Below are positions 1 to 64,000 of a stretch of 64,000 bases of DNA, one piece after another (position 1 is the stretch's first letter; each line of letters starts with the position of its first letter). The stretch is taken from NCBI GenBank assembly GCA_902520725.1, contig CABYPB010000006.1, positions 8,310-72,309 on the forward strand, given 5' to 3'. The notes beneath the pieces are model-generated. The model was not told where the DNA came from. It saw nothing but the letters and a program-made list of their open reading frames with translations, and made no database searches. This DNA is from an uncultured SAR86 cluster bacterium (GTDB taxonomy: Bacteria; Pseudomonadota; Gammaproteobacteria; Magnimaribacterales; D2472). The position numbers were made by a program, and so were the translations under genes.

Positions 1-1
1 T

Positions 2-232
2 ACAAGAATTGAAGATTTTTCAAATGCAATCATTGGAGTAAATAATAGAGATTTAAAAACCTTTGAGGTAAATATAGAAAATTCTATTAGGCTTCGTAAT
101 TTCTTTAAAAAAGATAATATTTTTGTTGCAGAGTCAGGCATTAAAAATCAGAAAGATATAGAAAAGTTATCAAAAAATAATATTAATGTTTTTTTGATTG
201 GCGAAAGCCTAATGAAAGGGGACTTTTTTTGA
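2..232 (+). CDS. trpC: Indole-3-glycerol phosphate synthase, C-terminal fragment (5' end outside window)
   Basis: Frame-2 translation '..IGVNNRDLKTFEVNIENS..VAESGIKNQKDIEKL..VFLIGESLMKGDFF*' shows the IGPS C-terminal signatures (NNRDL.tF, ESGI, LIGE.LM). The frame is open to the window edge, with stop TGA at 230-232. Confidence 0.8.
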   Translation, partial: TRIEDFSNAIIGVNNRDLKTFEVNIENSIRLRNFFKKDNIFVAESGIKNQKDIEKLSKNNINVFLIGESLMKGDFF

Positions 233-1398
233 AGTTAAGAGATTGGCAAGAAAAAGCCTTCCCACTATGGTGGTTAAAAAAAAGAGGAATAATTAAGGTT
301 GTTACCGGGGGTGGAAAAACATTTTTTGCTATATATTGCCTTAAGGAGTACCTAAAAGAAAATTCTGAGAAGTCAATTCTTATTGTTGTTCCATCCATCG
401 CACTGTTGGATCAATGGTATGAAGGCCTCTCTCAGCATTTTAATGATAAAGACATCACTCTAAATGGAGGAGGTGAACAAGCCAAATCAATTAAGCAAGT
501 CTGTATAACAACTATAGATTCTTTAAAAAATATTATTCAAGAAATTGAGGCAGAAGAGACACTTTTAATTGTAGATGAATGTCACAAAATAGGTACAGAA
601 AAAAGAGGTGAAATGCTTACAAATAAATGGCATGCAACCCTAGGTTTATCTGCAACACCTGAAAGAGATTATGACGATAATTTTTACATCATTATCAAAA
701 AAATACTTGGTGATATTATTTTTGATTACGACTATATAGATGCTAGAGAAGACGAAGTTATAGTTAATTTTAAACTTTTGTATGGATATGCAGCTCTATT
801 ACCTGATGAAGAAGATAAATATAAAAAGTTTACAAAAAGTATTCAGAGGAGAGCTGCCACTATTGGTGGACAAGATATGAATGACTATCCATTAAAGATG
901 CTAATTTTTAATAGAGCTCGGTTAGTAAAAAATTCTAAAAACAGAATTCCATACGGTCTTGAATTAATACAAAAGTATAAAAGAGAGAGTTGGATTGTAT
1001 TTACTGAAAACAAGAAACAGGCAAAAGAATTTAATGATGTGATAAATAAAAAAGGCTTTAAATCTGGCATTTACAATACTGATCTTAATGATGATGAAAG
1101 ACAAGAAAATTTAGATGCATTTAAATCAGGTAAATTAAACGTCTTGGTTAGCTGTACTGCATTGGATGAGGGTTTTGATATGCCAGAGGCTGATGGTGCA
1201 ATGATTTTAAGTGCATCATCTTCAAAAAGACAAAGAATTCAAAGAATGGGAAGAGTGCTAAGAATAACTGCAAATAAAGAGAATGCATTAATAGTAACTG
1301 TATATTCTTCTAAAACAGAATACGAAAAGTTAAGAGAAGAGTCCAATAGATATAAACTTGAGGGCGTGCCAGTAAAATGGCAGCAAATGACTTTATAA
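229..1398 (+). CDS. Compact superfamily-2 (ResIII/XPB-like, DExH) helicase
   Basis: The motifs occur in canonical order: 'LRDWQ', Walker A 'TGGGKT', 'VDECH', 'SATPER', 'TALDEGFDMP', 'QRMGRVLR'. The TTG start at 229 overlaps the trpC stop (TTGA). Confidence 0.85.
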   Translation: MKLRDWQEKAFPLWWLKKRGIIKVVTGGGKTFFAIYCLKEYLKENSEKSILIVVPSIALLDQWYEGLSQHFNDKDITLNGGGEQAKSIKQVCITTIDSLKNIIQEIEAEETLLIVDECHKIGTEKRGEMLTNKWHATLGLSATPERDYDDNFYIIIKKILGDIIFDYDYIDAREDEVIVNFKLLYGYAALLPDEEDKYKKFTKSIQRRAATIGGQDMNDYPLKMLIFNRARLVKNSKNRIPYGLELIQKYKRESWIVFTENKKQAKEFNDVINKKGFKSGIYNTDLNDDERQENLDAFKSGKLNVLVSCTALDEGFDMPEADGAMILSASSSKRQRIQRMGRVLRITANKENALIVTVYSSKTEYEKLREESNRYKLEGVPVKWQQMTL

Positions 1399-1405
1399 TA
1401 TTTTC

Positions 1406-1957
1406 ATGTCGTTAACTTATTCAAGCATGCTAGATCTTCATACAAATCTAATTAAATTCAATCTCCCTAATGTCGTAACTGAGAAACATTTTTCAAATAA
1501 TGATCTAGACATCTCAAAACCTACCATCATTATGTTCATCTGCAATCATTGTCCTTATGTCATTCATTATCATGACGAAATTATAAAGCTAGCAGTTGAT
1601 TTTAAAAACGATATAAATTTAGTAGCAATTAGCTCAAATGACATAATTAATTATCCCCAGGATAGACCAGAGATGATGAAGAATTTATGGAATGATTTAG
1701 GATTATCATTTCCTTATTTATTTGATGAAACTCAAGAGATTGCAAAAAATTATAAAGCTGCTTGTACTCCTGAATTTTACCTATTCGATGCAAATTCAAA
1801 ACTTGTTTACAGAGGAAGGATGGATGAATCTTTTCCAGGATCAAACATTGAACCCTCAGGTATAGAGCTAAGAAACGCAATCAATAATTTATTAAATAAT
1901 AAACAAATCTCCCCAAAACAGCTCCCATCAATGGGATGTAATATTAAATGGAAGTAG
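1406..1957 (+). CDS. Thioredoxin-fold thiol-disulfide oxidoreductase (AhpC/TSA-TlpA-like)
   Basis: It has the CxxC-type motif 'CNHCPYV' at the usual N-terminal position, a size of about 180 aa, and 'CTPEFYLFD'. It starts 7 nt after the helicase stop. Confidence 0.7.
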   Translation: MSLTYSSMLDLHTNLIKFNLPNVVTEKHFSNNDLDISKPTIIMFICNHCPYVIHYHDEIIKLAVDFKNDINLVAISSNDIINYPQDRPEMMKNLWNDLGLSFPYLFDETQEIAKNYKAACTPEFYLFDANSKLVYRGRMDESFPGSNIEPSGIELRNAINNLLNNKQISPKQLPSMGCNIKWK

Positions 1958-1959
1958 GA

Positions 1960-3282
1960 TTAATCAGTATTATTTAGATCTGATTGATAAGTTTCTGTAA
2001 GCGCCATCACAGAAATTAAAGTAAGCAATGAAGCAAGTGCAATATATGCAGAGACCCAAATAATATCAAATTCTGTCCAAAGTTTTACGGCAATAGTAGG
2101 TGCAAAAGCTCCCCCAACTATTGCTCCAAATTGATAACCCAAAGTTGCTCCAGAGTATCGAACTTCAGTGCTAAATAATTCAGTAAAGAAAGCAGCTTGA
2201 GGGCCATACATCATTGCAAGAAAAATTAATCCTCCTGATATTGCCAAAACTATAAGATAAAAATTACCAGTATCTACAAGAGGAAAGATTACAAAAGCCC
2301 AGATAGCAGTCAGAATAGCACCCAACATAAATATACCTTTTCTACCGTGTCTATCAGAATATGAAGAAAAAACAAATTGAATTGGTACCATAATTGCTGA
2401 AGCAATCAAAACTGCTGTCAGCATATCGTCTCTTGCCATATTTGCACTAGTTACTCCGTAAGCCAACATAAAGGCAATTAATATATAAAAAGTAACTTGT
2501 ACTGAGAGGAACGCACCTGCAGCAAGAAAAATTCTTTTAGGATATTTTCTAATTGCTTCAATAACTGGAGATTTTTGAATATTTTTATTTGAATGGGCAT
2601 CTTTATTATTAGCCAAAGCTTTGAACGCTTCTGTATCCTCAAGGTTCAACTGGATATACATACTAATAAGAATTAAAACTGCGCTTGCAAGAAAAGGAAT
2701 TCTCCAACCCCAGGTGTTGAAGAATTCTTCTGAAACCAAAGCACTTGTAATAATAAGTGCCAAATTTGCCAAAATTACTCCAATTGGGGCTCCGGCTTGG
2801 GCAAAAGCTCCATAATATCCTCGTTGATTTGAGGGAGCACTTTCTGTTACTAAAAGCATTGCTCCACCCCATTGACCACCAATTGCTAGTCCTTGAGCAA
2901 ATCTTAAACTAGTCAAAAGAATAGGGGCGGCAACCCCAATCATTGCATAAGTGGGTAATAGACCAATCAAAGTCGAAGAAACACCCATTAACATTAGTGC
3001 ACTAATTAGTGTTTTCTTTCTACCAACTTTGTCTCCAAAATGACCAAAAACTATTCCTCCAATTGGTCTTGCAATAAAACCAGCTGCAAATGTTAATAAA
3101 GATAATAGTAGAGCTGTGGTTGGAGGCATTTCTCCAAAAAAGGCTGAAGGAAATATTAGAGCTGCTGCAGCTCCATACAAAAAGAAGTCATACCATTCAA
3201 TACTTGTGCCTGCCAAAGCGGTCAAAGCAACTTTTTGCATATTTGATTTTTTTTGATTATTTTCTAAATTTTCCATAAGCAA
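1960..3282 (-). CDS. MFS transporter, metabolite:H+ symporter (MHS) family
   Basis: The 440-aa product is predicted to have about 12 TM segments. The 'GHFGDKVGRKKTL' loop 2-3 motif and 'WGWRIPFL' are typical of ProP/KgtP/ShiA-type MFS proteins. Confidence 0.85.
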   Translation of the reverse strand: MLMENLENNQKKSNMQKVALTALAGTSIEWYDFFLYGAAAALIFPSAFFGEMPPTTALLLSLLTFAAGFIARPIGGIVFGHFGDKVGRKKTLISALMLMGVSSTLIGLLPTYAMIGVAAPILLTSLRFAQGLAIGGQWGGAMLLVTESAPSNQRGYYGAFAQAGAPIGVILANLALIITSALVSEEFFNTWGWRIPFLASAVLILISMYIQLNLEDTEAFKALANNKDAHSNKNIQKSPVIEAIRKYPKRIFLAAGAFLSVQVTFYILIAFMLAYGVTSANMARDDMLTAVLIASAIMVPIQFVFSSYSDRHGRKGIFMLGAILTAIWAFVIFPLVDTGNFYLIVLAISGGLIFLAMMYGPQAAFFTELFSTEVRYSGATLGYQFGAIVGGAFAPTIAVKLWTEFDIIWVSAYIALASLLTLISVMALTETYQSDLNNTD

Positions 3283-3305
3283 TTAATAATATATCAAATA
3301 AGAGT

Positions 3306-3788
3306 TTAATCCATTGGATAAGCAACTATGTCAGTGGGCTCCAGTCCTTTATTCAAGTTATTAAAATTTTTATAGTAAAGTTTGAAACCACCATCTTCAT
3401 ATAACCAAATATTTGAAACTCTAGCTTGATAATCGTCATTAATCTTTCCATTAGAATATTTATAGCTTCCAGTAAGATAATACAAAGTTAGATAGACTTT
3501 TTCAGAAAGCTTTATTATTTTGATATTAGATGGCGTGACATTAGATTCAACTCTAGAATAGTAATTTATAACAGATTCAAAATCGGGTGGTGGATCTTCA
3601 TAAAAGTGATTACCAGATGACGAACCTGTAATTGCTCCTATTTTACTTTCATAGAAGAAGATTTTCTCAAAGTCTCGAGCATTTCGCGCTTCCCAAAATT
3701 TAAGCAAGCTTTCTTTTAAAGCTTCTTCATTATTCTCTGCGGATAAATTTAAACTAAAAAGAAGAATTAAGAAAAATGATCGAATCAT
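3306..3788 (-). CDS. Exported hypothetical protein, NTF2/SnoaL-like (DUF4440-like) fold suspected
   Basis: It has an N-terminal signal peptide 'MIRSFFLILLFSLNLSA'. The 'FWEARNARDFEKI' pattern is typical of NTF2-like proteins. A 4-nt overlap links it to coq7. Confidence 0.45.
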   Translation of the reverse strand: MIRSFFLILLFSLNLSAENNEEALKESLLKFWEARNARDFEKIFFYESKIGAITGSSSGNHFYEDPPPDFESVINYYSRVESNVTPSNIKIIKLSEKVYLTLYYLTGSYKYSNGKINDDYQARVSNIWLYEDGGFKLYYKNFNNLNKGLEPTDIVAYPMD

Positions 3789-4420
3789 ACATACTTGCTT
3801 GTTGAGGTCATCAATTTTGCAGTGTATTTCATAATTTGTTTGACAGGAATTGTTAGTTCTTCACCGCCTTTATCTACTGCTTGCTGTGCATGAAGATCTT
3901 CATCTTCTTTCATAGTTTTTAGTATTTCTATTGTTTCTTTATCCTTAGGAGAGATTTTGTCAAGGTGACGATCAATATGAGCAACAACTTGTTTCTCAGT
4001 TTCTTCCACAAAACCTAAGCTAACTTTTTCACCAAACCTTCCAAATATTGCACCAATTGCAAAAGAACCAGCATACCAAATAGGATTAAGAATTGAGCTA
4101 TTTCCCTCAAGCTCATCAAGACGTTTTTTGCACCATACCAAATGATCAGTTTCCTCATCTCCTGCTTCAATTAGATGTTCTCTGACTTCAGCATCTTTGC
4201 ACACAAGCGACTGCCCTCTATAGAGAGCTTGAGCTGCAACTTCACCAGCAAGATTTACTCGCATCATTTGAATAGAACGTTTTTTTTCTGCAGGCGATAA
4301 TTCTTCAGTATTTTTTTCTGCAGGCTCTGGAGGGTATGTTCTACCTGTTCCAGATTTTTTATTTGAAAGCGTTTTTAGTGCAATATCAAACTCATTAACA
4401 ATATTATTTAAAAAACTCAT
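3785..4420 (-). CDS. coq7: Demethoxyubiquinone hydroxylase (di-iron Coq7 family)
   Basis: The signature 'RVNLAGEVAAQALYRGQ', the repeated E..H ligand motifs ('DEETDHL', 'EDLH') and a size of about 210 aa fit Coq7. Confidence 0.85.
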   Translation of the reverse strand: MSFLNNIVNEFDIALKTLSNKKSGTGRTYPPEPAEKNTEELSPAEKKRSIQMMRVNLAGEVAAQALYRGQSLVCKDAEVREHLIEAGDEETDHLVWCKKRLDELEGNSSILNPIWYAGSFAIGAIFGRFGEKVSLGFVEETEKQVVAHIDRHLDKISPKDKETIEILKTMKEDEDLHAQQAVDKGGEELTIPVKQIMKYTAKLMTSTSKYV

Positions 4421-5685
4421 TTAATTCCTTTAAAACCTATATCTCTTCTGTGAAAAGCGCCATCAAATGTAACGCTGTCGACGAGATTATATGCCTTAGA
4501 TTGTGCAGATTTCAAGTCATCACCAAGAGCTGTAGCACAAAAAACTCTTCCTCCAGAAGTTACAACATTATCATCTATCAATTTCGTTCCTGCGTGAAAC
4601 AGCTTCATATCTTGATCTGATTTTACTGGGAGAGTAACTTGTTTATTAGACTCATAACTTTCTGGATATCCTTCTGAAGCAATAATAACTCCACATGCAT
4701 GTTTTTTAGTCCACGAAATACTATATGAATCCATATCTTCGTTAATTGCTGCAAGACATAATTCGACCAAACTAGATTGAAGTCGAATCAAAATTGGTTG
4801 TGTTTCTGGATCTCCAAATCTGCAATTAAATTCAAGAACTTTAAGTTCACCATCTTTTATCATCAGCCCTGCATAAAGAAAACCTAAGTAGGGTGACCCT
4901 TCAGATATAAGGCCTTCCATAGTTGGCATCATAACTTCTGTAATAATTTTTTTATGAAGACGTTCGTCAACTATTGGAGCAGGGCTATAGGCTCCCATAC
5001 CACCAGTATTTAATCCGACATCGCCTTCACCCACAGCTTTATGATCTTGGCTTGTGGCTAATGGGATAATTTTATTTTTGCTTACAACAGCAATAAAGGA
5101 AGCTTCCTCTCCTTCAAGAAATTCTTCTATAACGACTCGACTTCCAGCATCACCAAAAGCTTGATCCTTAAAAATACTTTCAAGTGCTTTAAGGGCTTCT
5201 TCTTTATCGTTACAAATAATGACACCTTTTCCAGCTGCTAAACCATCTGCTTTTACAACTGTTGGATATTCAATTTTTTCTAGATAGCTTTTTGAAGAAT
5301 TATAATCACTAAAGGAAGCGTATTGTGCAGTTGGAATTCCATATTTTATAAAGAAGTCTTTTGAATAAGTTTTTGAGCCTTCTAATTGAGCTGCAGCCTG
5401 AGAGGGACCAAAAGTTTTAATACCTTTGCTTTGTAAGAAGTCTGCCATACCCATAACAAGCGGCTGTTCAGGACCAATAATGACCAACTCTATTTTTTCT
5501 TTAATGCAAAATGATTCTATGCTTCTAAAGTCATTAGTATCGAGAGAAATGTTGGTTACTTTATTTTCCAGAGCTGTGCCAGCATTCCCAGGACAAACGA
5601 AAACGTTAGAAACAGATTTATCTTGAGCTGATTTCCATGCCAATGCATGTTCTCTCCCTCCTGAGCCAATAATAAGAATATTCAT
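4417..5685 (-). CDS. purD: Phosphoribosylamine-glycine ligase
   Basis: The start '[18 protein letters not shown]', the ATP-grasp core and 'GGRVF..TA.G' are a classic PurD pattern over the full 422-aa length. Confidence 0.95.
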   Translation of the reverse strand: MNILIIGSGGREHALAWKSAQDKSVSNVFVCPGNAGTALENKVTNISLDTNDFRSIESFCIKEKIELVIIGPEQPLVMGMADFLQSKGIKTFGPSQAAAQLEGSKTYSKDFFIKYGIPTAQYASFSDYNSSKSYLEKIEYPTVVKADGLAAGKGVIICNDKEEALKALESIFKDQAFGDAGSRVVIEEFLEGEEASFIAVVSKNKIIPLATSQDHKAVGEGDVGLNTGGMGAYSPAPIVDERLHKKIITEVMMPTMEGLISEGSPYLGFLYAGLMIKDGELKVLEFNCRFGDPETQPILIRLQSSLVELCLAAINEDMDSYSISWTKKHACGVIIASEGYPESYESNKQVTLPVKSDQDMKLFHAGTKLIDDNVVTSGGRVFCATALGDDLKSAQSKAYNLVDSVTFDGAFHRRDIGFKGIK

Positions 5686-7223
5686 TAGTGTCTAAAGTGC
5701 CGTGTTCCTGTAAATAGCATTGCTATATTATTTTCATCTGCAGCTGCTATCACTTCCTCGTCTTTAACTGAGCCACCTGGTTGAATTATTGAAGCTATTC
5801 CACTTGATGCAGCCTTATCAATACCATCTCTAAAAGGGAAGAAAGCATCTGAAGCCATCGCAGAACCAATTACCTCAAGCCCTTCCTCTTTAGCTTTTAA
5901 ATTAGCTATTTCTGCACTTATGACTCTACTCATTTGACCTGCGCCGATTCCGATAGTTTGTTTATTTTTAACATACACAATAGCGTTGCTCTTAACAAAT
6001 TTAGCCACTTTCCATGCGAACATTAAATCTTGTATTTCGTTTTCAGACGGTTGTCTTTTTGTAACACATTTTAAATCTTCAATGCGCACACCTTTTAAAT
6101 CATCATCTTGAAACAGGATACCACCAGAAACTTTTTTTATTGTCCCTGGATAAAGGTTATCTTGTTTAATATCAACTTTTAATATTCTTATATTTTTTTT
6201 GTTAGAAAACTCTTCTACAGCTCCATCTTCATAACCAGGCGCTATTACGACTTCAACAAATTGTCTTGAATTAACTTCTTTCGCGGTTTTGTGATCGATT
6301 ATCTTATTAAAAGCAATTATCCCTCCAAATGCTGATGTTGGATCAGTCTTATAAGCAAGATCATAGGCGATGAAAATAGAATCACTTTCTGCAACTCCAC
6401 AAGGATTAGCATGCTTTACAATTACGCATGCAGGATTATCAAATTCTCTTACACACTCCCATGCGGCATCGGCATCTACAATATTATTATATGAAAGCTC
6501 TTTACCTTGAATAATTTCAGCATTCGCAATATTTTTCTTAGTGAGATTATCAAATGTAAATAATGTTGCAGACTGATGTGGATTCTCACCGTATCTTAAA
6601 GAGGTACTTTTTTGAAAACTATAATCATGAAGACCGTGACCGCCCTCACTTAGGTAGCTAGCTATAGATTTATTATAGTCGGCCATTATAGAGAAGACCT
6701 TTTGTGATAATTTTTTACGTGACTCAAATGAAATACCATCATTATTATCCCATTCACTCATTACTTCTTCGTAATCTTTTGGATCTGTAACCACCACTAC
6801 ATCTTTGAAATTCTTAGCTGCAGCTCTAATCATTGTAGGCCCACCAATATCAATTTTTTCTATAGCTTCTTCAAACGCACAATCTTCTTGAATGGTTTCT
6901 TTGAATGGATACAGATTCACAATTACAAGATCTATAGTTTCATAACCCCTTTCTTTTAAGATATCCATATCTGAATCCCTTCTTGCAAGAATTCCAGCAT
7001 GTATTTTTGGATGAAGAGTTTTAACTCTTCCATCCATCATTTCTTCAAATCCAGTAAATTCAGAGACTTCGATTACACTATCTGTTATTTCTTTGATAGC
7101 CTTATATGTTCCTCCAGTTGAAAGCATCTTGACATCTTTCTCAATTAAAAAATCTACAATTTCCTTTAAATTAGTTTTATCTGAAAGGCTTATTAATGCT
7201 GTTTTTGGTTGAATGAGACTCAT
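5685..7223 (-). CDS. purH: Bifunctional AICAR transformylase / IMP cyclohydrolase
   Basis: The product carries 'ALISLSDKT', 'STGGT', '[15 protein letters not shown]' and ends 'FTGTRHFRH'. It is full length at 512 aa. Confidence 0.95.
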
Positions 7224-7507
7224 TGAATAATATTATATTTTTTTAGTTTTGTTCTTAAAGTTGTTCTATTAATACCAAGAATTTTTGCTGCTTTAGACTG
7301 ATTATTGCTGCAAAATTTCATTACACTATTTAATAGAGGAGGCTCTATTTCTCTCAATACAAGATTATAAACATCTATAGGTGTGTTTTTTTGATCAAGT
7401 TGATTGAAATATCTTTTCATAGCTTTTCTGACCTCATCTTTGAGAGGTTTTTTTGAATAACTATCAAATAAATTTTTTTTATCTTTCAAAACAGATTTTT
7501 TTAACAA
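7220..7507 (-). CDS. fis: Fis-family nucleoid-associated DNA-binding protein
   Basis: The 95-aa product has a C-terminal HTH 'NQSKAAKILGINRTTLRTKLKKY'. It lies upstream of purH, as in many gammaproteobacteria. Confidence 0.85.
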   Translation of the reverse strand: MLKKSVLKDKKNLFDSYSKKPLKDEVRKAMKRYFNQLDQKNTPIDVYNLVLREIEPPLLNSVMKFCSNNQSKAAKILGINRTTLRTKLKKYNIIQ

Positions 7508-7552
7508 AGAAATTTAAGTTTACAGTTGTTTAAAAATTGCTCAATAGATTTT

Positions 7553-8116
7553 TTAAAGATTTATGTATGTTTTTTTGTCATTTTCTTTTGAGAAAGATTT
7601 AATGACTCCTCTCTCTATATTAATTTCTACTATTGAAGTGTAATCTGGATAAAAACAAAAAATCGACTTAGATCCTGTCAATTCACTTATTAGAGAATTT
7701 AAGACCATAAAATGTGTAAATATAATTGAATGGTTTTTAATATCTTTAAGTTTAACAAATATCTTTTCACGCCATGACTTTATATTCTTTGGTAATTTAT
7801 TCTTATCCATTTTTATGATGCCCTCTAACCAAATTTTTTTCTTATCAAATGGAATATCATGAGAAGGGATTTCGATAAATGCATCATCTATTAAAATTTC
7901 TTTATTAAATTTATTTGCCAAAGGTTGTGCAGTTTCTATTGCTCTTGATTTAGGGCTCGATATAAAGGTGAAATCTTTTAATTCAAGAAATTTTTCATGT
8001 TCTATTAATTTTTTTGCTTGCAATAAACCTGCTTCACTTAAACCTGGATTTTCATGACGCTGCCATGCACTTGCAGCCTCACCATGCCTAACAAATATTA
8101 GTTTAATCTCTGACAT
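7553..8116 (-). CDS. Histidine phosphatase (phosphoglycerate-mutase-like) family protein
   Basis: The N-terminal 'FVRHGEA' matches the RHG catalytic motif, and the size is about 187 aa. Confidence 0.7.
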   Translation of the reverse strand: MSEIKLIFVRHGEAASAWQRHENPGLSEAGLLQAKKLIEHEKFLELKDFTFISSPKSRAIETAQPLANKFNKEILIDDAFIEIPSHDIPFDKKKIWLEGIIKMDKNKLPKNIKSWREKIFVKLKDIKNHSIIFTHFMVLNSLISELTGSKSIFCFYPDYTSIVEINIERGVIKSFSKENDKKTYINL

Positions 8117-8146
8117 TTATTTTCCAGCTATAGCTATAATGATATT

Positions 8147-8884
8147 GTGAGAATTCATAGAGTATATTGTAAATCGGTTTCTGGACTTAATCAGATTTTT
8201 AAAATAGATGAAAGCCAATCACACCATTTAATTAGAGCACTCCGTTTAAAAGAAGACGATATTGTTGAAGTTTTTGATGGCCAGGGTATATCAGCACATT
8301 GTAAGATTATTAAATTGTCCAAGAAATACTGTGAGGTAGAGAAGGCTGGAGAACCTCTTTATCAGTTAGCACCCAAAAGAATACTTACAGCAATAATCCC
8401 AATAATTAAAAAAAATAATTTTAATTTTATGATTCAAAAACTAACAGAGATAGGTGTTAACAAATTTATTTTTTATAAACCTGATCTTATTGACCAAAGT
8501 GTTGCAAAGAAGAATTTTTCTGGAGTCATAGAAAAATCACATGAAATAATTATTAATGTTTGTAAACAGTGTGGAAACAATTTTCTTCCAGAAATCGAAC
8601 ATAAATTAAATTTGAAAGAAGCAATAATGCAACTAGAAGATAGTGATGAAATTTTTTCATTTGACACTGAGGCTCATGAGTATTTTAATCAATATGAACT
8701 AGGAGAAGATTCTTCTATAGCAATAGTCACAGGACCTGAATCTGGTTTTTCAGATGAAGAGCTTGAATTAATTAAAATGCAAAATATTAAAAAAAGATAT
8801 CTTGGACAGAACATTCTAAGAGCTGAGACAGCTCCAATCTATGCCTCTTCATTAATTAAAAATCATTTTGATAAAATTGAATAA
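8147..8884 (+). CDS. rsmE: 16S rRNA (uracil1498-N3)-methyltransferase
   Basis: It starts 'MRIHRVY', contains 'HHLIRALRLKEDD' and a C-terminal 'GPESGFSDEE...LG.NILRAETA' SPOUT knot motif. Confidence 0.8.
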   Translation: MRIHRVYCKSVSGLNQIFKIDESQSHHLIRALRLKEDDIVEVFDGQGISAHCKIIKLSKKYCEVEKAGEPLYQLAPKRILTAIIPIIKKNNFNFMIQKLTEIGVNKFIFYKPDLIDQSVAKKNFSGVIEKSHEIIINVCKQCGNNFLPEIEHKLNLKEAIMQLEDSDEIFSFDTEAHEYFNQYELGEDSSIAIVTGPESGFSDEELELIKMQNIKKRYLGQNILRAETAPIYASSLIKNHFDKIE

Positions 8885-8886
8885 CA

Positions 8887-9810
8887 ATGAATAAAGTTCT
8901 TTTTATAACAGATACATTTAAAGACTTAAATGTTAAAAAAGACACCTCAATATTAATGATTGAAGAGGCTATTAAAAGAGATTTTAATGTTTATCAGTGC
9001 GAGACTAGTGATTTATTCATAAATGATGGAGTTGTTTATGCAAGTTCAAGAAATATTCTTTCAGCAGGATCAACTCAGATCGAGGGAATTATAAAAGAAG
9101 ATATAAAAGTTTGTGATTTTCATATGTCTTTTATGCGGAAAGATCCTCCTGTAGATGAGAATTATATTAACGCTTTGCATTTACTTGGCCTTGCTGAGAA
9201 ACAAGGAGCGTCTATTTACAATAAACCAAATTCAATAAAAGAGTTTAATGAGAAAATTTTTGCCTTACATTTTAAAAAATTTACACCCAAAACTCTTGTA
9301 ACTGCAAAGATAGATAAAATAAATGAATTTTTTAAATTGCACGAAAAAATAGTTGTAAAACCTCTTGATGGAATGGGTGGACTGTCGATATATAAGTTTG
9401 ATCAAATGAATGAAGAAAACTTAAATATTTTAAAGAATATGACAGATCTGGAGCAAACTCAGATTATTTGTCAGGAATTTGTTGGAGATATATATCAAGG
9501 AGATTACAGAGTATTAATCATTCATGGAAAGCCCTTTAGCAAAACTTTAGCGAGAATTCCCCAAGAAGGTGGTTTTAAAGGTAATTTGGCAGCAGGAGGA
9601 AAAGGTGTTGCAAAAGATATCACAGAATTTCAGAGACAAGTAGGTGAGGAGATTGGTGACTATTTAATGAAAGCAGGAATTAATTTTGCAGGAATAGACA
9701 TTATTGGAGAATATTTGACCGAAATAAATATTACAAGCCCTACCTGCGCAAGAGAAATTTTAGATCAAACAGATATGAATCCGATTTCAGAATATTTTCA
9801 AGGACTATGA
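8887..9810 (+). CDS. gshB: Glutathione synthetase
   Basis: It has an ATP-grasp fold. 'VVKPLDGMGG', 'GDYRVLIIHGKP' and 'GIDIIGEYLTEINITSP' match prokaryotic GshB. Confidence 0.9.
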   Translation: MNKVLFITDTFKDLNVKKDTSILMIEEAIKRDFNVYQCETSDLFINDGVVYASSRNILSAGSTQIEGIIKEDIKVCDFHMSFMRKDPPVDENYINALHLLGLAEKQGASIYNKPNSIKEFNEKIFALHFKKFTPKTLVTAKIDKINEFFKLHEKIVVKPLDGMGGLSIYKFDQMNEENLNILKNMTDLEQTQIICQEFVGDIYQGDYRVLIIHGKPFSKTLARIPQEGGFKGNLAAGGKGVAKDITEFQRQVGEEIGDYLMKAGINFAGIDIIGEYLTEINITSPTCAREILDQTDMNPISEYFQGL

Positions 9811-10433
9811 GCTCAATATCATCAATATCAAAGAATATTAGCAAACGCTCTTTAACGTTTAATAAGTCATTCATGATCTCGATAGCTCTTCATCTAGTTT
9901 TAATTTTTGGAATTTCAATTACTACTTACTATAAATTACCCATTTTTAATGAATCGCCTATTATTAATGTAAAACTTGCTAATTCAAATCAGGACTTAAT
10001 GGCAAATATATCTAGTGACGGTATAGATAATTCTAAAAAAGAAACATCTCTAGAAGCTATAGGCATCACTCAAGAGAAAAAAAATTCCTCTCAATCTTTT
10101 AAAATCAAAAAACTTCAAGCCAACTCTGTAGTTAATTCTGAAGAAGCGGTCTATTTAAACTTATGGCAAAGAAAAATAGAAACTACCGGCGATAAAATTA
10201 TATCGAACAAAGAAAATTATTTAGACGGTAAGGTGCAAATCATGGCAACCATAGATATGAATGGTAATTTAATAAACTCGCAAATTCTTATTTCCTCTGG
10301 AAATAGACTAATTGATAATATGGCAATTAATATTTTAGAAGAGTCAGCTCCTTTTGCTCCTTTTAACAATAATATGTCCAATCAATATAGCGTTCTAGAA
10401 ATTGTTAGGGATTGGAACTTTTCTTCTAATTAA
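9807..10433 (+). CDS. TonB-family energy-transducer-like protein
   Basis: It has an N-terminal TM anchor and a C-terminal 'GKVQIMATIDMNGNLINSQILISSGNRLIDNMAINILEESAPFAPF' TonB_C-like domain. A tonB paralog sits next to gshB in the same way in Pseudomonas. Confidence 0.6.
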   Translation: MSSISSISKNISKRSLTFNKSFMISIALHLVLIFGISITTYYKLPIFNESPIINVKLANSNQDLMANISSDGIDNSKKETSLEAIGITQEKKNSSQSFKIKKLQANSVVNSEEAVYLNLWQRKIETTGDKIISNKENYLDGKVQIMATIDMNGNLINSQILISSGNRLIDNMAINILEESAPFAPFNNNMSNQYSVLEIVRDWNFSSN

Positions 10434-10829
10434 ATGCAAATAGTTGCCTTTGATTTTGGAACAAAAAAAATAGGAGTCGCCGTAGGACAAACTGCAACTT
10501 ATACATCTTCACCGCTTCAAATAATTATAAATAAAGATAACAAAGTAAACTGGAGTGAAATCAGTATACTTCTTAATGAGTGGAATCCTGAACTAATAAT
10601 TGTTGGTAAGCCTTTAAATATGGATGGAACCGACAGTGAGATAATGAAACAAGTTGAAAAGTTCTATGAAAAATTAAAACATACCTATGATGTAAATTTA
10701 GAATATATTGATGAAAGACTTACAACATTTGAGGCAAAACAAATCCTTGAAGATACCGATATTGATAAAGTTGATGCTAACGCAGCAAAAATACTTATAG
10801 ATAATTGGTTCGAGATGAATAAAGAATAA
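10434..10829 (+). CDS. ruvX: Pre-16S rRNA nuclease / Holliday-junction-resolvase-like YqgF
   Basis: 'VAFDFGTKKIGVAVG', 'GKPLNMDGT' and 'DERLTTFEA' are YqgF signatures in a 131-aa product. Confidence 0.9.
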   Translation: MQIVAFDFGTKKIGVAVGQTATYTSSPLQIIINKDNKVNWSEISILLNEWNPELIIVGKPLNMDGTDSEIMKQVEKFYEKLKHTYDVNLEYIDERLTTFEAKQILEDTDIDKVDANAAKILIDNWFEMNKE

Positions 10830-10831
10830 TT

Positions 10832-12607
10832 ATGTATATACCTGAAAGTTTTATAGATCGATTGCTCAATTCTGTAAATATTGTTGAAGTAATACAAAAA
10901 CGAAGACAAGTTGAAAGAAGGGGTGGAGCATATATGGCTAAATGCCCTTTTCATAAAGGCGGTGAAGAAAATAATGCTTCAATGAAAATTTATGAAGAAA
11001 CCGGCACATATCACTGTTTTACTTGTAAAGAAACAGGCAATGCAATTAGTTTTCTTAAAAAACATGATAATTTAGATTTTCTAGAAGCCGTTGAGTTATT
11101 GGCCTCATATGTTGGTATGGAAATACCTAAGCAAGAGAAAACTGAGGCGGTTGTGAAATCAACAAACATTAATAACAGAGCTGCTGAAATTTTTTATAAC
11201 CAACTCAAAGAGGAACATAGTAAGCAAACAATTTCTTATTTAAAAGACAGGGGAATTTCTGGCGAAACTGCAAAATTCTTTAATTTAGGTTACTCAAATG
11301 CCAGAACTCCATCCTTAAATGAAAAATTATCAAAAGAATTTAATCAAATCGAGCTTAATGAATCAGGTTTATTTGGTAAAAATGATAATGGAGAACTCTA
11401 CGATAGATTTCGAGATAGACTGATGTTTCCAATAAGAAACGTTAAAGGCGATTGTATTGCCTTTGGTGGCAGGCTTCTAAAAGACAAAGATAATCAGGCA
11501 AAATATTTGAATTCTCCTGAAACAAAAACCTATAAGAAAAAATATGAACTATATGGTTTGTACGAAGTAAGGCAATTAAACAAAAGACCAGATTCAATTT
11601 TTGTTGTGGAAGGTTACATGGATGTAATTGGTCTTTTTCAGCATGGTGTTAAAAATGCTGTGGCATCATCTGGAACAGCTTTTACTCAGGAACAGTTAAG
11701 AAAGATACTTAACTATACAAATACAATTTATATTGTTTTTGATGGTGACGAAGCTGGTTTGAAAGCTTCATGGAGAACAGTAGAGAATTCAATGTCTTTA
11801 CTAAGAGAAGATACTAGAATAAGTTTTATCTTTTTAAAAGAGGGCGAAGATCCAGATAGCTTTATCAAAGATAATGGAAAAGATGCTTTTTTTAATCTTG
11901 CTAAGAATTCAAAACCTCTGTCTGAATATTTCTTTGAAACAGTAAAATCTCAAGATGACCTTTCTTCAATTGAAGGAAGAACAATAACTGCAAAATTTGC
12001 CTTACCCCATATTAAAAACATATCTAACGAAACTTTGAAACAGGCGTATATTAATGAAGCTTCAAGTATTTGTGATTTAGATTTTTCAAAACTTATTAAA
12101 GGAAATGAGGAAAATAAAAGTACTAAAGTAAAACTTAAAAAAGAAATTATTGTTGATAAAAAATCAATAATGAAAAAGTCTGTTTTAGGTATTTTTACTG
12201 TACTAATTCAGTATCCACAATTATCTAACAGTAATTTATTTAATTTATTAACCAAAGATTCAAGATTTTTATTTTTGCTTGATATAAGAGATATCTTTAA
12301 TCAGCATCCAGACTCACCAGCTTCAGTGATATTAGAAAAAATAGAACAAGAAAAGATTAAAAATGTATTTGGAGAAGCTTTAGTTTCAGAAATAAAGTTA
12401 TCCGAAGAAGACGCCAAAGCTATGCTGGAAGATTGCATGGCTTTAATCTTACAATCAGGTTCTGAAAGGGAAGAAATTCTAAAGGAAAAGTATAATATGC
12501 AAGTATTAACTTCTTCTGAAAAGAGAGAATTACAACAAATTATCTTAAAAAAAGATAGAATGTCGCAGGAAGAAGCAGCTTTAATAAAAAATTTAAGCTC
12601 AAATTAG
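10832..12607 (+). CDS. dnaG: DNA primase
   Basis: It has a zinc ribbon 'CPFHKGGEENNASM..YHCFTC', the RNA-polymerase core 'RDRLMFPI', and TOPRIM motifs 'VVEGYMDV' and 'FDGDEAG'. Confidence 0.95.
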   Translation: MYIPESFIDRLLNSVNIVEVIQKRRQVERRGGAYMAKCPFHKGGEENNASMKIYEETGTYHCFTCKETGNAISFLKKHDNLDFLEAVELLASYVGMEIPKQEKTEAVVKSTNINNRAAEIFYNQLKEEHSKQTISYLKDRGISGETAKFFNLGYSNARTPSLNEKLSKEFNQIELNESGLFGKNDNGELYDRFRDRLMFPIRNVKGDCIAFGGRLLKDKDNQAKYLNSPETKTYKKKYELYGLYEVRQLNKRPDSIFVVEGYMDVIGLFQHGVKNAVASSGTAFTQEQLRKILNYTNTIYIVFDGDEAGLKASWRTVENSMSLLREDTRISFIFLKEGEDPDSFIKDNGKDAFFNLAKNSKPLSEYFFETVKSQDDLSSIEGRTITAKFALPHIKNISNETLKQAYINEASSICDLDFSKLIKGNEENKSTKVKLKKEIIVDKKSIMKKSVLGIFTVLIQYPQLSNSNLFNLLTKDSRFLFLLDIRDIFNQHPDSPASVILEKIEQEKIKNVFGEALVSEIKLSEEDAKAMLEDCMALILQSGSEREEILKEKYNMQVLTSSEKRELQQIILKKDRMSQEEAALIKNLSSN

Positions 12608-12666
12608 ATTGATTTATAGTAATCAATCCATACATATAGGGGATATACTCGAGGTACGATTAATCT

Positions 12667-14478
12667 GTGGATAAATTAAATCAAAAAGGCTCCAGAATTG
12701 CTGAGCTTATAGTAAAAGGCAGAGAACAAGGCTATTTAACATACGCTGATGTTAATGATCATTTGCCTGACGACATATCTGATCCTGATCAAGTAGATGA
12801 AATAATTGGGATGATCAACGACTTAGGCCTGCAAGTACACGAAACTGCTCCAGATGCTGACACATTAATGCTAGCAGAATCAGAAAATTCAGACGATATT
12901 GCTTTAGAACAAGCTGCTGAAGCACTTGCAGCTGTTGAAAATGAAACAGGTAGAACAACAGACCCAGTCAGAATGTACATGAGAGAAATGGGAACGGTTG
13001 ATCTTTTAACGCGTGAGGGCGAGATTGAAATTGCAAAAAGAATAGAAGAAGGCATGAGAGATCTTCTTAATGCCAGCGTCCATTATCCTAAGACTGTTGA
13101 ATACGTATTGATATATTGGCAGCTTGTAAAAGATGGTGAAAAGAAAATTAATGATTTCTTGACTGGTTTCTTGGAGGAAATGGAAGAAGTTCCTTCAGCT
13201 GGCCCTGGAACACAAAGAGCTAAAGAAGAGGCTGATGCTGCAGACTCAGACGAGGAAACTTCATCAGGTCCAGACATGAAAGAAGTTCAAAGACGGATGA
13301 CAAATTTAAAACGTCAGTTTAATAAAACAACAAAGGTTATAGAAAAGAAAGGTAGACATTCAAAAGAAGCAAATACAGAATTTAAGAAACTTGGTGATAT
13401 ATTTCAATTCTTAAAATTTAGTCCAAGAATGTTTGACGATATTGCTGCAATTGCAAGACATGGATTAAATAGTCTTCGAGAAAAAGAAAAATTAATACAA
13501 ACTCAACTTGTAAAAAATGCAAGAATCCCACGTAAAGATTTTTTAACTTTATATCCAGATAACTTAACTAAAGTTAGATGGGTTGATAGTTTAATGAAGG
13601 AAAAGAAATATAAAAAAGATCTCTTAGAAAAAGTTAAGCAAGATGTTGTAATTGCTCAAAAAGATATTATAGAACTTGAAAATAAGGTTGGTCTTAACGT
13701 TAGAGAAATAAAAGAAATTAATAGAAATATGTCTATGGGCGAGACCAAAATGCGTCGAGCTAAAAAAGATATGGTAGAAGCTAACTTAAGATTGGTTATT
13801 TCTATTGCAAAAAAATATACAAATCGTGGCCTTCAATTTTTAGATTTAATTCAAGAAGGAAACATAGGCTTAATGAAAGCTGTTGATAAATTTGAATATC
13901 GAAGAGGTTATAAATTCTCTACCTATGCAACTTGGTGGATAAGACAAGCAATCACTAGGTCAATAGCTGATCAGGCAAGAACAATTAGAATTCCGGTCCA
14001 TATGATTGAAACCATTAATAAACTTAATAGAGTATCTCGTCAGATGATGCAGGATATGGGAAGAGAACCAACTCCTGAAGAATTAAGTAAAGAACTTGAT
14101 ATGCCTGAAGATAAAGTAAGAAAAGTTTTAAAAATCGCAAAAGAACCTATTTCAACTGAAACTCCAATCGGAGACGATGAAGATTCAAGTCTAGGAGATT
14201 TTATTGAAGATACTGTTATCGAGTCACCTTTAGAAAATGCTACAGAGGAAAGCCTTCATTTCGCAACAGATGATGTATTGGCATCACTTACAGCAAGAGA
14301 AGCTAAAGTATTAAGAATGAGATTTGGTATTGGTATGAATACTGACCATACTCTGGAAGAAGTTGGTAAGCAGTTTGATGTTACAAGAGAAAGAATAAGG
14401 CAGATTGAAGCTAAAGCTTTAAGAAAATTAAGACATCCAAGCAGGTCAAGTCATCTAAAAAGTTTCTTGGACGAATAA
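12667..14478 (+). CDS. rpoD: RNA polymerase sigma-70 factor
   Basis: Region 1.2 is '[11 protein letters not shown]'. The product also has an acidic spacer, region 2 '[59 protein letters not shown]' and region 4 '[19 protein letters not shown]'. Confidence 0.97.
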
Positions 14479-14480
14479 AC

Positions 14481-15116
14481 TTATTTCCAGTTTCCTTTTC
14501 TTCCAGATAAGTCCCAATTAATTCTACTCGACATCAATTCAATTCTTCTCTCGACATATCTTTTAGCGAAGAAGCTTGAATACTTTGGAAGTGGAATGAA
14601 TGCTTGAGATCCTAGACCGTCAATTATTTTTATTATTATTTCATTGTTCTCAATCTTAATAACAAGATTATGCGGAATAAGATTTTTAGTTAAGATAAGA
14701 TTGTCCCTCAACCACTTATGGAATTGATTTATAGCAATCTTAATTTCATCAGTTAACCCATTTGCAAATAAATAGCTCTCTAAAGTTTCAGCAATTTTTT
14801 CATTGTTTTTTATTAACTCAGTTTCAGAAGCCATACCAATGTTTGTTTCAACCATTCCATACCACTTTGCTATATGTTTCCAGACTTCTGAATCATTAGC
14901 TATAAGAGCCTTTTGTTTATATGCTTCTTGCTCTCTTAAGTTATCGTCAAAACTATCTTTTGTTCTAAATTTTTTATACCAAGGTTTATTTTTAATTATT
15001 TTCTCGAGCAACCCAGGATGAATCACTTTAAGACATCTATCAGATTGAGTAGGGTGAATAAAACATTTTCTGTTGCCGCCTTCAGCAAAAGGTGTTGAGC
15101 TACTTAAGTCAATCAT
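14481..15116 (-). CDS. YrbL-family (PhoP-regulatory-network, kinase-like fold) protein
   Basis: The N-terminus 'FAEGGNRKCFIHPTQSDRCLKV' closely parallels E. coli YrbL '..GTGRHRKCYAHPEDAQRCIKI'. The size (211 aa) and the C-terminal region also agree. Confidence 0.7.
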   Translation of the reverse strand: MIDLSSSTPFAEGGNRKCFIHPTQSDRCLKVIHPGLLEKIIKNKPWYKKFRTKDSFDDNLREQEAYKQKALIANDSEVWKHIAKWYGMVETNIGMASETELIKNNEKIAETLESYLFANGLTDEIKIAINQFHKWLRDNLILTKNLIPHNLVIKIENNEIIIKIIDGLGSQAFIPLPKYSSFFAKRYVERRIELMSSRINWDLSGRKGNWK

Positions 15117-15206
15117 AATAAGGTAATAGCCTATCAGGTTTATTTAAAGACTTCCTTAAAAAATTAATTCTTATATAATTATCGCTCTTTTGTTCATATG
15201 AACATT

Positions 15207-15283
15207 GGGCCTGTAGCTCAGTTGGTTAGAGCAGTGGACTCATAATCCATTGGTCGGAGGTTCGAGTCCTCCCGGGCCCACCA
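15207..15283 (+). tRNA. tRNA with CAT anticodon, most likely tRNA-Ile2 (lysidine-CAU) rather than elongator Met
   Basis: A 77-nt cloverleaf was read by hand. The acceptor stem GGGCCTG pairs with CGGGCCC, the anticodon loop is CT-CAT-AA, the T-arm is GGAGG-TTCGAGT-CCTCC, and it ends in an encoded CCA. The C4:G69 and C5:G68 pairs and the TGGTCG variable region resemble E. coli ileX, which also lies just downstream of rpoD. Confidence 0.93.
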
Positions 15284-15413
15284 TACTTTCTTTTTTAACA
15301 ATATTTTTGCTTAAAAGCCTGTAAGGAATGGAGTATGGGACGGTTCCAATTTTGCTATCCTGGATTTCAATAGATTCATCAAAGATATAATCATAAATTA
15401 GCTTTCATAATTT

Positions 15414-16142
15414 CTATAACTCATATGAGCGGTATTCTTTTGCTTGCTTAACTAAGACTTTTCTATAATCAATAGGTTTGAAAATTGGAGCATCAAAATT
15501 AATAAAATATATATTCTCTTTTGAGCTAATGTAATATCCATCTATTGTTAGAGCTATCATTGTTGCATTTTTGTCTCTAATTCCATGGCACGCGTGAAGG
15601 GCCGATTGAATTACATTTGAATGATCATCATTCATATGATCAATCATCATTTGTTCACTTTTAGACCATTTAGGCGAATCGTCTTTCCAATTTTTTGGAT
15701 CAAGCCAAGCTATATCTCCAAAACCTCCAATCCATCTCACCCTTGAAATTTCAAGTTTATAAAACTTAAAGTCATGCATAGATGAATATTTTTTACTTTC
15801 TGGTAAAAATGTTACAAATCTTTCTTGGCAAACTTCTAAGTCATCACTTGGGACAGCTTTTAAATCTCCCATAAGAGTTAACCTAGAACTATTTTGTTTA
15901 TCGAAGTCAGTATCTAATTTAAAAAGCGTTACACAAGCTTTGGAATTTTTTTTAAGATTTATAGTGTGTTGAGCTATATCAGAGGTATACATTAGCAACG
16001 TTCTATTTATATCTGATACATATGTTATGAAGCTACCAAATGGATAACCTTCATATTTTTTTGACATTGTAGACAAAATGGCAGAATTAGCAGATCTATA
16101 TAGCTTTACCGCTTCTAATTCATATTTTTTTCTTTTAAACAT
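15414..16142 (-). CDS. Haem-utilisation protein, HugZ/HutZ-like (PNPOx split-barrel + DUF2470)
   Basis: It has the split-barrel N-terminal pattern and a C-terminal 'MIDHMNDDHSNVIQ' DUF2470 signature. It is the last gene of the hmu operon. Confidence 0.7.
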   Translation of the reverse strand: MFKRKKYELEAVKLYRSANSAILSTMSKKYEGYPFGSFITYVSDINRTLLMYTSDIAQHTINLKKNSKACVTLFKLDTDFDKQNSSRLTLMGDLKAVPSDDLEVCQERFVTFLPESKKYSSMHDFKFYKLEISRVRWIGGFGDIAWLDPKNWKDDSPKWSKSEQMMIDHMNDDHSNVIQSALHACHGIRDKNATMIALTIDGYYISSKENIYFINFDAPIFKPIDYRKVLVKQAKEYRSYEL

Positions 16143-16145
16143 AGC

Positions 16146-16919
16146 TTAATAGTAAGTTATAAACAAAGGATCTTCCTGAACTTTTATCTCAATATCATAA
16201 ACCTTAGATAAGATTTTTGAATTAAGAACCTCTGAAGGCGTTCCTATCTTAACAACGCTGCCTTTATCTAGTAATACAATTTTATCTGAAAATTTTGCAG
16301 CTAAATTCAGATCATGAAGAACTAGCATTACACCCGTTTCATCATTTGCAGCTTCTTTAACTATATTGAGAAGTTTAACTTCATATGTAAGATCAAGATT
16401 GGCTGTAGGTTCGTCTAATAATAAATATTTTGGATCACTTGAGTCTGATGGTCTCCAAAGTTGTAAAAGTGTTCTAGCAAAGTGAATTCTTCTTTGTTCG
16501 CCACCCGATAAAGTATTAAAGTTTCTACTAATCAAATCTTTTACACCACATTTAGTTACTACATCCATAACCGCATTTTCAAATTCAGTAGCATAAGCAC
16601 TCTCTCCTCTATCAATCCAACCCATTTCAATTATTTCTTTAACCGAAAAATCAAAAGCAATCGCTTGAAGTTGAGACATTACGCTTCTCGTAAAAGCTCT
16701 TTCTTGAATATTAACGTCACTGATATCTTTATTATCATAATGTATTGCTCCACTCGTGGGTTTGATATCACCAGCCAATGATTTGAGTAGCGTAGATTTA
16801 CCAGCGCCATTAGGACCAATAACAGATAATATTTCTCCTTGATGAATTTTTATAGAAACATCATTGAGAATCGACCTGTCACCGAGATCTATATTTATTG
16901 AATCAGCTTTAATACTCAT
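16146..16919 (-). CDS. hmuV: Hemin ABC transporter ATP-binding protein
   Basis: It has Walker A 'GPNGAGKST', the signature 'LSGGEQRR' and Walker B 'LLLDEP'. It is adjacent to the FecCD-type permease. Confidence 0.9.
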   Translation of the reverse strand: MSIKADSINIDLGDRSILNDVSIKIHQGEILSVIGPNGAGKSTLLKSLAGDIKPTSGAIHYDNKDISDVNIQERAFTRSVMSQLQAIAFDFSVKEIIEMGWIDRGESAYATEFENAVMDVVTKCGVKDLISRNFNTLSGGEQRRIHFARTLLQLWRPSDSSDPKYLLLDEPTANLDLTYEVKLLNIVKEAANDETGVMLVLHDLNLAAKFSDKIVLLDKGSVVKIGTPSEVLNSKILSKVYDIEIKVQEDPLFITYY

Positions 16920-17956
16920 GATCTTTTAATTCTAAAGATGAGCCATAAAAAGAATGGAGAACCAATAGCACTTGTAATCAAACCTACCGGAAGTTCTGCA
17001 GGTTGAATCATTGTCCTTGCTACCATGTCAGCTGTTATCATCAAAGCGGCTCCAATAAAAGCAGATCCAGGCAAAAGATAGTTATGATTTACACCGCCAA
17101 ATAGCCTTACTAAATGTGGAACAACTAATCCAACAAATCCAATCATTCCTGACAAAGAGACGCTTGCTCCAACTGCTGCAGCACAAGATATAATAATTTT
17201 ATATTTTAGTTTCTTTACATCTACCCCAAGCCTATATGCTTCGGGCTCTCCAAGTTGAATTAAGTCAAGATTTCTTGAAACAGTTATCATTGAAGCGACT
17301 GATATTAATATAATAGTTATTGCTGGTATTAATAGTGGCCATGTAACTCCACCGAAACTACCCATTGTCCAAAACGTTAAACCTCTTAATTCAGAATCCG
17401 TACTTATAAATGTAAGTATTCCAATACCAACACCTGCAATTGCATTTACTGCGATCCCAACAAGCAACATATATGTAACACCTTGATATCCAAATCCTTT
17501 AGTTAACATGTATAGCATCATAATTACTAACATTGCTCCCGAAATTGCTCCCAAAGGCAATAAAAAAGATCCAAGCATAAAACCACTTAAAAAATTTGAA
17601 CCTAAAACAATGACTAAAGTTGCGCCTAGTGCAGCTCCTGCTGAAACACCAATTAAGCCAGGATCAGCTAAAGGGTTTCGGAAAAGTCCTTGAAGCGCAG
17701 CACCTGAGATACCAAGACTGGCACCAACCAAAGCCGCCAATATAACCCTTGGCAATCGTATTTCCAACAAAACTATTTTTGTCAAATCTGAAATCTCACC
17801 TGAAAAAATATCTGTGAAATTAATGGCAATACTTCCATTTACACATGCTAATAGAAAGCAAATAGCGCACAAAATGACAAAAACGTTTAACTTAAATAAT
17901 TGTTTTGATGAGATATGTAGTTTATTTAAATTAATTAAATTAAGAACTTTATTCAT
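16916..17956 (-). CDS. hmuU: Hemin ABC transporter permease (FecCD family)
   Basis: This 346-aa polytopic protein carries 'RLPRVILAALVGASLGISGAALQGLFRNPLADPGLIGVSAGAALG', the canonical FecCD motif. Confidence 0.9.
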   Translation of the reverse strand: MNKVLNLINLNKLHISSKQLFKLNVFVILCAICFLLACVNGSIAINFTDIFSGEISDLTKIVLLEIRLPRVILAALVGASLGISGAALQGLFRNPLADPGLIGVSAGAALGATLVIVLGSNFLSGFMLGSFLLPLGAISGAMLVIMMLYMLTKGFGYQGVTYMLLVGIAVNAIAGVGIGILTFISTDSELRGLTFWTMGSFGGVTWPLLIPAITIILISVASMITVSRNLDLIQLGEPEAYRLGVDVKKLKYKIIISCAAAVGASVSLSGMIGFVGLVVPHLVRLFGGVNHNYLLPGSAFIGAALMITADMVARTMIQPAELPVGLITSAIGSPFFLWLIFRIKRS

Positions 17957-18827
17957 CTTTAGAAATATACCTTAGAGCTACCTCTTTTGCAGAAGATATT
18001 GTTCTAGGTCCAAAGCCAAGCATTGCCATCCCATCAAGGGCTATAATGTTATTTTGCTTCGAGGCAGGAGTGAAAATTAAAGTTGGATGTTGACCAAGCT
18101 TTTCAACAGTTTTAAAAGAGGATAATCCTCTATTAGAAATAATTATGAAATCTGGACTCGCCTCTATTATTGATTCAGTTGAAACAGGCTTCCAACCCTC
18201 AAAAGAATCCATTATATTTATACCACCCGTCATTTTAATAAAACCATCAGCTGAAGTGCCTCTGCCACCAACTGTGGGTGAACCACTTTCCATACCCAAG
18301 ATAAACATTACTTTTTTTGGGCTTTGATTGCTTTTCACAATGCTATGTAGATCATTTGCCTCATTGCGTAAATCATTTAATACAAGATTTTTATCGTAAT
18401 CTGACATATCTAATATATTTGCAACGCACGAAACTTTATCAATAATGCCATCAGCGGTGTTTTCCTCTGGAATTATTTTTATATCTATTCCTACTCTAGA
18501 TAGTTGTTCCATAACTGCAGCAGGACCCATATCGTTTTCACCTAAAATTAGTGATGGTGAAAGAGAAAGAACACCTTCGGCAGATAAAGCTCTTACATAA
18601 CCAATAGAGGGCAGTTCGGATGCCTGTTTTGGAAAGTTTGAAGTTATATCGACAGCAACTAACTTTTCATCTTGTTCAAGAGCATAAATAATTTCTGTAA
18701 TTGAGCCGCCAGCAACAGTAATTCTTGATGCATCCAGAGCTTTATCACAAGCACTGTTTATACCAGCAGAAAAAAGAACTAGTAAGGGTAAGAATTTAAT
18801 TAGTTTATATAATTTAAATATACTCAT
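17949..18827 (-). CDS. hmuT: Periplasmic hemin-binding protein (cluster-8 SBP)
   Basis: It has a signal peptide and 'RITVAGGSITEIIYAL', and the size and operon context match HmuT/ChuT. Confidence 0.8.
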   Translation of the reverse strand: MSIFKLYKLIKFLPLLVLFSAGINSACDKALDASRITVAGGSITEIIYALEQDEKLVAVDITSNFPKQASELPSIGYVRALSAEGVLSLSPSLILGENDMGPAAVMEQLSRVGIDIKIIPEENTADGIIDKVSCVANILDMSDYDKNLVLNDLRNEANDLHSIVKSNQSPKKVMFILGMESGSPTVGGRGTSADGFIKMTGGINIMDSFEGWKPVSTESIIEASPDFIIISNRGLSSFKTVEKLGQHPTLIFTPASKQNNIIALDGMAMLGFGPRTISSAKEVALRYISKDE

Positions 18828-18846
18828 AATTGATTTTTTTGTAAAA

Positions 18847-18875
18847 CTAAATGATAATCATTCTCATTCTCATTT
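18847..18875. promoter_or_regulatory. Fur box in the divergent hmuT / haem-receptor promoter region
   Basis: 'ctaaatgataatcattctc' matches the 19-bp consensus GATAATGATAATCATTATC at 15/19 positions by hand count. It is followed by overlapping 'cattctcatt' repeats. Confidence 0.8.
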
Positions 18876-18903
18876 AATGTAATAAAAAATACAAGGATAA
18901 ATT

Positions 18904-21108
18904 ATGAAATATATAAAAACAATAATGATCTTAGGGGTATTTTTTGCATTTCCTTCAATAAATTCACAGGATAACACTGATGAAATTGAAGAAGTTGTAA
19001 CTGTCAGTGCAAAACAACCAGTGCCCATTGATGAAGTAGTGGGATCTGTTGCAGTAATATCTCAAGATGAAATAGAAGCAAGACTTGTTTCTGATGTATC
19101 ACAACTTTTGGAAAACACAATTGGTGTAACTGTTCCAAAAGACATCTCCTCTGGTAGATCGAGAAATTCTGATGTTGTTATTCGAGGTGTTGGAAATAAC
19201 AGAGTCAATATATTTATTGATGGTTTTAGAACCGGTGATGCATATCAAAGTGGTGGATATGGTAAAGATTTGGTTGATACTGAGCTTTTAAAAAGAGTTG
19301 AAATTCTCAAAGGACCAAGTTCATCTTTGTACGGTTCAGATGGTTTAGCTGGCACAATTGCTTACACCACAAAAGATGCTTCAGATATAGCTGACGAATC
19401 TAATCCATATCTTTCAGCTACATTGAGTTCACAGGATGTGAACAGCCAAGAAAAAGTGACAGTTCTTGGAGCAATGGTCAGAAATAATTTAGAAGCACTT
19501 GTTCAATTAAGCTCTAGAGAAATGAATGAAATGGAGGTTCATGATAGTGCCACCGAAACACTCAACCCTATGAATGGTGAACAAGAGAGTATTTTAGCTA
19601 AGCTTAAATTATCACTTAAAAATGGTTCTTCTATTAACATCACAATCGACAATCAAGAGCTTGATTCAGAATATAACCTTCTTACTGACTTAGGAAGTGG
19701 CTTTAGTGCTGCTAATATGCAGGTGGAAAATGTTTCCTCTTCATTAGGTTTAGATAATTTAACCAGGGAGAGATTTTCAATTACATATGAATTCTCTGGA
19801 AAAAATAGTCTATTTGATAGTGGAGTAATCAGATCTTTCTCACAAACAACCGACCAGAGAACTATAACTTCTAAAAATAAAGCGATAATGGTTATGCCTG
19901 CCTTTGGACCACCAATTCCATCTTTTGTTCCGACTTCCGAAGTAAGTGATTATGACTTTAATCAAGAGGTATCAGGTTTCTCGCTAGAAATGATTAAGAT
20001 TATTGGAAATCATAATATTGTTTATGGTATAGAGAGTGAAACGGCTGAGTATTCTAGAAATAATGACAAAACTGAAGTCAATCTTATTAATGGTGATGTA
20101 AATAAAACCCTCGCAAATACTTTATATCCTCATAAGCGTTTTCCAGATAGTGAGGTTACTCGAGAAGCGGTTTTTATTAATGATAGGATTTATTTAAATG
20201 ATAACACTACAGCTGTTCTTGGCGCTCGTTATGATTCTTATGATCAAAAAGCGAAAACAGATGCTCTTCATGCGAGAAATAATGTTTTTGGACACGAAGT
20301 TAAGCCAAGAAGTGACAGTCAATTATCTATGAAGGTTGGCTTAATAAGAGATATTTCTGGAGATATGTCTTTATTTTTACAATATGCAGAGGGTTATAGA
20401 AATCCAAACTTTGATGAGGCATACAACACGTATACGAACTTAGCACAGATGTATACGATAATTCCTAATCCAAATATTACCGCTGAAACAAGTGAGGGTT
20501 TTGAGATTGGGTTAAGAGGTTCTCTAAGTAATACTTCATGGTCATTAGCTTATTACAAAAATGATTATAAAGATTTTATTGCGTATGAATATCTTTTTCC
20601 ACCAATCCAAGGAGTGCTTCAAGTTCAGTATCAAAATTTAGGATCTGTTGAAACAAATGGAATTGAATTTGAGTCAAAGACCTTATTTAATGACAATCTT
20701 TCAGCTTCATTTGGCATTAGCTTAAATGAGGGGAGAGAGGATGATGGTTATTTAGATTCCTTATCACCTGACCACGCTAAAATTTCACTATCATGGATAT
20801 CTGATAGTGGAAGATTAAGGTGGAATACTGTCTCAACATTAATGGAATCAAGTCGAGCTACTTTAAGTCCTGTTTGCGGCAGAAGTGGTGCATGTTCTCC
20901 AGCTCAAGAAACAGCAGGCAGAGTTACGCTGGATACATATCTAAACTTCGATATAACTGAAAAAGTAAATATTAAGTTTGGTGTAAGGAACCTTACTGAC
21001 AAAAAATATTGGGATTATCCAACAATCGCTGGACAAGCTGCTGGAACTGCAGATGAGTACTTAATGCCAGGCAGAAATATGAGCTTTTCAATACGATATA
21101 GCTTGTAA
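18904..21108 (+). CDS. TonB-dependent haem/haemoglobin-type outer-membrane receptor
   Basis: It has a signal peptide and a plug domain ('VAVISQDEIE', 'IRGVGNNRVNIFIDG', 'VEILKGPSSSLYGSDGLAG'). The haem-receptor FRAP/NPNL-like pair is present as 'EGYRNPNFDEAY ... IIPNPNITAETSEGFEIG'. Confidence 0.85.
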   Translation: MKYIKTIMILGVFFAFPSINSQDNTDEIEEVVTVSAKQPVPIDEVVGSVAVISQDEIEARLVSDVSQLLENTIGVTVPKDISSGRSRNSDVVIRGVGNNRVNIFIDGFRTGDAYQSGGYGKDLVDTELLKRVEILKGPSSSLYGSDGLAGTIAYTTKDASDIADESNPYLSATLSSQDVNSQEKVTVLGAMVRNNLEALVQLSSREMNEMEVHDSATETLNPMNGEQESILAKLKLSLKNGSSINITIDNQELDSEYNLLTDLGSGFSAANMQVENVSSSLGLDNLTRERFSITYEFSGKNSLFDSGVIRSFSQTTDQRTITSKNKAIMVMPAFGPPIPSFVPTSEVSDYDFNQEVSGFSLEMIKIIGNHNIVYGIESETAEYSRNNDKTEVNLINGDVNKTLANTLYPHKRFPDSEVTREAVFINDRIYLNDNTTAVLGARYDSYDQKAKTDALHARNNVFGHEVKPRSDSQLSMKVGLIRDISGDMSLFLQYAEGYRNPNFDEAYNTYTNLAQMYTIIPNPNITAETSEGFEIGLRGSLSNTSWSLAYYKNDYKDFIAYEYLFPPIQGVLQVQYQNLGSVETNGIEFESKTLFNDNLSASFGISLNEGREDDGYLDSLSPDHAKISLSWISDSGRLRWNTVSTLMESSRATLSPVCGRSGACSPAQETAGRVTLDTYLNFDITEKVNIKFGVRNLTDKKYWDYPTIAGQAAGTADEYLMPGRNMSFSIRYSL

Positions 21109-21120
21109 AAGAACTTAACA

Positions 21121-21162
21121 AAAAGGTTAGTTTTGATGCAAAAAACTAACCTTTTTCTTTTT
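21121..21162. terminator. Bidirectional rho-independent terminator between convergent genes
   Basis: The perfect hairpin 'aaaggttagtttt-gatgc-aaaactaaccttt' is flanked by A-runs upstream and T-runs downstream. Confidence 0.8.
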
Positions 21163-21202
21163 ATAAAAAAATACAGAATTTATTAACAACAATTAAATTT
21201 AG

Positions 21203-21733
21203 CTATCTTCTGGTTTTGTTGGCAATTTCTTCAAAAGATAAATTTTTATAGATAAAAGTTTGTCTTTCTAAGAGCACTCCGTACTTTTCATTCCAATCAT
21301 AATGAATTCCCAATTCATTATTTTTTGGAGGTATTATAGTGATTCTTACATCATAAAGATCACTAATTTTACCTGGTAACTTTATATTTTGTGCATAATG
21401 AAAATTATCAGAAATATTTAGATGTGGAGTGAGTTCAGTATTTAAAAGCTCTCCTTTAGAATTTTGAATCTCTGCATACACTTTTAAGTATGGAATAAAG
21501 CCACCAATAGGTGATCCTGTTGAAGTTCTAGATGCCCAATTGATTAGCATTTCAATATGAATATCTGTCTGATCTTCACTTAAAAAATAATTTTTTGGAA
21601 AAATATTATCTTTAGGAGCAGCCTCAAAGACAATATCAATTCCATTTGCAATATTCTCTTTACCAAAAATCATTTCGCTAGTGATGGAGTTACTAGACAT
21701 AAAAAAGAAAATCAGAAAATATAATTTTTTCAT
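21203..21733 (-). CDS. Periplasmic P19/FtrA (Tp34-like) iron-transport protein
   Basis: It has a signal peptide. 'TDIHIEMLINW', 'GGFIPYLKVYAEI', 'DNFHYAQNI' and 'LGIHYD' align with Campylobacter P19 'ADIHLEADIHA', 'GFWMPYLTIAYEL', 'DGPHYGANI' and 'FGRHVD' (recalled sequence). Confidence 0.75.
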   Translation of the reverse strand: MKKLYFLIFFFMSSNSITSEMIFGKENIANGIDIVFEAAPKDNIFPKNYFLSEDQTDIHIEMLINWASRTSTGSPIGGFIPYLKVYAEIQNSKGELLNTELTPHLNISDNFHYAQNIKLPGKISDLYDVRITIIPPKNNELGIHYDWNEKYGVLLERQTFIYKNLSFEEIANKTRR

Positions 21734-21765
21734 AATTGAATCTTTAATTCTACTACTTGATTAAC

Positions 21766-22200
21766 TTATAGACCATATTTTGCGTTTCCTCTTAACGCAA
21801 AATAAAGACCACCCACATACAAACTTACATGTAAGTAGTCTCTTGTAATTACATCTATGAGGCTATCAGGCATCATTATCCATATAACACCTGTAACGAC
21901 GCACGTCATAGTGATGCCACTAAAACGAGTTAAAAGATCAGCTAATTCACTAAGTAATCCTTTTGTGAATAGAATGCCGAAAACACCCCCAACAATAAGA
22001 CCAATCGCAGAGCCAACTTCTCCGTATGCAACAAACCACCATACTATAAAAGGAAGACCAAACGCTTCCGCAGTAACTTCATTAACAGGAAACTTGCTTA
22101 AGCCTTGCTGAAGAAACATCACTGCTAAAGGTATTCTTAATAAAAAAGTTGCAAAAGGGGCAGGTACCTTGGGTATGTTTAGAGTTGATTCTTTGGTCAT
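21766..22200 (-). CDS. DoxX-family membrane protein
   Basis: It has four predicted TM helices and 'LAVMFLQQGLSKFP...YGEVGSAIGLIVGG'. It is a paralog of the ORF at 27276-27698. Confidence 0.6.
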   Translation of the reverse strand: MTKESTLNIPKVPAPFATFLLRIPLAVMFLQQGLSKFPVNEVTAEAFGLPFIVWWFVAYGEVGSAIGLIVGGVFGILFTKGLLSELADLLTRFSGITMTCVVTGVIWIMMPDSLIDVITRDYLHVSLYVGGLYFALRGNAKYGL

Positions 22201-22222
22201 TATGGAACGATTTATTTTTTGG

Positions 22223-22393
22223 TTATGAAGAAAAAGCTAGAGAAAGTAAAAAAAAGGAAAGAAACATAAATCCTAACGCAGATAGTTGTACTAAAGTTGC
22301 TAGAGCAACAAAATTTAGTTGTTTTTTGGCCCACCAATTAAGCTCAACCTCTTGCCAAGCTTCAAATTCTGCTGGTGTTGCTTTTTCAATCAT
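22223..22393 (-). CDS. Small (56 aa) single-TM membrane protein, below the ORF-track length cutoff
   Basis: My own translation gives MIEKATPAEFEAWQEVELNWWAKKQLNFVALATLVQLSALGFMFLSFFLLSLAFSS*. The ATG is preceded by a strong SD (AAGGAG, 5-nt spacer). The ORF ends 22 nt before the DoxX start. Confidence 0.6.
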   Translation of the reverse strand: MIEKATPAEFEAWQEVELNWWAKKQLNFVALATLVQLSALGFMFLSFFLLSLAFSS

Positions 22394-22434
22394 AAATCTC
22401 CTTTATAGTAACAAATTAATATATTCACAATATT

Positions 22435-22475
22435 TATAATACATTATCATTTTTTGAAATATGATAATACTCTCT
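22435..22475. promoter_or_regulatory. Possible degenerate Fur box(es) in a divergent promoter
   Basis: 'tataatacattatcatt' and 'aatatgataatactc' both contain GATAAT/ATTATC half-sites. The match is weaker than at the two clear Fur boxes. Confidence 0.35.
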
Positions 22476-22551
22476 AAAAATATTTTTTTCAAGTTCCACA
22501 GTATGTTTCCTGCCAAACCCGATATTATAAAATTCCTGTTATAGTTTAGAC

Positions 22552-23583
22552 ATGATTTTTCAAAACTTAATGATAGATATATTAAGAATTGCACCTAAAG
22601 GACTTGTTCGATATCTAGCAGGAACTCCAGTCATTATCGACGGCAATTCTTTAGATCCAAATATGCAAATTATTTTAAATTTAGCTCCAAGAGAACAACA
22701 ACTGAATTTAGTTTCACCTAATCAATTTAGAAAGGTTGCAAAGCAATTGGATAAAATTGCACTTCCAAACATCAAAGGAGTGACTGTAAAAGATGAGGAA
22801 GTAATCAGCACAATAGGCAAATTAAAAATAAGAACATATCAAAAAGATATAATTCAGAAAGACTGTCCTGCAATTTTATTTTTTCATCAGGGTGGGCTAG
22901 TTATCATGGATAATAAAACCGATGACTACTTCTGTTCACTGCTTGCACAAAAATGCAATGCGAAAGTTATTTCTTTAGATTATCGAAGGTGCCCAGAAGA
23001 TAAATTTCCTGCTGCGTTTGAAGATGCATTTGCGCTTTGGGACTATGCTCAACTTCATTCAGACAAATTAGGCATAAATCCAAAGTATATTGCACTAGCT
23101 GGTGATAGTGCTGGAGGTATGATTTCTGCATCAATGGCAATCGATTTACGTGATAGAGGGGGTATCCAACCATCAGCTCTTTGTTTACTTTATCCATGGG
23201 TTACAACTAATATTGAAAATCAACCTTCTATAGAAAGCTGTAGAGATATTTTTCCATTGACATTTGAAACGATGGAATTTTTTAGAAATACAGTCTTTAT
23301 AAATGGTAAAAATCTAGAACATCCATGGGCTAATCCTTTAAATGAGAAAGATTTAACAAATCTACCGCCAACTATAATTGCAACAGCAGGGTTTGATCCC
23401 ATTCGAGATCAAGGCATAGAATTTTCTGAGGCTTTAAAAAAAGCCGATGTTGAAGTTATCGATTATTGTTTTAAGCATCTTCCTCACAGTTTTTTAATTT
23501 TTGGAAGGATTAGCAAGGCTATTCAAGAAGCAAACAATAGAATTGCCAATGACCTTGCAAATATTATAAAAAATACTAAATAA
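22552..23583 (+). CDS. Alpha/beta-hydrolase, hormone-sensitive-lipase-type esterase
   Basis: It has the oxyanion motif 'FHQGG', the nucleophile elbow 'GDSAGG', 'DPIRD' and a C-terminal 'HSF'. Confidence 0.8.
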   Translation: MIFQNLMIDILRIAPKGLVRYLAGTPVIIDGNSLDPNMQIILNLAPREQQLNLVSPNQFRKVAKQLDKIALPNIKGVTVKDEEVISTIGKLKIRTYQKDIIQKDCPAILFFHQGGLVIMDNKTDDYFCSLLAQKCNAKVISLDYRRCPEDKFPAAFEDAFALWDYAQLHSDKLGINPKYIALAGDSAGGMISASMAIDLRDRGGIQPSALCLLYPWVTTNIENQPSIESCRDIFPLTFETMEFFRNTVFINGKNLEHPWANPLNEKDLTNLPPTIIATAGFDPIRDQGIEFSEALKKADVEVIDYCFKHLPHSFLIFGRISKAIQEANNRIANDLANIIKNTK

Positions 23584-23760
23584 TTTTTTTTACTCAAAAT
23601 TATTACAATTAAAGAATTGCAAAAAGGTCGTTAAAATACGGCAAAATCAAGGTAGTTTTTTTATATAAAAATCTTATAAATATTTTGATTTACAAAGTTA
23701 AAAAAATGTCGTTTAATCAATTTAGAATATAAAACTGTCATACATTTCTGGGGAGGCAAT

Positions 23761-25065
23761 ATGACTAATCCAAATCATCCAAGTGTTGATCAAAGTGATC
23801 GTGAAGTACCAATCAATCTTCGTCAAAGTGGGCGAACTCCAACTGAGCTTTTGATTTCTACCCGAGTACGAAAATCACCTTTTTGGCATCTTTCTCATGA
23901 AGCAGGTTGTTGGCGAGCAACTGTATATAATCGTATCTACCATCCAAGAGGATACGTTAAGCCTGAAGATGGTGGTGCAATGGTTGAATATGAGGCATTG
24001 GTTAATAGAGTAACAATGTGGAATGTTGCTGTTGAAAGACAAATAAGAGTGAAGGGTCCTGATGCTGAAGCTTTTACAGATTTTGTTATAACAAGAGATG
24101 CAACAAAAATTGAACCTGGAAATGGAAAATACGCAATTTTATGCAATGAAAAGGGTGGAGTGCTTAATGATCCTGTTTTATTAAGACTAACAGATGATGA
24201 GTTTTGGTTCTCTATTTCTGACAGCGATTTATTATTCTGGTTACAAGGTGTGAATGTAGCAAAGAAATATGATGTTGAGATTGATGAAATTGATGCTTGT
24301 CCTGTTCAAATACAAGGGCCTTTATCTGAGGATCTTATGGCTAAATTAGCTGGAGAAGAGTTAAGAGAAATTCCATATTATGGTCTTATGGAAACAAAAA
24401 TTGGTGGTGCTGATTGTGTAATCAGTCAGACAGGATTCACAGGTGAAAAAGGATATGAAATCTATGTTCGTGATGCTCATGAAAATGCTGAAAAGATGTG
24501 GAATGCAGTTCTCGAAGCAGGTGAAGAATTTGGTTTGATGGTAATAGCACCTGCTCATCATCGTAGAATAGCAGCAGGTATTTTATCTTGGGGACAAGAT
24601 TTAGATCATGAAACATCTCCATTTCAAGTTAATTTGAGTTACCAGGTACCGAGAAACAAAGAAGCTGATTACATTGGAAAGGAAGCACTTGAAAAACAGA
24701 GAGCGATTATTGATGAGGGTAATGCTCCATTTAAGATGAAAATGGTTGGACTCATATTTGGGGGTAAAGAAATTACAGACTACGCTCCTGATTTTTGGTT
24801 GATAAATGATACAGATGGAAATGAAATGGGTTTCATATCATCTCCATGGTGGTCTCCAGAACTAGGTACTAATATTGCACTTGGGTGGGTCCCTTGGGAA
24901 TCATCTGCAATAGGAACTAAATTACAGGTTATGTTGCCTGATGAATATGCAGATTCATCTGGAGCTCCGGTTGATGGTGAAATAGTTGATATTCCTTTCA
25001 GAGAGTCTGTAAACCCAAACAAACGTGAAGTTCAAAAGGCTAAGGGACTAGACTTCGCTGATTAA
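23761..25065 (+). CDS. GcvT-family aminomethyltransferase / THF-dependent demethylase (DmdA-like branch)
   Basis: 'RVRKSPF', 'MWNVAVERQIRVKGPDA', 'GGVLNDPVLLRL..DEFWFSISDSD' and 'GFTGEKGYEIY' match the GcvT fold. A strong SD (GGGGAGG) precedes the start. Confidence 0.75.
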   Translation: MTNPNHPSVDQSDREVPINLRQSGRTPTELLISTRVRKSPFWHLSHEAGCWRATVYNRIYHPRGYVKPEDGGAMVEYEALVNRVTMWNVAVERQIRVKGPDAEAFTDFVITRDATKIEPGNGKYAILCNEKGGVLNDPVLLRLTDDEFWFSISDSDLLFWLQGVNVAKKYDVEIDEIDACPVQIQGPLSEDLMAKLAGEELREIPYYGLMETKIGGADCVISQTGFTGEKGYEIYVRDAHENAEKMWNAVLEAGEEFGLMVIAPAHHRRIAAGILSWGQDLDHETSPFQVNLSYQVPRNKEADYIGKEALEKQRAIIDEGNAPFKMKMVGLIFGGKEITDYAPDFWLINDTDGNEMGFISSPWWSPELGTNIALGWVPWESSAIGTKLQVMLPDEYADSSGAPVDGEIVDIPFRESVNPNKREVQKAKGLDFAD

Positions 25066-25102
25066 ATTTTTAATAGCGTAAATTATTAATGTAATTAACA
25101 AA

Positions 25103-25687
25103 ATGCGTTTATTAATAGTTCTATTATTATCGATTCCACTTTACTCAGAAAGTTCAAAAATTATGTGTGAGTTGGATGGGGATTTTTCTGTAACTTATAA
25201 AGATATAAAGAAAACATATTTGGCAGAAGGAATAGAATTATTTAAAAATTTAGCCAGACAAACACAACAGTCTCTTTTTCTACTAAGAAGAGCAAAAACA
25301 AATTTTGCTGAGGAAGATTGGTCAAAAAGTCCTTTGTATGTCGTTCAATACTGGGAAGTTGATTCTGAGAAAGAGGAGTTTAAATCCTTAATACACACAC
25401 TTGATCCATCGCCGGCTTGGATCAATACTGATGCAGCTTGGAAAGCTACAAATCAAGATACTGGTATATCAGTTACACACTCTATGGAGCTTGATTTAGA
25501 TCATCCATTATTTCCTGAATATAAAGTTCAAGTTTATAAGATTACAAATACATTTAATTGGTTCACGGGCAAAGGACAAATAAGTGGAGATATATGGCTA
25601 AAGAAGAAAGATGGCACAAGAGGTAAAAATCCTAAGATTGAAATATACGCTAAAGGTAAATGCGAATCACAAATTAAAAAGTTTTAG
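25103..25687 (+). CDS. Exported hypothetical protein
   Basis: It has the signal peptide 'MRLLIVLLLSIPLYS'. No motif was recognised. Confidence 0.45.
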   Translation: MRLLIVLLLSIPLYSESSKIMCELDGDFSVTYKDIKKTYLAEGIELFKNLARQTQQSLFLLRRAKTNFAEEDWSKSPLYVVQYWEVDSEKEEFKSLIHTLDPSPAWINTDAAWKATNQDTGISVTHSMELDLDHPLFPEYKVQVYKITNTFNWFTGKGQISGDIWLKKKDGTRGKNPKIEIYAKGKCESQIKKF

Positions 25688-25906
25688 TATATTTAAGATA
25701 AGAAGGATCCCTAGCTTCTAATCAAGCGTTTTCCTATGCTAGAAAGAATAGTTACTTATTTTTGCGAGCTTTACGTAATTCCCTATGAACCTTATCAAGT
25801 TTTAATTTCTTAATAGTTTTTACATTCTTTCTTCTTAAACTAGCGAGTTTCGAATTTCTAACTCTTTCTCCTTTATTTATATGCACTTCTCCAAAAGGAA
25901 TGTTTA

Positions 25907-27274
25907 ATGTCGTTAATTAATACTAACAAATACTCTACAATATCTCTAATGAACATTGTTGAAAGCAACATAATCCAAAAAACTTTATTAATATACATTG
26001 AAGTAGATTCTTTAAATCAAAAAGAAAAATTAGAAAAAAGTTATGATGAATTCTATAGCTTAGCTCAATCATCAGGGGTAGAAATAGTAAAGGCTACAAA
26101 GTTTAAACAAAAGATTCCGATAACAAGCTCGTTTATTTCTAAAGGAAAATTAGATCAAATTAAAAATGAATTAATAGACCTAGACGTTGACCTAATAATT
26201 ATTAATCATCAACTTTCTGCCTCACAAAACAGAAACCTTGAAAATTTTTTTGCTAAAAGAGTAATTGATAAAACTGAATTAATTCTTGATATTTTTGCAA
26301 CAAGAGCTTCGTCCTATATTGGTAAGCTTCAAGTTGAACTCGCTCAATTAAACCATCTATCAACGAGACTAATTAGAGGTTGGACTCACTTAGAAAGGCA
26401 AAAAGGTGGAATTGGATTAAGAGGCCCAGGTGAAACTCAGTTAGAAACAGATAGACGTTTAATTGGTAAAAGAATTAAAAGGCTTAATTTAAGACTCGAC
26501 AAGGCTCATAAACAAAGAGAGATAAATAGATATTCAAGAAAGAAGAGTAGAAATAAATTAGTAGCATTAGTTGGATATACAAATGCTGGAAAAACGACTT
26601 TATTTAATAAACTAACTGAAAGTATGCAATTAGCTGAAGATAAATTATTTGCAACATTAGACTCTGTAACAAGAAAGAATAAGGCTCCTGATCATGGACC
26701 AATTTTATTTTCAGATACAGTAGGTTTTATATCTGATCTTCCAACTCAGTTGGTAGAATCATTTAAGGCAACACTAGATGAGCTAAAGACAGCTGATCTT
26801 TTATTACATGTTGTTGACATTTCAGACACTGATCACAAAATAAAAGTTCTTGAGGTTAATTCAATACTTGAAGAGTTAGGACTAGAAAATATTCCACAGA
26901 CAATAGTTAACAATAAATGTGATTTGGTTTGTAATTCCAAGTTAAGCCCAATGATAAAAAGAAAACATGATGAGATATTTATATCTGCTGAGAATGAAAG
27001 TGAATTTGAAGATCTTCGCTCATCTATCAATAAAAATCTTTTCAATGGATTATATGAGGGCTGGGTGTCTCTTGATACAAGTCTTGGAAATATTAGGTCT
27101 CAGCTTTTTGATATGGGATGTGTTGAGGAAGAAAAAATTTCATCAAACGGAACTATGTTTGCCAATATTAAAATAGGTAATGACGAATTAGATCAATTCA
27201 TAGGTTTGAAAGGTTTTGAACTTTGTCATGATAAGGATATACTTTTTGAATCAATTAAGCTTAAAACAAATTAA
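25907..27274 (+). CDS. hflX: GTPase HflX
   Basis: 'LQVELAQL', 'GGIGLRGPGETQLETDRR', G1 'GYTNAGKTTL' and G3 'DTVGF' are present. Confidence 0.9.
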   Translation: MSLINTNKYSTISLMNIVESNIIQKTLLIYIEVDSLNQKEKLEKSYDEFYSLAQSSGVEIVKATKFKQKIPITSSFISKGKLDQIKNELIDLDVDLIIINHQLSASQNRNLENFFAKRVIDKTELILDIFATRASSYIGKLQVELAQLNHLSTRLIRGWTHLERQKGGIGLRGPGETQLETDRRLIGKRIKRLNLRLDKAHKQREINRYSRKKSRNKLVALVGYTNAGKTTLFNKLTESMQLAEDKLFATLDSVTRKNKAPDHGPILFSDTVGFISDLPTQLVESFKATLDELKTADLLLHVVDISDTDHKIKVLEVNSILEELGLENIPQTIVNNKCDLVCNSKLSPMIKRKHDEIFISAENESEFEDLRSSINKNLFNGLYEGWVSLDTSLGNIRSQLFDMGCVEEEKISSNGTMFANIKIGNDELDQFIGLKGFELCHDKDILFESIKLKTN

Positions 27275-27275
27275 T

Positions 27276-27698
27276 ATGAAAAAATTAAATAATATTCTTG
27301 AATCAATCGCAAAACCACTAATGCCGATAACTCCATGGTTATTGAGACTTGGTCTTGGAACTTCATTCATTCTACACGGAATTGGAAAATTTCCATTACC
27401 TCCAGAGAAAATGGTCACTTGGTTTGAGAGTATGGGATACATGTATCCTGAAATTGTTACAAGCATGGTTGCTGTTGGAGAAGTTGCTGCTGGGGCAGGG
27501 ATTATATTAGGTGGACTAATAAGCGGTCATAAAGGAAACCTTATAACAAGAATTTCAGGTGGAGCGGTTGGAGTCATTATGATTGGCGCAATTGTTATAG
27601 CCCATGCAGATTGGTTAGTTACAAAAAAACTATTTATGAGCGAACAAATATTCCTATTCTTACTAGGTACATATTTCGCAATAAAAGGTAACGACTAA
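27276..27698 (+). CDS. DoxX-family membrane protein
   Basis: I prefer the ATG at 27276 (MKKLNNILE...) immediately after the hflX stop over the track's start at 27216 inside hflX. The product has 'LGLGTSFILHGIGKFP' and four TM helices. Confidence 0.6.
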   Translation: MKKLNNILESIAKPLMPITPWLLRLGLGTSFILHGIGKFPLPPEKMVTWFESMGYMYPEIVTSMVAVGEVAAGAGIILGGLISGHKGNLITRISGGAVGVIMIGAIVIAHADWLVTKKLFMSEQIFLFLLGTYFAIKGND

Positions 27699-27783
27699 AA
27701 ACACTTCTTTTGATTTTCTTATTTACTATTATTCTTAGATATTTCTTTATTTAAATTTATTTATAAAAACTACTTGCAAATCT

Positions 27784-27809
27784 AAATGAGAATCATTATC
27801 ATTCTCATT
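27784..27809. promoter_or_regulatory. Fur box upstream of the second TonB-dependent receptor
   Basis: 'gagaatcattatcattctc' matches the Fur consensus at 15/19 positions by hand count. It lies about 125 nt upstream of the start codon. Confidence 0.8.
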
Positions 27810-27932
27810 CATGGAAGCTACTTTATTGGTCATTCCCCTAAAAGTGTGCAGTTTTTGAGATTTTTATAATCAAAAAATCTTTAGGCGAAAAAAGGTAGCT
27901 TTCATTTTTAAAAATATTATAGGGAAAAAACT

Positions 27933-30134
27933 ATGAGTAAATTAATAAATAAATTTTTAAATGATGTATCTCCAATATTTATTATTGGATTTCTAGTACT
28001 TTCTTCTTTGGTTGTAAATATTAGTGCAGACGATGAAGTTGAATCAGTAACAATTATTGGAACAAAAGATGATGTTAAAGATTTGCCAGGATCAGGTGCA
28101 GTGATATCAAATGATGATCTTCAAAAGGCAATGGACACAGATATACAGAAGATTTTAACTGCAGTTCCAGGTATTTATATGAGAACTGAAGAAGGTTATG
28201 GTCTAAGACCTAACATTTCTATAAGAGGTACTGCTATAGAGAGATCAGGAAAAGTTACAATAATGGAAGATGGTGTTTTGGTTGCTCCATCACCATATAC
28301 TTCGTCTGCAGCATATTACTTCCCAACAACTGGAAGAATTCACTCTGTTGAAGTATTGAAAGGACCAGCAGTTGTATCACAAGGACCACAGACAATTGGT
28401 GGCGCAATTAATTTAATTAGTACGCCTATACCTGAAGTGAATTCAGGTAAATTTGTTCAAGAAATTGGTGAGAATGGTATGGCAAGAACGCATGCATATT
28501 ATGGTGCAAGCCAAGGAAACTTCGGTGCTTTAGTAGAAGTTCACGAACATTCAAGTGATGGCTTTGACTCTATCGCTAATGTTGGCGGTGACACTGGTTT
28601 TGATAAATCAGACTTAATGATTAAAGCAAGATATAGCTCTGGTAATCACACAGTAACTTTTAAAAGAGTCGATTTAGATGAGGATTCAAATCAATCATAC
28701 GTAGGTCTTTCTCAGGCAAGTTTTATGGCTAATCCTAGAATGAGATACGGAGCTACAGCATACGACAAAATGATGAACGATGGAGAACAAACATCATTAA
28801 CTTATGTTGGTGACTTTGATAACTTTGATGTTGTGTTTACATCATGGCAGAACGATTATCACAGAGATTGGTTCAAAGTTAGTGATTTCAATAACGATAA
28901 AGAACATGGAGAACAAGATGATATCAATGAGCTAATTAGCGACGCTAATAATGGAAGTGCTAATGCTCAAGCTATCTTAGATGGCCAACTTCCTGTTGAA
29001 ATAGAATACAAACATAACAATAGATATTATACAAATGAAGGTTATCAATTTACTGTCTCAACAGAAATAGGCGTTCATGCTTTGACAGTTGGATACAGAG
29101 ATATGGAAGATTCTGAAAGCAGAATTCAAGCCCATGAATATGCTGATCAGGCAGCTGATGGATCGTTATCTGCTTTATATGGATATGTTGGATTAAGTGG
29201 CAGTAACAATAGATTGAGAGAATCTAGTGCAACTTCTTACTATTTAGAAGACACAATGGACTTTGGAAAGCTAGCTGTAACAGTTGGTTTTAGATCAGAA
29301 GAATATGATCAACGTCACAGAAGATGGGGTGAAGGAGCAGGCCCAAACCTTACTGCAGTAAGAATTACTAGCGTAAGAGATACTTTTGCTGAAAATGATC
29401 ACAACACATCAAGTTTTGGTGCTACATATGACTTAAATGACACAACAACTTTAGTCGCTGGATTCCATGAAGGAATGACACCAATGTTTGGTGCTGATCC
29501 AGAGGAAGCTGATAACATGGAGTTAGGTGTAAGGTATTCAGAAGGTACTACAAACATTGAAGCTTTTTATTTCGCAAGTGATTATTCAAGATTAGCTGCT
29601 GAATGTACTTTAGTAAGTGGCGCCTCATGTGATGCAGATGAGTCTGCAGTATTTAGTGGTGGTGAAGCTGAAGTTTCAGGTCTTGAGTTTAGTGGTTCTT
29701 GGATGTTACAAGGAGATAATGGTGTTGTTTACCCAATCTCAGTTAACTATACAAGCACCGATGCAACATTTAAAAATAGTTCAAGTAGTGATTATTTTGG
29801 AACTGTTTCGGCTGGAGATGACTTACCATATATCCCTGATTCACAAAGTTCTATAGTTGTAGGATTCATTAATGATAATGGTCTAAGTGGGAATGCAAGA
29901 CTTGTAAACGTTGGAAGCTCATGCTCACTTGCAGCATGTGGAACTTATAATGAAATTGAAGCACATAGTTATTTAGATCTAAATCTTAGAAAGGCTCTAA
30001 ATGATTCTATGAGCGTCTATTTTATACTTGAAAATACACTTGATAGTGAGGATTTAATTTCAAGAGCACCTTCAGAGGGAGCTAGATCACAAAAACCTAG
30101 AACAATGAAAGTTGGTTTTTCATACGATTTCTAA
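27933..30134 (+). CDS. TonB-dependent outer-membrane receptor (iron-regulated, substrate unknown)
   Basis: It has a signal peptide and a plug ('PGSGAVISNDDL', 'RPNISIRGT', 'VEVLKGPAVVSQGPQTIGGAINL'). The C-terminal beta-strand ends 'KVGFSYDF'. Confidence 0.85.
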   Translation: MSKLINKFLNDVSPIFIIGFLVLSSLVVNISADDEVESVTIIGTKDDVKDLPGSGAVISNDDLQKAMDTDIQKILTAVPGIYMRTEEGYGLRPNISIRGTAIERSGKVTIMEDGVLVAPSPYTSSAAYYFPTTGRIHSVEVLKGPAVVSQGPQTIGGAINLISTPIPEVNSGKFVQEIGENGMARTHAYYGASQGNFGALVEVHEHSSDGFDSIANVGGDTGFDKSDLMIKARYSSGNHTVTFKRVDLDEDSNQSYVGLSQASFMANPRMRYGATAYDKMMNDGEQTSLTYVGDFDNFDVVFTSWQNDYHRDWFKVSDFNNDKEHGEQDDINELISDANNGSANAQAILDGQLPVEIEYKHNNRYYTNEGYQFTVSTEIGVHALTVGYRDMEDSESRIQAHEYADQAADGSLSALYGYVGLSGSNNRLRESSATSYYLEDTMDFGKLAVTVGFRSEEYDQRHRRWGEGAGPNLTAVRITSVRDTFAENDHNTSSFGATYDLNDTTTLVAGFHEGMTPMFGADPEEADNMELGVRYSEGTTNIEAFYFASDYSRLAAECTLVSGASCDADESAVFSGGEAEVSGLEFSGSWMLQGDNGVVYPISVNYTSTDATFKNSSSSDYFGTVSAGDDLPYIPDSQSSIVVGFINDNGLSGNARLVNVGSSCSLAACGTYNEIEAHSYLDLNLRKALNDSMSVYFILENTLDSEDLISRAPSEGARSQKPRTMKVGFSYDF

Positions 30135-30178
30135 ATATTGTTAGAGGAGAGGGGTGCTACTACATACCCCTAAAAATC

Positions 30179-30207
30179 AAGGGATGTTTTAAACATCCCT
30201 TTTTTTA
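30179..30207 (+). terminator. Rho-independent terminator
   Basis: The hairpin 'gggatg-ttttaaa-catccc' is followed by T7. A second hairpin, aggggt..acccct, lies at 30150-30171 just upstream. Confidence 0.8.
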
Positions 30208-30221
30208 AGTAGAATATACTA

Positions 30222-30767
30222 ATGAAAGATTTTCTAAAATATGATGATACCCAGATTTTTAAATATGACAATTTAGTTCTTGCTGTCATTTATACAATTG
30301 GCCATATATTGGTTGCAATGACATGTAATAGGATTATTACAGGTGCTTCCTTAGATATGGCTGCAGCTGATGCATTTATTGAGCCAATTATTAACGGTTT
30401 CTGGTTTTATTTTTTATTAGTCTTTTTAAAAAATAAAATTGAACAAGGCTTAATTAATAAACCAATTCCTATTCTTAAAAATATCAATGTAGGTATTTAT
30501 TTAGCAGTGATTTACACGATTGGTCATATATTAATTGCAATGACATGTAACAGGTTGCTCACTGGAGCACCATTAAACTTAGCAGTAATTGATGCATTTA
30601 TTGAACCAATAGTTAATGGTTTCTGGTTTTATTTATTATTTGAAGTTTTCAATAAGTATAAACAAAAATATAGGCCTTCTGCAGCTGGAAAAAGCAGCAA
30701 GAATCCATCTTCGTCAATGAAAACCTCAAAGCTTGCTCCAATAAATAATAAAAAGAATTTAGATTAA
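30222..30767 (+). CDS. Membrane protein made of two tandem DUF2061-like modules
   Basis: There are two roughly 50-aa near-identical segments: 'VIYTIGHILVAMTCNRIITGASLDMAAADAFIEPIINGFWFYFLL' and 'VIYTIGHILIAMTCNRLLTGAPLNLAVIDAFIEPIVNGFWFYLLF'. Confidence 0.6.
   Translation: MKDFLKYDDTQIFKYDNLVLAVIYTIGHILVAMTCNRIITGASLDMAAADAFIEPIINGFWFYFLLVFLKNKIEQGLINKPIPILKNINVGIYLAVIYTIGHILIAMTCNRLLTGAPLNLAVIDAFIEPIVNGFWFYLLFEVFNKYKQKYRPSAAGKSSKNPSSSMKTSKLAPINNKKNLD
30282..30642 (+). repeat. Intragenic tandem duplication (about 140 nt units, 222-nt period)
   Basis: The DNA of the two modules (about 30282-30420 and about 30504-30642) is visibly alignable, with most differences at third codon positions. Confidence 0.7.
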
Positions 30768-30813
30768 AGATACACAAATCTATTCATTAAAGTACAATAT
30801 TCCAACAAAATGT

Positions 30814-30889
30814 GGGGCTATAGCTCAGCTGGGAGAGCACCTGCTTTGCAAGCAGGGGGTCCGCGGTTCGATCCCGCGTAGCTCCACCA
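30814..30889 (+). tRNA. tRNA-Ala (TGC)
   Basis: The sequence GGGGCTATAGCTCAGCTGGGAGAGCACCTGCTTTGCAAGCAGGGGGTCCGCGGTTCGATCCCGCGTAGCTCCACCA has the G3:U70 identity pair and anticodon TGC. It stands alone and is not in an rRNA operon. Confidence 0.95.
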
Positions 30890-30890
30890 T

Positions 30891-31283
30891 TTATAAGTAC
30901 CCTTGATTTTCGCAAAATTTTAAGAACGTATTATGATCAACATTTAATATTTTTATCTTTGATGGATCAAAATCTAATTTAAATAAGTACTTTTTATTAA
31001 CTTGACTAACCAAATAAAAACTATTTTCAGAACTACTAATAGATATTTTTCTGTTTTTTATAAAATCAAGCCAACAGTTAGAATATTTTTTATTGTTATC
31101 TAGACTTGTAAAGCTAAGATAAGCATTATCTCTTATAACTTTTTTTGCTTTAGCGCTCGACTCTAAATTAAGAATACTATAGTTTTGATTTGTGTCCTCT
31201 ACCTCGAAATAAATATAATTTGCATTAGCATAAAATGCACAAAAGCAAAAAAATATTAAAAGACTAGAAGTCGTCTTCATCAT
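30891..31283 (-). CDS. Small exported hypothetical protein (gene 6 of 6)
   Basis: The likely start is at ATG 31283 or 31280 (MMKTTSSLLIFFCFCAFYANA/NY). It overlaps the 3' end of gene 5 by about 20 nt, and its stop abuts tRNA-Ala. Confidence 0.5.
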   Translation of the reverse strand: MMKTTSSLLIFFCFCAFYANANYIYFEVEDTNQNYSILNLESSAKAKKVIRDNAYLSFTSLDNNKKYSNCWLDFIKNRKISISSSENSFYLVSQVNKKYLFKLDFDPSKIKILNVDHNTFLKFCENQGYL

Positions 31284-32664
31284 CTCCAGCAGATGATCCA
31301 CCTTCAGATTGACCTTTACTTTCTAAATAATCAAATGTGTCTTGAGCTTCACCACTCATTAAGGCATCAGATGGCGTCCATGCCATAACAATTCCAGCAA
31401 TAGGTTGACCACCAAATGTATGCTTATTTTTCCATCTATAAAGTTCATAGTCACCCTTTAAAGTTCCACTTGCTGATGCAGCGACTCTTTGTTCACTAGA
31501 ATTATCACTCCAATAATCAATCATTCCTGTATCCATTTCTGTAGTTGTTTCTTGAGTATTTATACTCTGAGTTAAGTCTATATTTTCATCTCTTAGTTGT
31601 ATAATAGCTCTTCTTGCTTTTAAGGTAGCATTATTAAATGCTGTTATTTCTGAAGCCGCGCTATCAGTTGCAATTCTTTCTTGGGCATAACTTATTACAC
31701 TCATTTCTCCAACTTCATTTCGAACCATAAATGCACCAAAAGTACCTTGCAAGGCCTCAAAAGCTTTCATTCCACTTCTATAAATTTCTTTATCGTATTG
31801 CTTATTGTAATAAGGAATATTTTTTACCAACGGTACGCCTTTTTTTTGATTCTGTAATCTGGAATAATCACCACTTGTCATAGCATCGACATCAGCTGCA
31901 AGTTTACTACTCCAGATAGCCACATTACACACGGTAGTTTGTTTTTGGCCTTTGCCAAGAGAATAGGCTGAAAAAACAGTTTTCATACCTCTAACTGATC
32001 CACTTGCGTTTGCAGTAACACTGTCTTTAAAGGTACTTTGATTAACTATATTATTTATCTTGTCTTCTAATTCTTTTTCTTCAATAGTGTTACTTGCAAT
32101 ACCTTCTTTTGTCTCTGGGTCAACAAGCTTATCAAGTTGTTGATTGACTAGAACTTTTGTTTTTTCATATATTGACATATCTTCATAGTTTTTTAGGTTT
32201 TTAGCAGATTTTCCTGATGTCCCTATAAAAGTTGGCTTTTCACCTTCTTTAATTTGTTGAACCATTTGGCTAACTATTTCTGATGTTATTTCTGTTGACA
32301 TTGATTCAACCAACTTTCTTTTAGAATCAAGTTGGGCGTTAATCGACGCATTCATTGATGAGGTTATGTAGTTACTAGAATCTACTGGAGACTTAATTTC
32401 ACTTATGCCTATAGCAACAAAATACTTTGACCCATTTGATTTTTTATTCGTACCCTGCTTCCATTTTTTTTCAATATTTACATAATCTTGACATTGCTGA
32501 CCAACAACATTGTTATTATTTGCCCCAGAACTTTCAGCTTCTTCCCATGCAGCTTCTCTATCAGACAGCTCAGGATTGTCATCTGCTGACAAAGATAAAT
32601 TTAAAAAAGATATGGCTGCGAAAAAGAATATAGATTTTTGCGTTAAATTTTTCATAATTTTCAT
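31264..32664 (-). CDS. Exported hypothetical protein with acidic C-terminal tail (gene 5 of 6)
   Basis: I prefer the ATG at 32664 (SD AAGGGG at 6 nt). The signal peptide is '..FLNLSLSA/DD', and the protein ends 'GGSSAGDDEDDF'. Confidence 0.6.
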   Translation of the reverse strand: MKIMKNLTQKSIFFFAAISFLNLSLSADDNPELSDREAAWEEAESSGANNNNVVGQQCQDYVNIEKKWKQGTNKKSNGSKYFVAIGISEIKSPVDSSNYITSSMNASINAQLDSKRKLVESMSTEITSEIVSQMVQQIKEGEKPTFIGTSGKSAKNLKNYEDMSIYEKTKVLVNQQLDKLVDPETKEGIASNTIEEKELEDKINNIVNQSTFKDSVTANASGSVRGMKTVFSAYSLGKGQKQTTVCNVAIWSSKLAADVDAMTSGDYSRLQNQKKGVPLVKNIPYYNKQYDKEIYRSGMKAFEALQGTFGAFMVRNEVGEMSVISYAQERIATDSAASEITAFNNATLKARRAIIQLRDENIDLTQSINTQETTTEMDTGMIDYWSDNSSEQRVAASASGTLKGDYELYRWKNKHTFGGQPIAGIVMAWTPSDALMSGEAQDTFDYLESKGQSEGGSSAGDDEDDF

Positions 32665-32730
32665 ATACAACCCCTTTAGAATGTTAGAAATCTGTAAATT
32701 CCATAGATAATAATACCTATTATTAATAAA

Positions 32731-33993
32731 TTACCAATTTTCATCAAATTCCTCCTCAATTTTTTTTCTGACCTCTTGTTGTTTTTTTGCATTATTGTTT
32801 TTATTCATACTTTCTGGAAGCGATCGAATAATAAAAGTTTTTGGTTTAAATTTTGATTCTAGATCTTCAACACTTGTATTTATTATTTTTCCGTATGACA
32901 TTTTAGAAGTTACTTCAGTGATTTCTACCATACCTATTATGTTCTCTTTGCGACCAAGACTTTCTTTTGTGTAAGAATCTACAATTTTTTCGCCATACTG
33001 AATCAATCTATACCTATCCCCAATATTAACAATGTCTCCCCCGGTTCCAATAATAATATTGTTACCTTCTATTTTTTCAACAACAAAAGGATATATCGCT
33101 TCTAAAATCTTTAATCCTAAACTATCGGCAATGCTTGATATTGAATCTAACGCTCCCTTTACAGGATCATTAATTGACTTTACTTTTCCATTAAGATTTT
33201 TACTAAAAGTTTGGGAGAATTTTACTTGTCCTGTTGGAACATCAATAATTCTATAGCTGATTCCAGTATTACCTACTATTGTAGAAATTGATTTATCAAC
33301 TGTTTCTAGCTTTCTAGTTTGATTTTTTAAAGATAGCATATTTACAGTCCCAACTAAAACATAGTCTGCTACTAGCTCTTGTCCCATCTTTGCAAGTTCT
33401 TTTATGGGAACATTATCAGAATTCAATCTAGCTTGTTCTTTATTAGTTTGAGTTTCATAAGCTCTATCAAGAACAGTAAATTTTCTTGTTTGAACTAGAT
33501 ATGATGAGATTGCAGCAGTAAGTTCTTGACTAAATGAAGCTCCATTGATTTCGGTTTTGCCAACTCTACAACAACGATCTCTATATTTTAAATCAAGGAC
33601 AGCTATACGCTTCCTATTGGCAGTTTTTGAAGCTTTAAATTTAATAACAGAAACCTTTAATTTAACTTTATATATTCCTGCATTCTTTGAAGTTGATATG
33701 ACATCGTAACTATCTACAACGCCTTTAGTTCTTGATTTTATTTTATCTTGGTATTCTGAAGAACCAAGATATTCTTCAGTTTGATTTTTAGTACTTAATT
33801 TCTCGCTATTTTTGCTAAGGATTTCTGATTCTATAGATTTGCCATTTATTCGTCCCATGGCCTCCGTAAGACCCCTATCAATTGCTGATTGAAGATTCTC
33901 TCCATATCCTTCAACCTCTATTTTGACTATTTGAGTACTTGCTGAAACAAGTCCAGCAAATACAAGAGAAATTATTAGAAAATACTTATTCAA
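32731..33993 (-). CDS. Exported multidomain protein: LPP20-like N-term, CsgG/FlgO-like core, FlgT_C-like C-terminal barrel (gene 4 of 6)
   Basis: Its TTG start overlaps the gene 3 stop by 8 nt, and the signal peptide is '..AGLVSA/ST'. The core 'KRIAVLDLKYRD...SFSQELTAAISSYLVQTRKFTVLDRAY...ELVADYVLVGTV' parallels E. coli CsgG 'KIFVSVYNIQD...TAMLVTALKDSRWFIPLERQG...AANIMVEGSI'. Confidence 0.6.
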   Translation of the reverse strand: MNKYFLIISLVFAGLVSASTQIVKIEVEGYGENLQSAIDRGLTEAMGRINGKSIESEILSKNSEKLSTKNQTEEYLGSSEYQDKIKSRTKGVVDSYDVISTSKNAGIYKVKLKVSVIKFKASKTANRKRIAVLDLKYRDRCCRVGKTEINGASFSQELTAAISSYLVQTRKFTVLDRAYETQTNKEQARLNSDNVPIKELAKMGQELVADYVLVGTVNMLSLKNQTRKLETVDKSISTIVGNTGISYRIIDVPTGQVKFSQTFSKNLNGKVKSINDPVKGALDSISSIADSLGLKILEAIYPFVVEKIEGNNIIIGTGGDIVNIGDRYRLIQYGEKIVDSYTKESLGRKENIIGMVEITEVTSKMSYGKIINTSVEDLESKFKPKTFIIRSLPESMNKNNNAKKQQEVRKKIEEEFDENW

Positions 33994-34693
33994 TATCTAA
34001 TTCTAACTCACCAACTTTCTTCTCTGCTCCACGAACGTCTAAGCCATTTTTTTTTGCAAATGAAAGAAGTCCGACGGTAGACTTACCTAAGTTTACAATT
34101 AATTTTGGTACAGTCTTACCTATAAACATACCGGTTTGGAGTGTACCTTTTAATTTTCTTATTTCCATTGGATTTCTAATGCTTTTTAATTGATTTTGAG
34201 CAGCATTCATAAACTCTCCTATAGGCTCACTTAAAGCAGCTGTTCTTGCTACAGAGGTTAAATATGGAGCTAAGGCTTTTGCATATGCAGATTTTGCATC
34301 ATCTGACATTTCCTGGCCTTCTTCAAATGTTGTTGATTGAGCTGAAACAGTATCACTTGAAAGTGTAAGTGCACCTTTAATATCTTCCTGACTAATACTA
34401 TCTCCAAGAATATTATTAGCTGTATTATTTAATTCTGCAGCCTTTTCTTTATTTCCTTTAGCCTCTTCAATCATTGCTTGAGCTTTTAGCACGTCACTTA
34501 ATGCAGATTGAAGAGAAATAATAAGTTGAGCTTGAGCTTCATCTATATTTAAAGTTGGTGCCTCTTCTTCAGCTTCATCGCCTCCAGTTATTGCAGATAA
34601 TGGATTTTTTATGTTTCCAAATGGATTGGCTTCAATAATGTTTGCATAACTAAATCCAAAAAAGATTGTGAACATTAATATTATTTTTTTCAT
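33986..34693 (-). CDS. Exported Ala/Glu-rich helical hypothetical protein (gene 3 of 6)
   Basis: I prefer the ATG at 34693 (MKKIILMF...), which is preceded by SD AGGAGA at 7 nt. The signal peptide is '..FGFSYA/NI'. Confidence 0.6.
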   Translation of the reverse strand: MKKIILMFTIFFGFSYANIIEANPFGNIKNPLSAITGGDEAEEEAPTLNIDEAQAQLIISLQSALSDVLKAQAMIEEAKGNKEKAAELNNTANNILGDSISQEDIKGALTLSSDTVSAQSTTFEEGQEMSDDAKSAYAKALAPYLTSVARTAALSEPIGEFMNAAQNQLKSIRNPMEIRKLKGTLQTGMFIGKTVPKLIVNLGKSTVGLLSFAKKNGLDVRGAEKKVGELELDIE

Positions 34694-34715
34694 AATTTGT
34701 CTCCTCATTTATAAA

Positions 34716-35837
34716 TTATAATTTAAGCATTAATGAATTAGTTGCTTCATTAACTGCTTTTTTAAGTGCATTTTTTTCAGATAGCACATCTGTTTCCCCA
34801 AAAGCTGATTTTATTTCAGGACCGACTGATGCAACAATCATTGGCCCGAATCTTGGATTAATTTCATAAAGCTGCATGCTTACCAAAACATCAGATTTAT
34901 ATGCTCCTGTATCCAAATCTTTACGAGCAATACTAGAGTCCACAGTTCCAATAAGAAGATATACATCACCAAAATTAACTTCATTCATCAAATTACCTAT
35001 TTTTACCCTAGTTCTTGGTGAAATATTAGCTCCAAAATCTCCTACTTTTCCTGAAAATTGATCTATAACTTCTTTTAAAAAATATTTCCCGCTTAGGTCT
35101 TCCAGCATCGCAGCTTCAACAGTCATCATTCCTAACTTAGAGAGAACATCACTAATTTGTGCATAAGCATCGTCTAGATCCCCAATGTCATATGTTCTAT
35201 CTGTTGCTTGTCTTTTAGTCTTACCACCAGTTGTGATTGATTGCATTTGAGTTGAATTTTCTGTTATTGATACAGCACCTTCATCAATAGTAGTAACTTC
35301 GTCAGCACTTAAAGCATTTTTTGTCATTGACTGTTTAGTAACTCTTTCATCAAATATATCTTCATCAGTAGTTTTTCTTGGAATTACTAATGCAAGAACT
35401 GCTTGACCTTGAAGATTTTGTTGTCTTTTTGATGGAGAGGATTTTTTTACTAGGCTATTAGTGAATCTTGCTTCATTTATTGTTGCTCTTATTGAAATCT
35501 GGTAATTTCTGTCAGTTTTTGAGCAATCAGTGCTTAAGATTATATAGTCAGTAATGTATGAATCTAAATCAGATAAGTACTTTTGCTCAGATGAAGAATA
35601 CGCATCGTACATATCAGATGAGAGTGTTGATGTATATTTCTCCCAGGCTGACTTTTTTGCTTTTTCAATTGCTTCAAAGTGTTTGTTTCTATCTACAGGT
35701 TTACCATCTCTGCATGTTGATCGATTTAATTCTACGCTTGCAAATCCTTTTTCAGTAATATTTTGAGCAAAAGAACTTACAGAAAAGAAAATTACGAATA
35801 AAATTGTAGACAAGAAATATGTTGTATTTTTGTACAT
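34716..35837 (-). CDS. Exported hypothetical protein with LPP20-like N-terminal module (gene 2 of 6)
   Basis: It has the signal peptide '..FFSVSSFA/QN' and starts 1 nt after the gene 1 stop. 'FEAIEKAKKSAWEKY' and 'GDVYLLIGTVDSS' are reminiscent of LPP20/CsgG-type lipoprotein folds. Confidence 0.6.
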   Translation of the reverse strand: MYKNTTYFLSTILFVIFFSVSSFAQNITEKGFASVELNRSTCRDGKPVDRNKHFEAIEKAKKSAWEKYTSTLSSDMYDAYSSSEQKYLSDLDSYITDYIILSTDCSKTDRNYQISIRATINEARFTNSLVKKSSPSKRQQNLQGQAVLALVIPRKTTDEDIFDERVTKQSMTKNALSADEVTTIDEGAVSITENSTQMQSITTGGKTKRQATDRTYDIGDLDDAYAQISDVLSKLGMMTVEAAMLEDLSGKYFLKEVIDQFSGKVGDFGANISPRTRVKIGNLMNEVNFGDVYLLIGTVDSSIARKDLDTGAYKSDVLVSMQLYEINPRFGPMIVASVGPEIKSAFGETDVLSEKNALKKAVNEATNSLMLKL

Positions 35838-35838
35838 T

Positions 35839-37122
35839 CTATAATCTTATATTTTTTTTAATGTAATTAACATGTTTCTTAAAATCTTTTGAAGACATTT
35901 TGCTGGCTTGTTTTAACCATTTTTTATCAAATGTATCTATATTTGAAACATAATCTTTCATTATTTTATTCTGTGAAAAATTGAATGTATCCCAATCGTC
36001 GAAAGTTTGATTTTTATTTACCTCTTGAGTATGAATATACTTCAAATCAATTTCTGTTATTTTTTCGATTCCAACATTGTGAAATTCTATTTTAGAAAAG
36101 GCAGCCCATGCATATGCCTCTCTGAGTTTAGACTCATCCAGCTTTACTTTCTTAAAACCTCTAATATTTATTACAAAACCAAAATCTAAATTTGGTAATC
36201 TTAAATTTAGTAGCTCATTTGCATCTTCATATTTGTCAGATATTTTTAATCCAAGTGCTTTGCCTTTTACGTAAGGTATTAAAGGCAGGTTAAATGATTC
36301 TGAAAACCATTTCGAAAATTCTTGACCAATCCAAACTTTATAAGCTTGCTGCTTAAACTTATTATTAGCACCTAAAAAATAATTATTATTTATAAATTCT
36401 TTTTCGCCAGACATTTGACTCAAAGCAAGCTTTCCTAATTGAACATCATCTATTCCAATAAAAAAATTAGTATTTGTGATAGAACTTAAGTTAGTAGATA
36501 AAATTTCATTACTTATTCTTTTAATAAAAGCTTTTTCATATATAAATCTTGAATCTGTATAGAGATTTTTAATTTGTTCAACCATTTGAGAATCATCCAA
36601 AATGAGAAAATTTTCGTATTGATTTTTTGGGATTTCCAAACCAAAGAAAGTTTGAGCAAATCTAAGGAGTTGAGTTTTCTTATTTATTTTCTTACAGTTA
36701 GTACCCTTATCCAAATACCTTCTATTTATTGCATAGGGTTTTATTGAAACAATTTGAAGTTCTTTAGCATTGAAAACTACTACTTGGCCACTTAGACTGT
36801 AAGTGCTAACACATGATATTTGATCTTCAACTATACTTTCAATGTTCATAATATTTTCACTGTCTAGTGCAACTATTACCTGGTAAGAACCATCTTTGAA
36901 TGTTTTAGAAACCTCAAGACTAAGTTCAGGATTTTTTGATTTATTTTGTCTTAAGTCATCAGAAAGAAAAGCTATTAAACTATCTTCAATTTTAAGGGTG
37001 TTGGGATAAGCTATTTTTATATCTGCTTCTTGTGAAACATAGGATAGGCCACTGTATTGAAGGTAGTCTCCAAAAAGATTCAAGTTTAGAAATAAAGTTG
37101 TAAAAAATAGAATTTTTTTCAA
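35839..37122 (-). CDS. Exported hypothetical protein (operon gene 1 of 6)
   Basis: It has a TTG start and the signal-like N-terminus 'MKKILFFTTLFLNLNLFG'. No motif was recognised in the 427-aa product. Confidence 0.6.
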   Translation of the reverse strand: MKKILFFTTLFLNLNLFGDYLQYSGLSYVSQEADIKIAYPNTLKIEDSLIAFLSDDLRQNKSKNPELSLEVSKTFKDGSYQVIVALDSENIMNIESIVEDQISCVSTYSLSGQVVVFNAKELQIVSIKPYAINRRYLDKGTNCKKINKKTQLLRFAQTFFGLEIPKNQYENFLILDDSQMVEQIKNLYTDSRFIYEKAFIKRISNEILSTNLSSITNTNFFIGIDDVQLGKLALSQMSGEKEFINNNYFLGANNKFKQQAYKVWIGQEFSKWFSESFNLPLIPYVKGKALGLKISDKYEDANELLNLRLPNLDFGFVINIRGFKKVKLDESKLREAYAWAAFSKIEFHNVGIEKITEIDLKYIHTQEVNKNQTFDDWDTFNFSQNKIMKDYVSNIDTFDKKWLKQASKMSSKDFKKHVNYIKKNIRL

Positions 37123-37296
37123 AATATTACTTTAACTCGAAATATATTAGCTCGATTCATATTAGATATCCTATCAAAAATTGGAAAATATAAACAATAA
37201 AATTACTTGCACAAAAAATAGATATAAAAATATATATTTTAAGTACTTTTTTTTTCTTTTTTTGATAATATATAAGTGTTCAAATATATAAACTAA

Positions 37297-39468
<2,172 letters not shown>

Positions 39469-39469
39469 A

Positions 39470-40723
39470 CTATTTAGCTTCTATAGTTTTTTTATTAGAT
39501 AGTGATTGGAAGAAATATATTCCGATCACTATCAGCATATTTGTTGATAGCTGAGCAACTAGAAGCTTGGTTGATAAAAGCTCCATACTTAGCAAATTAG
39601 TTGAGTAAATACCTAAAATTCCAATAACTGAAGAAATAAGAATTAATTGATATCCCTTTCTATTACCTTGTAATAGGTATCCTGTTAATGAGGCTAAAGT
39701 AATCAAAGATATTCCAAAAATAGCAATCTCAGAATAAGAATGAAGTGATGTAAATGTTAATACTGCACCGGAAACCACTGTTGTAAATAACATTTGGATA
39801 AAGCTAAATAATTTAATATCAAAACTAATTTCAGGATTATATTTCTTGTAGAAATCATTTGGATTTTTTTCTTCAATGCAATCTTCAGGTCTCCAATATG
39901 TCTTTGAAAACCAAACCTTAACTTTATTTTTCCAAGATTTAGTTTTAATACTATCTTTAAACATAATTGAATAAATTTGAAAGTTAGCCCATATGGGATT
40001 CCAACTACTTAATGGAGTTGCAGTTCCATAGACAGGTTTAATATCTGGTCTCTCAGCAATATAAGTTCCAAACATTCGATCCCAAATTATAAAAACACCA
40101 CCATAATTAGCATCTATATATTCTTTGTTTTTAGCATGATGAATTCCATGATTCATTGGAGTAATCAATATCTTTTCTAATATTCCCAAATGTCCAATAT
40201 GTTTTGTATGAACCCAAAATTGATAAACAAGATTGATTCCAGCAACAGTAATAAATACCTCAACAGGAACTCCAATAACCATCATAGGTACATAAAAAAT
40301 CCACTTCCAAAGCCAGCCAGTGCTTGTTTGTCTTAATGCTGTTGAAAGATTAAAGTCTTCTCCATGATGATGCACGCTATGTGTTGCCCATAATATTTTT
40401 ATTTCATGATGCATTCTATGCATCCAATAGTAAGAAAGATCATAAAGAAGAAATGCTGCTATCCATGTAAATGGATTTTTAACAGACAATAAACCTAAAT
40501 TTAAATACGAGCTTAAATAGAGAAATATTACGCTTTGAACTCCTAAATTAAGCATTGTTGGAAATCTGCTAATCATACCTATAGCAATACTAGTAACCGT
40601 ATCATTTAAACGATAAGTATTTTTTCCAACGTATAAACCATAGAAGTATTCAATGATAATTAGCAAAAAGAATACTGGAATAGCAAACGTAATAATTAGT
40701 GATTTATCTGTAATTACTTCCAT
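39470..40723 (-). CDS. Fatty-acid hydroxylase / sterol-desaturase-family membrane di-iron enzyme with an extra C-terminal polytopic domain
   Basis: The histidine boxes are 'HRMHHE', 'HSVHHH' and 'HGIHHAKN'. The last 130 aa or so form additional TM helices. Confidence 0.75.
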   Translation of the reverse strand: MEVITDKSLIITFAIPVFFLLIIIEYFYGLYVGKNTYRLNDTVTSIAIGMISRFPTMLNLGVQSVIFLYLSSYLNLGLLSVKNPFTWIAAFLLYDLSYYWMHRMHHEIKILWATHSVHHHGEDFNLSTALRQTSTGWLWKWIFYVPMMVIGVPVEVFITVAGINLVYQFWVHTKHIGHLGILEKILITPMNHGIHHAKNKEYIDANYGGVFIIWDRMFGTYIAERPDIKPVYGTATPLSSWNPIWANFQIYSIMFKDSIKTKSWKNKVKVWFSKTYWRPEDCIEEKNPNDFYKKYNPEISFDIKLFSFIQMLFTTVVSGAVLTFTSLHSYSEIAIFGISLITLASLTGYLLQGNRKGYQLILISSVIGILGIYSTNLLSMELLSTKLLVAQLSTNMLIVIGIYFFQSLSNKKTIEAK

Positions 40724-40750
40724 TATGTTTAAATTATATAAAAATTAGCC

Positions 40751-41563
40751 TCAATTTTCCTTAATGACCTTAAGGGCACCTAGAACATTACCATATTCTC
40801 TATTATCTGCAAAATTTCCTTTTACATTCGCCAGCTTCAGTCTATCCAGAATACCAATTTTAATAGTCTTATTTAAAGAGGTTCTTCCTAAAAAATAAAC
40901 CTCGTCTAGGCCGCATATCATTGCATTAAGATATGAAATAGTTCCAATAACCTCTCCAATCATATTTGAAAGAGATGCTGCTATATCTTCTGATGAGTGT
41001 TTTTTAATAATTTTTCCTTTAACAAAATTTGATGCAGTAATCTCTGGATAAAGTGATCCAATTTCATTAACTGCATCACCTATTAGTAAATCTAGCGATT
41101 CTCTTTTACCAGAGCTTGCTAATTCTTCTATTTGAGATGGTTTATTTGTACCGATTATATAATTTGAAAGTCCTTGCAAAGTGCCTCCACCAATAGATAT
41201 ACCACCCAAATGATTAAATTTTTTATCTGCATGATAAATACAAGCAGTTCCAGTTCCTGCACTAATAGCTACGAATGGCTTATTATTAATACCATATAAC
41301 TCAATTGCTCCATAGCCAATTGCATCAACTTCATTAACCTTGATAATGGGTATATTATTGAATGAATTATTTAAATTACTCGATTTACCACCAGTAACTG
41401 CAATTTTTTCTACTAGATCTATATTTAACTTAATAAAATCAAATATCTCTAATAAAAAATCGTTATTTATTTTTTTTGAAGGCATAGAAAAAAATTCTAA
41501 ATTACTCTTATTAGAAATAGCTACATCTGTGTTAGTAATACCGAAATCAATTCCAACTATCAT
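40751..41563 (-). CDS. coaW: Type II pantothenate kinase (CoaW-like, ASKHA fold)
   Basis: 'IVGIDFGITNTD', 'AISAGTGTA', 'GGISIGGGTLQGLSNYI', 'TASNF' and 'YGNVLGAL' parallel S. aureus CoaW 'KVGIDAGGTLIK', 'NVGTGTS', 'GGIGTGGGMIQGLGYLL', 'TAANFG' and 'SGAIGAL' (recalled). Confidence 0.65.
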   Translation of the reverse strand: MIVGIDFGITNTDVAISNKSNLEFFSMPSKKINNDFLLEIFDFIKLNIDLVEKIAVTGGKSSNLNNSFNNIPIIKVNEVDAIGYGAIELYGINNKPFVAISAGTGTACIYHADKKFNHLGGISIGGGTLQGLSNYIIGTNKPSQIEELASSGKRESLDLLIGDAVNEIGSLYPEITASNFVKGKIIKKHSSEDIAASLSNMIGEVIGTISYLNAMICGLDEVYFLGRTSLNKTIKIGILDRLKLANVKGNFADNREYGNVLGALKVIKEN

Positions 41564-41949
41564 TTTTCTTTTGATAAAATTAACAGACCAGCCAGAATTC
41601 CAAGATTTTTCACAAAATTTTGTATTTCATGTCCTTGGTCAGGACTTCCCTTAAGATTCCAAAAGTCATGTATATAAAAATTGATTAATAAAGTTGTGAT
41701 AACCAAGCTTATTGAGCTTACTTTAATATTTTTCCCAAAAATTATCCAAATGCCACAGACAATTTGAGTTACAGCAATCAGTGAGAGTGAAAATGATGGT
41801 AAGGGAACCTCCTTGCTAATAACAACACTAAGGTTATCTGAAAATAGAAGAATTTTTGCAAGTCCTGGCAGTAAGAAATAAACTCCAATCAAAACTCTAC
41901 CTATAACAAAAAGATTTTTTGTAAGATCAAATGATCTTGAATAGATCAT
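41560..41949 (-). CDS. DoxX-family membrane protein
   Basis: It has 'GRVLIGVYFLLPGLAKI', 'HDFWN', 'FVKNLGILAGLLIL' and four TM helices. An ATGA overlap links it to coaW, and its start abuts the upstream stop. Confidence 0.7.
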   Translation of the reverse strand: MIYSRSFDLTKNLFVIGRVLIGVYFLLPGLAKILLFSDNLSVVISKEVPLPSFSLSLIAVTQIVCGIWIIFGKNIKVSSISLVITTLLINFYIHDFWNLKGSPDQGHEIQNFVKNLGILAGLLILSKEK

Positions 41950-44139
41950 TTATTCTGAGGCATTTTCAGGCCATTCCATGGGTATTTGTTGTTGAGGATT
42001 AAAAACTTTTGACCCTATAGCAGGATAAGCAGTTGAAGCTGCAAAAATTTCCTCTTCACTTAGATACTCACTTGGCGTTAGTTTGAATACATCTAACCCT
42101 CTTGTAATTTCTGTGCCATATATAAAACCGTCGTAATAATATGTTGACCAATAACCACCTGTAATCAGAATATCTTCAAGTATTGGACCTCTATCAAAAT
42201 AAGCTATTTCAAATGGCTTAGAGGAATCTGTGAAATCTATTATTGAGATACCACCTTGATACCAGGCTTGTACAAAAATATCTTTATTTGGAATTGGAAT
42301 GATGGATCCATTATGTGCAACACAATTTTCTGTCTCTAGTTGAGGAGCAGGCATTTTGTAATGACTTTTAAAATCTAACTTATTATCAACGATGTCGTAA
42401 ATTGCATCAGCGCCCCAATCCAGTGGATCCCATGCACGGCATCTTGCTCTTCCACCACCTCCCCATTCATCAGTAAAAATAACTTTTGTACCATCATTAT
42501 TAAAAGTTGCAGAATGCCAATATGCAAAACCAACATCTGTAACAACATCTAGTCTCTTTGGATTATAGGGATCAGAGATATCGAATAATATTCCATTTCC
42601 GGAGCATGCGCCTGCAGCAAGGTTTGCAGATGGAAATACTGTAATATCATGACATTGATTGGTTGTATTTGTATCTTGAGTATCATCACCATGATCTCCA
42701 CCTCTCCATAAACCAGCAATGTTACCTGTTTCTAAGTCCATAAAAACTTTTGGGCTTTTTACAATTTTTGATTTTGAGGGATTATTAACTGGTATTTCAA
42801 TGATATCGATTGAGAAATAGGATGAACCTCCTCCATCCCAACCAAAACAATCAGCCTTTTCTTCATTGTCTCTAACACGTCCTGTACCAGAATTATAAAC
42901 AATAATTTTAGCTTCTTTTTTTGAGGACGATACAACAGAATGTGTATGTGAACCTCTGCATGTTTGGACAGCTCCTACCTGTTTTGGCTCATATAAATTA
43001 GAAATATCAAAAATTCTAATTCCTCTAAATCTTTCAGGACTAGAATCTCTATTCACTCCTTCTAAACCACAGTCTATTCTGCTTCTATTCTCTTCAACTG
43101 ACATAATTAAAAGGTTATCTACTATAGAAACATCTCCTTGTCCGCCAGGACATACCACTGATGAAACTAGATTTGGAATACCACTATCACTAAGTTCATA
43201 AATATTGAATCCATGATAGCTACCTGCTACTAAAATATTATCTTTGAAGGCCATATCAGTGTTAGCAAAAGACAACATTGGCGATCTTAAGGATCTAGAA
43301 ATTTCTGCAGTTGTTTTATTTTCGTTATCTTCAGTTAAATCTTCTGAACCTTTTTCAGCTGGATTTTCAGGATCAAAAAAACCTGTTGGCTTTTGAAGGG
43401 ATGTTACTAGCTCCATATTCAAGATAGCCTCTTCAGCAATGAATAAACCTGCTGCTAATCCAGATCTAGGATCATCTGATAATCCAACCAATATAATGTT
43501 CATTCTTTCTATTTCTACACCTTGATCATTTATGAGGTCAGAAACAAATTCATTCAAGATTGGATCATATGAATTGCCTGGATATTTCTTCAATTCCTCA
43601 ACCATTTCTAATGCACCATCATGATGATTGATCATTAATTTTAAAAACAATCTATCAAAATCGGTACCGTTAGAATTTTTTAAGTCATCAAGTTGTTTTG
43701 GTGTTGCCATTCCTTCCATTTTCATAGATGCATGCATTTTATGATTTTGGTGACCATTGTTTGCAACATTATTAAATTCATCTCTATCTTTTAACCAGCT
43801 TTCCATAAAATTAATTTCATCTTTTTGAGAGGCATCAATTCTTTTAGCTAGGTCGATTATTGTTTCATTATTAGTTCTGATGTCAGCCATCTCAGACATT
43901 AATATTGCTTGTTCGTGATGGACAATCATCCCTTGAAGGAATTTAACATCAGCATTTATATATGATGTATTTGCAATATTTGTCGCTTCAGATTCATTTA
44001 AAACTTTTGATGGATATCCAGGAGCACCAGGTTGAATTATTGGAGCATTTTCATTATTGTTAGCCACTAATAACTGGTTTGAAAGTACTAAAATATATAA
44101 AATTACATAGCTCCTTATAAATAAATTATTCTTTTTCAT
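41950..44139 (-). CDS. Exported DUF305 (HH-motif four-helix metal-binding) + LVIVD-repeat beta-propeller fusion protein
   Basis: I prefer the start at MKKNNLFIRSYVILYILVL (44139). It contains two DUF305 halves, 'FLQGMIVHHEQAILMSE..Q..EINFMESWL' and 'FLKLMINHHDGALEMVE..Q..EIERMN'. Repeated 'G..i.DiS.p..P' LVIVD-like blades follow. Confidence 0.75.
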   Translation of the reverse strand: MKKNNLFIRSYVILYILVLSNQLLVANNNENAPIIQPGAPGYPSKVLNESEATNIANTSYINADVKFLQGMIVHHEQAILMSEMADIRTNNETIIDLAKRIDASQKDEINFMESWLKDRDEFNNVANNGHQNHKMHASMKMEGMATPKQLDDLKNSNGTDFDRLFLKLMINHHDGALEMVEELKKYPGNSYDPILNEFVSDLINDQGVEIERMNIILVGLSDDPRSGLAAGLFIAEEAILNMELVTSLQKPTGFFDPENPAEKGSEDLTEDNENKTTAEISRSLRSPMLSFANTDMAFKDNILVAGSYHGFNIYELSDSGIPNLVSSVVCPGGQGDVSIVDNLLIMSVEENRSRIDCGLEGVNRDSSPERFRGIRIFDISNLYEPKQVGAVQTCRGSHTHSVVSSSKKEAKIIVYNSGTGRVRDNEEKADCFGWDGGGSSYFSIDIIEIPVNNPSKSKIVKSPKVFMDLETGNIAGLWRGGDHGDDTQDTNTTNQCHDITVFPSANLAAGACSGNGILFDISDPYNPKRLDVVTDVGFAYWHSATFNNDGTKVIFTDEWGGGGRARCRAWDPLDWGADAIYDIVDNKLDFKSHYKMPAPQLETENCVAHNGSIIPIPNKDIFVQAWYQGGISIIDFTDSSKPFEIAYFDRGPILEDILITGGYWSTYYYDGFIYGTEITRGLDVFKLTPSEYLSEEEIFAASTAYPAIGSKVFNPQQQIPMEWPENASE

Positions 44140-44347
44140 CTTCTGATACCTCTTTTGCTTTACCTTCAATAATATTTGATTCTTTTTTATTTTTTCCAAA
44201 TCTTAACCACAACCAGGACCAGTTCATTCTTCTTGGCTCTTTAAATGACTCTATTTGTTTTTTCGAAGCTCTAATCCTCAAAAGATAGAAAAACACTCCA
44301 AAAGCAAAAATGCCAACAATCAGAATAAAAGGATTACCAGATAACAC
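44126..44347 (-). CDS. Small membrane protein (73 aa)
   Basis: Its GTG start shares one nt with the upstream TAG stop. It has one clear TM helix ('PFILIVGIFAFGVFFYLL') and overlaps the next gene by about 14 nt. No homology was recognised. Confidence 0.4.
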   Translation of the reverse strand: MLSGNPFILIVGIFAFGVFFYLLRIRASKKQIESFKEPRRMNWSWLWLRFGKNKKESNIIEGKAKEVSEDEKE

Positions 44348-45138
44348 TATCTAGATCTAAATTTAGCTAGAAGTCTTAAAATCTCAATATATAGCCAGAT
44401 CAGAGTTGTAACCAATGCCATAGCACCAAAGTACTCCATATATTTTGGAGCGCCTCGTTCTGCTGATTGCTCAATAATATCAAAATCTAAAACAAGACTT
44501 AATGCAGCAATTCCTACAACAAACAAAGAGAGTCCTATGGAGAAATTGCTCGAACCAGAAATTATTTCTGGAGAAGTACCAGTAACTAAGGTGTAAATGA
44601 AAGCACCGAAATAAAATAACATTATTCCAAATATCGCAGAACATAACATCAATACAAAATTCTGACTTGGTTTAACGAGACCAGATTTATATAAAAATAA
44701 TAATGTTGCGGCCACACAAAATGTTAAAGAAACAGCTTCTAACACTATTCCTGGGAATATTGTTTCAAAGGTAAGTGAAATAGAACCAATTAAAAAACCT
44801 TCTCCAGCGGCAAAAATGAGCCAGGTTCTTGGTGCTAAATAAGGTCTTGGATTAATTATAAAACCTATAAAAGGAATCCAAAATCCAAATGTAATAACAC
44901 TTGAAACAACAGCTGCAAAGATTCCAACAAATGTTATCAAACCAATCAAAGGGCCGGAAAAATTCCAAGAAATGGCTGCAGTTGATACTAAAACTGCAAG
45001 CATTATTGCTGTTTTATTTACTGCTCCATCTAAAGTCATTCTTTCAGTTCCGGCAGAAGCTGACGCATCAAATGCTGAGGACCTAATTACAGGATTACCT
45101 GACTTTCCAAAAGTATCTAGAGCTGCATGTTTTGACAT
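44347..45138 (-). CDS. Bax-inhibitor-1/YccA-like (BaxI_1-type) integral membrane protein
   Basis: It has a soluble N-terminus 'GNPVIRSSAF...ERMTLDGAVNKT' followed by about 7 TM helices. The size is 263 aa. Confidence 0.6.
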   Translation of the reverse strand: MSKHAALDTFGKSGNPVIRSSAFDASASAGTERMTLDGAVNKTAIMLAVLVSTAAISWNFSGPLIGLITFVGIFAAVVSSVITFGFWIPFIGFIINPRPYLAPRTWLIFAAGEGFLIGSISLTFETIFPGIVLEAVSLTFCVAATLLFLYKSGLVKPSQNFVLMLCSAIFGIMLFYFGAFIYTLVTGTSPEIISGSSNFSIGLSLFVVGIAALSLVLDFDIIEQSAERGAPKYMEYFGAMALVTTLIWLYIEILRLLAKFRSR

Positions 45139-45140
45139 AT

Positions 45141-46247
45141 TTAAATCGCCTCAGGTATTTGGCCAAACTTTTCTAAAGGCTTCCTCATTTCAGCCCAGTC
45201 ACATTCAAAGTCATCTGGTGCTTGCTCATATTCAAGCAAACCTAAAGCTTCAAATTTAGGCCTTACAGAATCAGTTAATAATCCAATTCTAGATAGATTT
45301 GGGATTACCCTTGAAAATAAGAAATTTCTAAACATTTCAAATGACTTTGTTTCCATTTGAAAATTTCTAGCTTCTTCTTCAGACATATTTAGAAATCTTT
45401 GCTCAGCCTTAGTATTGATTAATCTTTCTCTTGAAATAACACATGCTTCATAAGCGAATTCAGCTCTTTCTTCGATTTCTTCTGGCGAAAGCGTTTTAAT
45501 GAAATCTTCAAGATAGTTAATACCAAATGTTACATGACGCGCTTCATCCCTTACAACATAATGCAAAAGCTGTTTTAAAAGAGGGTCTTTAGTAATAGCC
45601 TTAAGCATCTGAAAAGCTGCAAGTGCAAGTCCTTCAATAATTATTTGCATACCAATGAACTTTAAATCCCATCTTTCATCAGTAAGAATTTTATCTAATA
45701 ATAGCTTTAAAGAAGGATTAATAGGGTAATGAATACCAATTTTATCTTGCAAATATCTATTAAAAACTTCAACATGCCTTGCTTCATCAAATGTTTGAGA
45801 GGCTGCATAAAGTTTCGCATTATAAGTCGGAGCACATGAAGCTAACTGAGAGGCTACTAGAAGCGCTCCTTGTTCTCCATGCAAGAACTGACTCATAAGT
45901 TCAGCTGTTGAGTGTCTATCAAATAATATTTTTTCTTCTTCAGATAGGTTTTCATATGCTTCAAGAGTTTCATGCGGAAGCTGCTCATCAGTTTCAACAA
46001 GTCTTTTATCAGCTGGATGAGTATAATCCCAATTTAAATCTATTGAACCATTCCAATTTAGCTCTTTTCCAAGCTCATATAATTTCTTGATTCGATTATC
46101 TGAAATAGTGTAATCCCAATTATATGAACCAGTTAGAGGTGTATTAAAAATCTCAACAACATCCTCTACATTATTCTGTGTAAGGTTTAGATCTTCATCA
46201 AAGTATATTAAATCTTCAGGCGGTCCATCTTGATTACGAATTTTCAT
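45141..46247 (-). CDS. Ferritin-like di-iron oxygenase (AurF-like family)
   Basis: It has two E-x-x-H ligand motifs, 'DEARHVEVF' and 'RDEARHVTF', plus upstream Glu-containing helices. The size is 368 aa. Confidence 0.65.
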   Translation of the reverse strand: MKIRNQDGPPEDLIYFDEDLNLTQNNVEDVVEIFNTPLTGSYNWDYTISDNRIKKLYELGKELNWNGSIDLNWDYTHPADKRLVETDEQLPHETLEAYENLSEEEKILFDRHSTAELMSQFLHGEQGALLVASQLASCAPTYNAKLYAASQTFDEARHVEVFNRYLQDKIGIHYPINPSLKLLLDKILTDERWDLKFIGMQIIIEGLALAAFQMLKAITKDPLLKQLLHYVVRDEARHVTFGINYLEDFIKTLSPEEIEERAEFAYEACVISRERLINTKAEQRFLNMSEEEARNFQMETKSFEMFRNFLFSRVIPNLSRIGLLTDSVRPKFEALGLLEYEQAPDDFECDWAEMRKPLEKFGQIPEAI

Positions 46248-46310
46248 AAATTTTTCTCTATTAAGTTAATTGGTTGCTGCGTTTAGCACTGTCTTATTTT
46301 ATAATAATTG

Positions 46311-48077
46311 CTAATCATTGAAAAGTTTTGTTAATTCCTCTAATAAAACTTCTCCAAGCTCTTCAGCTCTGTTTATTGTCAGTGCATTCTTATAATATTT
46401 TGTAACATCATGCCCAATTCCTATGGCTTGAAGATCTACAGGACTATCATTTTCAATTTTAGAAATAATTTCTCTTAAATGATTATCAAGAAAATCCTCC
46501 CTATTAGCTGAAAGGGTGCTGTCATCCACAGGAGCTCCATCAGAAATAACGATGAGAATTTTTCTTTCTTCTGGTCTTTTTATTAACCTCTCATGTGACC
46601 ATGCCAGTGCTTCTCCATCAACATTTTCTTTTAATAAGCCTTCTCTTAACATTGCTCCAAAATATTTTCTTGATCTTCTCCAACTATTATCAGCGCTTTT
46701 ATAAATAATATGCCTTATATCATTTAACCTTCCTGGATTAGATTGATTACCCTTAATTACCCATAATTTTTTTGAGTCTCCGCCTTTCCAATGTTTTGTA
46801 GTAAAACCAAGTATTTCAGTTTTAACCTGACATCTCTCCAATGTACTACCAATAATATCAGCACATATTGCTGCCAAACTTATTGACCTTCCTCTCATTG
46901 AACCAGAGTTATCTATTAGCAGTGATACCACAGTATCTTTAAAATTATTTTCAGTTTCTTCTTTGAAGCTTAGAGGATATCCAGGATTAGCAATCACTCT
47001 ATGCAATCTTGCGTTATCTAAAATACCTTCTTCTAGATTGTAATTCCAGCTTGTATTCTGTTTTGCAAGTAGAAGTCTTTGCAGCCTATTTGCTAGCTTC
47101 CCAATGGTAGCTAAATGTGGTTTGATCAAATTATCTAACTGATTTCTTAACCTTATAGATTCATCTGAAGTAACTAGATCCTTTGCATCAATTATCTCAT
47201 CAAAGTTTGTCGTATATATTGAATAATTTTTCTTAATATCATTTGAAAATTGATTGTTAGGATATGTTGCTGCCTCAATCTCTTCTTGAATCGAAGTGTC
47301 ATCTATTGCATCTAAAGATTCTTTAAGATCATCATCAAATTCGCCTTGGAAATCTTTAAAGTCATTTTCGTCGCTATCGCTTAACTCAGATTCTGCTTCT
47401 ATATCCTCATTTTCAATATCATTAGTTGAACCAGGTGAATCAGCAGGATCTATTTCTTCGTCTTCTTCAGAGACATCTTTAAAAAGATTTAATTTTTCAA
47501 GGAACTTCAAAGATAATTTTTTAAATTTTTCTTGATCTTTAATATTTTGAATAAGTGAATCACCGATAGATTCTGAAGATTTATCTAATTTATATTTTTC
47601 TTTAAAAATTTGAATAATATTTAAAGACTCATCATTTAAATTAAATTTTGCTAAGCTTTTTAACCAAAGATTTGCGCCATAGGACAAAAAATTAAGAGAT
47701 TTTTTATCATGCATATTTAAGCTTCTCTGGTTGAGATATTCAGAAATATTTTTTTTAGCTCCTATATACTTATCGGATCCGAGTAGCTCAACTCTGGATA
47801 TTTCAAGCTCATTAAATATCATTCTTGCTGGCAAAGTAAGAGATACTTCCTGAGTTTTTTTGTGATAAAGATGCCAGAAGGCTTGATAGTCTGATTCTCC
47901 TCTCCATTTGTTTATATCTTTAGAGGATCTAGGAGCAGATGGAATAATAATATTTTTATCGACTGGAGGTCTTTGTGATAAACCGGTGCTTGATGTTAAC
48001 TCCTTATTTTTAGATATTGCTTTTACAGAGGAAAAAGCAGCTTCATGAAGTCTATCTCTATTTTTATTCCAACTCAT
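46311..48077 (-). CDS. cobT: CobT-like protein (acidic linker + C-terminal von Willebrand A domain)
   Basis: It has a long acidic stretch '[12 protein letters not shown]...[11 protein letters not shown]' and a VWA MIDAS motif '[11 protein letters not shown]'. The overall layout matches aerobic cobaltochelatase subunit CobT. Confidence 0.75.
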
Positions 48078-48094
48078 GTGAAGTTTTAATTTTT

Positions 48095-49063
48095 TTAATT
48101 ATTTTCAATTTCTATATCAAAACATCTTTGAAAATATTCAGAGATAATAGATTTTTCAATATCATCACATTTATTTAAAAAGCTTAACTTGAAGGAGGCT
48201 GTAAGATCTTTAAATATTTTATAATTTTGACCCCATGATATTACTGTTCTTGGTGACATTAATGTTGAAATATCACCATTTGCGAATCCCGATCTCGTTA
48301 AATTAGCAAGTTTTATCATTTTTTTAACAATCTCTTGATTTTTAGCACCCTTTACAGCGCCTAATTTAGAAATAACTACTTTAAACTCTTGTTTTGGATC
48401 AAGATAGTTTAGTGTAGAAAGTATGTGCCATCTATCTAATTGACCTTGATTAATTTGTTGTGTGCCATGATATAAGCCAGTCATATCTCCCAAGCCAACA
48501 GTATTTGTTGTTGCAAATAACCTAAAGCTAGAGTGTGGAGTTATAATTTTATTTTGATCTAGTAAAGTCAACTTACCCTCAACTTCAAGTATTCTTTGAA
48601 TAACAAACATTACATCAGGCCTACCTGCATCATATTCATCAAAGACTAACGCAACAGGATTTTGGATTGACCAGGGCAACAGACCTTCTTGGAATTCGGT
48701 AATTTGTTTTCCATCATTTACCTTGATCGCATCTTTACCTAATAAATCAATTCTGCTTATATGACTATCAAGATTAATTCGCACGCATGGCCAATTCAAT
48801 CTAGCAGCTATTTGCTCAATATGTGTTGATTTGCCTGTTCCATGGAAACCTTGGACCATAACTCTTCTATTATGTTCAAAACCAGCAAGTATTGATAAAG
48901 TCGTATCCTTATCAAATACGTATGAACTATCCACTTCAGGAACCCAATCAGATTTATTTTTGAAGCCTTTCACAGCAAGTTTTGAATCTATATTGAAAAC
49001 CTCTGAGACATTATATCTATGATCAGGCTTGACTGGTAAATCTATATTTTTATTAATTGTCAT
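48095..49063 (-). CDS. cobS: CobS-like MoxR-type AAA+ ATPase
   Basis: It has Walker A 'GFHGTGKST', Walker B 'LVFDEYD', 'FRLFATTNT' and 'LDRW'. At 322 aa it has the length and pattern of CobS. Confidence 0.8.
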
Positions 49064-49173
49064 TTTTTAAAAAACTTTGTTTTTGGACTGCATATCCTAC
49101 CTTTTGAGAGTATAAAGTTCTAGTTTTTTTATAAACAATGTAAGATAGCCTTATTGAAGTTAGAGTAAGAGAT

Positions 49174-49929
49174 ATGTCAGAAAGATTAAAAAATAAAGTT
49201 GCGTTAATTACTGGGGGAGCTCAAGGATTGGGCAAAGAAATGGCAAAATCTATGATCGCTCAAGGTGCAAAAGTTTTTATAAGCGACATAAATGAAACAA
49301 TTTTAGGTGAGACGGCAAAAGAGCTTTCTTGTGATCATATTGTCTTGGATGTTACCAATGAAAATCATTGGCAACAGGCTATAAAAAAAATCAAAGATGA
49401 TATCGGATCATTAAATATCTTGGTAAATAATGCTGGTATAGGAGGTGGGGGTGATGTTGAATCAACCGACTTGGAACAATGGGAGTTAGTTCATAAAGTT
49501 AATTTGGATTCTGTATTTATGGGATGCAAATACTCATTACCTTTGATGAGGGACTCTGGTAACGGATCGATAATTAATATTTCATCTATGTCAGGAATTG
49601 TCGCTTCACATAATACATCTGCTTACAATTCATCAAAAGCTGCTGTAAGACATCTCTCAAAATCTGTAGCACTTCATTGTGCCAAATCAACTAACTTAAT
49701 TAGATGTAATTCGATTCATCCGGTATTTACAAGAACTGCAATGGTTCAAAGTATGATTGATGCAGCACCTGAAAGAAATATTGAAGAAAAGCTTGTACAA
49801 CAAATACCTATCAGGAAGCTTGCAGAGCCAATAGACATTGCGAATGCAGCTGTATTTTTAGCTTCAGATGAATCATCATTTATAACCGGAACTGAACTTA
49901 TTGTTGACGGCGGGCTAAGCGCAACCTAA
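49174..49929 (+). CDS. Short-chain dehydrogenase/reductase
   Basis: It has 'TGGAQGLG', 'NNAG' and the catalytic 'YNSSKAA'. Confidence 0.85.
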   Translation: MSERLKNKVALITGGAQGLGKEMAKSMIAQGAKVFISDINETILGETAKELSCDHIVLDVTNENHWQQAIKKIKDDIGSLNILVNNAGIGGGGDVESTDLEQWELVHKVNLDSVFMGCKYSLPLMRDSGNGSIINISSMSGIVASHNTSAYNSSKAAVRHLSKSVALHCAKSTNLIRCNSIHPVFTRTAMVQSMIDAAPERNIEEKLVQQIPIRKLAEPIDIANAAVFLASDESSFITGTELIVDGGLSAT

Positions 49930-49931
49930 AT

Positions 49932-50803
49932 ATGGCAGATAAACCTTCTCTAAATAGACCGCTTGAATTATTCAATCTAGAAAAGGTTGATAGAGATATT
50001 TTTTCTTGGAATGGTAAAAATGTAGGCTATAAAAGAATTTTTGGCGGTCAAGTTATGGCACAGACACTTATAGCTGCATATAAAACTGTGAACGTAGAAC
50101 ATTTTGCTCATTCTTTTCATTCATATTTCATAAGACCAGGTAATATGGAAAAGCCTATTACTTTTACTGTAGATAGAATTAGAGATGGTAAAAGTTTTAC
50201 AACTAGAAGTGTTAAGGCAATACAGGACGGCGAGGTAATCTTTAATTGCTCAATCTCTTTTCAAAAAAGAGAAAAAGGTTTTGAGCACCAAGTTGATATG
50301 CCTGATGTCCCAGAACCAGAAACCCTAAAAAGCGAACAAGAATTAAGAGAAGATATCCTTAAAGAATTAAAAATGAAAAAAGAAGACATGCCAATGTTTT
50401 TCAGGCAACAAGAAATTGAAATGAGACCTGTTGAGAAACAAAATTACTTTAAACCAGAAAGAATGCCGCCTTATAAAAATACTTGGATTAAAAACGAGGG
50501 TAAATTACCTGATGATCAAGTTATTCAACAAGCCTTTCTTTTATACATTTCTGACATGGGTTTGCTTGGAGCAGCCAATAACTCTGTAGGTGTAAATTTT
50601 CTAACTAAAAACCTCCAAAATGCTAGTCTTGACCATGCTATGTGGTTTCACAGAAAGCTTGATTTAAATGGGTGGTTTTTGTATACCATTGAAAGCCCCA
50701 TAACAAGAAATGCTAGAGGCTTTTCAAGAGGATCAATTTTTTCTCGAGATGGAAAATTAATAGCTTCTTGTACACAAGAGGGCTTAATAAGACTTTGGGA
50801 TGA

Positions 50804-50807
<4 letters not shown>
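49932..50807 (+). CDS. tesB: Acyl-CoA thioesterase II
   Basis: It has a double hot-dog fold with 'IFGGQVMAQ', 'HSFHSYFIRPG', 'RDGKSFTTR' and 'SLDHAMWFH'. Confidence 0.85.
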
Positions 50808-53538
<2,731 letters not shown>

Positions 53539-53594
53539 TTAGTAGATAATTGAAAGTTTTACATGTTATACTTGTCTTTCACACTTTAATACGT

Positions 53595-56500
53595 ATGTCA
53601 GGACTATTTAATAAAGAAGACTTTAGAGATAATTGTGGATTTGGACTTGTTGCCAACATTAACGGAATACAATCTCATAAGGTAGTTATCAACTCTATAG
53701 ATGCTTTAAAGAGCATGACACATAGAGGGGGAGTTGGCTCAGATGGAAAAACTGGCGATGGTTGTGGCCTACTTCTTGATATCGATCATAATTATTTTAA
53801 AAATGCTTTGCTTAAAGAGAGCAAAGTAGATGTTGGTGAGTATTTTGCATTAGCGCAGATCTTTTATAAAAATAAAATCTCCAGAATTTTACCCAATATC
53901 GAAGAAATTCTTAAAAAAGAAGGCCTTGAGCTAATTTTTTCTCGAGAAGTGCCTACTAATAAAAAAATCTTAGGAAAAATAGCATTAGATTGTGCTCCAA
54001 ATATATATCAATTGTTCATCAAACCGATTGAAAAAGATTTTAATAAGGAAAAATTTGACACTGGATTGATACAAGCTAGAAAATTTATTGAAGAAATTTA
54101 TATGGATGATGAAATTCTTTACATATGCAGCATGTCATCCAAGACAATTGTTTATAAAGGATTGATGCTTCCTAATGCAATAAAAGATTTTTATATTGAT
54201 TTAAATAATGAAGATTTCAAAGCCTCAACATGCGTCTTTCATCAGCGTTTTTCTACAAATACCAGTCCAAAATGGCATCTTGCTCAGCCTTTTAGAATGC
54301 TTGCACATAATGGAGAGATTAATGCTATAAGAGGAAACAGAAATTGGGTTAAAGCAAGAGCATCTAAATTTTCAACCCCATTTATTCCTAAAATTCAAAA
54401 ATTCAAACAACTTGTTAATGAAACTGGATCAGACTCATCGTCCTTAGATAATATGATTGAACTTCTTGTAAAAGGCGGAGTAGATTTATTTAGAGCTGTA
54501 AGGATGACCCTGCCGCCTGCATGGCAAAATACTCAAACCTTAGATCCTGATATTAGAAGTTTTCATGAATATAATTCAATGCATATTGAGCCCTGGGACG
54601 GGCCTGCAGGAATAGTAATGGCAGATGGGAAGTGGGCATTATGCATTCTTGATAGAAATGGATTAAGACCTGCAAGATATCAATTAGACAAAAGTAATAT
54701 TATAACTATAGCTTCTGAAACAGGAGTTAATCCAATTGACGAAAACGAAATTGTTAAAAAAGGAAGGGTAGAACCTGGTGGAATTTTGGCAGTCAATACT
54801 ATGAATGGAGAAATTCTAGATCAAACGGCAATTGATAATATTCTTAAAGATAAATTACCTTACAGAAAGTGGTTGAAAGAGAATGCTATTTATATTGAGT
54901 CTAGCTTAGATTCATACGAAGGCCCTGGCTTAAAATCAATAGATACAAATGATTTTATAAAAGCATGCAAACTATTTTTACTCTTCAAAGAAGAAAGATC
55001 ATCAGTTATTAAACCTCTTGCAGTTGATTCACAAGAAGGAACTGGCTCAATGGGTGACGACACTGCATTAGCTGTTATGAGTAAGATGCATAGACAAATT
55101 TATGACTTTTTTAGACAACAATTTGCACAAGTAACAAATCCACCAATTGATTCACTCAGAGAAGTTGCTGTGATGACTCTTGAAACATGTTTTGGACCTG
55201 AGCTAAATATTTATGAAGAATCTGCAGACCATGCCAGAAGATTAGTAACCACCTCTCCAGTCCTCTCTCACAGGAAACTTCAATCAATTCTTAACAATCC
55301 CTATTTTAAATCAGAAGAAATCAATCTATCTTTTGATAAAAAATCAACTTTAAAAGAGGCTATTGTCAATCTTCAAAATAAAGTCGTTGAAATTGTTGAC
55401 TCAGGCTCATCAATTATTCATTTGGTCGAAGATTTACCAGATCAAGGTAAATTACCTATAAATGCTTTGCTTGCAGTTGGTGCAGTTCACCAGAAACTAG
55501 TAAAACTTGGGAAAAGATCTGATGCAAATATCATAATAACCTCTTACTCTGCAAGAGATACTCATCAGATAGCTTGTTTGATTGGTTTTGGTGCTACTGC
55601 GGTATATCCAAGTCTTGCTTATCAAACGATCTTAGATCTAACTAGCAGAAATGAGTTAAAAGGAGATCCTCATGAAAATTGCTTCAGATATAGAAAGGGA
55701 GTTAATAAAGGATTACTTAAAATAATTTCAAAAATGGGAATTTCAACTATTTCTAGTTACAGAGGCTCTCAATTATTTGAAATCGTAGGTTTAGGAGAAG
55801 ATATAGTTGATTTGTGTTTCACCAACACAACTAGCAGAGTCAAAGGAAAAAACTTAAAAAATCTTGATAAAGAAATTAGAGCTCTTGATGATTACGCACG
55901 GTCAAATTTATCAGATATGAATGTGGGAGGACTTCTTAAATATGTTCACGGGGGAGAGTACCATACCTATAATCCTGAAATTGTAAAAAAACTTCAAGAA
56001 GCAGTTAGTTCAGGATCGCCTGAAGTCTATAAGGAATATTCACAATTAGTCGATAAAAGACCTCCAGCAATGCTTAGAGATTTGCTTGAAGTTAATACAA
56101 AAAATAAAAAAATTAATTTAAATAAAGTTGAATCTCAAAAGAAAATTTTAAATCGATTCGATTCAGCGGGTATGAGTCTTGGAGCATTATCTCCTAAAGC
56201 GCATGAAACATTAGCAGAAGCTATGAATACATTAGGAGGAAGATCTAATTCAGGTGAAGGCGGTGAAGCAGAAGAAAGATATGGAACTCTTAAAAGATCA
56301 AAAATAAAACAGATTGCTTCTGGAAGATTTGGTGTTACCCCTCATTACTTAATAAATGCTGAAGTTCTTCAAATTAAAATTGCTCAGGGAGCTAAACCTG
56401 GAGAGGGCGGCCAGTTACCTGGAGGAAAGGTTAATAAATTAATTGCAAAATTAAGATATTCAACACCAGGAGTAACTTTAATATCACCACCTCCTCATCA

Positions 56501-58028
56501 TGATATTTATTCAATAGAGGATTTAGCTCAGCTTATATATGATCTAAAAGAAGTTAATCCAAGCGCATTGGTATCAGTTAAATTAGTATCTGAACCAGGC
56601 GTTGGAACAATAGCATCAGGTGTTGCAAAAGCTTATGCCGATTTAATTACAATTTCTGGTCATGATGGTGGTACTGGTGCAAGCCCACTAACATCCATAA
56701 GATACGCAGGATCTCCTTGGGAGCTTGGCCTAGCAGAAGCTCATCAGAGCTTAAGAGATAGTGGTCTTAGGCATAAAATAAGGCTTCAGGCTGATGGTGG
56801 AATGAAAACAGGTCTCGATGTAATAAAAGCAGCTATTCTAGGCGCTGAATCATTTGGATTTGGTACTGGACCCATGATAGCTATGGGTTGTAAATATTTG
56901 AGAATATGTCATTTGAACAATTGTGCAACTGGTGTTGCAACCCAAAGAGAAGATCTTATAAATCACCATTTCATTGGAGAAAAAGAAAAGGTTATGAATT
57001 ACTTTAAATTTATTGCAGACGATGTTCGACACCATCTTAGTGAAATGGGAATCTCAAAACTTGAAGATATTATTGGACAAACTCAATATTTACAGAAGAT
57101 TGAAAACTTAGAAGCTCAATATAAATCAATTGATTTAAAAGACCTAATGTATAAAGACGATAATATTAGTGAATCATTTTTTTGTACTTCAAAAAAGAAT
57201 AATCCATGGGATAAAGGATTATTAGCAAGAAAAATTCTTAAAAAAGTTACACCCGCTATTAGAAATGATGAAACAATTTCTCTTGATTATAAGATATCCA
57301 ACACAGATAGATCTGTAGGAGCTTTGATTTCTGGTTTTATTGCCAAAAAATATGGGGAGGCTGGGTTAAAGAACTCAATAAACATTAATTTTAAAGGTTC
57401 TGCAGGCCAAAGCTTTGGATGCTGGAATGCGAATGGATTAAATCTAAGTATTGATGGCGATGCAAATGACTATGTGGGTAAAGGTATGAATGGGGGCAAT
57501 ATCGTAATCAAAAATAGTAGCAAACATGCTAAAGAAAATATAGACACTCCTCTTGTAGGAAATACTTGTCTTTACGGAGCTACAGGTGGAAATATATTCG
57601 TTTCAGGAACAGCTGGAGAAAGATTTGCTGTTAGAAATTCTGGTGCAAATGCAGTTATTGAAGGTGCTGGAGATCATTGTTGTGAATATATGACAGGAGG
57701 ACAAGTAACAGTCCTAGGATCTGTTGGAGCAAATTTTGGTGCTGGTATGACTGGAGGTTTTGCTTATGTACTTGATGAGGATAGAACTTTTTTTGATAAA
57801 TGTAATAGAGGGTTAGTTAACATAGAGAGGATCACAACTGAAGATATGCAATCGCATAGGAAATACTTAAAAGAAATTATTTCTAAGCATCATAAAATGA
57901 CAAATAGCGAAAGGGCAAAAACAATTATTGATGACTTCGAGAGATATGAGCCTTATTTTTGGCTTGTTGTCCCAGCTGCAAGCAATATTCAAGACTTACT
58001 AAAAGCAACAACAGCAAATGCTGCTTAG
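53595..58028 (+). CDS. gltB: Glutamate synthase large subunit
   Basis: I prefer the ATG at 53595 (MSGLFNKEDFRDNCGFGLVANI), which places the catalytic Cys of 'DNCGFG' near the N-terminus. FMN and GXGXG domain motifs are present throughout. Confidence 0.95.
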   Translation: MSGLFNKEDFRDNCGFGLVANINGIQSHKVVINSIDALKSMTHRGGVGSDGKTGDGCGLLLDIDHNYFKNALLKESKVDVGEYFALAQIFYKNKISRILPNIEEILKKEGLELIFSREVPTNKKILGKIALDCAPNIYQLFIKPIEKDFNKEKFDTGLIQARKFIEEIYMDDEILYICSMSSKTIVYKGLMLPNAIKDFYIDLNNEDFKASTCVFHQRFSTNTSPKWHLAQPFRMLAHNGEINAIRGNRNWVKARASKFSTPFIPKIQKFKQLVNETGSDSSSLDNMIELLVKGGVDLFRAVRMTLPPAWQNTQTLDPDIRSFHEYNSMHIEPWDGPAGIVMADGKWALCILDRNGLRPARYQLDKSNIITIASETGVNPIDENEIVKKGRVEPGGILAVNTMNGEILDQTAIDNILKDKLPYRKWLKENAIYIESSLDSYEGPGLKSIDTNDFIKACKLFLLFKEERSSVIKPLAVDSQEGTGSMGDDTALAVMSKMHRQIYDFFRQQFAQVTNPPIDSLREVAVMTLETCFGPELNIYEESADHARRLVTTSPVLSHRKLQSILNNPYFKSEEINLSFDKKSTLKEAIVNLQNKVVEIVDSGSSIIHLVEDLPDQGKLPINALLAVGAVHQKLVKLGKRSDANIIITSYSARDTHQIACLIGFGATAVYPSLAYQTILDLTSRNELKGDPHENCFRYRKGVNKGLLKIISKMGISTISSYRGSQLFEIVGLGEDIVDLCFTNTTSRVKGKNLKNLDKEIRALDDYARSNLSDMNVGGLLKYVHGGEYHTYNPEIVKKLQEAVSSGSPEVYKEYSQLVDKRPPAMLRDLLEVNTKNKKINLNKVESQKKILNRFDSAGMSLGALSPKAHETLAEAMNTLGGRSNSGEGGEAEERYGTLKRSKIKQIASGRFGVTPHYLINAEVLQIKIAQGAKPGEGGQLPGGKVNKLIAKLRYSTPGVTLISPPPHHDIYSIEDLAQLIYDLKEVNPSALVSVKLVSEPGVGTIASGVAKAYADLITISGHDGGTGASPLTSIRYAGSPWELGLAEAHQSLRDSGLRHKIRLQADGGMKTGLDVIKAAILGAESFGFGTGPMIAMGCKYLRICHLNNCATGVATQREDLINHHFIGEKEKVMNYFKFIADDVRHHLSEMGISKLEDIIGQTQYLQKIENLEAQYKSIDLKDLMYKDDNISESFFCTSKKNNPWDKGLLARKILKKVTPAIRNDETISLDYKISNTDRSVGALISGFIAKKYGEAGLKNSININFKGSAGQSFGCWNANGLNLSIDGDANDYVGKGMNGGNIVIKNSSKHAKENIDTPLVGNTCLYGATGGNIFVSGTAGERFAVRNSGANAVIEGAGDHCCEYMTGGQVTVLGSVGANFGAGMTGGFAYVLDEDRTFFDKCNRGLVNIERITTEDMQSHRKYLKEIISKHHKMTNSERAKTIIDDFERYEPYFWLVVPAASNIQDLLKATTANAA

Positions 58029-59089
58029 TTTAAAGCCTTAATAATATTCTTGTTATTAAAATTTGAGGTCTTAAAAGCATTAAAATTTTTGTCAATAAGA
58101 ATAAGGTTTAATTGACCATTAGAAACCTTCTTATCAATCTTCATATATTTTCTTAAATCAGAATACTTATATTTTTTATGATCGGCTTTCAAACCCAAAG
58201 ATTTTATTACACTAATTATATTTTCAAGTTGTTGATCTTTTATGTGACCCTCAAAGAAAGAAACTTTTGCAGCAATCACCATTCCCATAGTAATGGCAGC
58301 TCCGTGAGTAATTTTTTTATAACCATGATGAGCTTCAATAGCATGACCAAAAGTATGCCCAAAATTTAATATGGCTCTTATTCCGTTTTCCTTTTCATCT
58401 TTAGTAACAATTTTGGATTTTGTTTTGATTGACTCCTCAATTATAGTTTTTAATATTTTTTCATTTCTTTCTGTAATTTTCTTTGAATTATCTTCAATAA
58501 TTTTTTTTAGTTTTTTATTTCCAATAAAAGCATATTTAATTACTTCACCCAAACCAGACTCATATTGTTCTTGGGGCAAGGTTTTAAGAAAATCTGTTGA
58601 AATTAATACAAACTTAGGATTATAGAAAGACCCAATAAGATTCTTACCCTGAGGAACATTAATAGCAGTTTTACCTCCAACAGAGGAATCTACTTGAGCA
58701 AGAAGAGTTGTTGGAACTTGTATATAATTAATACCTCTTAAATATGTAGCAGCACAAAAACCGGTAATATCTCCAACAACACCACCTCCAAGAGCAATAA
58801 GAGAATCAGATCTGTCAAAATTCATAGCAAAAAGCATATTCATTATTTTTTGAAAAGATGCAAATGATTTAGACTTTTCACCTTGATTTAAAGTAAGAAC
58901 ATTAATTTTTTTACAAGAAATGATATCTTTAATCTTTCTTATATGTTTCTTAGGAACACCGGAATCTGTAATTATTAAAACTTTATTATTTTTACCAATA
59001 TCTTTATTAAATATTGCTTTAGAAAATTTTTTTCCTTTTATATGGATTTGATATTTTGAAGAGCCTTTGCCAGCTATTATTGTTGTCAT
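58025..59089 (-). CDS. aroB: 3-dehydroquinate synthase
   Basis: 'GGGVVGDITGF', 'QVPTTLLAQVDSSVGGKTAIN' and 'LNFGHTFGHAIE' are present. Confidence 0.93.
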   Translation of the reverse strand: MTTIIAGKGSSKYQIHIKGKKFSKAIFNKDIGKNNKVLIITDSGVPKKHIRKIKDIISCKKINVLTLNQGEKSKSFASFQKIMNMLFAMNFDRSDSLIALGGGVVGDITGFCAATYLRGINYIQVPTTLLAQVDSSVGGKTAINVPQGKNLIGSFYNPKFVLISTDFLKTLPQEQYESGLGEVIKYAFIGNKKLKKIIEDNSKKITERNEKILKTIIEESIKTKSKIVTKDEKENGIRAILNFGHTFGHAIEAHHGYKKITHGAAITMGMVIAAKVSFFEGHIKDQQLENIISVIKSLGLKADHKKYKYSDLRKYMKIDKKVSNGQLNLILIDKNFNAFKTSNFNNKNIIKALN

Positions 59090-59092
59090 TTC

Positions 59093-59596
59093 TTATTTTT
59101 TTGCTAATGAAATTATTTCTGATGCAACTTGGTTAGAAGATTTATTTTCAGTATCTACAACGTGATCAGAAACCATTTCATAAAGAGCTTCTCTTTCATT
59201 ATGAAGCTTTGTAAGTATTTCTTCAGGATCACCATCTTTAAGTAAAGGCCTATCTTTATCTTTTGCAGTTCGTTCTACCTGAGTGAGAATAGGTGTTGAT
59301 AAATAAAAAACAGTGCCCCTTGAAGACAATAGTTCTCGATTATTGTCAGAAAGAATTATCCCGCCTCCAGTAGAAAGAACAATTGAATTTTTTTCAACCA
59401 TTTCATTGAGGATGTCACTCTCTCTTTTTCTAAAACCAGCTTCGCCTTCAAGATCAAAAATCCAGTCAATTGACGCACCTGTTCTTGATTCTATTTCCTC
59501 ATCAGTATCAAAGAAGTTAAGAAACATTTCATCAGATATAATTTTACCAACGGTTGATTTACCCGAACCCATTGGACCTACAATAAATATATTCAT
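59093..59596 (-). CDS. aroK: Shikimate kinase
   Basis: It has 'NIFIVGPMGSGKSTVG', 'FFDTD' and 'VLSTGGG' in a 167-aa product upstream of aroB. Confidence 0.92.
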   Translation of the reverse strand: MNIFIVGPMGSGKSTVGKIISDEMFLNFFDTDEEIESRTGASIDWIFDLEGEAGFRKRESDILNEMVEKNSIVLSTGGGIILSDNNRELLSSRGTVFYLSTPILTQVERTAKDKDRPLLKDGDPEEILTKLHNEREALYEMVSDHVVDTENKSSNQVASEIISLAKK

Positions 59597-59697
59597 AGTT
59601 AACTTAATTAAAAAGTGATTTTAACACCTTGATTAATAAATACACTTTTTAAATTCTAAATGATGTATTCTCTAAAATATAAGATTTAAAATATAGC

Positions 59698-62127
59698 ATG
59701 CATAAATTAATAAAAATTTCGTTTTTTTCAGGCATATTTTTATGCATAACTGCAATATTAGTGATCTTAGCTACTTATATTTATATAAAACCAGATTTAC
59801 CTGAAATTAGTCTTGTAGATGAATCTGAACTTCAAATGCCACTAAAAGTTTTTACTAAAGATGGAAAACTTATTGGTGAATTTGGCGAAATTAAAAGAAG
59901 GGCTACTAATTATGAGGAAATACCAAAAGATATAAAAAATGCTTTTCTTGCAGCAGAAGATGATAATTTTTTTAATCACCAAGGCATAAGTTATAAAGGT
60001 TTAATAAGATCCTTTATAAGATGTCTTAGGCCTAATGGTTGTGAGGGAGGAGGAGGAACAATCACTATGCAAGTTGTTAGAGGCTATCTTCTAACCAGAG
60101 ATCAAACAGTCATAAGAAAAATAAAAGAAATTTTTTTAGCACTTGAGCTTGAAGGAATATCTAACAAAGAAGAAATCTTTGAACTATATGTAAACAGAAT
60201 TTTTTTAGGAAATAGGTCTTATGGAATAGAGGCTGCATCCAATACATATTTTGATAAAGGGCTGGAAGATTTGACTCTAAGCGAGTCAGCAACAATTGCT
60301 GCTCTGGCTCAGTTACCTTCAAGAGTCAATCCTGTTAAAGATAAAAGAAGGACCACTCAAAGAAGAAATTGGATTCTTTCAAGAATGTTATTACTAAACT
60401 ATATTGATAAAACTGAATTCAATGAAGCCATATCTCAAGAAATAAAAATTGCTCAAAACATTAATTTATATGATATAGATGCTAATCATATTGCAGAAAT
60501 TGCAAGACAAGAAATCATTAAAAGGTATGGCCTAAGAGCATACAAAGAAGGTTGGTCGGTTATAACAACTATTGATTCAAATTCACAAAAGATAGCAAAA
60601 AAATCTATGATGGAACAATTATTTGATTATGACAAAAGGCATGGCTGGAGAGAGCCAACTAACTATGAAATGCTTTTTAGCTCATCACAGAAAGAATCAC
60701 TTAAAAATTTAAATTTAGAATTTATAACTAGCGAAAACTATATCGATAATGAGGATTTATCCAAAAATAATATTTCAAATATATTATCAACAATATTTAA
60801 CAATCATTCATATTTCAAAAATTATGTTAAAGCATTAGTTATTAATGTTTCTGATGAAAAAATAGTTCTAATTGATGAAAACTTTGAAATTAAAAAAGTT
60901 GATTGGTCAAATGAATATAACTGGGCAAAAAAAAGAGTATCAATAAATAATTATGGACAAAGGCCTAATAGTTTTTTTGACCTTGTCGATTTTGGCGATT
61001 TTGTTTATTTGAAAGATAATGAGAGTTTTTTTATTCTTGAGCAGATCCCAATTGCTGAAAGCTCTTTAATATCATTAAACCCAAATACAGGTGAAGTAAT
61101 TGCTTATTTAGGCGGTAAGAATTTTTATCAAAGTAGTTTTGATAGAGTTAAGCTTTCATATCCACAGTCTGGTTCAAGCTTTAAACCATTTATATACTCG
61201 GCTGCTCTTAACAATGGATATAATCTATCTACACTAGTTAATGACGCGCCTGTTGTCTTTGAAGATGATAATCTTGAAACTGCTTGGAGACCTCAAAATT
61301 ATACTGGTGAGTTTTATGGACCTATATCTATAAGAGAGGCATTAACAAAATCAGTTAATATTGTTTCAATAAAATTGTTGAGAGAGCTAGGAATTGAAAA
61401 ATCTCATAATTATCTAGAAAAATTTGGATTTAAAAAATCTAGACTACCAAATGATCTTTCATTAGCGTTAGGTTCTGGAAATTTTTCACCTTTAGAAATG
61501 GCTAGAGCTTATAGCGTTATTACAAATAATGGTTTTGTACCAGATATTTATTTTATTGAAAGAATAGAGGATAGGTTTGGAAATATTATTTTTTCATATA
61601 GTGACTATGATATTCAAACAGATATAAATGCTTTTCCATGGTTGGATACTTTAGAAATGAATATTAAAAAACCTTATTATCTTATTGAGACAATTGGCAA
61701 TGGTGAAAATGTTATTGATGAGAGGATTGCGTTTTTGATGAAGGATGTTCTAAGAGGATTTATGAAAAATGGTGTAGCAGGAAGAAAATCTGCTTTTCTT
61801 GAAAGAGATGATATTGGTGGGAAAACTGGAACAACAAATGATTCTGTTAGTACATGGTTTTCAGGATTTCATAATGATCTTGTTACAACGGTATGGGTTG
61901 GAACTGATGATTTTTCATCTTTAGGTGAAAAAGAGTATGGCTCAACAATTGCGCTACCCATATGGCTAAATTACATGGATTTTAAACTTAAAACATTGAA
62001 AAATTCTGAAGACCTGATTCCAGAAAAAATTTCATTTGAAAGAGTAAATAAATCTACTGGTGAAATAGACATCAAATCTAAAGATAATTTTTATTTTGAA
62101 TTATTTTTAGAAGAAAATGCAAACTAG
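59698..62127 (+). CDS. mrcA: Penicillin-binding protein 1A (bifunctional glycosyltransferase/transpeptidase)
   Basis: The GT51 motifs are 'AAEDDNFFNHQGI' and 'GGGTITMQ'. The transpeptidase motifs are 'SGSSFKP', 'SVN' and 'KTGTTND'. Confidence 0.93.
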   Translation: MHKLIKISFFSGIFLCITAILVILATYIYIKPDLPEISLVDESELQMPLKVFTKDGKLIGEFGEIKRRATNYEEIPKDIKNAFLAAEDDNFFNHQGISYKGLIRSFIRCLRPNGCEGGGGTITMQVVRGYLLTRDQTVIRKIKEIFLALELEGISNKEEIFELYVNRIFLGNRSYGIEAASNTYFDKGLEDLTLSESATIAALAQLPSRVNPVKDKRRTTQRRNWILSRMLLLNYIDKTEFNEAISQEIKIAQNINLYDIDANHIAEIARQEIIKRYGLRAYKEGWSVITTIDSNSQKIAKKSMMEQLFDYDKRHGWREPTNYEMLFSSSQKESLKNLNLEFITSENYIDNEDLSKNNISNILSTIFNNHSYFKNYVKALVINVSDEKIVLIDENFEIKKVDWSNEYNWAKKRVSINNYGQRPNSFFDLVDFGDFVYLKDNESFFILEQIPIAESSLISLNPNTGEVIAYLGGKNFYQSSFDRVKLSYPQSGSSFKPFIYSAALNNGYNLSTLVNDAPVVFEDDNLETAWRPQNYTGEFYGPISIREALTKSVNIVSIKLLRELGIEKSHNYLEKFGFKKSRLPNDLSLALGSGNFSPLEMARAYSVITNNGFVPDIYFIERIEDRFGNIIFSYSDYDIQTDINAFPWLDTLEMNIKKPYYLIETIGNGENVIDERIAFLMKDVLRGFMKNGVAGRKSAFLERDDIGGKTGTTNDSVSTWFSGFHNDLVTTVWVGTDDFSSLGEKEYGSTIALPIWLNYMDFKLKTLKNSEDLIPEKISFERVNKSTGEIDIKSKDNFYFELFLEENAN

Positions 62128-62693
62128 TTTTTAAATATACTTATTGAAAGAAGCTCCCAGACATTTTCAATATAAGTTGATGGAGAAACTTTAAATTTAG
62201 ATCTTATATATCTTCCAATATTACCTTCGATTGCTGTGACTATTAATTGGGCAGAAATTCCAGGCTGTGTTGTTAAATTTGATGAATCTTCTTTAAGGAT
62301 TTGTCTCAACATTAGCTCAAATCTTTCATAAAACTGATTAACACTATCTGAAACATTTTGTTCATTAGCTGAAAGCGCTTCTCTAGATAACAATCTCGCA
62401 AAACCTTTGTTTTTCTCAACAAAGAGCATAAAAAAGATGAAGGCATTCTTAGTTTTATCTTTCGCACTCATTTTACTTTTTTTAAGTTCATTGCATTTAA
62501 CAAAGATTGCATCGTCACAAAATGAAAATAATTCAGCATATATTGATCTTTTGCTTGGAAAATGTCTGTATAACGCTGCTTCAGTAATACCAGATTTTTC
62601 AGCTAACAAAGCAGTTGTTATTTTAGAGAGATTTCTTTCCTCAAGCATGCTAGCTAAAGATTGTAAAATAATGTTTTTTCTATCTTTTTTCAT
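62124..62693 (-). CDS. slmA: Nucleoid occlusion factor SlmA (TetR fold)
   Basis: '[11 protein letters not shown]...[24 protein letters not shown]' is nearly colinear with E. coli SlmA '[35 protein letters not shown]'. Confidence 0.85.
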   Translation of the reverse strand: [189 protein letters not shown]

Positions 62694-62696
62694 TCT

Positions 62697-64000
62697 TCAT
62701 ACTAAATTTATATCAATATCAGGACAAATGCGAGAAAGTTCATTTAGAAAATCATCTTTTATCTGATTCAGATCATCAATTGAATCACCTTCAAACCTTA
62801 AAACTAATTTAGGAGTTGTATTTGAAGCCCTTAATAATCCCCAGCCGTTATCAAAGCTTATTCTTAGTCCATCGATTGTAATTTTTTCGCCATTTAATGA
62901 ACATTGCTCAGAGAAGTCTTCAATTATTTTAAATTTTTTATCATCAGCCGTATCTATATTTAGTTCAGGAGTTGAATAAAGCAAGGGTAGCTCATTTTCT
63001 AATTCTGATATTGATCTATTATTTTTTGAAATAAGTTCAATAATTCTTGCTCCGGAGTAATGACCATCATCAAATCCATACCACTTATCATTAAAAAAAA
63101 TATGTCCGCTCATTTCTCCAGCAAGCAAGGGATCATATTTTTTTATATTATTTTTGATATGAAAATGACCAGTAGGAGACATGATTGGCTCTCCTCCATT
63201 GTCACTAATAATATCTGCTAGAGAATTACTGCATTTAACATCAAAAATTATAGATCCTTTTTTTGTTGCAAGAATATCTTTGCTAAGCAGCATCATGATT
63301 TTATCTGGAAATACTATTTTCCCAAGATTTGTAACAAGTCCAACTCTATCCCCATCTCCATCAAATGCTAATCCTAAATCAGCTTTAGTCTCCTCTACTT
63401 TTGATATTAAATCACTAAGATTTTCTATCTTTCCAGGATCAGGATGATGATTAGGAAAATTTCCGTCAACTTCACTAAAAAGCTCAATAACTTCACACCC
63501 AAGTTTTTTAAATAATTGTGGTGCTATACAACCAGCTGCACCATTTCCACAATCAATAACAACTTTAATTTTTGAATTTATATGAATATTTTTTTTAACT
63601 TCTTGAATATATTCTTCTCTAATGTCTATAAAAGTTATTTGACCAGGATCTTCGCTAAACGATTTTTCTTTATCTATAAGTTGAAGGATTTCAATACCTG
63701 AAACAGGCTTATCATTAATAACGAGCTTTACTCCATTATAATTTTTTGGATTATGACTTCCTGTAATCATTATTCCGCTTTTGTACTTGTTTTTCTTTGC
63801 TGCAAAATAAAGTAATGGAGTGCTTGTAAGACCGATATTAATTACATTGATTCCAAAATTAGATAAAGAAATAGATAATGAATCAAGTAAACTTTCACCA
63901 GACAGTCTTCCATCTCTACCAATACATATTTCAGAGATATCTTCATTAATACATTTTATTGATATAGCCTTAGCAATTTGATTAATAATATCCTCATTTA
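62697..64000 (-). CDS. Phosphomannomutase/phosphoglucomutase (AlgC/ManB family), 5' end outside the window
   Basis: It has the active-site loop 'MITGSHNP' and the metal loop 'FDGDGDR'. I checked that the frame stays open upstream of the track's Met to position 64000, reading '..GRDGRLSGESL..GLTSTPLLYFAA..'. Confidence 0.9.
   Translation of the reverse strand, partial: NEDIINQIAKAISIKCINEDISEICIGRDGRLSGESLLDSLSISLSNFGINVINIGLTSTPLLYFAAKKNKYKSGIMITGSHNPKNYNGVKLVINDKPVSGIEILQLIDKEKSFSEDPGQITFIDIREEYIQEVKKNIHINSKIKVVIDCGNGAAGCIAPQLFKKLGCEVIELFSEVDGNFPNHHPDPGKIENLSDLISKVEETKADLGLAFDGDGDRVGLVTNLGKIVFPDKIMMLLSKDILATKKGSIIFDVKCSNSLADIISDNGGEPIMSPTGHFHIKNNIKKYDPLLAGEMSGHIFFNDKWYGFDDGHYSGARIIELISKNNRSISELENELPLLYSTPELNIDTADDKKFKIIEDFSEQCSLNGEKITIDGLRISFDNGWGLLRASNTTPKLVLRFEGDSIDDLNQIKDDFLNELSRICPDIDINLV

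Follow-up and report, generated by a model that had tools for sequence, protein, structure and literature searches.

An operon of six exported proteins in a SAR86 bacterium includes a FlgT-like protein and may encode a non-flagellar periplasmic scaffold

Accessory rings and disks are built round flagellar motors by FlgT, FlgP, and FlgQ. In Vibrio, the FlgT rings that have been resolved surround the flagellar LP ring in close packing, and the 26-mer FlgT ring has a groove that binds residues Q133-F143 of the FlgP tail (bioRxiv 10.64898/2025.12.04.692373). An SHS2-like fold is common to FlgP, Lpp20, and FlgT; FlgQ resembles a pair of FlgP repeats; and an insert after the SHS2 helix correlates with ring formation (PMC12222027). 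FlgT itself (PDB 3W1E; LPHT ring 8Z5N) is periplasmic and consists of an SHS2-like N-domain, a TolB-N-like M-domain, and a beta C-domain. The same domain order recurs in an exported product of a six-gene operon in the window, the 64,000-nucleotide stretch of SAR86 DNA analyzed here, even though its sequence identity to FlgT is 13-16%, no flagellar genes lie near the locus, and the hosts belong to lineages regarded as non-motile.

Six minus-strand ORFs, all in one direction, are tightly packed at positions 30891-37122, flanked by a tRNA-Ala(TGC) gene (30814-30889) and katG (37327-39468), the neighbors reported in a preliminary description of this DNA. The first gene, g1 (35839-37122), encodes an exported 427-residue protein of a family without a name; g2 (34716-35837) encodes an exported 373-residue protein with an N-terminal SHS2/LPP20-like module of ~100 residues; g3 (33986-34708; longest ORF 240 residues) encodes an exported, predicted helical protein rich in Ala, Leu, and Glu; g4 (32731-33993) encodes the exported 420-residue FlgT-like protein; g5 (31264-32670; longest ORF 468 residues) encodes an exported DUF6844 protein; and g6 (30891-31301; longest ORF 136 residues) encodes a small exported protein. 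Junctions between the longest ORFs are +1, +7, -8, +60, and -38 nt. Shine-Dalgarno-like motifs precede the likely g3 start, ATG 34693 (AGGAG), and ATG 32664 of g5 (AAGGGG), favoring the shorter starts and the junctions of +22 and about -20 nt proposed previously, with products of ~235 (g3), ~466 (g5), and ~130 residues (g6, counted from ATG 31283; mature part ~109 residues). No minus-strand terminator-like hairpin was found inside the block, and g1-g6 is one operon, in agreement with the single transcript described earlier. Its promoter presumably lies in the divergent g1-katG intergenic region (37123-37326), as no other non-coding gap of appreciable size lies upstream of g1. One sigma-70-like match occurs there (minus strand, 37292-37265), in a scan that overall performed at chance level (36 sites found versus 36 expected in 32% GC DNA).

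Using a simple n-region/h-region/-3,-1 heuristic, we found signal-peptide-like N-termini in all six products; none of them showed a lipobox, an internal hydrophobic segment, or a membrane helix in the same scan. The same export pattern was present in 18/22 to 35/35 orthologues, depending on the gene. These results bear out the earlier assignment of Sec-type signal peptides without lipoboxes, with AxA-like cleavage sites in five of six proteins; the g1 site is weak (LFG/DY). Mature g1-g6 contain 2, 2, 0, 2, 2, and 2 cysteines, even counts that fit with periplasmic disulfides. No outer-membrane or peptidoglycan anchor is evident in any of the six window proteins, nor did they display enzymatic, nucleotide-binding, or polytopic signatures, as also noted before.

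The g4 protein has an SHS2/LPP20-like N-domain (residues ~20-119) with an insert at residues ~51-92 in the AF2 model, a TolB-N/LpoB/CsgG-like middle domain (~123-300), and a beta C-domain (~303-391) like FlgT_C and TsaP, followed by a charged helix and a terminal FDENW. Unlike FlgT, it has a vicinal Cys141-Cys142 pair, invariant among orthologues, and the charged C-terminal helix with its acidic-aromatic end. In Foldseek searches with the g4 model (pLDDT 75.6, moderate confidence), FlgT (3W1E/8Z5N) was the best match, at an E-value of 3.6e-20 over the full length (~410 columns), followed by CsgG, CT253, HpaA, GNA1162, TolB, and PelC. TM-scores to FlgT were low (0.30-0.34) because domain orientations differ. 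Sequence matches to FlgT_M (0.013), and to LPP20 (0.023) and FlgT_C (0.11) in fragments of the g4 consensus, all fell under Pfam thresholds. In the C-domain, the motif G-G-D ... D-S-Y-T-K-E-S-L-G aligns weakly (E 0.16) with the beta-domain repeats of TsaP (6VE2), which forms a periplasmic ring around the type IV pilus secretin PilQ, and this weak match would place the beta C-domain in a non-flagellar protein as well. Unlike TsaP, g4 has no LysM domain, and no secretin gene is nearby. Elsewhere, the fold of the middle domain works without any ring, as in LpoB (a PBP activator by family description) and the TolB N-domain.

The preliminary description had assigned g4 a CsgG/FlgO-like core, which raises curli-like (type VIII) secretion, in which g4 would be an outer-membrane channel of the CsgG type and the remaining products would be substrates or CsgE/CsgF-like accessories. 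The alpha-beta core of CsgG (PF03783; PDB 4UV3) is indeed common to CsgG, LpoB, TolB-N, and the g4 middle domain: g4 scored 31.9 bits against the Pfam CsgG gathering threshold of 20.8 (1.1e-7), JGI annotates homologues as CsgG, Foldseek matched 4UV2/4UV3 at about 7e-8 to 1e-6, and g5 has a long disordered tail. Several observations nevertheless make a curli-like role very unlikely. First, the CsgG matches are confined to the g4 middle domain (positions 5-152 of the 210-position profile), leaving extra N- and C-domains, and the full-length FlgT match is better by 12 orders of magnitude. Second, the N-terminal lipobox cysteine is absent from g4 and from 35/35 orthologues. Third, both the tip of the long g4 hairpin (KNQTRKLETVDKS) and the disordered 176-196 loop are polar in sequence and AF2 model, indicating no amphipathic transmembrane hairpin; lacking a lipid anchor and hydrophobic hairpins, g4 is unlikely to form a curli-type pore. 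Finally, Pfam and NCBIfam searches turned up neither CsgA/B-like repeat proteins nor matches to CsgE or CsgF. The most apt description of g4 is a FlgT-like protein of three domains rather than a CsgG pore, and the CsgG-like part of the earlier assignment survives as its middle domain.

The middle domain also scored above the Pfam gathering score for LpoB (4e-6), as would be expected if the locus regulated peptidoglycan synthesis or envelope coordination, with the LpoB-like domain of g4 and, in reduced versions of the locus, the separate LpoB-like lipoprotein contacting a PBP or Tol-Pal and the other products modulating this contact. In reduced clusters from Francisella, Kiritimatiellae, and others, the gene immediately upstream of the homologues of g5 and g4 encodes an LpoB-family lipoprotein, with a YcfL/DUF1425 lipoprotein also present at one such locus; in E. 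coli, ycfL adjoins lpoB. The fold is also common to the TolB N-domain. On the other hand, the NCBIfam LpoB match was weak (19.6-24.6 bits versus an equivalog cut-off of 110.55), the LpoB/TolB-N/CsgG/PelC fold is generic, no PBP gene is adjacent, and five further conserved exported partners would be left unexplained. Taken together, we regard a regulatory role as unlikely.

The g5 protein, grouped with the other five as of unknown function in the preliminary description, belongs to DUF6844, which was detected in 12/19 orthologues (best E 8e-12) and in the g5 consensus (2.6e-8). Its profile matched the solved, uncharacterized Francisella protein FTT_1539c (4QVR; 6e-36) among PDB sequences, and its AF2 model (pLDDT 68.2, moderate confidence) matched the same structure in Foldseek (3.7e-9). 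The earlier label still holds for g1, g2, g3, and g6, which match no named family. Within g5, a beta-hairpin/long helix/beta-hairpin module is duplicated (self-hhalign probability 94%), and the second module of one g5 homologue matched the g4 N-domain profile (1.8e-4). Profile comparison likewise related the N-domains of g2 (residues 68-121) and g4 (66-117), with an hhalign probability of 70%. These results render plausible the short LPP20-like modules proposed for g2, g4, and g5. The g4 N-domain has the small beta-alpha-beta module and post-helix insert seen in Campylobacter/Helicobacter FlgP and FlgQ and in H. pylori Lpp20, and such modules probably occur in g2 and g5 too, with the g5 tandem pair resembling FlgQ. 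In contrast to these proteins, the window products are non-lipoproteins, three to four times larger, and in a non-flagellar context, and the only Pfam LPP20 match is the weak one to the g4 consensus fragment. The C-termini of g4 and g5 are also alike in being conserved acidic tails whose last residue is aromatic ([DE][DE]x[WY] in g4 and D[DE][DE]DF in g5 orthologues). The g5 tail is disordered and ends invariantly in ...DDEDDF, reminiscent of the Vibrio partner tail that ends in Phe and docks into the FlgT ring.

For g1, we found no Pfam, NCBIfam, or PDB sequence match; the protein has two cysteines, its conserved part is the C-terminal ~170 residues, and relatives (179 representative clusters at E<=1e-3 among 1.84 billion proteins) align mostly over residues ~255-420. 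An Opitutales g1 orthologue carries a lipobox, LAGC. The g2 protein gave no Pfam or PDB match, and beyond its N-terminal module it carries no assignment. The g3 protein, with a Gly-rich N-terminus and no cysteine, matched PDB sequences only weakly (designed helical bundles and spectrin), consistent with its earlier description as an Ala/Glu-rich helical protein, and one orthologue resembled the periplasmic chaperone ZraP at a level far below the cut-off (E 0.002). The fast-evolving g6 protein has two cysteines in its mature part and is recognizable only in SAR86-type loci (13-14 by tblastn); in SAR11-type loci its position is taken by a small exported ORF unrelated to it. As g1, g2, g3, and g6 have no structural assignment, an enzymatic or binding function may be hidden among them.

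The g1-g5 set, mostly with its order unchanged, is found in SAR86, SAR11-type Alphaproteobacteria, Colwellia, Desulfobacteraceae, Opitutales, and a Marinimicrobia bin, and the genes therefore do co-occur beyond this genome. With at least 20 independent loci in several phyla carrying these genes as a group, the arrangement is far beyond chance. The earlier suggestion of an accessory locus was not supported, and the locus is not an island: GC content is 31% versus 32.5% for the window, no integrase, repeat, or mobility genes were found at the locus, the whole neighborhood is syntenic in SAR86 SAG AG-360-N22, and conservation extends across phyla. Conceivably, the six products could be co-regulated but independent periplasmic proteins, such as binding proteins or chaperones, with no common structure; no fold is assigned to four of them, and the weak likeness of g3 to helical chaperones such as ZraP would fit. 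We consider this quite improbable, as gene order and content persist in Alpha-, Gamma-, and Deltaproteobacteria, Verrucomicrobia, and a Marinimicrobia bin despite flanking genes that vary from lineage to lineage, and translational coupling (overlaps and 1-nt gaps) and shared tail motifs are typical of subunits of one complex.

The FlgT match and the weak TsaP-like character of the g4 C-domain could instead reflect an accessory of a flagellum or type IV pilus (an H-ring or TsaP-like collar) that serves a machine encoded at another site in the genome. Colwellia, which we take to be flagellated, carries the operon, and a pilus-collar role may apply, as pilus genes may lie elsewhere in the genome. 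However, the operon occurs in contigs assigned to SAR86 and SAR11-type bacteria, and its reduced form in Francisella, lineages that to our knowledge are all non-motile and without flagellar genes. Moreover, no flagellar or pilus genes lie within 8-10 kb in any locus examined; in the window, the ten flanking ORFs scanned (25907-45138) include no flagellar, pilus, or curli genes, as stated before. The Colwellia operon adjoins apparent tatB/tatC genes (identified from N-terminal sequences only). Pfam and NCBIfam searches gave no FlgO, FlgP, MotX, or MotY matches, and g1, g2, g3, g5, and g6 are unrelated by sequence to these FlgT partners. A flagellar or pilus accessory thus appears quite unlikely.

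Only exported proteins, a FlgT-like fold, and recurrence of the set across lineages together suggest a probably undescribed non-flagellar structure between the two membranes. We assign a probability of roughly 0.5 to a non-flagellar, non-enzymatic multi-protein periplasmic scaffold near the outer membrane, perhaps a ring, built from the domain types of flagellar H-rings and basal disks. In such a scaffold, a non-flagellar relative of the FlgT/FlgP/FlgQ structures, the six products would reach the periplasm by Sec export and assemble close to the outer membrane. The g4 protein would be the core oligomerizing subunit, g2 and g5 would add SHS2/LPP20-type modules, and the aromatic-ended tails of g4 and g5 might dock into grooves of neighboring subunits, in the manner of the FlgP tail in the Vibrio FlgT ring. 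A linker or assembly chaperone could be provided by helical g3, and g1 (possibly lipidated in Opitutales) and g6 could be lineage-tuned adaptors. Ring or scaffold formation is what we infer from these likenesses, and we suspect a role in envelope architecture or stabilization, or as a collar round another outer-membrane machine.

Francisella FTT1537c-FTT1540c resembles the window locus in that homologues of g5 (FTT_1539c) and of the g4 M and C domains (FTT1538c; hmmsearch 2e-31) are encoded by adjacent genes and exported. This version differs in comprising four genes, for an LpoB-like lipoprotein, then g5, g4, and a large lipoprotein; in having two lipoprotein members; in lacking g1, g2, g3, g6, and the g4 N-domain; and in tails ending ...LNQY and ...YLTK, unlike those of window g4 and g5. 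The LpoB-like and other lipoproteins might anchor such reduced versions to the outer membrane. FTT1537c-1540c is predicted to be an operon, FTT1539c is an immunodominant antigen associated with outer-membrane vesicles, and a transposon mutant of FTT1538c shows mild attenuation (PMC4696196, PMC10963506).

Six co-directional minus-strand ORFs completely occupied positions 30891-37122 of the window. From the 5′ end they were g1 (35839-37122, 427 aa), g2 (34716-35837, 373 aa), g3 (33986-34708, 240 aa), g4 (32731-33993, 420 aa), g5 (31264-32670, 468 aa), and g6 (30891-31301, 136 aa), as taken from the ORF listing. RBS-like motifs favored slightly later starts for g3, g5, and g6 (34693, 32664, and about 31283), and with these starts the sizes and junctions given in a preliminary description of this DNA were reproduced. 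The operon genes were translationally coupled, and no terminator-like hairpin was found on the minus strand inside the block; a promoter scan was uninformative because matches occurred at chance level in AT-rich DNA of 32% GC. In a simple heuristic test for signal peptides, the n-region was charged, the core hydrophobic, and the −3/−1 residues small in all six products, neither a lipobox nor another hydrophobic segment was found, and by the same heuristic this pattern was kept in nearly all orthologs. The mature g1 to g6 proteins contained 2, 2, 0, 2, 2, and 2 cysteines, respectively, as expected for an oxidizing compartment. An 84-aa antisense ORF on the plus strand (33939-34193), which lies across the g3/g4 junction, is probably a spurious product of AT-rich DNA.

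Only g4 gave direct matches when the six proteins were scanned against Pfam and NCBIfam. It matched Pfam CsgG (E 1.1e-7, 31.9 bits against a gathering score of 20.8), with the match confined to positions 5-152 of 210 in the profile, and passed as a domain for LpoB (PF13036; 27.2 versus 22.3 bits). Scores were below threshold for FlgT_M (E 0.013, 16.2 versus 31.2 bits) and, using the g4 consensus, for FlgT_C (E 0.11, 13.4 versus 27 bits); LPP20 (PF02169) likewise scored below its gathering score against the consensus of the g4 N-domain (E 0.023, 15.5 versus 25.9 bits). The Pfam FlgT_N model had no match in g4, and some g4 homologs carried precomputed PF16539 matches. An AlphaFold2 model built from a 53-sequence alignment (pLDDT 75.6) contained three domains: a plausibly SHS2/LPP20-like N-domain, a TolB-N/LpoB/CsgG-like middle domain, and a FlgT_C/TsaP-like β domain at the C-terminus. 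When this model was compared with the PDB using Foldseek, Vibrio FlgT ranked first (3W1E and 8Z5N_0, the latter from the cryo-EM structure of the LPHT ring; E 3.6e-20), with 403-410 aligned columns and TM-scores of 0.29-0.34, which were low because inter-domain orientation differs. The N-domain of the model (E20-31, H34-50, insert, E93-104, E107-119) aligned inside this full-length match. The next matches, at 1e-7 to 1e-5, were CsgG, CT253, HpaA, GNA1162, TolB-N, and PelC, and these structures covered the middle domain only. The C-domain also aligned weakly with the repeated β domains of TsaP, a pilus-secretin ring protein. A collar for a secretin whose gene lies at another site in the genome is a less likely reading of the operon.

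The preliminary description had assigned g4 a CsgG/FlgO-like core; the CsgG domain match held up, and in place of a CsgG pore the protein proved to be FlgT-like. A curli-type pore is contradicted by three observations. First, no lipobox was present in g4 or in 35 orthologs, and the cleavage site (VSA/ST) resembled that of SPase I. Second, inspection of the model revealed no CsgG-type membrane hairpins, as the tip of the long hairpin (residues 211-251) was charged and polar and the loop at 176-196 was polar and disordered. Third, neither the operon products nor their scanned neighbors matched curli subunits or CsgE/CsgF in Pfam or NCBIfam. Invariant motifs of g4 were LVQxRKFTxLDR, DSYTKESLG, and a C-terminal [DE][DE]x[WY]. 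The only cysteines of g4, vicinal Cys141-Cys142 where the middle domain begins, were invariant in 53 of 53 aligned homologs; judging from this conservation, the pair could form inter-subunit disulfides or bind metal.

The window g5 protein alone had no Pfam match. Its family was nonetheless recognizable: 12 of 19 g5 orthologs matched DUF6844 (PF20891; best E 8e-12), and the g5 consensus scored above the gathering threshold (34.3 versus 27 bits). A g5 profile matched 4QVR (Francisella tularensis FTT_1539c) among PDB sequences at E 6e-36, and the g5 model (pLDDT 68.2) matched the same structure in Foldseek at E 3.7e-9. The preliminary description needs correcting here, as g5 carries an existing DUF designation and has a homolog of solved structure, itself uncharacterized. 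Self-comparison revealed an internal duplication (positions 68-253 versus 296-422, probability 94%), with each copy running from a β-hairpin through a long helix and an insert to another β-hairpin. Fragments of g5 did not match Pfam LPP20, and the second copy in one distant g5 homolog matched the g4 N-domain profile at 1.8e-4. All g5 orthologs ended in a disordered acidic tail, D[DE][DE]DF. The g5 tail (31264-31290) and the g4 [DE][DE]x[WY] end (32731-32745) were kept in SAR86, SAR11-type, Colwellia, Desulfobacteraceae, and other loci (L001-L037), and in form, being acidic with an aromatic residue at the tip, they are similar to known docking peptides, of which the FlgP tail is one. In a lineage of 51% GC (L039/L040, 4600-11666), a DUF6844 protein ending in ...ADDDAF had different neighbors, namely two lipoproteins, 490-aa and 456-aa proteins without family matches, and ECF sigma factor genes, so the g5 family has different sets of partners in different lineages.

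Four of the six operon proteins lacked curated-family matches. The N-terminal module of g2 matched the g4 N-domain with a probability of 70%, and no other match to g2 was found in Pfam, NCBIfam, or PDB-sequence profile searches or with consensus fragments, LPP20 included. Scans of ortholog sets and consensus fragments returned nothing for g1, g2, or g3, profile searches of PDB sequences found nothing for g1 or g2, family scans gave no matches for g1 or g6, and when g1 was compared with the remaining profiles by hhalign, only the signal peptides aligned. In a set of 1.84 billion proteins, the g1 family accounted for only 179 representative clusters; g1 was lipidated in Opitutales. The Ala/Leu/Glu-rich g3 protein gave PDB-sequence matches that were helical-bundle noise only, and one g3 ortholog matched ZraP, a periplasmic chaperone, at a score far under the threshold. 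A protein of ~547 aa took the place of g3 in one SAR11-type subclade (L022 8026-9669, L023 8325-9971, L018 1083-2723, L021 135-1772), compared with ~220-240 aa elsewhere, and it matched the g3 profile only weakly (1e-7 to 1e-8).

Hundreds of g4 homologs were present in marine metagenomes. When each species was represented by a single genome, 35 loci were obtained, most of them SAR86 single-cell genomes, with the others being contigs assigned to Pelagibacteraceae and other Alphaproteobacteria, Colwellia, Kordiimonadaceae, Desulfobacteraceae, Opitutales, Kiritimatiellae, and Marinimicrobia. According to tblastn searches and to profile HMMs run on every ORF of these loci, g1-g2-g3-g4-g5 occurred together in every SAR86-type locus having enough flank and also in Opitutales, Desulfobacteraceae, Colwellia, Marinimicrobia, and SAR11-type loci; the g1-g2 pair was inverted in some SAR11-type loci, and two loci (L028 and L035) had g1-g4 with no g5 nearby. 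Recognizable g6 was limited to SAR86-type loci, its position in SAR11-type loci being taken by a different small exported ORF. Operon copies in L003 (labeled Flavobacteriales), L012 (labeled Neomarinimicrobiota), and L031 (labeled Patescibacteria) were nearly identical to SAR86 versions; from this sequence similarity, these are likely to be mis-binned MAG contigs, with L003 and L012 looking like SAR86. The taxonomic spread is therefore somewhat overstated, and the phylum count should be taken with caution. The conserved gene order and translational coupling fit poorly with the idea that the products are independent periplasmic proteins sharing no common structure.

A stand-alone tRNA-Ala(TGC) gene (30814-30889, plus strand) was convergent with the operon, 1 nt from the g6 stop codon, and katG was divergent from g1. 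The same tRNA-Ala arrangement was kept in SAR86 SAG AG-360-N22 (L004 13120-13195), which had the whole neighborhood of katG, tRNA-Ala, and a TonB-dependent receptor gene in common with the window. Flanks varied elsewhere: other SAR86 loci adjoined infA or DUF1330 genes, and the Colwellia operon adjoined tatB/tatC-like genes, as identified by N-terminal sequences alone. An accessory locus had been suggested previously. However, the GC content of the operon was native (31% versus 32.5% for the window), no att-like repeat or integrase was seen near the tRNA-Ala gene, and PADLOC and PHROGs scans gave no matches and hence no sign of a defense system or prophage. Native GC and the lack of PADLOC/PHROGs matches indicate a conserved functional module, and together with the syntenic flanks in SAG AG-360-N22 and conservation across phyla, the GC content rules out a genomic island; the locus is core.

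The FlgT-like fold of g4 raises the question of flagella. No flagellar families were detected in the ten flanking ORFs scanned (window 25907-45138) or within 8-10 kb of the operon in three other loci (L036, L038, and L020), and SAR86, SAR11, and Francisella are considered non-motile. Given these host lineages and the lack of linked flagellar genes, a true flagellar accessory is unlikely.

A reduced version of the cluster occurred in Francisella (L038 8106-13825), in the order LpoB-family lipoprotein, FTT_1539c (g5-like), a 327-aa g4-like protein, and a 464-aa lipoprotein. The 327-aa protein matched the middle and C-terminal domains of g4 (2e-31). This layout recurred in Kiritimatiellae and other loci, with L030 (7438-11194) and L032 (4502-9833) encoding DUF6844 and g4-like proteins together with an LpoB-like lipoprotein and with only the LpoB-like and g4-like genes on a short contig (L034 2012-3609). 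The g5 and g4 homologs were in the order opposite to that in the window, a YcfL/DUF1425 lipoprotein gene lay upstream of the cluster in L030, and a large lipoprotein (464-489 aa) was encoded downstream in Francisella and L032. With respect to anchoring, the window version has no lipoprotein, whereas the reduced version carries two and g1 of Opitutales is lipidated. FTT1537c-1540c is a predicted operon in which an FTT1538c transposon mutant was mildly attenuated (PMC4696196), and FTT1539c has repeatedly been found as an immunodominant antigen and is recognized by sera of OMV-immunized mice (PMC10963506, PMC4207810, PMC6013578). Published work on this operon is not known to propose a mechanism, and within the literature collection searched, no functional description turned up for DUF6844, CsgG-like proteins with SAR11, or non-flagellar FlgT-like proteins or homologs. 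The LpoB and YcfL neighbors hint that g4, through its middle domain, might regulate peptidoglycan synthases as an LpoB-like protein. This role is possible, but it leaves five other conserved partners unexplained, no PBP gene was adjacent among the scanned flanking ORFs, g4 itself has no lipobox, and its score against the LpoB equivalog TIGR02722 was far below the cut-off (19.6 versus 110.55 bits).

Our preferred interpretation is that the operon products come together as a periplasmic scaffold, which may be a ring. In the Vibrio H ring, 26 FlgT and 26 FlgP subunits surround the LP ring, and the FlgT ring has a groove that accommodates the FlgP C-terminal tail (Q133-F143; bioRxiv 10.64898/2025.12.04.692373). 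Campylobacter FlgP has an SHS2-like fold common to Lpp20 and FlgT, FlgQ resembles two FlgP repeats, and an insert after the SHS2 helix correlates with ring formation (PMC12222027). Like these FlgP/FlgT ring formers, FlgT-like g4 has an insert in its N-domain, and g5 is, like FlgQ, a tandem two-module protein, with an aromatic-ended tail as in FlgP. The scaffold proposal is based upon the combination of FlgT-like g4, two-module g5, and g2 with a g4-N-like module in one operon, the export of all products, the translational coupling of the genes, and the lack of any enzymatic signature in the products. In such a scaffold, the acidic-aromatic tails would serve as docking pegs, and the assembly might lie next to the outer membrane. 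Export, fold assignments, and synteny are shown by the analysis. The finding itself is real, and the preliminary proposal stands in its core, namely that exported proteins form an envelope assembly not described before. We give roughly a one-in-four chance to the full reading, namely a previously unrecognized, non-flagellar periplasmic ring or disk, present in SAR11 and SAR86 and reduced in Francisella, that is made of the SHS2/LPP20 and FlgT-type parts also found around the motors of Vibrio and Campylobacter and that could be the stand-alone envelope structure from which the flagellar accessory rings of those motors were recruited.

The domain types are already known, but a system of this kind, with these partners and outside a flagellar context, is not known to have been described. 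SAR11 and SAR86 are among the most numerous heterotrophic bacteria of the ocean and have streamlined genomes, and retention of a five- or six-gene operon solely for exported, presumably structural proteins in such genomes suggests an important envelope feature. The operon also connects the "ring-building" FlgT/FlgP/Lpp20 families, which have hitherto been known chiefly from flagellar motors, with the uncharacterized Francisella antigen operon FTT1537c-1540c, a tractable relative amenable to genetic study. Should the products prove to form a periplasmic ring or lattice, it would give the flagellar H-ring and basal disk a tangible relative outside flagella, would bear on their origin, and would offer a new handle on envelope architecture in hard-to-culture bacteria.

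Several features were observed around the operon. A 181-aa DUF2061 membrane protein (30222-30767, plus strand) contained an internal tandem duplication, with the segment AVIYTIGHIL.AMTCNR..TGA......DAFIEPI.NGFWFY present twice. Between its gene and that of the TonB-dependent receptor, a perfect 10-bp stem (AAGGGATGTT/AACATCCCTT; 30179-30201) flanked by T-runs was terminator-like when read on either strand. Two genes for DoxX-family membrane proteins flanked the region (27216-27698, plus strand; 41560-41949, minus strand), and a 749-aa protein encoded at 41950-44199 had a DUF305 domain at its N-terminus.

Follow-up and report, generated by a model that had tools for sequence, protein, structure and literature searches.

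The genes described here lie within a 64-kb stretch of DNA (the whole stretch that was analysed, referred to as the window), and the individual features are listed in Table 1. The CobS-like protein is an ATPase of the MoxR/dynein-related AAA_5 type, in which the Walker A (GFHGTGKST) and Walker B (ALVFDEYD) motifs are both intact. The CobT-like protein consists of a divergent N-terminal domain, an acidic linker (approximately residues 200–265), and a C-terminal VWA domain with an intact MIDAS (DxSxS; here DNSGSM). The motifs reported in a first-pass annotation of this DNA (GFHGTGKST, FDEYD, the acidic linker, and the MIDAS) were each located in the translations, and the coordinates given there were exact. 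CobS and CobT were found to be adjacent in 85 of 92 loci, and in every locus examined at the level of the class. The AurF-like gene is situated 63 nt downstream of CobT, at the other edge of the CobS–CobT indel; two EARH motifs are visible in its translation, and the protein carries the database name "ferritin-like domain-containing protein".

Table 1. Coordinates of the features at the CobS–CobT locus within the window.
Feature	Position	Strand	Basis or remark
AurF-like di-iron carboxylate protein, 368 aa, paralogue group A	45141..46247	minus	Pfam AurF, 46.2 bits
CobT-like adaptor, 588 aa	46311..48077	minus	ORF; Pfam CobT and CobT_C (305.7 bits)
CobS–CobT spacer, 17 nt	48078..48094	minus	ORF coordinates; pair adjacent and co-directional
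CobS-like AAA+ ATPase, 322 aa	48095..49063	minus	ORF; Pfam AAA_5 and CobS_N
Spacer between CobS and the divergent SDR gene, 110 nt	49064..49173		One edge of the CobS–CobT indel

The co-directional array claimed downstream of CobT was recovered by profile matches as the AurF-like gene, BaxI_1 (BI-1-like), a 73-aa ORF, a large DUF305/CopM-like protein, DoxX, and a type II pantothenate-kinase-like protein (CoaW). The BI-1, DUF305, and DoxX neighbours are kept within the genus only, and the CoaW-like gene recurs downstream across the order. A scan for promoters and terminators returned counts equal to those of shuffled sequence and was uninformative; an Rfam scan of the window returned two tRNAs only.

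The assignment of the two ORFs as cobaltochelatase-type small subunits was checked against Pfam, the TIGR families, and solved structures. The scores on TIGR01650 (CobS, 498.2 bits) and TIGR01651 (CobT, 530.3 bits) are strong, yet lie below the curated NCBIfam equivalog cut-offs of 558.55 and 759, respectively. The TIGR01650 cut-off does not track the presence of CobN: four genomes score above it without CobN, and two score below it with CobN. Structures of CobS and CobST(N) have been solved (9ujv and 9uka series; bioRxiv 10.64898/2026.07.21.739949; 10.64898/2026.10.09.757910). Residues 8–320 of the CobS-like protein align with CobS of 9ujv (E = 1.1e-136), and residues 13–587 of the CobT-like protein align with CobT of 9uka (E = 2.7e-135). 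Judged from sequence, the pair is thus one of true, full-length CobS and CobT homologues.

For CobNST to operate, the corrin pathway is required, both for the supply of hydrogenobyrinic acid a,c-diamide and for the use of the product. Neither CobN nor any corrin gene is present in the 64-kb window, as had been annotated, and the pair is likewise an orphan across the whole genome and the order: a search of 61 genomes from the order (the window's genome and 60 relatives), 30 of which are at least 90% complete, returned no CobN/BchH (PF02514). Within the genus, five genomes, four of them 93–97% complete, were searched for CbiC/CobH, CobD/CbiB, cobalamin synthase, and CobO/BtuR, and none of these was detected. 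The window's genome itself is just 78.5% complete, so that the absence of CobN and of the pathway rests on the relatives, and an ordinary cobaltochelatase, with cobN and an aerobic B12 pathway hidden in unassembled parts of the genome, might on that account be considered. The relatives, however, include single-contig genomes and genomes of 2–4 contigs that are 94–97% complete, and the four further pathway markers are missing from the four near-complete genomes of the genus, which makes this reading exceedingly improbable. The scan for cobN and a B12 pathway elsewhere, a finding that the first-pass annotation held would make this the ordinary chelatase, was therefore negative for the window's genome and for its relatives. 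A hidden large subunit was also rejected, every ORF of at least 1000 aa in the window's genome being an ordinary protein (GltB, PurL, DnaE, Mfd, CarB, two RND pumps, and PutA).

The first-pass annotation had pointed out that streamlined marine heterotrophs are generally B12 auxotrophs, a picture that needs revision for this genus. Its gene content suggests independence from B12 rather than auxotrophy: B12-binding domains, NrdJ, and cobalamin riboswitches are all lacking, and in the five genomes of the genus no B12-binding domain above the cut-off, no class II ribonucleotide reductase, and no cobalamin riboswitch was found. The one candidate for the class II ribonucleotide reductase NrdJ (392 bits, below the cut-off of 399.95) is a cross-match to the class I enzyme NrdA, which scores 1705.6 bits on NF005544 and is encoded next to NrdB. 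In a lineage where CobN, the corrin pathway, and any detectable enzyme dependent on cobalamin are all missing, the pair can hardly act as a cobaltochelatase.

The two halves of CobT differ in their conservation. In comparison with CobT from CobN-bearing genomes, the VWA half is ~64% identical and the N-terminal half ~19%; at matched VWA divergence, identity of the N-terminal half is 0.20 here versus 0.30 among CobN-bearing lineages. It is the N-terminal half of CobT that makes the contact with CobN in the holoenzyme. These values bear on the proposal that the pair drives a tetrapyrrole or other metal chelatase, the large subunit of which would be non-homologous or too divergent for detection, or the substrate of which would be an imported precursor. 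The near-equal conservation of CobS and of the CobT VWA domain relative to true chelatases would suit such an enzyme, as would the location of hemE ~1.7 kb from CobS in the order and also near CobS in one further genome, G247. The lower conservation of precisely the CobN-contacting half, the lack of a CobN-sized protein of unknown type in the assembled genome, and the failure to find downstream corrin enzymes, B12 users, or a riboswitch in the genus genomes argue against it, and it is considered unlikely.

The conservation of the pair was assessed within the genus and among more distant homologues. For CobS within the genus, dN is 0.09, compared with 0.21 for HemE and 0.14 for GltD nearby, and dN/dS is ~0.04, a rough value because dS is saturated. 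The Walker A, Walker B, and MIDAS motifs are kept in nearly all of ~110–119 homologues, and CobS–CobT is present in 33/36, 8/8, and 8/8 genomes of three families of the order. By these substitution and retention patterns, the pair is under strong purifying selection. CobS is nevertheless rare and patchy in the class (found in 15 genomes of a 300-genome sample), copies from the class are dispersed over alphaproteobacterial clades in the CobS tree, and cobST is commonly carried by phages, so that a pair without a cellular role, either a relic of horizontal transfer in the course of decay or an auxiliary pair derived from phage, was considered as well. Against this stand the intact motifs, the low dN, and the retention of CobS–CobT in three families; moreover, the GC content of the pair matches that of its flanks, and the locus lies in a syntenic stretch of chromosome. 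The AU test allows a single clade for the CobS sequences of the order (p-AU 0.93), and the acquisition can therefore be regarded as old. A phage origin was rejected, phage CobS being at most 34% identical, and the relic reading as a whole is highly improbable. CobS–CobT probably reached this gammaproteobacterial lineage by an old horizontal transfer.

Orphan pairs had been said to persist in other reduced genomes, and the wider sampling bears out that such pairs occur elsewhere. CobN is lacking from 12 of the 15 CobS-bearing genomes in the class sample and from 17/50 of the closest named relatives (Pelagibacteraceae, Micavibrio, and Acetobacteraceae). Caulobacter, included as a control, scores above the CobS cut-off, yet gave no match to CobN, CbiC, or CobD. 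When CobS was placed on a phylogeny, as had been proposed, CobN-bearing and CobN-less genomes were interleaved, with at least ten state changes needed. In the Alphaproteobacteria the pair usually follows a J-domain protein gene and lies near bolA and rpmB, with or without CobN; this is not a cob-operon context. Rickettsia is a further carrier of an orphan CobS–CobT pair, and a comparative-genomics study of 2003 reportedly remarked on its orphan state. The orphan state is thus common and recurrent, an already known puzzle to which the window adds one more case.

The AurF-like protein was considered as a candidate client. The annotation had taken the array as a hint that the pair serves a different metalloprotein, and the corresponding reading is that CobS–CobT would act on the adjacent AurF-like di-iron protein as an ATP-driven metallochaperone or maturase, in the manner of NorQ/NorD, which load the non-haem iron of NO reductase. 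The order CobS–CobT–AurF-like is indeed kept in three families, despite CobS being only ~70% identical between them. In family f4, however, the orthologous group A gene is retained at the same site in 8/8 genomes with CobS–CobT cleanly missing, so that the AurF-like gene has the SDR gene as its immediate neighbour. A second, anciently diverged AurF-like paralogue (group B, defined by the paralogue tree) directly follows CobT in family f2, and the AurF-like copy adjoining CobS in genome G113 belongs to the same group. Family f4 is without CobS–CobT and without group B, a joint absence that favours a connection; families f1 and f3, which keep CobS–CobT without group B, speak against one. The co-occurrence statistics called for in the annotation were drawn from the class sample, in which CobS occurs in 4/7 genomes with an AurF-like gene versus 11/293 without. 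AurF-like genes are also present in two genomes that lack CobS, and ten further genomes of the class carry CobS but no gene of the AurF-like type. None was found in five alphaproteobacterial CobN-less genomes, nor within 8 kb at 79 further loci.

The AU test allows the order, G113, and G247 to form a single CobS clade (p-AU 0.86), and therefore all AurF-like adjacencies can descend from one event. An independent second juxtaposition in G113 is not sustainable, given this result and the shared paralogue group B. The enrichment in the class sample is, as far as the trees indicate, one between kin, explicable by one ancestral juxtaposition in one clade. An obligate partnership was rejected on the evidence of family f4, the class census, and the alphaproteobacterial CobN-less genomes. 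The suggested functional link to the AurF-like protein, or to the longer array (of which BI-1, DUF305, and DoxX are conserved in the genus only), is weak. The maturase reading is accordingly doubtful, and the adjacent AurF-like protein is most likely merely a neighbour of CobS–CobT. It is similarly doubtful that CobS–CobT entered the clade (or, in f4, left it) as a block with the group B AurF-like gene, for the ATP-driven loading with Fe or Mn, or the repair, of these di-iron oxidases; if true, this would provide the first non-CobN client for the orphan cobaltochelatase motor.

The best explanation, to which a probability of roughly 0.72 is assigned, is that the window encodes a functional CobS–CobT motor that is not a cobaltochelatase and is kept by purifying selection for a CobN-independent job. 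In such a motor a ring-forming AAA+ ATPase, CobS, would be combined with a VWA/MIDAS adaptor, CobT. Binding and hydrolysis of ATP in the CobS ring would drive CobT, as in the solved holoenzyme, and we infer that the MIDAS-bearing VWA domain of CobT would dock on and remodel, or load with metal, a client other than CobN. Orphan pairs would arise repeatedly, either through loss of CobN and the B12 pathway or through transfer of the pair alone, and their recurrence implies that the motor has a further role in which CobN plays no part. No demonstration of a CobN-independent activity of CobS–CobT was found in the literature.

The use of cobS and cobT as markers of cobalamin synthesis, in annotation pipelines and in metagenomic B12 surveys, wrongly credits the present lineage, which is very abundant in the sea, as well as SAR11 and numerous other genomes, with part of that pathway; most CobS-bearing genomes of the class sample (12/15) lack CobN. 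Retention of the motor in some of the smallest free-living genomes, repeatedly after loss of CobN, means that an important second function must exist. Caulobacter, which carries the same kind of orphan pair, offers a tractable route to this function. The contribution of the window itself is the clean empty-site comparison provided by family f4, together with evidence against any use of B12 in the genus.

Among known systems, the aerobic (class I) cobaltochelatase CobN–CobS–CobT (EC 6.6.1.2) shares with the window's pair the domain order, the Walker and MIDAS motifs, and the adjacency of the two genes. It differs in that CobN, the substrate pathway, and B12 use in the genus are all lacking here, in that both proteins fall short of the equivalog cut-offs, and in the unusual divergence of the N-terminal half of CobT. 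The orphan pairs of Alphaproteobacteria (Pelagibacteraceae, Micavibrio, Acidocella, Novacetimonas, and Caulobacter) fall in the same CobS clade (62–72% identity) and are likewise intact and without CobN, but their J-domain, bolA, and rpmB neighbours are absent from the loci of the window's class. Phages (cyanophages, pelagimyophages, and haloarchaeal tailed viruses) also carry the pair without CobN, as "auxiliary metabolic genes" the function of which is not established (PMC7029224, PMC8651126). Identity between phage CobS and the window's CobS is only 30–34%, and the hijacking of host CobN by phage CobST, as proposed in the literature, is inapplicable here, as no CobN was found in any genome of the order that was searched. 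The MoxR-type pairs CbbQ/CbbO and NorQ/NorD, as well as Midasin, likewise combine an AAA_5-type ATPase with a VWA-MIDAS protein, and the adjoining AAA_5 ATPase and VWA-MIDAS genes of the window show this pairing. They are distant sequence relatives only (CobS matches the Midasin AAA modules with E = 4e-33 and CbbQ with E = 1.7e-8), and each has a known client, the gene for which usually lies close by, whereas the AurF-like gene adjoins CobS–CobT in one clade only. Such maturation pairs may nonetheless serve as a working analogy for the action of CobS–CobT.

Judging from its sequence, this SAR86 lineage carries an intact CobS-CobT motor that is under selection and is accompanied by neither the large cobaltochelatase subunit CobN, nor a B12 pathway, nor any detectable B12 use. 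The two ORFs were located exactly where the first-pass annotation had placed them and are separated by a gap of 17 nt. Pfam assigned AAA_5 and CobS_N to the CobS-like ORF, and CobT and CobT_C (305.7 bits) to the CobT-like ORF. Both NCBIfam equivalog models matched strongly, at scores under their curated cut-offs (CobS: 498.2 bits, cut-off 558.55; CobT: 530.3 bits, cut-off 759). End-to-end alignments were obtained with the cryo-EM motor structures (CobS with 9ujv, E = 1.1e-136; CobT with 9uka, E = 2.7e-135; bioRxiv 10.64898/2026.07.21.739949 and 10.64898/2026.10.09.757910). The motifs quoted earlier were all found in the translations, namely Walker A and Walker B (ALVFDEYD) in the CobS-like protein and the acidic linker and MIDAS motif in the CobT-like protein; domain searches likewise agreed with the description of the downstream gene array.

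Coordinates of the CobS-CobT pair in the window
Feature	Position	Strand	Type	Length
CobS-like gene	48095-49063	minus	ORF	322 aa
CobT-like gene	46311-48077	minus	ORF	588 aa

Because the assembly (1.0 Mb, 30 contigs) is 78.5% complete, absence from this single genome is weak evidence, and relatives were used for the claims of absence. A profile search for CobN/BchH (PF02514) covered 61 genomes of the order, that of the window and those of 60 relatives, and gave no match (30 of the 61 at least 90% complete, several in one to four contigs); the model was positive in five control genomes. Pathway markers were searched for in five members of the genus (four at 93-97% completeness): CbiC/CobH, CobD/CbiB, cobalamin-5'-phosphate synthase, CobO/BtuR, MetE and cobalamin riboswitches were not found, nor was any B12-binding domain above the cut-off. 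The proposed orphan status (a pair in a genome without CobN) was thus upheld genome-wide and, the markers being absent from near-complete relatives, no cobN with a B12 pathway elsewhere in the genome came to light. A hidden CobN-sized protein of no assigned family was rejected, since every ORF of at least 1000 aa in the assembly is accounted for by an ordinary protein (GltB, PurL, DnaE, Mfd, CarB, two RND pumps, PutA). A class II ribonucleotide reductase candidate (392 bits, cut-off 399.95) was also discarded; it is really the class I enzyme NrdA (1705.6 bits on NF005544), and NrdB adjoins. B12 auxotrophy alone, as first supposed, understates the domain, riboswitch and reductase searches: the genus appears free of the usual cobalamin-dependent enzymes. 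As a separate observation, MetE and a B12-binding-domain protein (MetH) were both undetected in G000, G002, G018, G035 and G010, the window's genome included; the genus may lack both canonical methionine synthases, relying instead on a different methyltransferase or on reduced sulfur compounds.

The orphan state is recurrent, as had been stated of other genomes. In the class sample, CobN was present in only 3 of 15 CobS-bearing genomes (G116, G155, G288), and 17 of the 50 named genomes with the closest CobS relatives were without it, examples being Pelagibacteraceae single-cell genomes, two Micavibrio, Acidocella, Novacetimonas cocois, Tistlia and Pseudogemmobacter sonorensis. The Caulobacter vibrioides control has a CobS above the cut-off and gave no match to CobN, CbiC or CobD. 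Rickettsia likewise carries orphan cobST, reportedly remarked on in comparative genomics of 2003. In the CobS tree, CobN-bearing and CobN-less genomes are intermixed, at least 10 changes of state being needed: Rhodobacter ruber, which has CobN, is the sister of Pseudogemmobacter, which does not, and Acidocella and Novacetimonas are nested among Acetobacteraceae that have it. The orphans thus do not form a subfamily of their own; on the evidence of the tree, the same motor is retained when CobN is lost. The curated TIGR01650 cut-off does not divide functional chelatase CobS from orphans: four genomes without CobN (G081, G325, G169, G314) lie above it and two with CobN (G116, G288) below. In G113, a 3.2-Mb genome, the CobS gene (G113:C56:20900-21823, L118) contains an in-frame TGA and its branch in the tree is long, which may point to decay of this copy or to an error in sequencing.

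Within the genus, dN of CobS was 0.09, under that of HemE (0.21) and GltD (0.14) in the neighbourhood, and dN/dS was about 0.04 for CobS and about 0.09 for CobT, ratios that are rough, with dS saturated. Of about 110-119 homologues, nearly all retain the Walker and MIDAS motifs. By these measures the pair is under selection. The N-terminal half of CobT touches CobN in the holoenzyme (2026 CobST(N) structure preprint). At matched VWA divergence, identity over this half was about 0.20 between the order and CobN-bearing lineages vs about 0.30 among the latter, a modest difference, confounded by composition and by non-independence of the pairs, that would fit relaxation or repurposing of the surface facing CobN.

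Genomes of the lineage measure 0.9-1.8 Mb at about 32% GC, in keeping with a SAR86-type group, and near-identical proteins are deposited under 'Gammaproteobacteria bacterium'. Among families of the order, CobS was found in f1 (33/36), f2 (8/8) and f3 (8/8) and in none of f4 (0/8); the class sample gave 15/300. The closest named relatives are Alphaproteobacteria (62-72% identity), among whose clades the class-level copies are dispersed in the tree. Constraining the order's CobS to one clade carried no penalty (AU test, p-AU 0.93), and one old acquisition before the f1-f3 split would be the simplest reading. A recent phage origin is unlikely because identity between phage CobS and that of the window does not exceed 34%. 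At 45 alphaproteobacterial loci (L014, L018, L036, L060, L078 and some 40 more), the gene immediately upstream of CobS (at ~8001), in the same orientation, codes for a protein of roughly 211 aa with a C-terminal J domain (HPD motif); bolA is upstream and divergent at 26 loci, and rpmB is downstream at 12. The J-protein occurs in 12/17 CobN-less and 19/33 CobN-bearing genomes, so that even in B12 producers the pair is not in a cob-operon context. In contrast, none of the three genes was found at CobS loci of the window's class, so that the lineage studied here has a bare pair.

The pair had also been tied to its downstream array, where the AurF-like di-iron protein would be a conceivable client. 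The order TesB/(SDR)/CobS-CobT/AurF-like...CoaW, common to f1, f2 and f3, favours this proposal. The AurF-like family forms three old paralogue groups, the locus copy being group A; in f2, CobT and the group A copy are separated by a group B copy, in G113 (another family) a group B copy lies next to CobS in divergent orientation, and f4 lacks both pair and group B, which also fits a client. However, all eight f4 genomes keep the orthologous group A gene at the same site, abutting SDR, with CobS-CobT cleanly missing, and f1 and f3 retain the pair without group B. The suggested co-occurrence check weighed against the link: G067 and G075 have AurF-like genes without CobS, ten other CobS-bearing class genomes have no AurF-like gene, and none was found in five alphaproteobacterial CobN-less genomes or within 8 kb at 79 further loci. 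As CobS of the order, G113 and G247 can be fitted as one clade (p-AU 0.86), every adjacency can stem from a single ancestral juxtaposition kept in highly syntenic, streamlined genomes. The AurF-like protein is therefore quite improbable as client. Named 'ferritin-like domain-containing protein' in the sources, it has as best solved relatives, at weak scores, R2-like ligand-binding oxidase and aldehyde-deformylating oxygenase. Its paralogue sets are a B-A tandem after CobT plus a distal C in f2 (L093-L096, L102), A and C in f3, and A only in f1 and f4; further loci are L127-L136, and L118, L126 and L131 in G113. Of the remaining array, BI-1, DUF305 and DoxX are retained only within the genus, and a CoaW-like gene recurs downstream across the order. 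Window positions 41560-44347 encode a large exported DUF305 protein with a choice-of-anchor B segment match, scoring 73 bits against the CopM copper-metallochaperone domain (cut-off 90); the adjoining DoxX shows weak similarity to HvfX (Cu-binding RiPP maturation family), making a copper-handling module possible.

In the phage literature cobS/cobT count as classic auxiliary genes whose function is unproven (PMC7029224, PMC9599517, PMC8651126). The two 2026 preprints solving CobST(N) structures do not discuss orphan pairs, and the literature search found no paper defining a CobN-independent role. By analogy with the solved enzyme, ATP use by the CobS ring would drive CobT, whose MIDAS/VWA domain would engage a client necessarily other than CobN. 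The MoxR/VWA maturases (CbbQ/CbbO, NorQ/NorD) and Midasin offer the working analogy for such a motor, the window CobS matching Midasin at E = 4e-33 and CbbQ at E = 1.7e-8.
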